From Macrostomum lignano (Eukaryota): 64,000 bases of DNA. Where the stretch lies: contig NIVC01000839.1 of NCBI GenBank assembly GCA_002269645.1, positions 248,001-312,000 of the forward strand. The letters are read 5' to 3'. A model generated the notes under the pieces. The model saw nothing but the letters and a program-made list of their open reading frames with translations. It was not told where the DNA came from and searched no databases. The translations under genes were made by a program, and so were the position numbers. Of the stretch, positions 1 to 64,000 are shown in pieces (the first letter of the stretch is position 1; the number at the start of each line of letters is the position of its first letter).

Positions 1-1470
1 CAGAAGTCCTCCTCAGCTGGGAGCGGCGTATCCAGTGGGAGCGCAAAACTGGCAGGCAGCGGTGACGCGGGCGCGTTCACGATGCCGGCGAAGAAGTCGC
101 GCAATTCGTTCCTGCGCTCCTCCGGGGTGTCGCCGGCCAGGTTCAGCACCACACGCTTTCTACACCCCGTCAGAGTCAGGACGGCCGTCCACACTGCGCG
201 GCTCTTCACGTCGGGGCCGGCTGCAGTGATGGTCCGAACGGAGTCGTCGACAGCGGCCTGCTGCCGCTCGTCTAGAAGGCGCTCAAAGCGTATTCAGCGT
301 CGCCCGTGGGCCGCCGGTTTCTGCGGAGTCGCTCGATGTTGAACCGCGCCTGCCTGATGGTCGGGTCGCTCTGCCAGACAGGCAGCGATTTCTGCGCTCT
401 GCAGCGGCTCTAGCGGAGGTGCTGATGTCGGAATACTCCGCCTCCCGCTGGTCTCTAAGCGCGCCGACGAAGGCGCCCGCAAATTGACGCTTCAAGTAGG
501 TGTCCAACAGTGCACGATAGTAGCGCGGTGGCCGCTGCTTTGGCGGTCGGTAGAGCTGGTCGTGGAACCGCAAGTCGCAGAGCAGAAGTCGATGGTCTGA
601 CCAGAGAGCCAGTGGAGCCCACGGTGTCGCAGTTGGTGATGCGGCGGCGCTCGCGAGTGCGCGAACCAGTGCATGATCGAGTTGCGCCAGTCCCCTTGTG
701 GCGTTCTACCCGCGTGCGTTCCATCGCCTTCTCTTGCAGCCCGCGTAGGTGACCAGGCAGGCAGGGGGGCTTGCGGAACTGGGTATTCGCGGACACCAGG
801 TCCAACCGGTCAAGCAGATCCTCCAGCACATCGGTGTTGGCGTTCTCGCATCCCGCGACAAAGGGCGAGCGCTCGTACCTCCGCGGAACTGCGTTAAGGT
901 CTCCGAGCACTGCCAGCATATCGCGGTTTGGCACCTCTTCCAGCTGCCCAGCCCGGAAGTCGAAGAAGGCACGAGCCTCCTCGTGAGGTGAGCAGCGATG
1001 GGTGCATACGCGCAGAACAGCCGGATGCAGCGGGCGCGCAGGCGCAGGTCGACCCGCATCAGACGCGGGGACAGCGAAGCGCAGTGCACGCTCTGCCGAA
1101 GGTGCCGTCCGATCAGCACGCCGACACCGCCCCGGCCGCGGTCGTCTGCCGACGTGTACAGGAGGCTCCAGCCGGCTCCCAGGTCCTCAGAGTGTAGCCC
1201 AGGCTCAGCCACGATAGAAACCTCCTGTAGCGTGATGGGGTCCAGCTGAAGGTCGTGGGCCAACTGGACGAGAATGATGCGACGCCAAGGGGCCTTCAGA
1301 GTTCGGCGATTCATCGTGCCGAGTCTGAGGCGGCCACCTGGTACCGCTGGGGCCAGATGGAGGTTGGCCTCGTGGTCCCCGGCGCCACCCGGTGGATCTA
1401 TAGTTGGAATAGAAACAGGCGCCTGGCCACGCCACGGATTCGCCCTCGCCAGTTGAGCTCGTGCCGCCAC
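1..1470 (-). mobile_element. Degenerate non-LTR retrotransposon (RTE-like): frameshifted APE endonuclease region, running off the window edge
   Basis: APE motifs continue across three minus-strand frames: GTMNRRTL, ITLQEV and GRGGVGVLI (706-1470), then VLGDLNA and LVSANTQFRKPP (455-934), then 283-573. GC-rich block with an abrupt switch to AT-rich DNA near 1600. Confidence 0.75.
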
Positions 1471-2219
1471 TCAGTGCGACTTTGGGCGCTGCGCCGACCT
1501 CTGCGTGTCCCTGGTGTGCTGAGCTTTGCTGCCGCAGCCGAGGTGCGACCGTCCGAGCCAACCGAGGTGATCCAGCCGCGATGACAGGTCAGGTGTCAGC
1601 ACTACTTGCACGGTTGTGAAAATATAATGGCTCAGATACGGTGTGTAACACATTAAAACATAATAAAATAAGATTTTTATTTTTTTACTTTAAAAATCTC
1701 TATACTGCTTTAAGCAACCACCTCAAGATATATGCAACTTTTTTTTAACAAATCACCGTTTCACTCGTCAGAAAGCATTTAACAATAAAACGGGTATACT
1801 TTATGATTAAAAAACTTAATTTGGTGGCATCTTTTAAAAGACCTATAACTAGCAGCTAATCTTCTTGTACATGCTCGATCAGAATGCCTTCAGCAGCAGT
1901 TCAGCGTGCGTCCCGTGTGCTGCATCAGACTGAATGCTATACATACATGTAGTTCAGTCGAGTTACATGTATAGACGATCGACATCAGGGGTGTCGGAAC
2001 CGCGGAGGGGGGATGGGGTGCTGGTGCCCCCCCCCCACTTTTTAGCATGATCTTGCAAGTGCCCTTTTTGAATTTCAAGCCAGTGTCGGCCGGTTTTCGG
2101 CTTTGGCTTTTCTGAGTCTTGGAAGCTAAGGGTACCAGCTGATATAATAGTTCATGTTGTTCTCAATCCCATTCCATTACAGTTTTCATCTAATGTGCCT
2201 AAGCCTAGTGCTTTTAGTG

Positions 2220-3074
2220 CAGGGGTCAGCAAAATTTTTACCTCAAGGGTCAGATTGAGAACAGCGCATGACTGCCCTTCTGGGTCCGCTTCGCTGGGCC
2301 CCCTAAGCGAAACGCGCGCCCGGGAGTCCCTGATGGCTGCGGGCTATAGGGAGAGAGGATAGGGAATAGAGAAGAGAAATACGAGCGCAGGAGAAAGGAG
2401 AGGCGAAGGAATAAAGGAGAAGAGAGTAGACGAGAAGAGAGATAAAATACGAGAGGAGAGAGAGGAGAGGGGAGATGAATGAGGACAGGAGAGTCGAAAT
2501 ATAAGAGAGGGGAAATAAGGAGAGGAGAGAGGTGAAATGAGAGGAGAGGAAATGATACGAAAGGAGAAGAGGGAGGTGAGGAGAGGAAAGAAGTGAGGAG
2601 AGGTGAGGAGATGAGAGGAAAGCAGAGAGGAAGAGGAGAGGAGAGGAGAGAGGTGAGGATATGAGAGGAGAGGAGAGGAGAGAGGTGAGGAGATGAGAGG
2701 AGAGGAGAGGAGATGAGAGGAGAGAGGTGAGGAGATGAGAGAAGAGGAGAGAGGTGAGGAAATGAGAGGAGAGGAGAGAGGAGAGGAGAGGAAAGGAGAG
2801 AGGAGAGAAGAGGATAGGAAAGGAGAGGAGAGAGGTGAGGAGATGAGAAGAGAGCTAGAGGTGAAGAGAGGTGAGGAGATGAGAGGAAAGGAGAGAGGAG
2901 AGGAGAGGAGAGGACAGGAGAATATGAGAAGAGAAAGATGAGGGAAGAGAGCTGAGAAGAGACAAACATCAAGCGGGCCGGATTGCTATTCTGAAGATTC
3001 AAAGGACCCAAGGGCCGGATAGAGAGGCTTTGCAGGCAACATTTGGCCCTCAGGCCGGAGTTCGCCAACCCCTG
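2220..3074. mobile_element. Possible nested MITE with CAGGGG...CCCCTG ends
   Basis: caggggtcagcaaa at 2220 versus gttcgccaacccctg ending at 3074. Imperfect inverted repeat and no clean TSD. Confidence 0.35.
2345..2960. repeat. Polypurine (GGAGA/GAGGA)n low-complexity tract
   Basis: About 600 bp of almost pure A/G on the + strand. Explains spurious ORFs 2250-3068 and 2735-2941. Confidence 0.9.
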
Positions 3075-3699
3075 TTTTTTCGTAGCTCGTATTCAGCCCC
3101 TTTACTTTGGCATCTCTGATCGGGATTCCGAGTCCGCCGCAATCCTAAGACTTAAACCGCTTCTGGCGCTGCAACTAAAAGCACTAAAATGCCGTCAGAT
3201 AAAAGAATAGAGACGGCGCCAAGAGGAACTGAAGGAAGCAGCCAAGAGATCCAGAAAATTACTGGTCTTGCCCTGGCAAATTTCATTCATTTGAGATATT
3301 TACTAAATAAATTGATAGTGCAGTGCAGTTGCGCAATGTTTGGATTAGTTGAAAATTCGAACATTTTTCTGAATTTTGGCCACTTCCAACACAGAATTGA
3401 ATATTGGCCTGGTTGTCACAATTAGTGTCGCAAACTGACATAACAGCAAGAGTTAGGGTACCCTTAGATAAAAAATCATGTGCAATGTGCGCCCTCCTCC
3501 CACCAATAGTATATAGCCACCCCCACTTTAAAATATTTTCCGACACCGCTGATATCGACATCAGCAGACTACCTCAGTCTACCTCAAGAGACGTGCAGTG
3601 ACACCCACCTAAAGAGACAGTATAAGTGGCACTGCACCTCCACCTGAAGAGACTGCGATCGCCCACCTGCTGCTGAGGAGATCGACTGCATGCAGCTAT

Positions 3700-3975
3700 A
3701 GTGATGCCCATGCACCTGAAAAGAGAAACCTGGAAAAACCATGGAATTGAAATAACTGGAGATACCTGTGGTGGAGATACTGGGAGAAACCTGGAGAAAC
3801 TTGAAGGGAACTGGAGAAACACCTTAAGAAACTTAAAGAAACAATTGGAGAAACCTGGAGAACTTGGAGAACGTCAAAGATAAACCTGGAGAATTAACTT
3901 TATAGAAATTTAGAGTACTTGGAGAAACCTGGAGAAACCTAAAGAAACATGGAGAAACATGGGAGAAACCTTGGA
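3700..3975. repeat. Degenerate GGAGAAACCT-like short repeats
   Basis: Recurrent ctggagaaac / cttggagaa motifs. Confidence 0.6.
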
Positions 3976-5230
3976 GGACATCGTAAATGTAATTCTGAGC
4001 TGTCGAAAAGGCTAGGTTAGAAGGCTCGGCTCAATAAATCAAGCAAGGGAGCAGAAATAACTAAGAAAGCTTTCTTTGATCACGATATTCCATCCGAATT
4101 TATTTCACAAACAAAGTATGAATTTGTCGACAAATAAAGCAATAATTTAGTCTATTTAGTCTAGAATATAAGTATATAAATATAAATATATATCCTATAT
4201 ACTAAAATCTAGTTTTAGTCTAAGAATTTAGTCACGATATTTCGTAGAATGATCGTTATAGATAAAACAGCGTGAATTTAAACTGCTTCAAATAAGTGAG
4301 GATTTCTTTTTTAATGTATCGAAATTAAAACTTAGAAAGGAAGGTTATAAATGTATGCAACACTAGTATAGACTAGGCCTATAGATTTCACTTTAGCGTT
4401 TATTTGGGTGTTAGTCTGTTAAATCATTAGTAACTTAGTTTATACTTCCTGCCTAGACAGGAAAGCTTAAGCTAGCAATATTGCACTGACTGGCAGTGGC
4501 AGGGAAAGGTACATTATTATTAAGCCTAAATACTTTTTACATTTAGTAAAACAGGGTGACCCACAAGTAGGCCTAACTGACACATTTAAATTCCTTGTTC
4601 CTTTCTATTGCTTGAATGAAAAATTTTTTAAATGCTTTATGACATTAACACTTTATTGTATCAGTAGTGCCATTGGTGTCATTGTCATGCAATGCATAGG
4701 CCCGAGGGCTAGATGATAGGCCTAGACTGATAGGCCTAGCCTAGGCATCAAAGGACATAGAACTTAACACTGAAAAATCTGGATTTCATTATTATTTTAA
4801 CTGGGGCCTAATTTTCATTTAAATTCTAAATAAGGATCCAAAAGTCAAAAGATCTAAAAGAAGATCTAAATATTTATTAAAGGAAGGCCCCTAATAATAA
4901 TGGCAATCTTTCAGTTTGCAACCACCTCAAATAGTGATGTTCACCATATAAAAAAGCTGTAGGACATAAAAACTGATGGTAGTTTCAGATGATTATAAAT
5001 GTTTTCAAATGTCAAATGTTTTTATACATTGGTTTGCTAATAACTTATATTGTATAATTTGTATAGGTATATACACAATATAATGTATGTTTTCTTTATA
5101 AAAAATAAAACTCAACAAGGGTGCAATCTCTATAGGCTATGCTTTTCCCCTCTAAATCTGCCACTAATTAAGCTTAAGCCTAGGCATATAAATTAGGCCT
5201 ATATTTAAACCTATGGGTATAGGCCTAAGG

Positions 5231-5781
5231 GATTACAGTCATTTCGGTGACAAGATGTTTTGGTGACAGTCCTTTTGGTGACAAGCAAAGTTCATTTCCG
5301 TGACAAAAAATACCCTTTTAAGTGATAGCCAGGGCCCATTCTGTTTTTAAACAGAAAATTAGCCTGCAAATCTTAAATTAAAAGATATTGTCATTGAACC
5401 TAAAGTTTTATAATTTTTTGAAAAGGTTAAGTTTTGCTTTATTTAATTTTTGTTTATTTACAATTGAGTTGCAGGCTTTTGAATTGTTTTTCAATCCAAA
5501 TATGTAGCATCAATTTCTGCTTTTCTCGGTCAGCATTTCATGAGGATTCTCTATAGAGGTTTATGGTTTATATCTAAAAACTCTGGGGCAATTCAAAATG
5601 ATGTGTATAAGAAGAAAACAACATAATTAGTTTTATTTGTTTTCCTAAATATATTAATCTTTTGATAAATTTTTTTAAATATATATGTACGAAGTATAAA
5701 TATTAACAAAATAACTACAAGCTAATATTATGAAGCGCCTCTTATCACCAAAATGACTTGTCACCTAAATGACTGGTACTT
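5231..5781. mobile_element. Mutator-like (MULE) MITE with 9-bp TSD
   Basis: Inverted repeat cagtcatttcggtgacaagatgttttggtgacag versus reverse complement of cttatcaccaaaatgacttgtcacctaaatgactg. GGCCTAAGG flanks both sides (5222-5230 and 5782-5790). Confidence 0.7.
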
Positions 5782-7764
5782 GGCCTAAGGCCATATAAAC
5801 TAGCCAATTTGTTTTATAATAAAATCTCAATAGGACTAAAAGCATATTCAATAATAGGCCCCTAGGCCCTTACTTATATATCAAAAAAGCATATTCAATA
5901 CTTTTATCTATAGGATAGGTTGATACTCAACTTTTTTTAGTATGGAAGGCCTCTTTTTATTCTTATATAAAAATATAAGCAAATAATATAACACAAAATA
6001 TATTTGAAGTTACTAATATTAAATTTTTTATTATTTTTTATAAGATACAAGTCATAATATAATATTGTATTAATACTAAACAATATTATTATGCCAAACT
6101 TAGGCCTAGGATAGTTAATAATCAAAAGGTTTGTTATACCTAAGCTTATAGCTATAAATATGGCTAGACTTATGTTATATAGAAAGTTATGGATAGAAAC
6201 AAATTAGATAGTTTAGACAGTTAATAAGTATAAGCCTAGAAATTTCTATTGGAATATTTTTCCTGTGCTATATGTAAAGGCCTAGTTTTAATGCTTATAA
6301 GTTATATATTCATAATTTGCACAATACTGTATAAATAATACTATCATTATTTACATGGTAACTAAAATAAAGACTAGTTTTATATACTGTGCAGTATTTA
6401 TAGCTATGGTCCAATTATGTTTGACCACAAATCTATCCTTTTAAAGACAATGGATAATATTCTTTATATTTTGCATTAATTATAGTAAATAATGAGCTAA
6501 TAAAAATGCTAAGCTATAAAACATATAAATCATGCCTAAACTCCATCTATTGGCTTTAGTTAGTTTTAACTCATTATGAAAGTAAAAAATACAATGACAA
6601 ATATTGAGTTGTCCCTGATATTATAACTATGATAAGGTATTCATTTCAGTTATTATATAAATAACACTAGCAATATTTATACAGTACTATGCAAATAATG
6701 ACTGCCTACAAGTTATCTATATAACTAAAGTTGATTATATCTGTCTGTCTGTTTGTGAAGTTCACATTTTAGAATGAACCAGAAGACCAATCTTCACAGG
6801 ACTTGCACTGTTAGTTTGCAAATTTTCCAGCAGTGATGTGGCAGATTTTGCTAAAATTTCTGATAATGCGAAGGATGTTTAATTAGCAAAAAACTACTTT
6901 TTTTGCCACGGAATTTCTGTGGTCAGTTGAAAAAAAGGCTTACTAACTGCCAATTTGGCTGACTTGATTGAGGTTGCATCAGCAATCTGGCCTATCTCTC
7001 CAGTGTATTTCATTTAGCTAGGCTGATTTGTGTGCAGAAAGGAATGGGGGTTCGTTGGCTCACTTGGCAATGTGCAAAGGCGTGTGTAGCCCTGGCTGCG
7101 GGGCGGCGTCAAAATTTAGCTTTGGCAATGGTCAGGGAGAGAAATTCAATGACTTATTTTGTAGGCCTTCAAGTGTAAAAGTGCTATCATTTGCTGATTG
7201 TGCTTCGAGTTTTTTAGATTGGAGTAAGATAATTATATTGCCTAAAAGAGCTTGAAATGCTGAACATGGGGATATAATTTTATTGCTTCAAATCTGAAAA
7301 TCAGAAGCACAGCACTAAAAAGAAGATTGGCTTGAACAATGTACTGTGTACATTGTTGGCCGGGAGCCAATTGAAAATAGACAGCTGTGTACACTGCTGG
7401 GGTAGGGAGAGAGAGTTGAGCTCAAATGCAATTATCAATTGCGAGGCCTCTAGGTTTGGGAGCTCAAATTTGTACACGCAAAATATTTCGTATATTTCTC
7501 TTGATAAAGTGGGAACTGGGACTGGGTATGGCAGGAGTTCTTGACCAATGATTTAATTTGGTCAAGGTGCCACAAATGATTATTCAGTCAGAACTTTAAC
7601 AAGCTGCTTTTCATCCGAACTACTATTCAGTTCATATGACTGTCTGTGAAACTTATAAACTGTTCAAAGTTGGTTTTCACCATTCAAAGTTGGTTTTCAC
7701 TATTGAAAATTGGTTTTCACAATTGTATTTTTAAGCAATTTTTTAACAATATAAACAGTAAACT

Positions 7765-8735
7765 GTCAAACGAGTGCTGTTGTAACTGTCTAATTGGTGC
7801 TGTTGTAAACTTTGTAATGGGTGCTATTGTAAACTGTCTAACGGGTGCTGTTGTAAACTGTCTAACGGGTGCTGTTGTAAACTGTATAAGGGGTGCTGTT
7901 GTAAACTGTCTAACGGATGCTATTGTAAACTGTCTAATGGGTGCTGTTGTAAACTGTCTAACAGGTGCTGTTGTAAAGTAAACTGTCTAACGGGTGCTGT
8001 TGTAAACTGTCTAACAGGTGCTGTTGTAAACTGTATAAGGGGTGCTGTTGTAAACTGTCTAACAGATGCTATTGTAAACTGTCTAATGGGTGCTGTTGTA
8101 AACTGTCAAATGGGTGCTGATGTAAACTGTCTAATGGGTGCTGTTGTAAACTGTCTAACGGGTGCTATTGTAAACTGTCTAAGGGGTGCTGTTGTAAACT
8201 GTCTAAGGGGTGCTATTGTAAACTGTCTAACGGGTGCTGTTGTAAACTGTCTAACAGGTGCTGTTGTAAACTGTATAAGGGGTGCTGTTGTAAACTGTCT
8301 AACAGATGCTATTGTAAACTGTCTAATGGGTGCTGTTGTAAACTGTCAAATGGGTGCTGATGTAAACTGTCTAATGGGTGCTGTTGTAAACTGTCTAACG
8401 GGTGCTATTGTAAACTGTCTAAGGGGTGCTGTTGTAAACTGTCTAAGGGGTGCTATTGTAAACTGTCTAACGGGTGCTGTTGTAAACTGTCTAACAGGTG
8501 CTGTTGTAAACTGTATAAGGGGTGCTGTTGTAAACTGTCTAACAGATGCTATTGTAAACTGTCTAATGGGTGCTGTTGTAAACTGTCAAATGGGTGCTGA
8601 TGTAAACTGTCTAATGGGTGCTGTTGTAAACTGTCTAACGGGTGCTATTGTAAACTGTCTAAGGGGTGCTGTTGTAAACTGTCTAAGGGGTGCTATTGTA
8701 AACTGTCTAACGGGTGCTGTTGTAAACTGTCTAAT
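7765..8735. repeat. 24-bp minisatellite (gggtgctgttgtaaactgtctaac) with 240-bp higher-order repeat
   Basis: The same variant pattern recurs at 8101, 8341 and 8581. The GAVVNCLT ORFs are repeat artefacts. Confidence 0.95.
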
Positions 8736-9513
8736 GGCAGGAGTTACAATCAACTGATTTGGACCTGTGGAGCGGGTAAAATTGCTACCTGCTTTCTACC
8801 AGGTTGTCTCTGCTTCATGTGCCTGTTTTCTGGAGGGCTGTCTCTGGCTGATCTTTCTGTCTTCTCGCTGGTTGTCAAAGATCAAGAAAAGTGCTTGCTT
8901 GAAAAACTGTTTGGGACCCGCAAAGCGGGTCTTCCTGCTAGTATTTTTCTAAAATTCATTTTATTGGGGATGCTTTGAAAGTAAAGAATTTTTTAATAAC
9001 TTTTTACTGACTAAACTTATAGACTTAAAATTTTTACCCCACAATTTGATCTATATTGGCAACTAACAACTTTATTTTAAGCTTCATATAACTATATGCA
9101 ACTGTATAATCTTAAATTAAAGTCTATACCTCAAGATTAAGAGTTATACTTTTGTCTATGAAAAAAAACTAACCAAGTTTAAGCATACTCTACAAAGAAA
9201 AAAATCATACTTTTTTATTTCTTTTCTTTAGCAATTTCAGTGTGCTCTACACTACAAAGCTGCCATTCCACTAGATATAAGTGCAATCCAACAGTTTGTT
9301 AATTCCTTCTTGCCAAAAACTCAAAGAATATTCCAAGTCTTCCATAAGTCATAATCTCAATGGGAAAAAGTTTTCCATTAGAAATTGTATCTTTTACCAA
9401 CACACATACATGCATAACAGTCAGCCAAGTCGGCCAATCCGGCCGACTGATTTAGCAGCCAACCAAGAAAGTTGCAAAAATGCCCACCCAAAAAACCAAA
9501 GTAGTAGTACTAA

Positions 9514-9573
9514 GTAGCTGACGAGGCATTTTGGCCTAATAGGACAGTCATAGTTACTCCTGCCGTTTACCCG
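9514..9573 (-). pseudogene. Short diverged fragment resembling cytosolic LSU (28S) rRNA, helix 69-71 region
   Basis: Minus strand reads cgggtaaacggcaggagtaactatgactgtcctattaggccaaaatgcctcgtcagcta. The canonical eukaryotic sequence, recalled from memory, is cgggtaaacggcgggagtaactatgactctcttaaggtagccaaatgcctcgtcatcta. Flanks are not clearly rRNA. Confidence 0.6.
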
Positions 9574-10884
9574 AAGTTGCATTAATTTTGCTATAGGGTT
9601 TTTTTACATGTAAGTCGCATTTTTGGCCAAAAACTACATCGCATTTTTGTTAAAACTAAGTCGCACGGCCGACCAAATTTAGGAGCTTGCGCATGTATGC
9701 CAACACAATAGCTCTATAGAGCTCAAAACTGCAAAATTATTTCTAGGCCACTTTTCTTTTAGAAAATAAAAAGAGGAGCCCCTATTAGAAGTAGCCAAAT
9801 ATAGTAGTAGAAGTTAAAAAAACCTTTGTTTTCTTACTTTTTTAGTAGTATTTTTTGCCATTAACAAAAGTTGTAATTTTTAATCTTAAGATTTAGACTT
9901 TTATTTATGATTACTCAATTGCATGTAGCTATACAAGGCATAAAATAAGCCTATGCCACAAATGCATTTTTTCTTAATCTCTCTACCTTGAAAACTCTTC
10001 CTTTTTATTTACTTTGCATCCTACTTAATTTATTGGTATAAATGATATTAATATGAACTGATCTCAAGATTATATTTGCCATAGTGCTAATCATTCTAAT
10101 ATGCTAAAGCTTTTTTGGTGTATGCATTGTTTGGCTTAACTTTTGATATATTTTTATACCAAATCTAATGTATATATCATATACTTATATCTGAATAGGC
10201 CTAGAAAATATCAAATAGTGTATACATAAAGTCTCAATTTTTAGCTATAAACATGAAATTTATAGTCACTACAAATGACCAAGACTAGAATCCATTATAG
10301 ATTATATAATTTATATAGCAAGGCTATTACTTATATCTTATAATTGACATCAAAGTGTTAATAGCTTGTCTTATCTTCTAGAAATCTCTTATTGTTGTTA
10401 CTAGAAATTGTGATAGGGATCTTTATTCAAGCTTATCATATGAACAAAATGTTTTTACAGTGCTTCTAACTTAATGCTGTCAAGTTGTTACAATATTATA
10501 ATGTAGTTATTGTTTTTTAACCCAAATTCTTTATACATTATCCTTTGAGCACAATACTTTAAATAAGTCTAAATATAAATCAGTGTTTTTTTCTTCTTAC
10601 TAGTAGCAGTCTTACTTATTGAGTATGAAGTACTCTGTTTTTACTAGCCCAAATTTTCAAGTATTTCTTAGTATTAGAATAATTATTTTTTTGTAAATAT
10701 CTCTCAGTTATTTTTAAGATCTATATAATTCAACTTGATCGATCTTCTTTTCAATATTCTACTTATCAGTAGTATGTACAGCATGTTTTCCTATTTCACT
10801 GTTAAAAATAATAATTTCCCTAAATACCATTTAGTTAAAACACTAGACTAGGCCTATCTATTTTAAATTGCCAATTTGCATAAT

Positions 10885-13055
10885 TGGCTCACTACTCACT
10901 AGTCAATTGGCAAGTTGGTTAATTGGCTCACCAGTCAATTGCCTAGTTGGTTAATTGGCTCACTAGTCAATTGGCAAGTTGGTTAATTGGCTCACTAGTC
11001 AATTGGCAAGTTGGTTAATTAGCTCACTAGTCAATTGGCAAGTTGGTTAATTGGCTCACTAGTCAATTGGCAAGTTGGTTAATTGGCTCACCAGTCAATT
11101 GCCTAGTTGGTTAATTGGCTCACTAGTCAATTGGCAAGTTGGTTAATTGGCTCACTAGTCAATTGGCAAGTTGGTTAATTAGCTCACTAGTCAATTGGCA
11201 AGTTGGTTAATTGGCTCACTAGTCAATTGGCAAGTTGGTTAATTGGCTCACTAGTCAATTGGCAAGTTGGTTAATTGGCTCACCAGTCAATTGCCTAGTT
11301 GGTTAATTGGTTCACTAGTCAATTGCCTAGTTGGTTAATTGGCTCACCAGTCAATTGGCAAGTTGGTTGATTGGCTCACCAGTCAATTGGCAAGTTGGTT
11401 GATTGGCTCACCAGTCAATTGGCAAGTTGGTTGATTGGCTCACCAGTCAATTGGCAAGTTGGTTAATTGGCTCACTAGTCAATTGCCTAGTTGGTTAATT
11501 GGCTCACTAGTCAATTGCCTAGTTGGTTAATTGGCTCACCAGTCAATTGGCAAGTTGGTTAATTGGCTCACTAGTCAATTGGCAAGTTGGTTAATTGGCT
11601 CACTAGTCAATTGCCTAGTTGGTTAATTGGCTCACTAGTCAATTGGCAAGTTGGTTAATTGGCTCACTAGTCAATTGTCTAGTTGGTTAATTGGCTCACT
11701 AGTCAATTGCCTAGTTGGTTAATTAGCTCACTAGTCAATTGCCTAGTTGGTTAATTGGGTCACTAGTCAATTGCCTAGTTGGTTAATTGGGTCACTAGTC
11801 AATTGCCTAGTTGGTTAATTAGCTCACTAGTCAATTGCCTAGTTGGTTAATTGGCTCACTAGTCAATTGGCAAGTTGGTTAATTGGCTCACTAGTCAATT
11901 GCAAGTTGGTTAATTGGCTCACTAGTCAATTGCCTAGTTGGTTAATTGGCAAGTTGGTTAATTGGCTCACTAGTCAATTGCCTAGTTGGTTAATTGGCTC
12001 ACTAGTCAATTGGCAAGTTGGTTAATTGGCTCACTAGTCAATTGCCTAGTTGGTTAATTGGCTCACTAGTCAATTGGCAAGTTGGTTAATTTGCTCACTA
12101 GTCAATTGCCTAGTTGGTTAATTGGGTCACTAGTCAATTGCCTAGTTGGTTAATTGGCTCACTAGTCAATTGCCTAGTTGGTTAATTGGCTCACTAGTCA
12201 ATTGCCTAGTTGGTTAATTGGCTCACTGGTCAATTGCCTAGTTGGTTAATTGGCTCACTGGTCAATTGCCTAGTTGGTTAATTGGCTCACTAGTCAATTG
12301 CCTAGTTGGTTAATTGGCTCACCAGTCAATTGGCAAGTTGGTTAATTGGCTCACTAGTCAATTGGCAAGTTGGTTAATTGGCTCACTAGTCAATTGCCTA
12401 GTTGGTTAATTGGCTCACTAGTCAATTGGCAAGTTGGTTAATTGGCTCACTAGTCAATTGTCTAGTTGGTTAATTGGCTCACTAGTCAATTGCCTAGTTG
12501 GTTAATTAGCTCACTAGTCAATTGCCTAGTTGGTTAATTGGGTCACTAGTCAATTGCCTAGTTGGTTAATTGGGTCACTAGTCAATTGCCTAGTTGGTTA
12601 ATTAGCTCACTAGTCAATTGCCTAGTTGGTTAATTGGCTCACTAGTCAATTGGCAAGTTGGTTAATTGGCTCACTAGTCAATTGGCAAGTTGGTTAATTG
12701 GCTCACTAGTCAATTGCCTAGTTGGTTAATTGGCAAGTTGGTTAATTGGCTCACTAGTCAATTGCCTAGTTGGTTAATTGGCTCACTAGTCAATTGGCAA
12801 GTTGGTTAATTGGCTCACTAGTCAATTGCCTAGTTGGTTAATTGGCTCACTAGTCAATTGGCAAGTTGGTTAATTTGCTCACTAGTCAATTGCCTAGTTG
12901 GTTAATTGGGTCACTAGTCAATTGCCTAGTTGGTTAATTGGCTCACTAGTCAATTGCCTAGTTGGTTAATTGGCTCACTGGTCAATTGCCTAGTTGGTTA
13001 ATTGGCTCACTAGTCAATTGCCTAGTTGGTTAATTGGCTCACTAGTCAATTGCCT
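10885..13055. repeat. 32-bp minisatellite (ggctcactagtcaattggcaagttggttaatt), about 68 units
   Basis: Period 32. Two main variants (ggca/gcct). Rare variants repeat at about 783-784 bp spacing. Confidence 0.95.
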
Positions 13056-13273
13056 AATTTGTCTAATCTTGGCAAAAGAAAAATATTAGTGCCTATTTAT
13101 ACTTTTTGAGCAATAAGTTTAATTAATATACTTAAAGGTGCAATTTTAAAACAAATTGAAGCAATAAAAAAACCTTAGAAGTGTTTAGAAGTGTAGACTT
13201 TTAGAAGTGTTTGAATGTTTGCATATTTAACTTCAACTATTGCAATCAAACCAAATTACTATGATGATTAATC

Positions 13274-16200
13274 ATGGACAATTTGACTAGCTCAATTGAA
13301 ATTGAAGGCAAACGGAAACGCTACTTCGACGATCTTTACCAATGGATAAACAATCAGCGACAGTTGATGCAAAATAAAGCTTCACTTGCTGTTGGCCTGA
13401 ACCAGTTTGGTTCAGTTTCAAATGCTGACGCATCGGCAGCTGCACTAGCCAATGCTCATCTGCAGTCTCAGCTTCGTCTGATTAAGGGTGCTGCTTCAAC
13501 GCAACAGGGCCAAGGAGGCCAGGCTGTTGGGGTGGGTCCTGGTGACTTGTTTTCTGACTCAGTGTTTCAGTATTTTTTATTACTGAATGCTCAAGAATAA
13601 CAATTAACAGTAGGATTAACAAGCCATTTTTTTCCGCCCGTCGAACTACTAAGAGGGGGGGAATCCCCCCCCCCTGACAATTTTTTTGCTGCGCCGTATT
13701 GGAGCAACGCAGGCACACGAAGTTCAAGAACACGGGCTAACTTTTTGTTGCGCACCTTCTCAAACAAGAATCAAGTCACCAGCCCTCTGGACCGTCGAGA
13801 TATTCGACGATTCTGCCAGAAGGTCGGATTTTTCCCATAAGCGCCAGTGTATTCAGTACACCCCTGTGCGCTAATCAGCACTGCGCCTCAGTGCAGCCTT
13901 GCCAAGTCTCCAATATTTCATCAGCACGTCAACCACATGGGTCTGCATCAGCTCTGACTTCGTTGGTCACTGGCCTTCACCCAGACGGAGCTTCTAGATT
14001 TTCAACAGGTGGCACCAGGTGACTATGGACACGCTGTTGCAAATTTCTGTAGTTTCGCCGATCAAGCCTCGACAGTGGGCAAGCCGCAATTTCTGGACAT
14101 CCTCAGCTAGTCTCTCAAGCATTCAGTCATCACCCCGAAGCCGTCGGCTCCTTCAACAGATGGCACCAGATGACCATGGACACCCTGATGCGAATTTCTC
14201 TTGTTTCGCCGATCAAGCCTCGACAGTGGGCAAGCCGCAATTTCTGGACATCCTCAGCTAGTCTCTCAAGCATTCCGTCATCACCCCGAAGCCGTCGGCT
14301 CCCTCGACGGTCCAGAGGGCTGGCGACTTGATTCTTGTTTGAGAAGGTGCGCAACAAAAAGTTGGTCCGTGTTCCTGAATTTCGTGTGCCTGCTTTGCTC
14401 CAATACGGCACAGCAAAAAAGTTGTCAGGGGGCCCTGTTTGTTAGTTCTGTTAAAGCAGAAGAAAAAATACTGAATTATTCTTAGCTTAATGACTGTGTG
14501 ACAGAATGGTAAAATAGATTCATTAAACCAATGAGCCGAGCTGTGCCATATTGTATGTAGGATATAAACGAAAAGCTATTCAATATGAGGCCTTTTCAGA
14601 AATTTCTCAGTAATAAACGTTTAAACCAAAGACTACTTAACAACACAGGACGTTACACTTGCAAATATTGGCAGAATTCTAAAAGGCTGCTTTCAATCTA
14701 TGTGTCTATGTTAAGTAGTCCTTGGTTTAAACCTTGAGTGAAACCCTAACTTGGCAGTGTATACCTTTAACATGTAGCTAACCTTAGAAGTTCTTTATTA
14801 AAAGTAATAATGCGTCCTTTAGTGTGCTTATTTGTCTTTTCTCTGACACAGATGTCACAGTTATTAATTGTGCCTCTAGAATGCCAGTTGTCACAGTTAT
14901 TAATTGTGCATCTAGAATGCCAGTTGTCACAGTTATTAATTGTGCCAAACTATTAACTAAACTACAGAAACCTTTGATTTTCTCTATAGGCTAGCGGTCT
15001 GCCTTCTCAACAACAACAGCAGCAGCAGCAGCAAGAGCAGATAGATCGCCAGCAGCAGCAACAGCAGCAGCAAGCCAGAAGAGCCAATCCCCGTCAAGTG
15101 TACGGCGGCCGCCTAGGCATTGAAGGCTATCGGTTTCGCGTCGCCCCAATATGGAAACGCGTCCTAGCCGAAGTAATCGATGGACTGCTTCTATTAGTAC
15201 TGAAATTAGTACTCATGATTGTGCTCGAGCAGCGCATCGATTTTGTAGTTGACAGCTTGCTTCCTGTTGATAATCGATTCTGGAAAGCCGAACCGTCCGT
15301 TGGACAGCAGCAGCATCATCAGCGCAGACTGGCCGAGTTTAATAGAAGATTTGGCGCATCTGGTGGCGGTCATCAGCCTAATCAGATGCACCATCATCAG
15401 CAGCAGCATCAGCGGAATCTTGAATTTGATATTGCCGGTATGCGGTTCAGCATGACCGATCTGTTATCGCCTAGACTAATCCTATTGGATTTAATGGTCC
15501 GTCTGATGGTATTACTGTTGGAAACTTTTGCACTATGCGGCTTTTTTGGTCTGTTCCGTTCGGGACAAACGCCTGGCAAGTGGCTGATGAATTTGCAGGT
15601 AAGAATTTTGTGTGTGCGCTTTATTGGATTTCATTGATTCAGGTGTTACAGTGCTGTGTGTCTAACAGGCAGGTGTAACAGTGCTGTGTATCTAACAGGC
15701 AGGTGTAACAGTGCTGTGTGTCTAACAGGCAGGTGCAACAGTGCTGTGTGTCTAACAGGCAGGTGTAACAGTGCTGTGTATCTAACAGGCAGGTGTAACA
15801 GTGCTGTGTATCTAACAAGCAGGTGTAACAGTGCTGGGTATCTAACAGGCTGGTGTAACAGTGCTGTGTATCTAACAGGTAGGTGTAACAGTGCTGGGTA
15901 TCTAACAGGCAGGTGTAACAGTGCTGTGTATCTAACAGGCAGGTGTAACAGTGCTGGGTATCTAACAGGCAGGTGTAACAGTGCTGGGTATCTAACAGGC
16001 AGGTGTAACAGTGCTGGGTATCTAACAGGCAGGTGTAACAGTGCTGGGTATCTAACAGGCTAACAGATTGCAATGACAGTGTCTTACAGTCTAACAGACA
16101 GATGTAAAATCTCAATGATATTGACAGACAGTTGGAACAGTTCAGTTACTGCTTTAATTTGTTTAATTATCAACCTCCTTATCAATGAATTGTGTCCAGG

Positions 16201-16427
16201 TAGTCCAAGCCAATGACGTCATCGACCTGCCAGACCAAATAATCGAAGTTCTACCAGCCAATCCTTTGAGGTTTCAACGCGCTCTGGCCAGAAGTGCAAT
16301 CAAGAATTTGGCTATGATGTTCTTTTTCCCTGTATGGGCCACCGCGTTTGTGTTCAGCAATCATCGTACTAGCTATGACATCATCACTTCTACGATTGTG
16401 GTAGAGAATCTGCCGCCAGAGAACTGA
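13274..16427 (+). CDS. FAM8A1: FAM8A1-like RDD-domain membrane protein, 3 exons (13274-13531, 14990-15598, 16200-16427), about 364 aa
   Basis: APIWKRVLAEVIDGLLL, GQTPGKWLMNLQV and RSAIKNLAMMFFFP...HRTSYDIITSTIVV match the FAM8A1 RDD domain as I recall it. All junctions are GT-AG, phase 0 and in frame. Exon 1 is supported by frame and splice signals only. Confidence 0.8.
13669..14437. mobile_element. MITE with ~130-bp terminal inverted repeats in FAM8A1 intron 1
   Basis: 13669-13799 and 14304-14432 are inverted copies. An internal ~110-bp direct duplication lies at about 14038-14152 and 14190-14303. Confidence 0.75.
15640..16060. repeat. 30-bp minisatellite (aggtgtaacagtgctgtgtatctaacaggc) in FAM8A1 intron 2
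   Basis: About 14 tandem units. Confidence 0.95.
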
Positions 16428-16529
16428 AGATGATTCTTGTCTGTTTGTTCGTTGCTTGTTTTCTTGAAGGACAGTTTAAGTAGAAATGATGGAAATCTTT
16501 GTAAAAACGTCTATGCAGTTTGTTTCTTA

Positions 16530-16945
16530 GAAAAGAAGTTTCTCGGCTTCTATGAACTTCTATAAACTTTGTTTCTTAGAAAAAAGAAGTTTCTTAGAAT
16601 AAAAACTTCTATGAACTTTGTTTCTTAGAAAAAAGAAGTTTCTTAGAAAAAAATTCTATGAACTTTGTTTCTTAGAAAAAAGAAGTTTCTTAGAAAAAAA
16701 ATTCTATGAACTTTGTTTCTTAGAAAAAAGAAGTTTCTTAGAATAAAAACTTCTATGAACTTTGTTTCTTAGAAAAAAGAAGTTTCTTAGAATAAAAACT
16801 TCTATGAACTTTGTTTCTTAGAACAGAAGTTTCTTAGAATAAATAATTCTATGAACTTTGTTTCTTAGAAAAGAAGTTTCTTAGAAAAAAACTTCTATGA
16901 ACTTTGTTTCTTAGAAAAGAAGTTTCTTAGTATAAAAACTTCTAT
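16530..16945. repeat. ~48-bp AT-rich tandem repeat (ttctatgaactttgtttcttagaaaaaagaagtttcttagaataaaaac)
   Basis: About 9 units downstream of the FAM8A1 stop. Confidence 0.9.
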
Positions 16946-17544
16946 GATTAAAATTGACAGAACTTTAATTGAAACAATTTTTTTCTGTCCTGACTTCTTT
17001 TTTAAAAAGACACGCTAAGTTACTCTTAGTAGTTTGTTTATTTAACTATTCAATAAACAGAATTATTAGCTCTGGTAATGACGAATATATACTTATTATT
17101 TTAATAATTAAACACCCATTTTCGTTTTTGACTTTTCCAAATTGTTTGTTTAAATAAAAATACTAAGTCAAGTAATTTGTTTAACTTTCAACGTCGCATA
17201 CAGCTTACCTTAGTTGCTTGATTCAGTTTCTGACAGTTTCTGCTTATAATAATATTTCAGTTATCTGAATTGTGCTCCTATTGATGTACCTAAATATTGT
17301 TGGTTAATGGAATTTACTTCGCAAAGTCATTAGCAAACAGGGATGTTCTTGTATGTGTATATATATACAACTCGTATGAATGATAAATATTTTGATTAAT
17401 TATTCATTATAAATAAATATACGACTTTGATTATAAATTTATAGTGCCATACAGTCTAAATTTTATTAGGTTAATTTTCTTTTTTTAAATTGCACTAATA
17501 TAACTCCCTTATTTAGATAACCTGTTTTATAGCTTCTTATTTGG

Positions 17545-17621
17545 TTGTCTGTCTGTCTGGCTGTCTGTCTGGCTGTCTTAGTGTCTGTCCGTCTGTCTGT
17601 CTGTCTGTCTGTCTGTCTGTG

Positions 17622-17658
<37 letters not shown>

Positions 17659-17661
17659 TAC

Positions 17662-17740
<79 letters not shown>

Positions 17741-17745
17741 CTGTA
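17545..17745. repeat. (CTGT)n microsatellite
   Basis: Direct reading. Confidence 0.95.
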
Positions 17746-17863
17746 TGAATGTCTATCTTTAGCTTTCTAGCCCAGAGTAGTTTATCTTAAACAGCAAACT
17801 AACCGACACTACTACAAGTACCCAAATGCGCACAGCCAAACACAATTTTCCTAATCAACTCCG

Positions 17864-19970
17864 CTGCCTTCCGGTATTCGCAAGGCGCTGACCGAAGCGG
17901 CCCAGGCTGGCGCCACCGGCTTGGCTCTGGTTGACCGCGACATCGACGACTTACTGAGCTGCCCCCTGCTGCTGACTGAGCGGTCCCTGTTCCAGAGCCT
18001 CACCCGGCTGACGCTGAGCCACAACCGGGTCTCGGTGCTGCCTAAAGAGATTGCTAGATTGGAAAATTTGCAGCACCTTAATTTGTTTAATAATCGGCTG
18101 AAATTGGTGTGTCCTGAGATTGGGCAGGTGAGTTGATGGTTCTGAGTTGCTGGGCCAGCCTCCCAGATCCTCAGTTGCTGGGCCAGCCTCCCAGATCCTC
18201 AGTTGCTGGGCCAGCCTCCCAGATCCTCAGTTTCTGGGCCAGCCTCCCAGATCCTCAGTTGCCGGGCCAGCCTCCCAGATCCTCAGTTGCCGGGCCAGCC
18301 TCACAGATCCTCAGTTGCCGGGCCAGCCTCGCATGTCCTCATTCCAACCTCTTCTCCTGAAATGAATAATTGCAGCTGAAGAAGCTGTACCAGCTGAACC
18401 TGGGCATGAATCGACTGGCCACCTTACCAAGAGAATTCGGTCAGCTGCAGCAGCTGGAACTGCTTGATTTGAGCTACAATAATTTGCACGAAGGCGGCTT
18501 ACCTGCGGAGTTTTTCTCTCTGGTCGCTTTGCGCGCTCTGTACCTGGGCGATAACGATTTTGAGCGACTGCCGGCTGCTATCCAGAGCTTTCGAAATCTG
18601 CTTGTCGTGAGTAGTTAATTGTGTTCCGTCTGACTGTCCTTCGCTGAAATCTACTGAATCTTATTTTTGGAACTTTCTAAATCATCTTGGATCTGAAGCA
18701 TCATTAGCTGGGATCTGAATCCTCATTATCTGGGATTTAAATCCTCATTAGCTGGGATCTGAAGCATCATTAGCTGGGATCTGAATCCTCATTAGCTGGG
18801 ATCTGCATCCTCATTAGCTGGGATCTGAAGCATCATTAGCTGGGATCTGAATCCTCATTAGATGGGATCTGCATCCTCATTAGCTGGGATCTGAATCTTC
18901 ATTATCTGGGATTTAAATCCTCATTAGCTGGGATCTGAATCTTCATTATCTGGGATCTGAATCCTCATTAGCTGGGATCTGAATCTTCATTATCTGGGAT
19001 TTAAATCCTCATTAGCTGGGATCTGAATCTTCATTATCTGGGATCTGAATCCTCATTAGCTGGGATCTGCATCCTCATTAGCTGGGATCTGAATCTTCAT
19101 TATCTGGGATTTGAATCCTCATTAGCTGGGATCTGCATCCTCATTAGCTGGGATCTGAATCTTCATTATCTGGGATCTGCATCCTCATTAGCTGGGATCT
19201 GCATCCTCATTAGCTGGGATCTGCATCCTCATTAGCTGGGATCTGCATCCTCATTAGCTGGGATCTGCATCCTCATTAGCTGGGATCTGAATCTTCATTA
19301 TCTGGGATCTGAATCCTCATTAGCTGGGATCTGCATTCTCATTAGCTGGGATCTGCATCCTCATTAGCTGGGATCTGAATCTTCATTATCTGGGATCTGA
19401 ATCCTCATTAGCAGGGATCTGAATCTTCATTATCTGGGATCTGAATCCTCATTAGCTGGGATCTGAATCCTCATTAGCTGGGATCTGAATCTTCATTATC
19501 TGGGATCTGAATCCTCATTAGCTGGGATCTGAATCTTCATTATCTGGGATCTGAATCCTCATTAGCCGGCATTTGAATCATCAAAGCATTGTAAATGTTT
19601 ACCTGTATCTCACTATCTTCCTCAATTTCCGCAGCTCTCAGTTCGCGACAACGACCTGGTCGAGCTGCCGCTAGAACTGGGGCATTGTTCTGGCATTCGC
19701 GAGCTTCACATTCAAGGCAATCGGCTTCTGTTGCTGCCCCCAGAATTTGCCCAACTACAATTAGGCAGTCCAGATACCGTGCTAAGAATGGGCGATAATC
19801 CCTGGGTTGAGCACATTGCCGACCAATTAGCCTTGGGTGTTAGTCACGTGATGCATTACCTTGCCACCGACGCTTACAGAGTGCAGTACAGTCAGCTGAT
19901 GAGCGGCAGTTCGTTGAAATATCCGCCAAAAGCCAGCAAAGCTAAAAAGATTAGCAGGAAAACTAGTTGA
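17864..19970 (+). CDS. RSU1: Ras suppressor protein 1 (LRR), 3 exons (17864-18127, 18376-18606, 19635-19970), about 276 aa; start codon uncertain
   Basis: LTLSHNR, LNLFNNRL, LNLGMNRLATLPREFG, LRALYLGDNDFE, LSVRDNDL, LHIQGNRL, NPWVEHIADQLALGVSHV and KKISRK are collinear with RSU1. Introns are phase-0 GT-AG. There is no in-frame ATG; CTG at 17864 aligns with Met1. Confidence 0.9.
18140..18330. repeat. 28-bp minisatellite (gggccagcctcccagatcctcagttgct) in RSU1 intron 1
   Basis: About 6-7 units. Confidence 0.9.
18690..19565. repeat. 22-bp minisatellite (gggatctgaatcctcattagct) in RSU1 intron 2
   Basis: About 40 units. Confidence 0.95.
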
Positions 19971-20065
19971 ATGCTTTGCGGCTGCTGCTATGTTGGTGTT
20001 GTATTGTACAGGGCCTTCTGTGTTCCGCCATCGAGTCTTTGCAGCCGATATCCGCTTGGATACTT

Positions 20066-20415
20066 GACACTGGGACAGACACTGGGACAGACACTGGGAC
20101 AGACACTGGGACAGACACTGGGACAGACACTGGGACAGAGACTGGGATAGACACTGCGGCGGGCAGACAGATAGACAGGCAGGCAGACAGACAGACAGGC
20201 AGACAGAGAGACAGACAGAGGGACAGACAGAAAGGCAGACAGAGAGACAGACAGAGGGACAGACAGAAAGGCAGACAGAGAGACAGACAGACATGCAGAC
20301 AGACAGGCAGACAGACAGATAGGCAGGCAGGCAGACAGACAGACAGGCAGGCAGGCAGGCAGACATTCAGACAGACATGCAGACAGACAGGCAGGTAGAC
20401 AGACAGACAGACAGA
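20066..20415. repeat. (GACACTGGGACA)n 12-mer followed by (GACA/GGCA)n microsatellite
   Basis: Direct reading. Confidence 0.9.
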
Positions 20416-21041
20416 TAGGATTGGGACATCTTTGCCGACAGGTGAAACAGATACGGTTTAAGTGCAGAATCAGGGAAGTCACAAGTATATTGCGTATTTT
20501 ATAATGAAATTTTTTAATTACATCCATTTACGTATATTCTAGCTTACTTTAAAATTTGTGTTTAGTGACCAAAGCCAACAACGGTTTTTTATAGTATATT
20601 TTTGACAGATTGTGTCTGCCATTCCAATCAAGGTTTTTACTGACATTATAGAAATTCTTCCATGATTTGCTTTTGTCTTTTGATGATTAATTTTTTGGTG
20701 TCCTATCTTGTGGACATGTATTTATTAGCTTTTATTCTTAATAACTATATTACTGATGCCAGGTTTTTAGGCTATTTCTAATTGCCTAGATATATCTATA
20801 TAGCCAGATTCTATGTAACATTCACTATCTGTTCGTCAGATTTTAAAAAAATTAACGATCTTGTCTGTAGCTGTTTTAGTTTAATTGACATTAAGGCGTA
20901 GTAGCTAATATCAGGCATCTGACTTTCGTCTTTTGCAAGTAAGAGCTCTGGTTCGCTCCAAGACAACATTTAGTCTAACCTCTTCAGGGCTGGGCCCAAA
21001 ATGTTTCATCTCCGTTCCAGTCGGATGGTAAGCAGTGCAAA

Positions 21042-21393
21042 CAATCTGAGACTGCATAGCAAAAACACTATTGTCTATGGCCACCCCTCGCTGCAGCCCA
21101 ACTTTTTGGGATCGCCTTGCAAGCAAAGTGAAATTTTTTAAAGCTAAGTGAGAACCTTATTGAAAACAAAGGCTGGGCTATGGCAAATCAACTGCGTCTA
21201 ACAAGCAACCACCCCTTTTAATTTCGTAAAACCACCCCTTTTAATTTCGTAAAACCACCCCTTTGTTTTCAATATGGTTCTCACTTAGCTTTAAAAAATT
21301 TCTCACTTTGCTTGCAAGGCGATCCCAAAAAGCTGGGCTGCAGCGAGGGGTGGCCATAGACTAATAGTGTTTTTGCTATTCAGTCTCAGATTG
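21042..21393. mobile_element. Foldback/MITE-like long inverted repeat (arms about 135 bp)
   Basis: caatctgagactg...aaacaaagg and cctttgtttt...cagtctcagattg are near-perfect reverse complements. Confidence 0.75.
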
Positions 21394-22226
21394 CTTGAAA
21401 AATGTCTCACTTAGCATGCAAAAACCAATATTATAGAACATATTTTCACAAGTGCTGTTTTGAAGCTCTGCTTACCAAGCCGACCGGGACGGAAAGTGGC
21501 GGACCATAGACTACACAGGGCTCGCCTTGGCCCAAGATATTTGTAGACTGCAACTTGGGTGCGGGCGTGGTAAGCACTGCTTACCATCAGACTTTTGGAG
21601 GTCGCAGAGGTGTATTGCATTAAAAATACGAAAAGTCATTCTTGAGCGACCAGTGTGATGCTTGAAGATCCATAGACATTGTAACACGATATAAATGTGT
21701 AAAAAAGCGTGAAATAAACGCTAAAAGCGTGCTTAAATCGTTCTTGTGATCGCGTACTGAAGTCATTTAATGCACGAGAAATATATATCGTGTTACAATA
21801 CTACTCAATACTTGGTTTTTCTTGCTTAAATGTCGATGACACTCGTGCACGAACGCGAACGCGCACTCGTGACCTAGACAATTAAGCACTCGAAACCAAG
21901 TATTGAATCCTATATTCAGCAAGCGACAGTAAATTAAGTTGCACATCCTTGCAATAAACTCTGCTTTAATTAGCTCTCAATGCATCAGTAGCTGTAATAA
22001 ACATAAAATTTTGTGAGCTAGACAGTTGAATGTTAATCTTTCTTACGAGTAATAAAATTGGTTGCTTTAATATAGCTGCAATAGGATTTGATTTTTAAGG
22101 CAGAAGGCATTACTTTTTAGAACGACTCTCGTGGCAACAAATTATTTGATCCAGTTTTCATTAGTTAGATTTTGCATTATAAAACTACTAAATCTATCTT
22201 TATTTCCATGAAATCTACCAATTAGA

Positions 22227-23729
22227 ATGAGTCATCAAAGCAGCGCAGATTAGCCAAGTTCTGGCGCAGCCTCCGCAAAATGCTCCATCTGCAACCAATC
22301 CGCAGTTGGTGTAGGTCCATTGTCAGGCTGTCACCTCTGCGACCGGCATCTTGAATTAGATGTGTCTCAAAAAGTGAAACTAGTTGTTGCTGAGCAGAGG
22401 CGCGCCTACTTGCGAGAGAGGCAAAATCCAGGTGCAACCAGCAGTGCATCAAATGCAACGGAACCAGAATCTGAAGTTGCGCGTTTGCGCCGGGAAATCT
22501 GTCGGAATCTGTTGCGGGTGAATCACAGATTCGATTTGGTACAGCAAGGCGTCGAATCGTTACGTGGCAGGGTGACGGGCCAGCTTGAAGGTCTGCTCGG
22601 GGCAGTGCAAAATGAACAGCAGCAGGCAGCTGATACTCATAATTTGGTGGAGCTGTTTGAGTTAATGCAGTCTATGAATGTTCCGCATGCTAGTTTAGAT
22701 ACAAGCTTTGAGACTAATTCGCTTGGAGAGCAAACTAACGAGTTGAAACTGCAGCTGCGGCTTCTAGGACAGCTCGAGCGGCTGGTTGGTATTTTTTCAG
22801 GGCGCAATGAATTTCACGTTGAATTGGAGGCGAGCAGATCCTACACGAGCGAGGTGAAGCTCAATGGTCTTATTGAGTGGCTGGCTGTGTGCAGCGACAC
22901 CAGCGGATTCTTTGGTGACCCGTCAGGCCGTGTGGTTCGCGGAAATTCTGTTAATCAAGAAAATGTGCCTCTGTCTCAGCCATGCGTCTTTGCGCTAATA
23001 AATCATTTAGAGGATCATCTTCTAGTGGTCTCGCTAGACGGCTCACAGAAGCTGCGGTGCTACTGTGACCTACAAGACTGGAATGGCAACATCTGCGGCC
23101 TTCACTGCGACCGTCAGCTGCTGTTCATTGCTCAGAATGACACAGTGACAGTGACGGACTTGAGCGGTCGCGCATTGCGTCAAATTCGTCCAGACATCGA
23201 GAGCTTCGGCAAAATTAATGGAATCGGCGGCGACGCAGCCTCCGTGTTTGTGTCCAGTGGAAACAAAATTGCTGCATTCAGCAAAGCGACTGGTCAGATG
23301 GAGACGGTCATCACGCTGTCTCAGCTTCCTCATGCTGATCTGGGAAATCTGACGACTCACGACAACTGCATTTTGGTGACAGACTGGAATGCACATCAAG
23401 TGCACAGAGTGCGCATCGACACTGAACAGCTGGTCGCCTCACTGCCGAATCCAAGTGGCAATATTCGTCAGTTTGGTCACCTTAAAGATGTGGCCGTCGA
23501 CCGGAGAGGCCGGCTATTCATTAGTGAATGGAAGGGTCACTCAGTGCGAGCTTTGACTGTTGACGACGGGTTGCTGCTGTGGTCTATGGGGACTCCTGGC
23601 GAGAGCGGCCGCGGCGAGGGCAGCCTTGAATATCCTTGCGGTCTGTCAATGCTGACGGATAGTCATTGCGAGCGTCTTGTGATAGCTGACTATTATCACA
23701 GCCGATTGCTGATTGTTAATGTTCATTAA
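22227..23729 (+). CDS. Intronless Zn-finger/coiled-coil/NHL-repeat (TRIM-NHL-like) protein, paralog 1; in-frame TAG at codon 9
   Basis: CSICNQSAVGVGPLSGCHLCDRH, then coiled coil, then DVAVDRRGRLFISEWKGHSV and GTPGESGRGEGSLEYPCGL (NHL blades). ATG at 22227 aligns with the paralog 2 start. TAG at 22251-22253. Confidence 0.7.
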
Positions 23730-24046
23730 CACCGTGGTTTTTAAAAAAAGTTTTAGTGCTCAGAACTGCAATTTATGGTCAGAAATATTGCTAATCTAGT
23801 ACAGTATTAATATGTTACTCCTGGCAAACAGCTGTAAGTATATTTAAATATTTCGAAAACGAGTACCATATGTTGCCGTCTGTCTCTCGGTTGACCGCTC
23901 TCTGCCATAACTAAAATCATCACCGGAAATCAAAGTGTCAGAAATCAAGGTCCGTAGCGAGAATTCTTGCTTTTGAAATTCTCTACTTGATTAGGTTTTA
24001 ACCAGAGAGAAGAGCCTTAAACCGCTGGGTATTGCAAGCTGCCCAC

Positions 24047-24504
24047 TATTGCTTTTGTCAGCCTAACTGAGAGTGGAGCCGTCCAAAGTGAGAGTCCTGC
24101 CTGCGCTGACTGCGAAGGGCCTGGCTGCGTGCAGCCTTAGTCTATGGGCCATAGACAATAAAGGACAAGCAAAGTGATAAAAAGCCATCCAATGTGAGAA
24201 TCGATTGGTCTATGCGTCATATTCTTTTATTTTTATACCTTCTGAGCTTCTGAGCCATATGAGTAGCCAATCCTAGCTTATACTTTATAGTCTATGGCTC
24301 ATAGACTAGGCTGGACGCAGCCAGGCCCTTCGTATTCAGCGTAGGCAGGATTCTCACATTGGATGGCTTTTTATCACTTTGCTTGTCCTTTATTGTCTAT
24401 GGCCCGTAGACTGGGGCTGCACGCGGCCGGGCCCTTCGCAGTCGGCGTGGACAGGATTCTCACTTTGGATGGCTTTGTTCTCAGTTGGGCTGACAAAACC
24501 AATA
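24047..24504. mobile_element. Foldback/MITE-like inverted repeat with internally duplicated arms
   Basis: tattgcttttgtcagcc... and ...ggctgacaaaaccaata. Arms of about 165 bp are reverse complementary. Confidence 0.75.
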
Positions 24505-25204
24505 CTACATGTTAATTAAGGGCACTACTCTGTTACGGTATCAACGCGACTGGCTTTACGCAAAAGTACACTATTGAGATATGAATTGTTCATTTATCCA
24601 GGGACAAAATGCTGCCGACTTTTTGTTTGAATCGTAGATAATAAAGTATGATTTTGTTGGCAGGGTTTTTTAAAGCACGAAACTCCCAATATCTCACCTG
24701 GACTTTTGAATTCCAATTGAAGCAAGTGTATATTTTTTTCGCGATGCGCTCACCAGTTGTAACCAAGCTACTCGTATTTTATTTCACAAAGTGCTACCGG
24801 AGACTTACAAACAAGCGAATTTGATTTCCTATCTTTTTAGTGTATTTTTTCTAGACCGAACATGTCTATGGCCAAACCCCATTCAGCGCTGTGCAAAAAA
24901 GCAGATATTTGCGAAATCCGTTTAAAAATTCAAATCTGTAATTCGAGCTTTGTCACTCTGAAGCAATACTTTTTAAATAAATTAAAGGTTCATCGACGAA
25001 TACTACACATGTTTATCCATGATTGCAAACAGCTTAAATGCATAATACATTTATGCATAATACATTATGCATAATACATTAAAAAAATACATTATTTTTT
25101 TAATAAAACTTATCTGTTGCTTGCCATTCGAGCTAGATAAATTTATAAAATACCTTGAAATGTATTTCATTTTTTTAAGTACAGGCTGGATTACTTGTGT
25201 GAAT

Positions 25205-25655
25205 GCAACTGAAACAGTTGTGTGAATTCTGATTAGACAGTTATTTGAATTCAGATTAGACAGTTATTTGAATTCAGATTAGACAGTTGTGTGAATGTAG
25301 ATTAAACGTTTCTGTGAATATGTAGATTAAACAGTTGTGTGAATTTAGATTAAACATTTCTGTGAATATGTAGATTAAACAGTTGTGTGAATTTAGATTA
25401 AACATTTCTGTGAATTTAGATTAAACAGTTGAGTGAATGTAGATTAAACAGTTGTGTGAATGTAGATTAAACATTTCTGTGAATATGTAGATTAAACATT
25501 TCTGTGAATATGTAGATTAAACAGTTCTGTGAATATTTAGATTAAACATTTCTGTGAATTCAGAATAAACTGTTGTGTAAATTTGGATTAAAAAGTTGTG
25601 TGAATTCAGAATAAACATTTGTGTGAATGCAGAATAGACAGTTGTGTGAATTCAG
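25205..25655. repeat. Degenerate ~21-23-bp tandem repeat (gattaaacagttgtgtgaattta) just upstream of SEH1L
   Basis: About 20 units. Confidence 0.85.
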
Positions 25656-25719
25656 ATAATCAAGACAGTTGCATATTATCATTCACACTTAATTCTTTGA
25701 AACTTTATGCAGCGTGAAG

Positions 25720-28700
25720 ATGTTCGTCGCAATGAAAAGCATCCCTGTGCAGCACCGTGATCTTATTCACGATGTCGCCTACGACAGCTATGGCAAACGT
25801 CTAGCCACGTGCAGCTCCGACCAGACTGTGAAGGTGTGGGACTTGGACTCAGACGGCGAATGGAAGCTTACTTGCTCTTGGCGAGCTCACAATGGTAGCA
25901 TCTGGCGCCTGGCTTGGGCCCATCCTGAGTTCGGTCAGATCCTCGCTACCTGCTCATTTGATAGGTTGGTGATTTTCTGTTTTTGGTGGGCGCAGGAAGT
26001 CATTTTATTGCACAAACACTACATATCGGAGAACGCTCTAACCAAGTTGGAAAACTACTCAAGCTCAAAGCTACTCAAGCTCAAATTTACTCAAGCTTGA
26101 AGCTACTCAAACTCAGCTCGAAGCTACTCAAACTCAAAACTGCTCAAGCTTGAAGCTACTCAAACTCAAAACTACTCAAGCTTGAAGCTACTCAAACTCA
26201 GAACTGCTCAAGCTTGAAGCTACTCAAACTCAAAACTACTCAAGCTTGAAGCTACTCAAACTCAAAATTGCTCAAGCTTGAAGCTACTCAAACTCAACTG
26301 CTCAAGCTCGAAGCTACTCAAACTCAAAACTGCTCAAGCTTAAAGCTACTCAAATTTACTCAAGCTCAAAGCTACTCAAGCTCGAAGCTACTCAAAGTCA
26401 AAACTACTCAAGCTCGAAGCTACTCAAAGTCAAAACTACTCAAGCTCGAAGCTACTCAAACTCAAAACTACTCAAGCTTGAAGCTACTCAAACTCAAAAT
26501 TGCTCAAGCTTGAAGCTACTCAAACTCAACTGCTCAAGCTCGAAGCTACTCAAACTCAAAACTGCTCAAGCTTAAAGCTACTCAAATTTACTCAAGCTCA
26601 AAGCTACTCAAGCTCGAAGCTACTCAAACTCAAAACTACTCAAGCTTGAAGCTACTCAAACTCAACACTACTCAAGCTCGAAGCTACTCTAACTCAAAAC
26701 TGCTCAAGCTTCAAGCTACTCAAACTCAAACTACTCAACCTCGAACTCTCATGGAAGGTCAAGATTTTATTTTATTTCGTCAAACTGACAGAATCCTCTC
26801 TAAGCAAAGATACATTTCGAGTATGACTATATGTTAGTGAACAATTGCAGATCCGTCTGCATCTGGGAGGAGGTCACCACAACGGCGCCCTCAGCTGGAG
26901 TCGGCGTGGCCAGCATCGGCATCGGAGGCGGCGGCAGCGGCGGCAGGCCTTTGACAACGACAACGTTTGAAAAGCGCGCCCACCTGGTCGAGAGCGCCCT
27001 GTCCGTGACCGGGATCCAGTTCGCGCCTAGGCACGTGGGCCTTCAGCTGGGCACCTGCAGCAACGATGGCTATTTGAGAATCTATCAGTTCAGCGATATC
27101 ATGCAGATTAGTCAGGTTTGTTAACTAGCCTCTGTTCTTGATTTGGGATTTGGGATTCTTTTTGGGGATTTGGGATTCTTGATTCTGGATTTGGGATTCT
27201 TGATCTAGCATCTGGGATTCTTGATTTGGGATCTGGGATTCTTGATTTAGCATCTGGGATTCTTGATTTAGCATCTGGGATTCTTGATTTAGCATCTGGG
27301 ATTCTTGATTTGGGATCTGGGATTCTTGATTTGGGATCTGGGATTCTTGATTTAGCATCTTCTTGGGATTCTTGATTTAGCATCTGGGATTCTTGATTTA
27401 GCATCTGGGATTCTTGATTTAGCATCTGGGATTCTTGATTTAGCATCTGGGATTCTTGATTTAGCATCTGGGATTCTTGATTTAGCATCTGGGATTCTTG
27501 ATTTGGGATCTGGGATTCTTGATTTAGCATCTGGGATTCTTGATTTAGCATCTGGGATTCTGATTCGGGATCTGAGATTCTTGATCTTGGATTTGGAATT
27601 CTTGATTTGGGATTCTTAATTCTGGATTCGGGATTCTTGATTTGGGATCTGTGATTTTTGATTTGGGATTTGGGATTCTTGATCTGGGATTCTTGATTTG
27701 GGATCTGGAATTCTTGTTTTGGGATTTGGGATTCTTGATTTGTGGTTTGGTATTCATGATTTGGGATCTAGGATTTTTCATCTAGGATTAGTGATTCATC
27801 ATTAGGAATCTGTTATCCTAATAATGGAATCATATGATATCATGATTTGGTATTTATTTACAATTCTAACCTTCAGGTGTCCCTCTACTGCGAGGCCATC
27901 CACACCAAGATGAAGAACTGCTCCTGCATCGCCTGGTCTCAGTCGCGCCTTCATCCGACTTTGATCGCAGCCGGCTGCTCAGACGCCGGAGCTACCGATG
28001 CCGCCTGCAAAGACAGCTTCCAGGTTTGTGGGCGCTTGGAAGTTCAGTGGTTTTTGCTGAAGTGCGAGGCATTATATCCCTTCTCTACCCGTGCCCTGAA
28101 GTGTCCTATCCCTTCTCTACCCATGCCCTGAAGTGTCCTATCCCTTCTCTACCCGTGCCCTGAAGTGCCCTATCCCTTCTCTACCCATGCCCTGAAGTGT
28201 CCTATCCCTTCTCTACCCATGCCCTGAAGTGTCCTATCCCTTCTCTATCCTCGCCCTGAAGTGTCCTATCCCTTCTCTACCCGTGCCCTGAAGTGTCCTA
28301 TCCCTTCTCTACCCATGCCCTGAAGTGTCCTATCCCTTCTCTACCCGTGCCCTGAAGTGTCCTATCCCTTCTCTACCCGTGCCCTGAAGTGTCCTATCCC
28401 TTCATCTACCCGTGCCCTGAAGTGTCCTATCCCTTCTCTACACTCTCCCTAAAGTGTCCTATCCCTTCTTTACGCTCGCCCTGAAGTGTCCTATCCCTTC
28501 TCTACCCGTGCCCTAAAGTGTCCTATCCCTTCATCTACCCTCGCCCTGAAGTGTCCTATCCCTTCTCTACCCTCGCCGTGAAGTGTCCTATCCCTTCATC
28601 TACCGGCGTCCTAAAGTGTCCTGCCAGCCTGAATTACCATACCCCTGAAAAGTTTTGTGTTCTCTATAATCCCTATTATACAATAACAATATAGAAGCAA

Positions 28701-29350
28701 GTTTCAGGTCTGCCAGTGGTTCAATAAATATCATAATTGTATTCATATTAACCCTACCGCAGGTATACGAACTTCAAGAAGACAGTCGGAAATTCGCCAA
28801 AGTAGAATCTGTCGTTCTGCCTAAGCCAGACACCGGGGTGAATGATTTACAGTTTGCTCCGAGTCTGGGCCGATCATTTCACCTGTTAGCCGTGGCCTCT
28901 CAGCAGATCAGTCTGTACAAGCTCCGGTTATCAACAGGTGGACAGCAACAACAGCAACAGTCAGGCGGGATGCTGCTTCAAGCTTCCCAATCTTCTTCAT
29001 CGCTAGACGTCGGCTCCAGCTCCGGTAGCACGGGCCGGTACGCTTTGAGCTGTATTCGAATTCTGGAGTATCAGCGCTGTCAGATGTCTGTCTGGCGGCT
29101 GAGCTGGAATGTACTTGGCACTGTGCTAGCTAGTTCGCTTGAAGATGGCACCGTCCGATTGTGGCAGGGCAATTATGCTGACCAGTGGAAGTGTCTGACT
29201 GTGATGACGCCTTCGGGTGATAGTCACACTGCTAGCTCTACCGATTTGAGTCAGCAACAACAGCAGCAGCAGATACCGGCTCAAACAACTGGAGTGCCTT
29301 TCGCTAAGATGGGCAGCATACAAGGCAGTCATCAGGTTGTTTGGAATTGA
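25720..29350 (+). CDS. SEH1L: Nucleoporin/GATOR2 subunit SEH1 (WD40), 4 exons (25720-25964, 26851-27115, 27877-28023, 28763-29350), about 414 aa
   Basis: MFVA...[11 protein letters not shown]...[64 protein letters not shown] and [16 protein letters not shown]...[16 protein letters not shown]. Intron phases 2, 0, 0 are consistent. Confidence 0.95.
26055..26745. repeat. 16/32-bp minisatellite (ctactcaagcttgaag/ctactcaaactcaaaa) in SEH1L intron 1
   Basis: Direct reading. Confidence 0.9.
27135..27775. repeat. 21-bp minisatellite (gggattcttgatttagcatct) in SEH1L intron 2
   Basis: Direct reading. The MLNQESQ ORFs are artefacts. Confidence 0.9.
28062..28622. repeat. 32-bp minisatellite (gccctgaagtgtcctatcccttctctacccgt) in SEH1L intron 3
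   Basis: About 17 units. Confidence 0.95.
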
Positions 29351-29469
29351 TTGGACTCTTTAATTAACTTTTTATTGTCCCGATGTTCAACGCTTCTATT
29401 CAATGTTTCTGCGCATCATGAAAGTCTTATGCTTCCTTACTTGTATGGAACATTCTTTTAACGATTTTA

Positions 29470-30480
29470 ATCCATCCCTAATCCATCCCTTGGCTCCTAA
29501 TCCACTCTCTTAGCTCCTAATCCACTCCCTTAGCTCCTAATCCATTCCAGTAGCTCCTAATCCATCCCTTGGCTCCTAATCCACTCCCTTAGCTTCTAAT
29601 CCACTCCCTTAGCTTCTAATCCATTCCATTAGCTCCTAATCCATTCTCTTAGCTGCTAATCAATTTACTTAGCTCCTAATCCATTCTCTTAGCTTCTAAT
29701 CCATTCACTTAGCTCCTAATCCACTCCCTTAGCTCCTAATCCATTCCATTAGCTCCTAATCCATCCCTTGGCTCCTAATCCACTCATTTGGCTCCTAATC
29801 CACTCTCTTAGCTCCTAATCCACTCCCTTAGCTCCCAATCCATCCCATTAGCTCCTAATCCATCCCTTGGCTCCTAATCCACTCCCTTAGCTTCTAATCC
29901 ACTCCCTTAGCTTCTAATCCATTACATTAGCTCCTAATCCATCCCTTAGCTCCTAATCCATTCCCTTAGCTCCTAATCCATCGTTTAGCTCTTAATCCAT
30001 TCCCTTAGCTCCTAATCCATTTCTTAGCTCCTAATCCATTCCTTATTCCTAATCCATCCCTTAGCTCCTAATCCATTCCCTTAGCTCCTAATCCATCCCT
30101 TAGCTTCTAATCCATTTCTTTAGCTCCTAATCCATTCCCTTAGCTCCTAATCCATTTCTTTAGCTCCTAATCCATTCCCTTAGCTTCTAATCCATTACAT
30201 TAGCTCCTAATCCATCCCTTAGCTCCTAATCCATTCCCTTAGCTCCTAATCCATCGTTTAGCTCTTAATCCATTCCCTTAGCTTCTAATCCATTTCTTTA
30301 GCTCCTAATCCATTCCTTATTCCTAATCCATCCCTTAGCTCCTAATCCATTTCTTTAGCTCCTAATCCATTCCCTTAGTTCCTAATCCATTCCTTTAGCT
30401 CCTAATCCATTCCCCTAGCTTCTAATCCATCCGTTAGCTGCTAATATTTTCCTTTAGCTCCTAATCCATTTTCTAATCCA
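29470..30480. repeat. ~20-bp minisatellite (tagctcctaatccattccct)
   Basis: About 50 degenerate units. Confidence 0.9.
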
Positions 30481-30894
30481 TCCCGAATGCATCCCCTAGC
30501 CCCAAGCCCAGTTGCAATGCTCATTGCTATTGGTAAACATGAAAGAAACCTTTTTAATTTACGCTTTACGTTTGCTCAAATTTCAGTATATGGGTCGTAT
30601 GATTGGTAAAAACTATGTAAATGTATTAGGTACGAGTATACAGGTGTGCTATAGGAATAAGCTCACATTTTCATATCTTAATAAATAATATTAGTCTAAT
30701 TTAATTAATTTGGTCAGATCGTGTATTCACGAAAATAAATAGTTTTTTTAAATATGCGGGCATGGAATTTAACAACGTAATTTTGTACTACAGGTCAAGT
30801 TTTCATAACTTCTGCTTCTTTAACAAGCAGGGAAATAGTAGATGGATATATATAGCTGGTGGATAGATATATAGACTAGACTAAATAGATAAAT

Positions 30895-32635
<1,741 letters not shown>

Positions 32636-32711
32636 ATTACAGGTGTACCCAATTTCAGTGTTTTAAGTGTAAATTACACTCACATCATCACCTTGATGCC
32701 CCAGCTCAGTA

Positions 32712-33402
32712 ATGCTCAATCGTGACTCAGCTCACAAGCCAGTTTCCGCGGCCGCTGCCGCTACCGGTAATTTAGAATTCGCCGCCGAATTGGCTAAGCA
32801 AAAGTCCGAGGTTCGAGCCTCGGTAGCCAGCGGTAGCGGTGTACAAACTTGCCGACCAATCAGAGAGCTCGGCGGTGTGCAATTCATTCCTGGCAGCAGG
32901 TGCGCCAACAAGAGGCCGCTAGATAAGATGTCGGAGGCTGAGCAGCCGGCCCGGCGCGACAAAGACTCTAACAATGATGATAACAGCTGCGATGACGAAG
33001 CGGCTAAACTTCGCGCATCCCGACTCAGCCTCATCGCCAAAGCTGCTCTTTACGAGAGTCTGGCCAGGCAGACAGCCGAAGGCGAAGCAGACGCTGAGGA
33101 AGATCGAGACGGCGAGATTGACGACGAAGCGCCGCTGGTCGATTTTGTTCGACAGAGGCAGTTGGAGCGATGGCGAGATTTAGACAAGTTGAATGCTGAG
33201 TCCAATACTACTCACTTCTCGCGAGTAGAGTATGACGAATCCAGGTAAGATGTGTTGTTTTTCGGTGAGCAAGTGTTACGATAATGATAGAAGGATAGGT
33301 TGATTGATCGATGCATGAATTGATTGATTGATGGATTAATTGATTTATTGATGGATTAATTGATTTATTGATGGATTGATTGATTTATTGATTGATTGAT
33401 TC

Positions 33403-33440
<38 letters not shown>

Positions 33441-34119
33441 GCATGGATTGATTGATTGATTGATTGATGGATTGATTGGTGGATAGATACATAGATAGAT
33501 AGATGGATTGATACCAGTAAAATGGCCTCTATGCATCAGGAAATAAGATAAGTACGCTCATATTATTCACTTTAATTTCGGGTCACACTGATACACTGAT
33601 TCTCCTACTATAAGTAGAAATACAAGCATTTTATTGTTGATTTCCCAAACCAGAGAGTACGGTGTCGGCCACTATCGATTCTCAGTTGACGCCGCGGAGC
33701 GAGCCGAGCAGCTGGCCGCGCTGAACAGGCGCACCGAGCAGACTGAACTGGCTAAGCGGCGCCGAGTCGAGGCGCTTGAGAAACGGCGCGACGCTGCCGC
33801 AGCCAGGCTCGAGCGCGTCAGACAACGGCGCGGCATCGCTGCGCCGGCGCCTTCGATGACGTCATCGTCAACTGACGCCGAGGAGGCGCCGCCAGCAATT
33901 CCCGAAGAAATTGTTGTTGTTGAGCAACAAATCGAACAAGGAATCAAAGAGATTCGACGACAGGTGGAAGCTGAAACTAAAGCCGAATCGGCGTTGTCAC
34001 CATGGCAACAACGACAACGACAGGTTCAGCCTCGTCAGCGCCTCCCTGTGGCCAGTTTCAGACCACCAGCGGCAGCAGCAATGGAAGATAGAAACCCTGA
34101 GTTTGCTCCTCCCTACTAA
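32712..34119 (+). CDS. CCDC174: CCDC174-like protein, 2 exons (32712-33244, 33654-34119)
   Basis: FAAELAKQKSEV, AKAALYESL, PLVDFV, HFSRVEYDESREYGVGHYRFS...ARLERVRQRR and EDRNPEFAPPY are collinear with CCDC174 as recalled. Phase-2 GT-AG intron. Confidence 0.8.
33300..33510. repeat. (GATT)n-type microsatellite in the CCDC174 intron
   Basis: Direct reading. Confidence 0.9.
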
Positions 34120-34641
34120 GTTCATGAATCATTTTTTTATGAAAAATAAATTCGAACTAAATAAAGTACATTTTTTCACATTGTTACCTGACATGCTTTG
34201 CTTGAAAACGACTTATACTTTATTTATTTAATTTTGCAGATGTTTACATTGTATACCAGCATGATACAAACTCTTTAGAGAGGTCACTGTTGTTTAAAAG
34301 AATGCATAAGGTGTTTGTTAGCCTAACGTTGAGGTCTTCACTCCCGTGTCGAAAGCCAACCCTGGCCGCTGTACACTGTGTGAGCATGTGTACTATTGGC
34401 GCGCTTGTATACGTTCAGGAGTCAGCTGAATAGGCAGAATTGCCGTCACCGCTGGATGTGGGAGAACGTCGCCGAATGCGTTGCGCCTGCGTGCCCGCAG
34501 CCCTCATACAGGAGAGCACTTAAAAAGCTTTAATGTTCTTTCCAAAAAAACTTGTCTAGTTTCTACCAACAGACGACGTGTAGTAATGTAATATTTCTTT
34601 TTTTCTTGTACACAGCTGTCTTTTCTCCCTATTTTTCAGAA

Positions 34642-36282
34642 ATGAGCCGCAGAAGCTCCAGCGACAGCTCGAGTTTGGAAGCGCCTCCCGCTACCCCAAC
34701 TCCTCTCTGCATCATCTGCGACCAAGCTGCAGTCGGTGTGGCTCCGTTCTCCCGCTGCCACATGTGCAGTCAACACCTCAGTGTCGATGTGGCCAATCTA
34801 TTCAAGCTCAAGGAAGAGGTCGAAGAGCTGCTGCTTGCCTACTCACAAGAGTCACAAGACTCACAAGAGTCACAAGACTCACAAGGCGCAGCAGGTGCAG
34901 CTAGCCGTGCAGCGCTGCTGCGACACCGACAAGACGCTGAGTCGCTGCGTCGTCTCGCTCTCGACATCCAACAGCAGCTGCAAGAGGTCAATCACAAATT
35001 CGATTTGGTACAGCAAAACATCGACTCGTTTCGTAGCAAGGTGACGGGCCAGCTCTCAGGTGTGCTTGAGGCAGTGCGTGTGTGCGAGCGGGACCTCGAG
35101 GACGTCTCCAGCTACAAGCAGGAGGTGGCCACGGCGGAGGCTGCAGGCGACATGGCGGAGCTGCTTCGCCTGGTCCAGTCCATGCACGAATCGCTTGGAG
35201 ACTTGGAGGCCGACTTTGAGAGGTCAGAGCGCCTGCTCAGAGAACAGAGCGACAATGAGGAGCTGCAGCTGCGGCTTCTGGGCCAGCTCGAGCGGCTGGT
35301 CGGCATTTGTGCGGGACGCAGCGAAGAGGTCGACTGGTCGAGAGACGTTGCGGTGACCGCGACATCGATAGCTGCTGAGAGAGAGAGAATGTTGGAGCCG
35401 ATGGTCTTCAGTCACGAGGTGAAGCTGGATGACCGTGTTGAATACCTGGCTGTGTGCAGCGACACCAGCGGATTCGTTTGTGACCGCTCAGGCCGTGTGG
35501 TTCCCGCGGACTCAGAGGGAGACGGCAGCGAGGCTCTGCCTCAGCCCTGCATCCTTGCATCATTCTATCACAGCAGAGACCACCTACTGGTGCTGTCTGT
35601 GGACGGCACACAGAAGCTGCGGTGCCACTGCGATATCGACTGGATGAAAGACATCCGTGGCCTTTACTGCGACCGTCAGCTGCTGTTCATTGCTCAGCGA
35701 GATGCCGTGGCAGTGACGGACCTGAGCGGTCGCGCGGTGCGTCGAGTCCGCCCACACATCGAGGGCTTCGCTGACATCAGGGGAATCGGAGGCAACGCAG
35801 CCTCCGTGTTTGTGTCCAGTGGAAACAAAATTGCTGCATTCAGCAAAGCGACTTGGGAGATCGAGACAGTCATCACGCTGTCTCAGCTTCCTGATGCTTA
35901 TTTGCGGAACCTGACGACTCACGACAACTGCATCCTGGTGACAGACAGAAGGCACCATCAGGTTCACAGAGTGCGCATCGACACCCAGCAGCTGGTCGCC
36001 TCCCTTCCAAGTGCCCGTTCTGATCTTTGTCAGCCATGGGACGTGGTAGTTGACAGGAGAGGCCGCCTGTTCGTAAGTGAGCACTATGCTCACTCAGTGC
36101 GAGCTTTGGCTGCAGACGACGGGTCGCTGCTGTGGACTCTGGGGACTCCGGGCAAGAGCGGCAGCGGAGACGGCAAACTTGGATATCCCTGTGGTCTGGC
36201 GGTGGTGACGGGAGGTCCGCACGAGCAGCTGGTGGTGGCTGACTGTGGCAGTCGTCTTGTATTTTTGAGCTTGTCAGATTAA
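34642..36282 (+). CDS. Intronless Zn-finger/coiled-coil/NHL-repeat protein, paralog 2, 546 aa
   Basis: ATG at 34642 follows a pyrimidine tract plus AG (likely a 5'UTR intron acceptor). CIICDQAAVGVAPFSRCHMCSQH, then coiled coil, then NHL blades (DVVVDRRGRLFVSEHYAHSV, GTPGKSGSGDGKLGYPCGLAV). Confidence 0.8.
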   Translation: MSRRSSSDSSSLEAPPATPTPLCIICDQAAVGVAPFSRCHMCSQHLSVDVANLFKLKEEVEELLLAYSQESQDSQESQDSQGAAGAASRAALLRHRQDAESLRRLALDIQQQLQEVNHKFDLVQQNIDSFRSKVTGQLSGVLEAVRVCERDLEDVSSYKQEVATAEAAGDMAELLRLVQSMHESLGDLEADFERSERLLREQSDNEELQLRLLGQLERLVGICAGRSEEVDWSRDVAVTATSIAAERERMLEPMVFSHEVKLDDRVEYLAVCSDTSGFVCDRSGRVVPADSEGDGSEALPQPCILASFYHSRDHLLVLSVDGTQKLRCHCDIDWMKDIRGLYCDRQLLFIAQRDAVAVTDLSGRAVRRVRPHIEGFADIRGIGGNAASVFVSSGNKIAAFSKATWEIETVITLSQLPDAYLRNLTTHDNCILVTDRRHHQVHRVRIDTQQLVASLPSARSDLCQPWDVVVDRRGRLFVSEHYAHSVRALAADDGSLLWTLGTPGKSGSGDGKLGYPCGLAVVTGGPHEQLVVADCGSRLVFLSLSD

Positions 36283-36614
36283 ATGATGCACGGGTTTATT
36301 AAGCAAATATTAAGGCAAATTCACTAGTCAGGACTGCATTAGCTGCTGTACAAACAGTAGGTCAAAATCTAAGCAAATCAAACAGCTTTTTTCCGTAAAC
36401 TTTTTGAAACTGTCTGCTGACACTTCAACTCAAGTGATTGAAAGAGCTTAACCATTTTCACCGCATTTTTACCTCTTGATATTCAAATATATTTTTCTGT
36501 AACATTAAACATACTGTTTGCTAATTAGAAGTACACATGGATTTTCACGAAGTAAGTATTCTTGTGACTTTATCTTTAGCATCGAGCCTGAGACTTCGAT
36601 GGCGACTTTCTATT

Positions 36615-37001
36615 TGTAGGGGTGTCGCAAGGGTTCTGTGTGCACCCTGGCGAACTTCAAGCGACATTGTCACACAACCGGCAAGAGGCATTGCTGCCCA
36701 TTCCGCCGACCCCCCTGAGCAGGCACACAAGCGCGCGGATACGTACGCAGTCATACGCACAGGCACACACTCACACAGGAGTGTACAGCGGCTCTAACTT
36801 TATTTATCGTTAGGCATGTACACTTCCCTTTGCCTTGTGGGTTGGCCCTTAAGGCCGTTAATTGCACGAGCAGAGCCAAGCCGAGATTCCAATTTAGCCA
36901 CAAATTAATGTGACTGCATCTGGAATCGAGGCCTGGGCCGCTGGCACATCAGAGCGCCGCGCGAGATCACTGGTTTGCAATGCGTATGGTTATGCGTAAC
37001 A
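36615..37001 (-). mobile_element. Possible solo-LTR-like repeat
   Basis: Minus strand reads TGTTACG...AATAAAG...CCCCTACA (TG...CA termini). A related motif, gccgctgtacactgtgtgag, occurs at about 34364. No TSD found. Confidence 0.3.
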
Positions 37002-37104
37002 CCAAACCAACGCAATTTGAAAGCTTGTTATTGTCGAGGTCGCACTAAGGCGCAGTGCTGATTGGCGCATAGGGGCTGTACAATAGCGCTTATAGATTAT
37101 GGAG

Positions 37105-37184
37105 AGAATCGTTGAATATCTCGTCGGTCCGGAGGGCTGGCGGTCGACTTAGTTCTTGTTTGAGAAGGTGGGCAACACAAAGTT
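37105..37184. mobile_element. Fragment of the same TIR family as the FAM8A1-intron MITE
   Basis: agaatcgttgaatatctcgtcggtccggagggctgg...gttcttgtttgagaaggtgggcaacacaaagtt is close to the reverse complement of 13738-13814. Confidence 0.65.
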
Positions 37185-37558
37185 TGAGAACTTGCAGCTG
37201 AAGTCAGTGAACGCTTACTTGTATCGGCTCTTCATCTCTCTCTTCTCTCTTCTTCCATCTCGTCTCTTTTTATTCCTCCTTTCCTCTCACAAATATCTGG
37301 TCCATAGCCACTATCTAGATTATTTATCTGGCCTTTCAGGTAAGCCTCTGGGGTAGAACTACACGAGATTTTTTATTAGTAAATTCAGGATGCAGTAAGT
37401 ACATTAAAATTGGTAGTTTTGTGCTTTTTCAACTAAGGGCAATCTTTAAGATCAAGTTACTTTTTGTAGCAGAGATCAACGCTTTGTCTGTAAAATCGCC
37501 CCTGAAATACAGACTATAGACTATAGACAATCGCTCGATAATATATTGATTATTATAT

Positions 37559-37867
37559 TGATGAGGACGCACTTTTTTCCAAACTTCACGCTCGCACATG
37601 GGCTCCAAACTTAAAACTCCAAGGTTTCAGTGGACCAATGGCAAGGCGGTTCTCAGTCGATCAATCTATCAAATCAGTGAGCAAAATTGTCAATAGTGCA
37701 AAATCGGCGCTAAAGATGTACTCTGTGCACTCTAGGTTTGCCAAGCGGCTCGGGTAATGAATCATGCGGTCTCCGATGTTCGAGTTAGCCTATCATCAGC
37801 GCTATGAGAGGCTAGTTGGCGCGTTGACGGCCAAAATTACAATTCCTCGTATTTAGCAATGTAATAG
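37559..37867 (+). mobile_element. Older solo LTR, left part (split by the younger LTR element)
   Basis: Starts TGATGAGG and is a diverged reverse complement of parts of the long LTRs. Left flank ATAT (37555-37558) matches right flank ATAT (54132-54135). Confidence 0.85.
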
Positions 37868-38975
37868 TGATGGGTTTCGACCTTCGGGCTCCTTGTTAGG
37901 GAAGCCTTCGGGCCTCAGGCTCAGAAATAAATCAATTAGAGACCTGGCCCCCCACTCCTGTCAGATGGTCAGCCCCATGGTAGCTTGATCGTGTGGCGAG
38001 CAGTCTAGGTCCTATAGCTAAGAGAGGGACAGCGAGAGACGAGCAGGGAGAATTTTGAAAGTAGAAATTAGCTAATCCGCAGATCAACTAACTTGCTGCC
38101 ACCAGCCCGTGCGCCCTGGCTCACCACACCGGGACTCTCGAAATCGGGCTTCCGACTAGAAGGGGCTTTGCACTTACCTGCCAACTAGTGTCTTTTTGCT
38201 GTCAATCTCGAAGTCATAGCCGATGATAAGGGACACTGCTGGGACTAGATCGCGTTGGCCATGCAGGTACAGAGGGGACTTGTGCAGGGGATTCTTGCGG
38301 TGGCGAGTCTATGGGGTAGCTACATGTACTATTACATTGCTAAATACGAAGATATGTACTTTTAGCCTTCAACGCGCCAACTAGCCTCTCATGGCGCTGA
38401 TGATAGGCTAACTCGAACTTCAGAGACCTCGCATGATTCATTACCCGAGCCGCTTGGCTAACCTAGAGTGCACAAAGTACATCTCTGGCGCCGATTCTGC
38501 ACTTCTGGCAGTTTTGCTCACTGATTTGATTGATTGATCGACTGAGAACCGCCTTGCCATTGGTCCACTGTGACCGGCGCCTACTAGCTTAGCTACTCAT
38601 CTGAGCCATCGGCGAACAAAGAACTAAAACCGATAAAAATAACTGTCAGATTTAACCTTCTCCTTAGATCACTTCACACTTCGGATCGAATTGGAGTTTC
38701 AGACTACTGGCAGTATTATTGAATGATTTCTGCCTCAGTAACAGCACCACTGAACAAAATGAGCAAAAGTGTGCGCCTAATTCAGCTACTGAAACAGGGG
38801 ACAGATAGGGAATCACCCAATCAAGCAAGTCTAGGTAGCCTCTCACCCAACCAATCAGAAACTCAACAGCCGGAGACCAGGTACTTACTACTTACTTACT
38901 ACTGACGGGGGGCGCAGGCGCCGCGAATAGGCCGCGAGGCCCCTATCGCAACCCCAAGGTAAAAGAGCACAAGGA

Positions 38976-44060
<5,085 letters not shown>

Positions 44061-45250
44061 TTAGCCAGCAGCCAACTACTTAGCAGCCACCTGCCCCGCA
44101 AAAAAGCAGCAGGGGGGATCCGTCCCCCACCAGCAGACCAAGACGAGGAAGCTAGCCGCTTCCACGCCAGGCCAGAACGAAAAGGAGGGGGAAGAGCCTC
44201 CTCGAAAAACGAAAAGCTGGCGGATGTCACAAAGTCCCTCGGTTTAAGTTGCCGTTTGCCCCCCCGGAGACCAGGTAATCCACAGTGACCGAATCGGCTT
44301 GATGCTCTGCAGCTGTAGACTCGGGATGATGCTGTCAAGATCTTCACTGTCAGCTAGCAGGTGATGCTCTTCACTTGATGTTCGCTGCTGATGACCGGGG
44401 GACTCGTCCTTGATGATGACGGGGGGGAGTCGCAATCCGGGGATCAAGAGACGACGGTCAGGCTCCGGGAGGTCTCTAGCTAGGCCAAGTTCCCAGGAGG
44501 TTGAGGTCCGAGCGGGCCAAAAACACCGGTTTAAATAGCCGCCAACTGGACCGCCGTTTGTTATAACAGAACACGTCGATTCTGATTGGCTGAGCCGTTT
44601 TGTTAAAATGAGCGTCGAATTTTCTGATTGGCTAAGCTTGTTGCTACCCAGAATCACGTGACCGAGAGATCCTATCAGTTCCCACAGGGTCGTAAAAAGA
44701 TGACAGGTGCGGCCATAAATCACTCAAAATCGCAACAAAATGATTTATGACTTTTCGCGTAGGATTGACAGAAATTAATGAAAAAATATACATTAGAAAG
44801 CTCTTATTAAATAGAAAGTGAAGATAATGAAGAGAAATTGCTAATCGCTAATCCCAAAGTACTTTTAGGGGTAAAACGCATAGCTGTCAAAGCTGTCACA
44901 CGCTTGAGTGAATCCGAACAATAGGCTCTGACCTCATAAATCTTGATGGCCTGTCAAAACGATGAGAAAAAAAGCTACCGCCCGCATCCTCTCAGACCAT
45001 CTGGCGCCCGTCTCAACACTGAGTGAGGCGCAGGTGGCTGTCAGACCAGCTTCGAAAGCGATGATTTATGACCCAAAAAGCAATGCCTATGTTATTATGA
45101 CTACTAGTATGGCCAGACATTATATCTAGTATAGATTCTATGACAATTTGCAGAAAAAGGATAAAAATGCCCATCGCCCACTGTTAGTAGGCTAGTAAAT
45201 TTAGAGCCCATGTGCTAGCGCGGGATTTGGGAAAAAGTGCGTCCTCATCA

Positions 45251-45262
45251 TATGCCCCCCCT
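45251..45262 (-). promoter_or_regulatory. Polypurine tract before the 3' LTR
   Basis: Minus strand reads AGGGGGGG-CATA directly before TGATGAGG. Confidence 0.6.
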
Positions 45263-47289
45263 ATTTGTGAGTTGATCGCAGATTAACTCAAAAACAAAGA
45301 AGAAAAATGAGCGCAGTTTTGTACAAAATCGCAGCTAGCGCATCAAAGAGTAGTAAAAAATAAAAATAGTTACTCACAAATAGGTACTAAAAATATTAGA
45401 CTAATACGCATCCCAAGAATGGAAATCCCAAAAGAGAAAGAAATTGGGGAAAGGGAAGGATTGAAGAAAGAGAGGGATCAAGAGAAAGGTGCTTCAACTA
45501 AATATTGCATTGCAAATACAGTATCAAGTGCGAGATACACGTAAGGGGATAATAGACAGATAAATTATTGCCGCGCGAGAAGGTATAATTCAAAATGTGC
45601 GAGATGGAATAAACAGCGCATGTTCGATGAGACTAAGCTTCATTGTTCGCGTTCGAGTCAGTCTCGATTCTACCTGTTAAGCCTCTTGATGGCTTAATTC
45701 CTTTGCCGCGCGGCCGACCCGAGCCAGGATGGGCGAGGAGCTTGGGAAATGCGTTGCACATTCTCCCCTCCCGCCTGTGGAGTCCGCGTGCCTGGGGTTG
45801 CCGTGCTCATCTGGCGGCAGCCGACGAATGGTGACCCTCAGAGGATTAAGGGACCCTCGAGTCATCCTTGCTGACTGGCTGAGACGCTGCTGGGGGAGGA
45901 TGACCTCAACCGCCTCGAGTTCGCAGGGAGATAAAAGCGACTGACCACTCAGGTCATCCACAAGTTATGATTTTCGTCTTCGAATCCTGCGTCAGCCTCC
46001 GACTTGCCAGCCAGCGCTTCGCCACCGCCACCTTTGCTGATTTTGCACCAAGCCAGGCCAGCCGTTGCAGACCTCCGATCTTCGACTGGTAAGTCTCATC
46101 TCAGCTCTGTGATACTCTACCATACACTCTACTCAATCGGATAATCCCAGACCCATCCCACAGTCTCAGCAGCCTTCAGGGTACACTCCCTCCTACTCAT
46201 TTGCCCATTCAGTGCTGTGCAGATAGGTACTTTAAGATGTATTATTAACAAAGTCTCAGATAAGAGGCAGAATAATTTTTGAACACTAGTGTTAAATTTT
46301 TAAAAGTTCTTTCAAAGATTCTTGTCTTCAAGACTCCGCTTCAATTGCATTCACTTCCCAATTTAATTCACACAATCCCATTTTGTTTTACACTCAGTAT
46401 TACTACATATCAGTAGTATCGCACGGCCGCGAAATTCAGCTTAAATTTATCACTCCTAATTTGGTTTAGCAATTCGTATTAATCCAGGTGGACCATTCGT
46501 ACCTTATTTAAGACTTTTATTAGTTTAATTATGCCTAGTATTCTTCTATATTAATTACCTAATTCGCTCATCATTGATCTCTTTCTTCGCCTTGGCTCAG
46601 TGAGTTTAGTAACACGAGAAGTCCTAAATTTCAGTTTCAAACTTAACTCAAACCAAGGTTCAGTTTCACATTTAATTTCGAAAGCACTCACGACAAATTA
46701 AGCACAATAAGCAAGCAGTCACATTCACGCACACAACATATTGTTTCCGCCACCATTTGACGAACCTTTTACAAAAAAATGAGCAAAGAAGAAATTAGGC
46801 ACGACAAAATAAGCAATGACACAACAGAGAGAGAAATACGCGGAGATAAATAATGGCACAACATTGAGTATAAATATACTGGTAGAAAAAAAACGCATTT
46901 TTAAAGCACCGGGGGTATTCACAGGGGAATCGGGGGGTACAAAAGACAGTATGAGAAAGCAATAGTTCACGCAATAAGAGGATATATTTACAAGGGGCAT
47001 GGCAGCACAAAAAAAAGAAAAATAGGGAGTTCGAATTTTGCTCCGGCATGACAAAAACTTGGTTAAAAGCTGAACATATAAATATAGGTACTGTTCGCTA
47101 ACTAATCACTTGAGCCGAACGACTTAATCGAAAGATTACGTAAAATATTCTCCCTAATTAACTGTTTTCATCTATTCCCTCTATACATCCAACCTGTTAT
47201 AATACTTTTACGAAATAAACCGGATCTAGCAGAGGATAAGCAAGGGGAAAAGCGAATCGGGGCACCGACCTTCAGAGTTCTCAAGGAAG

Positions 47290-47802
47290 TCAACAAAATG
47301 GGAGCATTTGCCCCAATACTAATAGATTTCTAGTGTGGTAATCCAACAAAGCAGGTGCTGCTGCGAGGAAAGAGTTGCCCAACAGAGGCCTCGTGCCGGG
47401 GTCACTGGCAATCAGAAACATGACAGGCATGGTCTCACTGCCTAAGATGACTGTCAGCTTAGATTGACCCACAATCTCCAGTCTATGCCCGCTATAGGAA
47501 TAGATAGAAACTGTAGGGGCCTCCAACCTGTCCATATCATCGTTAGTGGCCGCCACGAAGTCTTTGAAGGGTAAGATGGAAACTGCCGACCCAGAATCGA
47601 TTAAGATTCGGACTGGCAATCTCTCTACTTGAACTTTTACATAAACATCAGCTTGAGAGCTTCTAAATGTTACAGACTTCCTAGGGACAATGAAATCGGG
47701 TACAAGATTCATTTTCCTTTTGCCACTGTTTACTAAATTTGCCCTTAAAAGTCCAGAAGAGGGGTGAGTGTGGGCACCACCCATCCCTACTCTCAGTTTT
47801 CC
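47290..47802 (-). CDS. Retropepsin-type aspartic protease in the -1 frame relative to gag
   Basis: VKVQVERLPVRILIDSGSAVSILP (DSG) and PLLGNSFL. The ORF stops right after the protease domain. Confidence 0.88.
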   Translation of the reverse strand, partial: GKLRVGMGGAHTHPSSGLLRANLVNSGKRKMNLVPDFIVPRKSVTFRSSQADVYVKVQVERLPVRILIDSGSAVSILPFKDFVAATNDDMDRLEAPTVSIYSYSGHRLEIVGQSKLTVILGSETMPVMFLIASDPGTRPLLGNSFLAAAPALLDYHTRNLLVLGQMLPFC

Positions 47803-49142
47803 GACCCAGCTGGGAGATAGAAAGTGGGCCGCTGTTTCTGTGCTCCAGGCGCCGGGGTTGGCGGGGGCCTCAAATTCTCTTCTCCCATACTGCTCTCTCC
47901 CTGGGTAGGAACATGCAGGGGAGGCGGGCGCGCGCGTGCACTGTTGCGCAACTGCGGGGGCCGGTAAACCTCAGTTCTTTCAGTCTGCTTGGCCGAGTCA
48001 CCATAAATCGCATTCTGCCTCTGTAGCGCGGGCTTCTCTGACAGATTTTGAGATGAGGGGGGCGGGGACTTGCCCTCAGGCGGTTGGCTAGCTCGCTCAG
48101 TATCTTCTACCACTGTGAGGTCTCCCTCCCAATGATCTGAGTGGCTTATCATGGCCCGATCGATCTTCTCCGCTACCTGACTCATAGCGCCGTAAATCTT
48201 GCCGACGGTTTCATCAAGGCTGTTTTGGCGCTGCTGTAAATCTGTCAATGCCTCTTCTACTTCCCTTCCTTCCTCCGACTCCAGCATGCGGACCCACCTG
48301 CGCTGATATTCTCTGTCGCTGGGGCGATTTTGATCTCTGTTTCTCTCGTCCCTACGCTGATCATATCTGGGCTGGTCTCGCGCTAAGCGCCGGGAAATCT
48401 CATCTGCCTCTTGGAGATTCTGCTGCGCTGCCAGCACTTCATCAATGCTGCGAAACTGTTGCCCTAGCAGCGACTTGCGCACATCTGGGGCAATATCAGC
48501 CGTTTCCAAGTAGGCGAAGATCACCTCCGACTCTAACTGTCTAGGACTCATGTCGGGGTAAGCAGAAGCTATCACACTACGCACCATGGCCGAGTAGGCG
48601 TGGTGATTCTGGCCTGCTTTCTGTTTCAAATTCCGGACTTTGTTCCTCTTCGCTAATTCTGAACTGGCTTCTCCTACCTGGCGACCTAACCTTTCTATGA
48701 ATTCTTCGAAGTCAAGGCCGGGATGGAGGGCAATAGCAAGACTCTGCAGATCTGGGGGGAGGAGCGAGATTACTGTGCTCTTCTTCTGCTCTCTATCCCT
48801 AATCTCTTCAGATCTGAGCTTGAATTTGACTCTGCCAACCCACTGTGGGAAGCAGGATTCTGTTGGGTTGAATTTCTCAACGCTAATCTTGACACTCTGT
48901 GTCTCTCTGCCCAATCCGATAGCTGCAAGGGCTTGCGCTAATTGGGCTGCCATGTCGGCGGCTTGGGGTTGAGGTGGGGCTCTTTGCGGGGATGACCCGC
49001 ACTCTGATACATTTGGGGAGACCGAGCCCTGGGACGAAAATTCGCAGGCGGCTGCAGCGGCGGCTGCTGATCCGTTCCTATTCCCTCTACCTCTTCTGCC
49101 TCTACCTCCTGACTTACTGGTACTGGAATTACATGTTTCCAT
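47793..49142 (-). CDS. Retrotransposon Gag (capsid-like), 449 aa
   Basis: SVEKFNPTESCFPQWVGRVKF, FEEFIERL and VRNLKQKAGQNHHAYSAMVRSVIASAYP resemble the Ty3/gypsy capsid region. Intact ORF; no CCHC knuckle. Confidence 0.85.
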   Translation of the reverse strand: METCNSSTSKSGGRGRRGRGNRNGSAAAAAAACEFSSQGSVSPNVSECGSSPQRAPPQPQAADMAAQLAQALAAIGLGRETQSVKISVEKFNPTESCFPQWVGRVKFKLRSEEIRDREQKKSTVISLLPPDLQSLAIALHPGLDFEEFIERLGRQVGEASSELAKRNKVRNLKQKAGQNHHAYSAMVRSVIASAYPDMSPRQLESEVIFAYLETADIAPDVRKSLLGQQFRSIDEVLAAQQNLQEADEISRRLARDQPRYDQRRDERNRDQNRPSDREYQRRWVRMLESEEGREVEEALTDLQQRQNSLDETVGKIYGAMSQVAEKIDRAMISHSDHWEGDLTVVEDTERASQPPEGKSPPPSSQNLSEKPALQRQNAIYGDSAKQTERTEVYRPPQLRNSARARPPPLHVPTQGESSMGEENLRPPPTPAPGAQKQRPTFYLPAGSEN

Positions 49143-51650
49143 AGTTCGGGCACAACACCAGTTGCCGGGACAGAACTAAAGGATGAAAATCTGAACCGGG
49201 GCGGAAAAAATGAATGCAATTGGCTACTAGCCGAAATTGGGTGTCTGCTTCAAAGCAAGACAATGGCAATGAATCGAATCGAATGGGGGGAAGGGGGGGA
49301 GGAGATTGTGCAAAAAGCCTAACTGGGGTAGGGTTTTGACACAAGTAAGCAATGGGGGGTTGAGCGCCGCGAGTTGGGGAGCTCAAAGCAAAAACAATAA
49401 ATTACAAGCAAAAATAAGCAAAAAGCAAAGAACACGCAAATAAGCAAAAGATACGCGATCTATATACAAAAAGCGTACAATACGAGCGCGGGGCTTGCGA
49501 TAATGATCGCAAACACAGCACAAAAATGGAAAAATATGCAAAAACCAACGAAGCGGAAACTTCACTTATTCCACTCGCACCGCAGTCACACTTGACTCAA
49601 ATTTTTTCACACCTAAAAATCCTTCTGTCTCTGTCTTGAATCCGATCTCGGATTTTCTCGAATTGCTGCTTTTAAACTCACTGGTTCTCAACTGGGCTAA
49701 GGCCACAGCTTTCCGCAGGCTACTACAGTCTCAGTCTCTCTTTCTCTCTGAGCGGCTCTTTTTGCTTCCGAATAATTTTAATGGGCTAGTTAATCATGGA
49801 GGGTCTCATCAGCTCTCATTAGTCTAAATTGCAGGCGCCAATATGTGGGCACCTCATGTGTATCAGAGCTCTCCTGCGTGGTATCGCCACTAGGAAACCG
49901 TCCGGGTGCTGCTACGGCTAGACAGATTCACAATCCCCATCAAGGCTGATCTTTTAGCGGAACTTGGACGTCTGACCCAGCGCGCCCAGTGGCCCCTCTG
50001 TGTAGCTTTCGTCAGCATTGACCGGTGAGGGCGGATTACACCTAATATACGATACTCGCGAACAGACAGATAATACACAAGGAGTTAAGCAGGTCCGTAG
50101 TGTAGTGTTCACTCCGCAACAAAACCTTATGGCACGGTCCCTAAGAACTTTGATCATAGAAAAAACTATGGGCAGCAGGAAAGTTTGTCAAATATTATGA
50201 CCCTACGTTATCGGGTCGGGTATTTTTATAGCGGCGAACCACAGAAGACATCTGTGTCTTGAGTCAGTAGAGTCTGTCCAGACAAAGCTGCGCTCCCCTC
50301 CTCTTGCTATCATAAAAATGAATAGCCACGGCGTTTTCTGCTCTCTGCAGAATCGTTAACCAGAGCGGTAGCTGGAATTCGCACATACTACCATGGCACC
50401 GTGTGGGTAATTCTCTCCGCTTTCCTTACTGTATTTACATTAGATACCCCTCCGATTCTAAGAAAGAACCAAAAGAGCAAAAGCAAACTTCCAAACCCTA
50501 AATTCCGCAACCAGGAAAAATTACATGTGCACTGGCAAACTGTACTACTGAAAGTAATACCTACACACTTCCCAGACTCCTAGGCTAAGCAGATGGTAAA
50601 TGTACGAACTTAAAGTAACTTCAGACCTCACAATTCTGTACCCAAACCCAAAGTAGCGTGGCTGTTCTCGCGTTCCGGTAGCCGTCGACCCCAGACATAT
50701 TTTTCAGGACATGGATGTCTGACCCAGCGCATCCAGAGGCCCAACGGCACAGCACTTGCCATTGTTAGCCGGAATACCGAGAATTGCGGTGGGAATTTGA
50801 GCTCTCCGTTGCCACTTAAGGCGATTTATACCACCAAAGCCCGAATAGCGGACAACAATTCGTGAGAAGCACTCAGATAGAACACCCCGATTTAAATCGA
50901 AATGATACTATAATCACACAGTACGCTAATCCGACTGTCCCGTACTAATCTGCTCCAGAGTATAACCTTTGAACCCAAAACCCGTGAGGCCCTGCGTATG
51001 AAACCAAGGCTTCGCACATCCAAAAAGCTGCCTGATTCTAAATTTTGCAAACAAGACAAAAACTACGAGCGCTGTCAGCATTCTATAATGAACGTTTTGG
51101 CCGAGGAAGCATTATCATTCGGATAATGGCCTCTTGTCTACACGACAAAAATTAATAGCTTAATTTCGAGTGATCAGTTCGAAACTTTTCTGTTTAGCAA
51201 AAGTACAAGAACTATCCTAAGTCTCTATTTTCCGCATAATTAGCTGGCTGAAATCAAAACTGGAGAACTAAGCAGAGAGCCTAGATAACTGATCAAGCTG
51301 AGAGAGTTATCTGTGCGGGGTTGATTTTTTTTATATGCTCTGGCTTTTTGAATTTTATAATTTTTTTGGTTGATTTTTTGAATAGGCATGCATTTAATGA
51401 TAAGCAATTCATACTAGTAATTTTTTTTTGGTTCCAGTAGCATAAATTTTTTGTGCATTTTTGGACTCTCATAACTCAGACTTGAAAAGCTATCGCAACT
51501 GACTACTTACAGTAATTTGAAAGAAACCTAAATTCACAATTTTGAAATCTAAACGGCGCAACTCGATTTTATTATTGTCACAATTTGCCATTTACCAGCC
51601 ATCACTACCGGTGAGCACTTTACCACTTCTTACCGGCTAGTGTTTACCAT

Positions 51651-51668
51651 ATCCCACCGCTGCCACCA
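51651..51668 (-). promoter_or_regulatory. Primer-binding site complementary to the tRNA-Leu 3' end
   Basis: Minus strand reads LTR...CA-AA-TGGTGGCAGCGGTGGGAT. The plus strand, ATCCCACCGCTGCCACCA, is the eukaryotic tRNA-Leu(IAG-type) 3' end as I recall it. Confidence 0.85.
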
Positions 51669-51670
51669 TT

Positions 51671-53658
51671 TGATGGGTTTCGACCTTCGGGCTCCTTGTT
51701 AGGGAAGCCTTCGGGCCTCAGGCTCAGAAATAAATCAATTAGAGACCTGGCCCCCCACTCCTGTCAGATGGTCAGCCCCATGGTAGCTTGATCGTGTGGC
51801 GAGCAGTCTAGGTCCTATAGCTAAGAGAGGGACAGCGAGAGACGAGCAGGGAGAATTTTGAAAGTAGAAATTAGCTAATCCGCAGATCAACTAACTTGCT
51901 GCCACCAGCCCGTGCGCCCTGGCTCACCACACCGGGACTCTCGAAATCGGGCTTCCGACTAGAAGGGGCTTTGCACTTACCTGCCAACTAGTGTCTTTTT
52001 GCTGTCAATCTCGAAGTCATAGCCGATGATAAGGGACACTGCTGGGACTAGATCGCGTTGGCCATGCAGGTACAGAGGGGACTTGTGCAGGGGATTCTTG
52101 CGGTGGCGAGTCTATGGGGTAGCTACATGTACTATTACATTGCTAAATACGAAGATATGTACTTTTAGCCTTCAACGCGCCAACTAGCCTCTCATAGCGC
52201 TGATGATAGGCTAACTCGAACTTCAGAGACCTCGCATGATTCATTACCCGAGCCGCTTGGCTAACCTAGAGTGCACAAAGTACATCTCTGGCGCCGATTC
52301 TGCACTTCTGGCAGTTTTGCTCACTGATTTGATTGATTGATCGACTGAGAACCGCCTTGCCATTGGTCCACTGTGACCGGCGCCTACTAGCTTAGCTACT
52401 CATCTGAGCCATCGGCGAACAAAGAACTAAAACCGATAAAAATAACTGTCAGTTTTAACCTTCTCCTTAGATCACTTCACACTTCGGATCGAATTGGAGT
52501 TTCAGACTACTGGCAGTATTATTGAATGATTTCTGCCTCAGTAACAGCACCACTGAACAAAATGAGCAAAAGTGTGCGCCTAATTCAGCTACTGAAACAG
52601 GGGACAGATAGGGAATCACCCAATCAAGCAAGTCTAGGTAGCCTCTCACCCAACCAATCAGAAACTCAACAGCCGGAGACCAGGTAATCCACAGTGACCG
52701 AATCGGCTTGATGCTCTGCAGCTGTAGACTCGGGATGATGCTGTCAAGATCTTCACTGTCAGCTAGCAGGTGATGCTCTTCACTTGATGTTCGCTGCTGA
52801 TGACCGGGGGACTCGTCCTTGATGATGACGGGGGGAGTCGCAATCCGGGGATCAAGAGACGACGGTCAGGCTCCGGGAGGTCTCTAGCTAGGCCAAGTTC
52901 CCAGGAGGTTGAGGTCCGAGCGGGCCAAAAACACCGGTTTAAATAGCCGCCAACTGGACCGCCGTTTGTTATAACAGAACACGTCGATTCTGATTGGCTG
53001 AGCCGTTTTGTTAAAATGAGCGTCGAATTTTCTGATTGGCTAAGCTTGTTGCTACCCAGAATCACGTGACCGAGAGATCCTATCAGTTCCCACAGGGTCG
53101 TAAAAAGATGACAGGTGCGGCCATAAATCACTCAAAATCGCAACAAAATGATTTATGACTTTTCGCGTAGGATTGACAGAAATTAATGAAAAAATATACA
53201 TTAGAAAGCTCTTATTAAATAGAAAGTGAAGATAATGAAGAGAAATTGCTAATCGCTAATCCCAAAGTACTTTTAGGGGTAAAACGCATAGCTGTCAAAG
53301 CTGTCACACGCTTGAGTGAATCCGAACAATAGGCTCTGACCTCATAAATCTTGATGGCCTGTCAAAACGATGAGAAAAAAAGCTACCGCCCGCATCCTCT
53401 CAGACCATCTGGCGCCCGTCTCAACACTGAGTGAGGCGCAGGTGGCTGTCAGACCAGCTTCGAAAGCGATGATTTATGACCCAAAAAGCAATGCCTATGT
53501 TATTATGACTACTAGTATGGCCAGACATTATATCTAGTATAGATTCTATGACAATTTGCAGAAAAAGGATAAAAATGCCCATCGCCCACTGTTAGTAGGC
53601 TAGTAAATTTAGAGCCCATGTGCTAGCGCGGGATTTGGGAAAAAGTGCGTCCTCATCA
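51671..53658 (-). repeat. 5' LTR, 1988 bp, uninterrupted
   Basis: TG...CA termini; adjacent to the PBS. Confidence 0.92.
52938..53070 (-). promoter_or_regulatory. Putative LTR promoter: E-box, two CCAAT boxes, TATA-like TATTTAAA
   Basis: Minus strand reads CACGTG...AGCCAATCAG...AGCCAATCAG...TATTTAAA. The same motifs are in the 3' LTR at 44530-44660. Confidence 0.5.
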
Positions 53659-53662
53659 ATAG

Positions 53663-54131
53663 TACATGTAGTATAGCTACCCCATAGACTCGCCACTGCA
53701 AGAATCCCCTGCACAAGTCCCCTCTGTACCTGCATGGCCAATGCGATCAAGTCCCAGCAGTGTCCCTTATCATCGACTATGACTTCGAGATTGACAAGCA
53801 AAAAGACACTAGTTGGCAGGTAAGTGCAAAGCCCTCTCTAGTCGGAAGCCCGATTTCGAAAGTTCCGGTTTGGTGAGCCAGGACGTACGGGATATGGTGG
53901 CAGCGGGTTAGTTAATCTGCGGATTAGCTGATCTCTACCTTCAAAATTCTCCCTGCTTGTCTCTCGCTGTGCCTCTCTTAGCTATAGGACCTAGACTGTT
54001 CGCCACAAGATCAAGCTACCATGGGGCTGACCATCTGACAGGAGTGGGGGGCCAGGACTCTAATTGATTTATTTCTGAGACCTGAGGCCCGAAGGCTTCC
54101 ACAAAGGGGCCGAAAAGGCCGAAACCCATCA
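53663..54131 (+). mobile_element. Older solo LTR, right part
   Basis: Diverged reverse complement of 51671-52135. Ends CCCATCA followed by ATAT. Confidence 0.85.
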
Positions 54132-54374
54132 ATATTCTCAAGTAATATGACTAGATATTGCTGGTCAGCATTTTCAAACTAGCATGGTGTGCCCATGCGT
54201 TAGCAGGCAAGGTTATAGACTTAATTCTGCCACTGGGATTCCACTTAAACTTAATACTACTCATTTATAGCTATTAGTCTACGAGTATAGTACTAGCAAC
54301 ACTAGCAATCTCGAACTCCCGTTTTGAAGGAGTACTTCGTAGAACTTCACTACAGTATGGTTACTATTTAATAA

Positions 54375-54480
54375 ACATCAAAACGCATCAGTACACACTG
54401 AGGCAGATCAAAACACGTCAGGACACACCGAGGCACATCAAAACACATCAGGACACACTGAGGCACATCAAAAAACACCA
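54375..54480. repeat. Short ~30-bp tandem repeat (catcaaaacacatcaggacacactgaggca)
   Basis: 3-4 units. Confidence 0.75.
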
Positions 54481-55014
54481 TGTCCTGCAGGAAACACTGA
54501 AACACTTAGCCACGTAACTGTACAAGCATTGGCGTGGCGCCTTGGCGCCCCAGGGCTACCACTCTACGAATGAAACGCCCTAAATTGAAATGGTGCAGTT
54601 TCAACTGCACATACAAAATTTGCCCCACGAAACGCAGACGTCACCCGTAGAAAAACCCTGGGCATGCACCACGGCTACTGCTGGACATCCATTAGGACAA
54701 GTTCCTCCCCCCTAAAGTTGCTTTCCATAATCGCTGTGCATGCAACTACATGTAAACGAATTCAATGCCTGCGAGCCATTTTGGGGCTGCTGCAAATCGA
54801 TCAAAACTTCTATACCAATATTTTTCAAAGTCGGACTCACATGCACTTCTCCCAGCAGACCGAAGCCCTGTGTATCGGGAGTCGGAATACATTTATGCAT
54901 AAGCCAGCTCGTAACGGCAAGCAACTTTGAACCTTGCAGCCTACGTCATTAAGAATTGTTATAGCCGCTTCAGATCTTGCTCGCTGCAGCCCTCAATTAT
55001 ATCGCTTAGCAACG

Positions 55015-57544
55015 ATGAGTCTCTTTACGCTTCTAACCGCAATCTTTCTGACAGCATTCGTTCAGGCCTCGATGACGGCTAAGAGTGAGTTCTCAAATGC
55101 ACCCATAAATGTTCTATAGGCTACATAATTATTTAATAATAATAATATTCACTGAGCTGAGGCAATTCTGCCCATTCTGCTGACTCCTAAGCATACAACT
55201 GTAAACAAAAACTTGTACATGTAGCTCTTCTTTCGAGAATTATATAACATACTACCGCAAGAAACTGCATCCTTTTCCTTTCATTCACTGTCCGAATTTT
55301 CTAGTTGCTGGTCAACGCTGCGAGGCCAAATCGTTCGTTTACGATCGTCGGCACGAGAGCACACGCGGACATCACTGCGAGTTTGGTAATTGGTGACCAT
55401 TCTGCTGGGGTTTGAGGTGTCTTCGTGGCGTACGCCAGACAGATAAACTATGATCAGTAACTGAGGAAATCTGCTGTTACTATGTGTATTGCGATGCAGT
55501 GGTAATTCTTAATCCTCCCCGCAGCTCCCCAGAACTGGTGGCGAATCAGCGAAGCCTGCAAGGATCTCCGCAAGAACCGACCGTCTCCCATCAGCATCCC
55601 ACTGGGAGTCTGCAAGACTAAGTCCAAAAACTTGAAAAACATCACGCTTGGACGGGGCTGGTCTCGCGAAAGAGATTTTATCGTTAAAAATAACGGGCAT
55701 TCAAGTGAGTTATTATCGTGTTCTGTTCCTTCTACTACTCTTAGTAGGCGGTTAAAGAAAATATTGCATAACTGCACAGTATTTTATAAAAAAGCAAATT
55801 TCGTGTCAATTGCTAACCTGCCTGCTCACAAATCACCTGTCTGCTCACAAATCACCTGTCAGTGCTCACAAATCACCTGTCAGTGCTCAGAAATCACCTG
55901 TCAGTGCTCACAAAGCACCTGTCTGCTCACAAATCACCTGTCAGTGCTAAAAAATCACCTGTCAGTGCCCACAAATCACCCGTCAGTGCTCACAAAACAC
56001 CTGTCAGTGCTCACAAATCACCTGTCAGTGCTCACAAATCACCTGTCAGTGCTAAAAAATCACCTGTCAGTGCTCACAAATCACCTGTCAGTGCTCACAA
56101 ATCACCTGTCAGTGCTCACAAAACACCTGTCAGTGCTCACAAGGCAACTCCCACACCATCTACCCTCTCCACAGTCCAAGCAGACGCGGTGGACGGTGCC
56201 GACCTGACGGTGACGGGAGGCCACCTGAAAGGCACCTACAGCTGCATCCAGTTCCACTTCCACTGGGGCAGCCGGGCCAACATGGAGAAGGGCATCGGCA
56301 GCGAGCATCGGCTGGTTGACGCGGCCGGCAAGGAGGTGCCGACGCCTCTGGAGGTGCACATCGTGTGCAAGCGGCGGGAGCTGAGCGTCAAACAGGCTGT
56401 CAGCACCCCAGACGCCATCGCTGTGCTGGGGGGCTTCATCCAGCCCATGAAGGTGAGGCTCTGGTTCTGTTCACTCCAGCGTGTATATGAGTGCTCAGGT
56501 TCGATTCTGTGCTCAAATAGAAAGATCTCACACAGAGTGTACAGCAGCCTTCACTTTCTAATCGTCAGGCATGTTTAAGTAACTAAAATTACTCAACTAA
56601 AGTACATTTTCAGCTCGTAATATATCCCTAATTGATTCCAGCCCACAGAGGAAGACACCTGGGCTGATTACGCAATTTCCCAGGTGCTGGGCTACATGAC
56701 GGGACTGCTGAAACCTGTGGAGCACGGAGCCGCGGTGTCTCACGAAGGTTAGTCTGTCAAGCAGGGAAATAATTATCAAAAATGTATTTTAATTGTCATT
56801 TAACCGAGAGACAGGTAGACAATGTATTTGTCCACGACTGATATGCTAGAATGCATAAACACCCGGCAAACTTAAAGGCAGTCTTTACTTAGCTCATACG
56901 TAGTCAATGAGCAGTCAATGAGCAGTCAATGAGCAGTCCATCTCAAGCCCTCCCACTTGCCTCTGCAGATGCACCGACAGTGCAGCTGCAGCTCCGCGAC
57001 CTTCTGCCCGACAACCTCCAGCGGTTCGTGAACTACGATGGAGCCTTCACCACCCCTGGCTGCAACCCGGTGGCGCAGTGGCATCTCTTCACCGACATGA
57101 TGAAGATCCGCAAGGAGCTGGTGAGAACTCGATATTGATCAGGCTGTAGATCAGGCTGTAGATCAGGCTGTAGATCAGGCTATAGATCAGGCTGTAGATC
57201 AGGCTATAGATCAGGCTGTAGATCAGGCTGTAGATCAGGCTATAGACCAGGCTGTAGATCAGGCTATAGATCAGGCTATAGATCAGGCTATAGATCAGGC
57301 TATAGATCACGCTGGTGATCAGGCTATAGATCAGGCTATAGATCAGACTGTAGATCAGGCTACAGATCAGGCTATAGATCAGGCTATGGATCAGGCTCAC
57401 ATGAAACCCCCCGAACCTCTCCAGCTGTTGCAGTTCACAACGGCTTTTTTTGACAAAGCCAAGACTCGCCCGATGGTGAACAATTTCCGCCCCGTGATGA
57501 GCCGGCACGGCCGAGAGATTCGCTGCAGCTTCGGCAACATTTAG
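55015..57544 (+). CDS. Secreted alpha-carbonic anhydrase, copy 1, 7 exons (55015-55084, 55305-55385, 55525-55704, 56175-56452, 56642-56747, 56969-57120, 57425-57544), about 328 aa
   Basis: Hydrophobic N-terminus MSLFTLLTAIFLTAFVQAS; PSPI, NNGHS, QFHFHWG, GSEH, EVH, GAFTTPGC and NNFRP. All GT-AG phases are consistent. Confidence 0.9.
55815..56140. repeat. 21-bp minisatellite (gtcagtgctcacaaatcacct) in CA copy 1 intron 3
   Basis: The same unit is in copy 2 intron 3. Confidence 0.95.
57137..57400. repeat. 12-bp minisatellite (gatcaggctata/gatcaggctgta) in CA copy 1 intron 6
   Basis: Direct reading. Confidence 0.95.
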
Positions 57545-57974
57545 AAGCGGCCGAGGGCTTCGAATGTTGTCTCCGGCTGAATTAATTTAAAGTACACTGA
57601 GGATAAAGTGACTGAACTCTGACAGAATTATGAGGTTTCTGTTTTACACTTTCCGGGTTTTTCGGAGTCATTTTTGTTATACTGTTAAGAAAAATGTTTA
57701 TTTTAGTTTCGAAGTCTTTTTTGTTTTACTATTTAGAAAAATATCCGGTTTCAGGACGCGCGAAAATTTGAAACGATTTAAACAGCTCTTCCTGATTGTG
57801 TTGATGGGTTTATTCTAATTAACTGAGTCGTTTTTCATCGTTGTCTGTTTCTTTATTCTTTAGCATTATGTCCACCCACCGACAAGTGGTGTCATTGGTG
57901 GTTTAGCAACGTGTGAAGTAGGCACAAGCAGGCAGAAGTGCCGTTAAATTTCGTGGCATTGGGGACGCCATTTT

Positions 57975-58150
57975 GCTTAAATGGGTGTGAGTTTGTTTGA
58001 ATGGGTGTGAATTTGTTTTAATGGGCGTGAATTTGTTTGAATGGGCGTGAATTTGTTTGAATGGGCGTGAATTTGTTTGAATGGGCGTGAATTTGTTTGA
58101 ATGGGCTTGAATTTGTTTAAGTTGGCGTGAATTTTTTTAAATAGGCGTGA
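57975..58150. repeat. 20-bp minisatellite (aatgggcgtgaatttgtttg) abutting the truncated NHL paralog 3
   Basis: About 9 units. Confidence 0.9.
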
Positions 58151-58151
58151 A

Positions 58152-59471
58152 TTGGTACAGCAAAACATCGACTCGTTTCGTAGCAGAGTGACGGGCCAGC
58201 TCTCAGGTGTGCTTGAGGCAGTGCGTGTGTGCGAGCGGGACCTCGAGGACGTCTCCAGCTACAAGCAGGAGGTGGCCACGGCGGAGGCTGCAGGCGACAT
58301 GGCGGAGCTGCTTCGCCTGGTCCAGTCCATGCACGAATCGCTTGGAGACTTGGAGGCCGACTTTGAGAGGTCAGAGCGCCTGCTCAGAGAACAGAGCGAC
58401 AATGAGGAGCTGCAGCTGCGGCTTCTGGGCCAGCTCGAGCGGCTGGTCGGCATTTGTGCGGGACGCAGCGAAGAGGTCGACTGGTCGAGAGACGTTGCGG
58501 TGACCGCGACATCCGATAAGATAGACAGAAATATAGCTGCTGAGAGAGAGAGAATGTTGGAGCCGATGGTCTTCAGTCACGAGGTGAAGCTGGATGACCG
58601 TGTTGAATACCTGGCTGTGTGCAGCGACACCAGCGGATTCGTTTGTGACCGCTCAGGCCGTGTGGTTCCTACTGACTCAGCGGGAGACGGCAGCGAGGCT
58701 CTGCCTCAGCCCTGCATCCTGGTATCATTTCTTATCAACAGAGACCACCTGCTGGTGCTGTCTGTGGACGGCTCACAGAAGCTGCGGTGCCACTGCGACA
58801 TCGACTGGAAGAAGGAAATCTGGGGCCTTCACTGCGACCGTCAGCTGCTGTTCATTGCTCAGCATGACGCAGTGACAGTGACGGACCTGAGCGGTCGCGT
58901 GGTGCATCGAGTCCGCCCACACAACGAGGGCTTCGCTGACATCAGGGGAATCGGCGGCAACGCAGCTCGAACGCAGTTTCCACTGGTGTTTGTGTCCAGT
59001 GGAAACAAAATTGCTGCATTCAGCAAAGCGACTTGGCAGATGGAGACGGTCATCACGCTGTCTCAGCTTCCTCATGCTCGACTGGGTAACCTGGCGACTC
59101 ACGACAACTGCATTCTGGTGAGAGACTGGATGCACAATCAGGTGCACAGAGTGCGCATCGACACCCAGCAGCTGGTCGCCTCCTTCCCGACTCAGCGTTC
59201 CGGCCTCCAACACTTTTCTATGCCACTGGATGTGGCCGTCGACAGCAGAGGCCGCCTGTTCGTGAGTGAACATTGGGGTCACTCAGTGCGAGCGGTGGCT
59301 GCAGACGACGGGTCGCTGCTGTGGACTCTGGGGACTCCGGGCGAGAGCGGCAGCGGAGACGGCAGATTCGACGGGCCATGGGGTCTGGCGGTGGTGCCGG
59401 GAGGTCCGTGCGAGCAGCTGGTGGTGACTGACCTTTTCAACAGCAGACTGCAGGTGTTCAGTGCACCCTAA
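58152..59471 (+). CDS. NHL-repeat protein paralog 3, lacking the Zn-finger N-terminus (5'-truncated, or upstream exon not found)
   Basis: From ttggtacagcaaaac onward it is near-identical to paralog 2 (35006 onward) and diverges toward the 3' end. The frame is open to 59471. Confidence 0.7.
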   Translation: MVQQNIDSFRSRVTGQLSGVLEAVRVCERDLEDVSSYKQEVATAEAAGDMAELLRLVQSMHESLGDLEADFERSERLLREQSDNEELQLRLLGQLERLVGICAGRSEEVDWSRDVAVTATSDKIDRNIAAERERMLEPMVFSHEVKLDDRVEYLAVCSDTSGFVCDRSGRVVPTDSAGDGSEALPQPCILVSFLINRDHLLVLSVDGSQKLRCHCDIDWKKEIWGLHCDRQLLFIAQHDAVTVTDLSGRVVHRVRPHNEGFADIRGIGGNAARTQFPLVFVSSGNKIAAFSKATWQMETVITLSQLPHARLGNLATHDNCILVRDWMHNQVHRVRIDTQQLVASFPTQRSGLQHFSMPLDVAVDSRGRLFVSEHWGHSVRAVAADDGSLLWTLGTPGESGSGDGRFDGPWGLAVVPGGPCEQLVVTDLFNSRLQVFSAP

Positions 59472-60054
59472 TTTTATTCACAGGCCGAATATTAATCGAA
59501 CTGTGGGATTTCTTGAGTGATTGATTTCTTGGAGGCCGGGTTTTTGTTCGAGTTTTTTACATTGTGGAATTTTTACATGTTATGACCTTTTTTGTCTGAT
59601 AATTGTTTATCGTGTCCAGCATATTCAGAATTGATATTTATTGAATAGAAGCACATTAAACATTATGCATGTATTCAGTAATTACATTAAACTTACGTTG
59701 GCCCTTAACACTTCTTTCATTGTTTTTCTTTTTCTAGAAGTTTCAGCACCAGAAATTGGGACTTGACTGTTGAATTGAATTTCAGCAAAAGTGGCATGCA
59801 GTTTACTTAAATTCTCTGCACTCGCTGCAGACTCAGCTCTCGCTTCTGTGTTGCATTTTCCTCAGTGGTTCACTGCTTTGTGTTTTATATGCATGGGCAC
59901 AGGCATTCTTATCTGGGAAATCATTGTTAAAATATAAGCTTTGGAAAGTTGAAATTGATGGCACAACTGCTAAACATGCAAACTTCAATTAAGGATGGGG
60001 ATCTGTGATGGGATCTGATTCTTTCAACTAAAGGGCTGCATGAGCATAGTGGGA

Positions 60055-60385
60055 TGTAGCACCAAGGTGCGCCAGGACCAAGGGGCGCCAGCACCAAGGG
60101 GCGCCAGCACCAAGGGGCGCCAGCACCAAGGGGCGCCAGCACCAAGGGGCGCCAGCACCAAGGGGCGCCAGCACCAAGGGGCGCCAGCACCAAGGGGCGC
60201 CAGCACCAAGGGGCGCCAGCACCAATTGGGGCGCCAGCACCAAGGGGCGCCAGCACCAAGGGGCGCCAGCACCAAGGGGCGCCAGCACCAAGGGGCGCCA
60301 GCACCAAGGGGCGCCAGCACCAAGGGGCGCCAGCACCAAGGGGCGCCAGCACCAAGGGGCGCCAGCACCAAGGGGCGCCAGCACT
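60055..60385. repeat. 17-bp GC-rich minisatellite (gcgccagcaccaagggg)
   Basis: About 19 near-identical units. Confidence 0.95.
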
Positions 60386-60915
60386 AAGGGCTACTAAATA
60401 CACGACCTGTTATATAGTAAGTTTTCATCTGTAGCAGAGCAAAGCTGAGCTAACATTGTTAACAGCCAATGCCAACATCAAAATAGTTCTGTTGAGTCTA
60501 TAAGAACTTCATATCTGAAGCTTTAATAGAAAATGTCGTGTCGTGAATGTACACTGATGCGTACACCACTTGCAGGACATACATAGATGACTGCATTGGC
60601 TTTGTAGGCCAGCCTTCCAATTTAGCCCTAAAGATTAAGCTTTATTTAATCTTCGTCAGGTGGCTCCAGCCAAAACTAACTTCACTAACTTGCATGTACA
60701 TCACTGAACGATGCACTTTTAGCTTTCAGTGCACTAGACAAAACTAGGTGTGTTCAAATTTTAGACCAATCAAGTTTGCATGTACGTTCGTAATTAGGCC
60801 AATTTGGAAAGATTTATATATAGCTAGCTTTGCGAATTTCATTGTGACCATCAAGTGAATATCAGTATTAGAGTCTATACAGAAAGGCCAGCTTCTACAG
60901 TGTTCTGCACCAAGC

Positions 60916-63900
60916 ATGACTCACCACTGTGTGCTGCTGACAGCTGCTCTTCTGACAGCATGCGTTCACCTCTCTGTGGCTGGAATTTGTGAGTTTTCAG
61001 GCAGGCTGTAGATCAGGCTATAGATCAGGCTGGAGATCAGGCTGTAGATCCGGCTATAGATCAGGCTATAGATCAGGCTGGAGATCAGGCTGTAGATCCG
61101 GCTATAGATCAGGCTGGAGATCAGGCTGTAGATCAGGCTATAGATCAGACTGGAGATCAGGCTGTAGATCAGGCTATAGATCAGGCTGTAGATCAGACTG
61201 TAGATCAGACTATAGATCAGGCTATAGATCAGGTTATAGATCAGACTATAGATCAGGCTGTAAATCAGACTGTAGATCAAACTGTAGATCCGGCTATAGA
61301 TCAGGCTATAGATCAGGCTGTAGATCAGGATGTATAGATCAGGCTGTAGATCAGACTGTAGATCAAACTGTAGATCAGGCTATAGATCAGGCTGTAGATC
61401 AGGCTGTAGATCAGGCTATAGATCAGGCTATAGATCAGGCTATAGATCAGGCTATAGATCAGGCTGTAGATAAGGCTGTAGATCAGGCTGTATGAATCAG
61501 ACTGTAGATCAGGCTATAGATCAGGCTATAAAATCAGGCTGTAGATCAGACTATAGATCAGGCTATAGATCAGGCTATAGATCAGACTATAGATCAGACT
61601 ATAGATCAGGCTATAGATCAGGCTGTAGAACAGGCTATAGATCAGGCTATAGATCAGGCTATAGATCAGGCTATATAGATCAGGCTGTAGATCAGGCTAT
61701 AGATTAGGCTATAGATCAGGCTATAGATCAGGCTATATATCAGGCTATTGATTACGCTACCACCTTCATTCCCTGATTTCAGTTGCCCAGCGCCTTCGCT
61801 GCACTTTTCAAACCTTTGTTTACGAGCACGAGCACATTCGAGTCCAGCGATGCGAGTTTGGTGAGACCCGATTTGAGCTTTTCCAACTAATCCTAATCTC
61901 CATTCTAGCCAATGTTTCTCAACTGACCATGCACAGCTCCGCAGAGCTGGTGGCAGATGAGCCATCACTGCAAAGATCTCCCAGAGAACCGGCCGTCGCC
62001 CATTAGAATGGAGCTGTCACTCTGCCAGAGCGAGTCGGTCCAGTTGAAGCCCATCGAGCTGGGAGGCGGCTGGAGCGAAAATAGAAAGTTTGTTGTGTGG
62101 AATAACGGGCATTCAAGTGAGTTCGTTGGTTTCCTGTAAAATTGCTCGGAATGTACTTAAGATCTGACAGTCGAAAGCACCTGTCAGTGCTCAAAAATCA
62201 CCTGTCAGTACTCACAAAGCACCTGTCAGTGCTCACAAATCACCTGTCAGTGCTCACAAATCACCTGTCAGTGCTCACAAATCACCTGTCAGTGCTCACA
62301 AATCACCTGTCAGTGCTCACAAATCACCTGTCAGTGCTCACAAATCACCTGTCAGTACTCACAAATCACCTGTCAGTGCTCACAAAACACCTGTCAGTGC
62401 TCACAAATCACCTGTCAGTGCTCACAAAGCTACCTGTCAGTGCTCACAAATCACCTGTCAGTGCTCACAAAACACCTGTCAGTGCTCACAAGGCAACTCC
62501 CACACCATCTACCCTCTCCACAGTCCAAGCAGACGCGGTGGACGGTGCCGACCTGACGGTGACGGGAGGCCACCTGAAAGGCACCTACAGCTGCATCCAG
62601 TTCCACTTCCACTGGGGCAGCCGGGCCAACATGGAGAAGGGCATCGGCAGCGAGCATCGGCTGGTTGACGCGGCCGGCAAGGAGGTGCCGACGCCTCTGG
62701 AGGTGCACATCGTGTGCAAGCGGCGGGAGCTGAGCGTCAAACAGGCTGTCAGCACCCCAGACGCCATCGCTGTGCTGGGGGGCTTCATCCAGCCCATGAA
62801 GGTGAGGCCCTTGTTGTTGAATTGAGTCAACTGACGGAGCGCCATTTCATTTGAGGGGGCGCCATTTCATTTGAGGGGGCGCCATTTCATTTGTTGGGGG
62901 CGCCATTTCATTTGAGGAGGCGCCAATTTTATTCGGGGGCGCCATTTCATTTGAGGGGTTCCATTTCATTTGAGGGGGTGCCATTTCATTTGAGGGGGCG
63001 CCGTTTCACTTGAGGGGGCGCCGGTATCCGGGGCTAACTATACATGCACTGCAAGGGGTGTCGCCAGTCGTCATTAAAATTCCTTCATTTCCAGCCCGCA
63101 GACAACGAGACGTTGGCTGACTATGCTATTTCCGAATTGTTGGCCAACATCACGGGACTGCTGATACCTATGAAGCGCGGACCGCACTCGGGGCGCCAGC
63201 TTCGGGATGAAGGTAATGCCTGTTGGATGAAGCTGATTGGTTAAGTGGCAGCTGAGCAGCTCAGCGCTTTTTGATGAACGACCCATGAGCAGTCCATCTC
63301 AAGCCCTCCCACTTGCCTCTGCAGATGCACCGACAGTGCAGCTGCAGCTCCGCGACCTTCTGCCCGACAACCTCCAGCGGTTCGTGAACTACGATGGAGC
63401 CTTCACCACCCCTGGCTGCAACCCGGTGGCGCAGTGGCATCTCTTCACCGACATGATGAAGATCCGCAAGGAGCTGGTGAGGGTCTCGCTTTTGAAGCTG
63501 TAGATCAGGCTAGATCAGGCTGTAGATCAGACTATAGATCAGGCTATAGATCAGGCTATAAATCAGACTTTAGATCAGGCTATAAATCAGACTGTAGATC
63601 AGGATATAGATCAGGCTATAGATCAGGCTATAGATCAGGCTATAGATCAGGCTTTAGATCAGGCTATAGATCAGGCTATAGATCAGGCTGTAGATCAGGC
63701 TATAGATCAGACTATAGATCAGGCTATAGATCAGGCTATAGATCATGTTATACATGTAGATCAGACTATAGATGAGGCTCACATCAACCCCCGCACCTCT
63801 CCAGCTGCTGCAATTCACAACGGTCTTCTTCGACAGAGCCAAAACTCACCCGATGGTGAACAATTTCCGCCCCGTGATGAGCCGGCACGGCCGAGAGATT

Positions 63901-63924
63901 CGCTGCAGCTTCGGCAGCAGTTAG
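60916..63924 (+). CDS. Secreted alpha-carbonic anhydrase, copy 2, 7 exons (60916-60988, 61783-61860, 61937-62116, 62524-62801, 63095-63212, 63325-63476, 63805-63924)
   Basis: Hydrophobic N-terminus MTHHCVLLTAALLTACVHLSVAG. Same motifs, intron positions and phases as copy 1. Confidence 0.9.
61003..61748. repeat. 12-bp gatcaggctata minisatellite in CA copy 2 intron 1
   Basis: Same unit as the intron 6 arrays; absent from copy 1 intron 1. Confidence 0.95.
62175..62490. repeat. 21-bp minisatellite in CA copy 2 intron 3
   Basis: gtcagtgctcacaaatcacct units. Confidence 0.95.
62835..63025. repeat. 20-bp minisatellite (gggggcgccatttcatttga) in CA copy 2 intron 4
   Basis: About 9 units. Confidence 0.9.
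63496..63780. repeat. 12-bp gatcaggctata minisatellite in CA copy 2 intron 6
   Basis: Direct reading. Confidence 0.95.
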
Positions 63925-64000
63925 AAGCGGCTGCAGATTGGGGCCTCAAAATTCAATTCCTGTGCTTCGAGGTTTTCTATTTACACTAAAATATTTCCTA

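Follow-up and report, generated by a model that had tools for sequence, protein, structure and literature searches.

Mobile LTR retrotransposon families that encode only Gag and a protease are documented in plants. In wheat, RLG_Sabrina_SA and RLG_WHAM are Gypsy families described as semi-autonomous; they encode Gag-Pro, reported as one ORF, number thousands of copies, and have RLG_Wilma as their named autonomous partner (PMC9744471). In the Brassicaceae, derivatives of ATHILA with Gag-protease only account for 934 of 2,322 intact ATHILA elements (bioRxiv 10.64898/2026.03.20.713144) and are also reported in PMC11735389, and wheat Fatima has subfamilies of this kind, 1.4 and 1.5 (PMC6097303); these sources derive them from a known autonomous plant form by a deletion of ~3 kb that recurs. 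Some young pol-less LTR families are described as having Gag alone, i.e., neither protease nor frameshift: zebrafish BHIKHARI Bik-1 and Bik-2, which are retrovirus-derived and of which Bik-2 consists of solo LTRs in 337 of 393 cases (PMC12067270), and TR-GAG of plants, which is under 4 kb and Copia-like (PMC4350172). Finally, PEG10/RTL2, PNMA3/5 and ASPRV1 are domesticated Metaviridae genes, and the heptamer of PEG10, PNMA3 and PNMA5 is G_GGA_AAC (PMC11299033). An animal Gag-protease-only family that keeps a -1 frameshift was not found in the limited open-access literature covered, repeat databases lying outside its scope.

The window (the whole 64,000-nucleotide stretch of Macrostomum lignano contig NIVC01000839.1 that was analysed) contains an element that can be compared with each of these systems. 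Our preferred reading, to which we give a probability of about 0.55, is that it is a recent Ty3-type Gag-Pro element, belonging to what is likely a semi-autonomous family copied with the enzymes of a relative.

Architecture and age of the element

The element is ~10.4 kb in size without a LINE that lies inside it. Its non-coding landmarks and nested neighbours are:

51671..53658, minus strand: 5' LTR, 1,988 bp, ends TGATG...CATCA
44264..45250, minus strand: 3' LTR, first part
37868..38883, minus strand: 3' LTR, second part
51651..51668, minus strand: primer binding site (PBS), 18 of 18 nt identical to a published tRNA-Leu(AAG) 3'-end probe
45255..45266, minus strand: polypurine tract (PPT), ending in G7, 4 nt ahead of the 3' LTR
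37864..37867 (left) and 53659-53662 (right), no strand: target site duplication (TSD) ATAG
38884..44263, minus strand: LINE inside the 3' LTR, with ORF1, endonuclease, RT, RNase H and a short tandem-repeat tail
37559..37867, plus strand: left part of an older solo LTR of the element's own family, the insertion target
53663..54131, plus strand: right-hand part of this solo LTR

A preliminary description had reported near-identical LTRs of about 2 kb together with an intact PBS, PPT and 4-bp TSD, and all of these were located, the PBS at a distance of 2 nt from the 5' LTR. Its picture of LTRs flanking the internal region holds for the 5' LTR, which is whole, but not for the 3' LTR, which is split by the LINE and is not contiguous. 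Because the LTRs differ by two substitutions and a single-base indel within a run of G over 1,988 bp, and the 4-bp TSD is clean, the copy was inserted recently.

The neighbourhood is nested. The LINE is 5.4 kb long and has a 14-bp TSD at 38870-38883 and 44264-44277; the older solo LTR is 778 bp long, has the TSD ATAT, is oriented opposite to the element, and is 85-92% identical to the long LTR while being short of ~1.2 kb. Both were absent from the preliminary description.

The TG...CA ends of the LTRs, the PBS, the PPT and the TSD are those of Ty3/Gypsy (Metaviridae) elements, as are the D-S/T-G retropepsin and, with moderate strength, the Arc/Ty3-type capsid fold described below. The element is a minus-strand LTR retrotransposon of Ty3 type, a class assigned from these features. 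The sense strand of the LTR has no heat-shock element, TATAAA or AATAAA, there are no tRNA genes within the 64-kb window, and a search of 45000-53700 with Rfam gave a single match (E 0.83), which was taken as chance.

Gag, protease and the predicted frameshift

The coding part of the element comprises two overlapping frames and two predicted signals:

47793..49142, minus strand: gag, intact ORF of 449 aa, residues 82-271 with a predicted capsid fold
47290..47970, minus strand: retropepsin, in the -1 frame with respect to gag; DSG motif at 47598-47590; stop codon straight after the domain
47796..47802, minus strand: G_GAA_AAC, predicted slippery heptamer for the -1 shift, in the final codons of gag
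47757..47787, minus strand: predicted stimulatory hairpin, 8 nt past the heptamer

The intact Gag (49142-47793) and the frameshifted DSG protease ending right past its domain (-1 frame, open 47970-47290) are thus as first reported. Past the protease stop there are three further in-frame stops inside 100 nt; an assembly indel as the source of the stop was considered and rejected, as a contig of another copy (X10 record 5) has 0 gaps there. The nearest solved relative of the protease is ASPRV1 (E 3.6e-10), and GNS stands at the position of the GTD of ASPRV1. G_GAA_AAC is the only in-frame relaxed slippery heptamer within the gag/protease overlap, and the hairpin ranks 8 of 1,817 gag-pro windows, with a stability not above that of its own shuffles (z -0.83). 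Frame geometry, heptamer and this hairpin are all consistent with a predicted -1 frameshift from gag into protease, which is likely how the protease is made.

Gag itself has no Pfam match. It has Arg-rich patches near residues 11-30 and 251-280 and a Pro-rich tail, and there is no CCHC knuckle in any of the three frames of gag-pro. Both phmmer matches of Gag (22% identity) carry Retrotrans_gag, and both of these distant relatives keep the zinc knuckle that is missing here. In a single-sequence fold model of residues 82-271 only (pLDDT 73), VIA-align placed the Arc CTD at the top (Z 9.0, 149 aligned, rmsd 5.9), followed by PNMA2 (Z 6.3) and dArc1 (Z 6.0); the top four Foldseek matches were Arc, Arc, PNMA2 and the Ty3 capsid (best E 0.013, none at E <= 0.001). 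Thus, residues 82-271 are predicted to fold like the capsid of Arc, PNMA2 and Ty3. Word-indexed protein searches gave nothing at E <= 0.001 for Gag against proteins of similar length, nor for Gag or the protease against longer proteins, these last two negatives being weak evidence; exact look-up gave no match for Gag or for four proteins of the window, and no relative was found in viral contigs with the protease, with P0003, or with an LTR-end motif.

Domesticated genes of the PEG10 type are fixed and without LTRs, and PEG10 Gag carries a CCHC knuckle. The preliminary description had called the layout of this element PEG10-like; the order of gag and a -1 protease bears this out, as an analogy only, the layout having already been described in mobile plant elements. 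That the element is itself a domesticated PEG10-like host gene, as this order and the nearest solved relatives (domesticated Arc, PNMA2 and ASPRV1) might suggest, is highly improbable and already largely refuted: in place of a fixed single-copy gene without mobile LTRs there are young, near-identical LTRs, a fresh TSD, a nest of other elements and several variant copies, and the structural matches mirror which Ty3-derived proteins have been solved.

Missing pol and the other copies

Outside the coding frames, the internal region and the point at which it differs among copies are as follows:

49143..51650, minus strand: 2.5-kb leader, non-coding, 32 upstream ATGs
45251..47289, minus strand: non-coding 3' region of 2.0 kb, tolerant of indels among copies, in which no trace of pol or env was found
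47150..47172, minus strand: junction where other copies depart from the window sequence (X13 records 13 and 14; X10 record 5)

ORFs, motifs and Pfam gave no sign of RT, RNase H, integrase or env in the leader or the 3' region, in agreement with the earlier claim. The YxDD, HHCC and CCHC motifs are absent from the 3' region, the leader and the LTR; the longest stop-free stretches in six frames are 126, 106 and 132 aa, respectively; and Pfam found retroelement domains in 0 of 18 read-through frames, a weakly sensitive negative, as a LINE-endonuclease-like stretch at 709-1470, spotted by eye, was missed as well. A proposed search for RT and integrase remnants at 45251-47289 gave none with Pfam or tblastn. 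For the latter, a scan of metagenomes with P0004 had given three loci, matching only at the zinc knuckle, one of which (L003) has a retrovirus-like pol; this distant pol as query against 45251-53658 gave a best E of 1.7, a weak negative. A 126-aa hydrophobic frame (47105-46725) was rejected as an env remnant, having no Pfam match and 11-14 gap letters in copies. The element is without the RT, RNase H and integrase ORF of an autonomous Ty3 element, and the evidence supports the view that this copy is unable to reverse-transcribe or integrate alone.

Other copies, from organisms A and B, were compared as contig pieces from four runs, of which the X10 run is guessed to be RNA; among the listed pieces, none spans a whole copy or shows a further full-length copy that lacks pol and has a TSD of its own. 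One contig of organism B (X13 record 14) spans 47172-51086, across the protease stop, and one of organism A (X10 record 5) spans 47167-47563 with seven substitutions, 0 gaps and four in-frame stops crossed. The ratio of 3'-region to gag depth was 0.74, 1.49, 0.60 and 0.55 in the four runs, summed contig depth not being copy number. Because the 3' region has a depth similar to that of gag-pro, and two contigs from two organisms cross the protease stop, the Gag-Pro layout is likely not a one-off, to judge from these sequences. Thus, of the non-autonomous lineage first proposed, the young copy, the lack of its own RT and integrase, and the recurrence of the stop and 3' region stand, whereas pol in other copies is possible.

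The preliminary description had also taken the intact ORFs as a sign of selection, which does not follow: with LTRs 0.1% apart, intact ORFs are expected without selection. The sole hint of selection is a ~14%-diverged subfamily that is gap-free across the protease (X2 record 20, 67 differences in 466; X5 record 28, 52 differences in 398, 0 gaps), non-coding pieces among those listed having 6-14 gaps each. Perhaps the element is a pol-less passenger, copied in trans via its LTR, PBS and leader alone, in which gag-pro is intact only as its pol-bearing ancestry is recent and decay is pending. The copy is too young for visible decay, a gag-deleted variant (joint 48449-48863) occurs in two runs (X2 and X5), and Gag is without the knuckle of its relatives; yet the layout is common to organism B at ~5% divergence, the diverged subfamily keeps its protease gap-free, and the end of gag still has its slippery site and hairpin, and we regard this explanation as distinctly unlikely.

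At 47150-47172, two contigs of organism B depart from the window sequence, one at 47172 (491 unlike bases) and the other at 47150 (1,192 unlike bases), ~16-21 window bases being covered by neither side. X10 record 5 of organism A, which has a depth of 10.5 in a bin of 15.5, departs at 47167 and has 205 unlike bases. Because these contigs depart there, the window copy is probably a shortened form, and the extra sequence (at least 1,192 bases) in organism B could hold pol; there may be a long form with RT-integrase as a separate ORF behind the stop-terminated protease. On such a view, the window copy would have arisen by internal deletion within a longer family, and the segment of that family at this point would encode RT, RNase H and integrase, whether intact or decayed, in a reading frame distinct from that of the protease. 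The uncovered bases resemble a deletion with filler more than an insertion with a TSD, a long non-coding tail 3' to the missing segment is what a standard element would show, ATHILA shows that ~3-kb pol deletions recur, and the frame at -1 to that of the protease has no stop between ~47329 and 47171. However, this frame of 39 codons has a chance P of ~0.19 and was treated as chance and not as coding, the stop that closes it (47170-47168) lies inside the alignment of X10 record 5, and by eye there is no slippery site near the protease end. A PR-RT fusion of the usual kind is unlikely there, given that another copy aligns at the protease stop without gaps and that an organism B contig runs across it; and should the two organism B contigs adjoin each other, the extra part would come to ~1.65 kb, which is not enough for a full pol. 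Such a derivation is possible, though doubtful.

With respect to a partner, LTR/gag depth was 44, 128, 6.8 and 56 in the four runs and PBS-proximal/leader depth was 1.4, 2.2, 2.5 and 1.2, i.e., contigs cover the PBS-proximal ~450 bp of the leader in excess of its remainder. This excess of LTR and PBS-proximal leader over gag-pro is as expected if a partner has them too; the LTR excess could come from solo LTRs alone. Protein, viral-contig and LTR-motif searches found no partner sharing the LTR ends and PBS, and two LTR-end motifs are absent from supplement 5 of PMC12801592.

According to the preferred reading, i.e., a semi-autonomous Gag-Pro family, ribosomes would slip at G_GAA_AAC, extending a minority of Gag to Gag-protease; Gag would build particles, which the protease would mature; and RT, RNase H and integrase would be supplied by the Gag-Pol of a partner having in common with the element the LTR, the PBS and the PBS-proximal leader (likely the packaging signal). 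RNA might be captured, without a zinc knuckle, via the Arg-rich patches of Gag or via the nucleocapsid of the partner.

Significance and comparison with known systems

Should the lineage prove to be real and selection to act on it, it would reveal the role of a PEG10-like cassette that is still selfish, and would provide a small natural capsid-plus-protease system, whose knuckle-less Gag raises the question of how RNA is selected. RT-seeded annotation pipelines, such as that described in PMC12801592, miss pol-less families of this kind. If the extra segment at 47150-47172 holds pol, the window copy is an ordinary deleted copy or an unusual split-pol element.

Turning to the comparison, the Gmr1 and Osvaldo clades of animal Ty3 elements have long LTRs and 4-bp TSDs. 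The element resembles them in its 4-bp TSD, 2-kb LTR and gag ending at a slippery site, a likeness short of a clade call, which needs the RT and integrase that are absent here. With PEG10 and the PNMA genes as described in PMC11299033, it has in common a Gag that leads into a -1 frame through a heptamer of the G_GxA_AAC type with downstream structure (predicted here), the heptamer being G_GAA_AAC and not G_GGA_AAC. The likeness is one of parts, the predicted capsid fold being as in PNMA2 and Arc and the protease as in ASPRV1; in contrast to the PEG10 type, the element is mobile and multi-copy and has no CCHC knuckle. Bik-1/Bik-2 and TR-GAG, as described, are likewise young pol-less LTR families with gag intact; unlike TR-GAG, the element is ~10.4 kb long and has a protease.

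The ATHILA derivatives and Fatima, according to the sources cited above, also retain Gag and protease, have lost RT, RNase H and integrase, and are still mobile; here, the TSD is 4 bp and a long form is suggested by contig ends. In the account of Sabrina_SA and WHAM (PMC9744471), there is again an LTR element with intact Gag and protease and no RT or integrase, for which mobilisation by a partner is inferred; the element described here has an animal host, its protease is read in the -1 frame, its internal region seems to have few copies, and the searches gave no partner. An unlikely further reading is that this is an animal Ty3 lineage that is pol-less across two species, in which a selected, knuckle-less gag/-1-frameshift/protease cassette provides capsid and protease for a far more abundant partner sharing its LTR: a division of labour like that of Wilma, Sabrina and WHAM, and a mobile stage towards genes of the PEG10, PNMA and ASPRV1 type.

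The insertion and its neighbourhood

The element, an LTR retrotransposon of the Ty3 type, lies on the minus strand with its internal region at 45251-51670.

Features of the element and of the surrounding window
51671-53658, minus: 5′ LTR, 1,988 bp, TGATG...CATCA
51651-51668, minus: primer-binding site (PBS), 18/18 bases equal to a published tRNA-Leu(AAG) 3′-end probe
49142-47793, minus: gag ORF, 449 aa
47970-47290, minus: protease frame, -1 to gag, DSG
4 nt before the 3′ LTR, minus: polypurine tract (G7)
44264-45250 and 37868-38883, minus: 3′ LTR in two parts, interrupted by a 5.4-kb LINE
37864-37867 and 53659-53662: target-site duplication (TSD) of the element, ATAG
37559-37867 and 53663-54131: two parts of an older solo LTR flanking the element
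38884-44263: full-length LINE with RNase H, within the young 3′ LTR
22254-23729, 34534-36282 and 58131-59471: three long stop-free frames, paralogous coiled-coil/beta-propeller genes
28670-29350: WD40 exon, which we take to resemble nucleoporin SEH1
55817-56578 and 62121-62825: duplicated carbonic-anhydrase exon, adjoining a 21-bp tandem repeat
455-1470: broken LINE-endonuclease-like frame, recognized by eye; no Pfam match

The preliminary description of near-identical LTRs with a PBS, a polypurine tract and a 4-bp TSD was real and accurate, but did not mention that the 3′ LTR is split by a LINE. A 1-bp indel within a G run and 2 substitutions separate the two LTRs. The element landed in a solo LTR of its own family, 778 bp long, older and oppositely oriented, which has its own TSD (ATAT) and is 85-92% identical to the LTR of the element; both TSDs begin with ATA, which hints at a target preference. 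The LINE (14-bp TSD) is younger than the LTR element, because it is located inside the young 3′ LTR. Its frame breaks coincide with G runs, where the contigs of 4/4 sequencing runs differ by one base, suggesting homopolymer errors in the assembly. Around the insertion, the coiled-coil/beta-propeller genes make up a local tandem family; both frames scanned have NHL repeats. The leader (49143-51650) contains a 34-bp repeat (49962-49995 and 50709-50742, 85% identical, 747 bp apart), which may be left over from an old duplication or be a signal present twice.

Gag, protease and the absence of pol

The window copy is without pol. Each frame of the 3′ non-coding region (45251-47289), the leader and the LTR is broken by 22-49 stops, and none of the reverse transcriptase (RT), integrase or zinc-knuckle motifs sought is present there; Pfam detected no retroelement domain in 18/18 frames translated through stops as X, and a distant retroviral pol used as query against the element gave a best E of 1.7. 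The claimed lack of RT and integrase is thereby borne out, and no remnant of either was found by the Pfam and pol searches in 45251-47289, although a badly decayed relic could escape Pfam, because the LINE-endonuclease-like stretch was also missed.

Both coding claims of the preliminary description hold: an intact Gag and a DSG protease ending right after its domain. Pfam has no retroelement match for the 449-aa ORF, which is assigned to Gag because of its phmmer relatives, its Atlas neighbours and its predicted fold. Against 1.84 billion representatives, phmmer returned only two matches (22% identity, E about 2e-5 and 5e-5), both with Retrotrans_gag and a zinc knuckle, and in the Atlas the ORF lies next to retrotransposon-Gag and PNMA clusters (0.92). 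Residues 82-271 were modelled from the single sequence (pLDDT 73); a comparison of this model with 48,161 chains ranked Arc first (Z 9.0, 149 aligned, rmsd 5.9), followed by PNMA2 (6.3) and dArc1 (6.0); Foldseek placed Arc, Arc, PNMA2 and Ty3 capsid on top, none at E <= 0.001. Unlike both phmmer relatives, the element has no CCHC knuckle in any gag-pro frame; Arg-rich patches lie near Gag residues 11-30 and 251-280. Elsewhere, a zinc knuckle led to metagenome contig L003 (1184-4694), with retrovirus-like gag, dUTPase-protease and pol frames labelled by eye.

The protease matches ASPRV1 over the entire domain (E 3.6e-10), and its stop is followed by 3 further in-frame stops within 100 nt. A -1 frameshift from gag to protease is predicted from the sequence: the 3′ end of gag reads G_GAA_AAC_UGA, the sole relaxed in-frame slippery heptamer in the gag/protease overlap (2 in 450 codons). 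A predicted hairpin 8 nt downstream ranks 8/1,817 in stability among gag-pro windows and is no more stable than its own shuffles (z -0.83 and 0.39 in two calculations). PEG10, PNMA3, PNMA5 and Rtl3 have G_GGA_AAC, in contrast to G_GAA_AAC here, with structure 5-8 nt downstream (PMC11299033).

Other copies and the likely mode of copying

Contigs of 4/24 runs, three from organism A and one from organism B, were aligned to 37400-54400 at 85% likeness; the comparison lists 40/933 differences and 32/>16,000 pieces, and contig depth is not copy number. The most likely working of the element, at a probability of roughly 0.55, is that of a semi-autonomous Gag-Pro element copied with the enzymes of a partner. 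It has its cis-signals, a young insertion and intact gag and protease frames. A -1 slip would yield a minority Gag-protease product, Gag would assemble particles for the protease to mature, a partner with the LTR, PBS and leader in common would supply RT and integrase, and RNA might be captured via the basic patches of Gag or the partner's nucleocapsid.

Counted towards a partner are the depth excesses of the LTR (44, 128, 6.8 and 56x gag-pro in the four runs, which may reflect solo LTRs only) and of the PBS-proximal leader (1.2-2.5x the remaining leader; in organism B, 70.8 vs 21 for gag-pro among the pieces listed). Counted towards a lineage are the depth of the 3′ region (0.55-1.49x gag-pro, 4/4 runs), a gap-free protease stop, the organism B contigs and a diverged subfamily. 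The protease stop region is common to the window copy and other copies: record 5 of X10, an organism A run, aligns gap-free through all four stops and has 7 substitutions. Among the pieces listed, organism B has one 4,390-nt contig over 47172-51086 (about 95%) and two over 45825-47150; the ~14%-diverged subfamily covers the protease gap-free (67 differences in 466, 52 in 398) and departs from the window sequence 18 nt past the stop, and non-coding pieces have 6-14 gaps. Counted against the lineage are the unlike sequence at 47150-47172, described below, and a gag-deleted variant at 48449-48863 (413 bases exchanged for 55) in organism A runs X2 and X5. At 47349, 47654 and 48669 in gag-pro, (nearly) all aligned contig depth has a different letter from the window, reflecting either private changes of the window copy or assembly errors.

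The main rival, which is possible but clearly less probable, holds that the window copy arose by deletion from a long form whose pol lies in an extra segment at 47150-47172. The organism B contigs flanking this junction continue into unlike sequence (491 and 1,192 bases), as does X10 record 5 at 47167; the common form therefore probably exceeds the window copy by 1.2 kb or more. On this reading, pol would need a frame of its own beyond the protease stop. The intactness of the ORFs had been taken to indicate selection, an argument that in so young a copy is insufficient by itself; a passive passenger, in which gag-pro has simply not decayed so far, is doubtful, and domestication very improbable.

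Comparison with known systems

Among the titles and abstracts that searches of open-access text returned, no animal mobile family with only Gag and a -1 protease was found. Judging by the Atlas neighbours and the similarity to PNMA and ASPRV1, the host is likely an animal, perhaps a flatworm of the Macrostomum type. Two flatworm LTR surveys would miss such an element, because they start from RT (bioRxiv 10.1101/2024.12.18.629116; PMC12801592). Gag-only families include TR-GAG in plants (PMC4350172) and Bik-1/2 in zebrafish (PMC12067270). The element resembles, in having gag and protease without pol, several mobile plant elements: wheat RLG_Sabrina_SA and RLG_WHAM, mobile LTR families termed semi-autonomous, with RLG_Wilma as partner (PMC9744471); the mobile wheat Fatima subfamilies 1.4 and 1.5 (PMC6097303); and ATHILA derivatives (934/2,322 intact elements, 10.64898/2026.03.20.713144; also PMC11735389). 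Beside these, it is best filed as a likely animal, knuckle-less, non-autonomous Gag-Pro Ty3 element with a predicted, retained frameshift.
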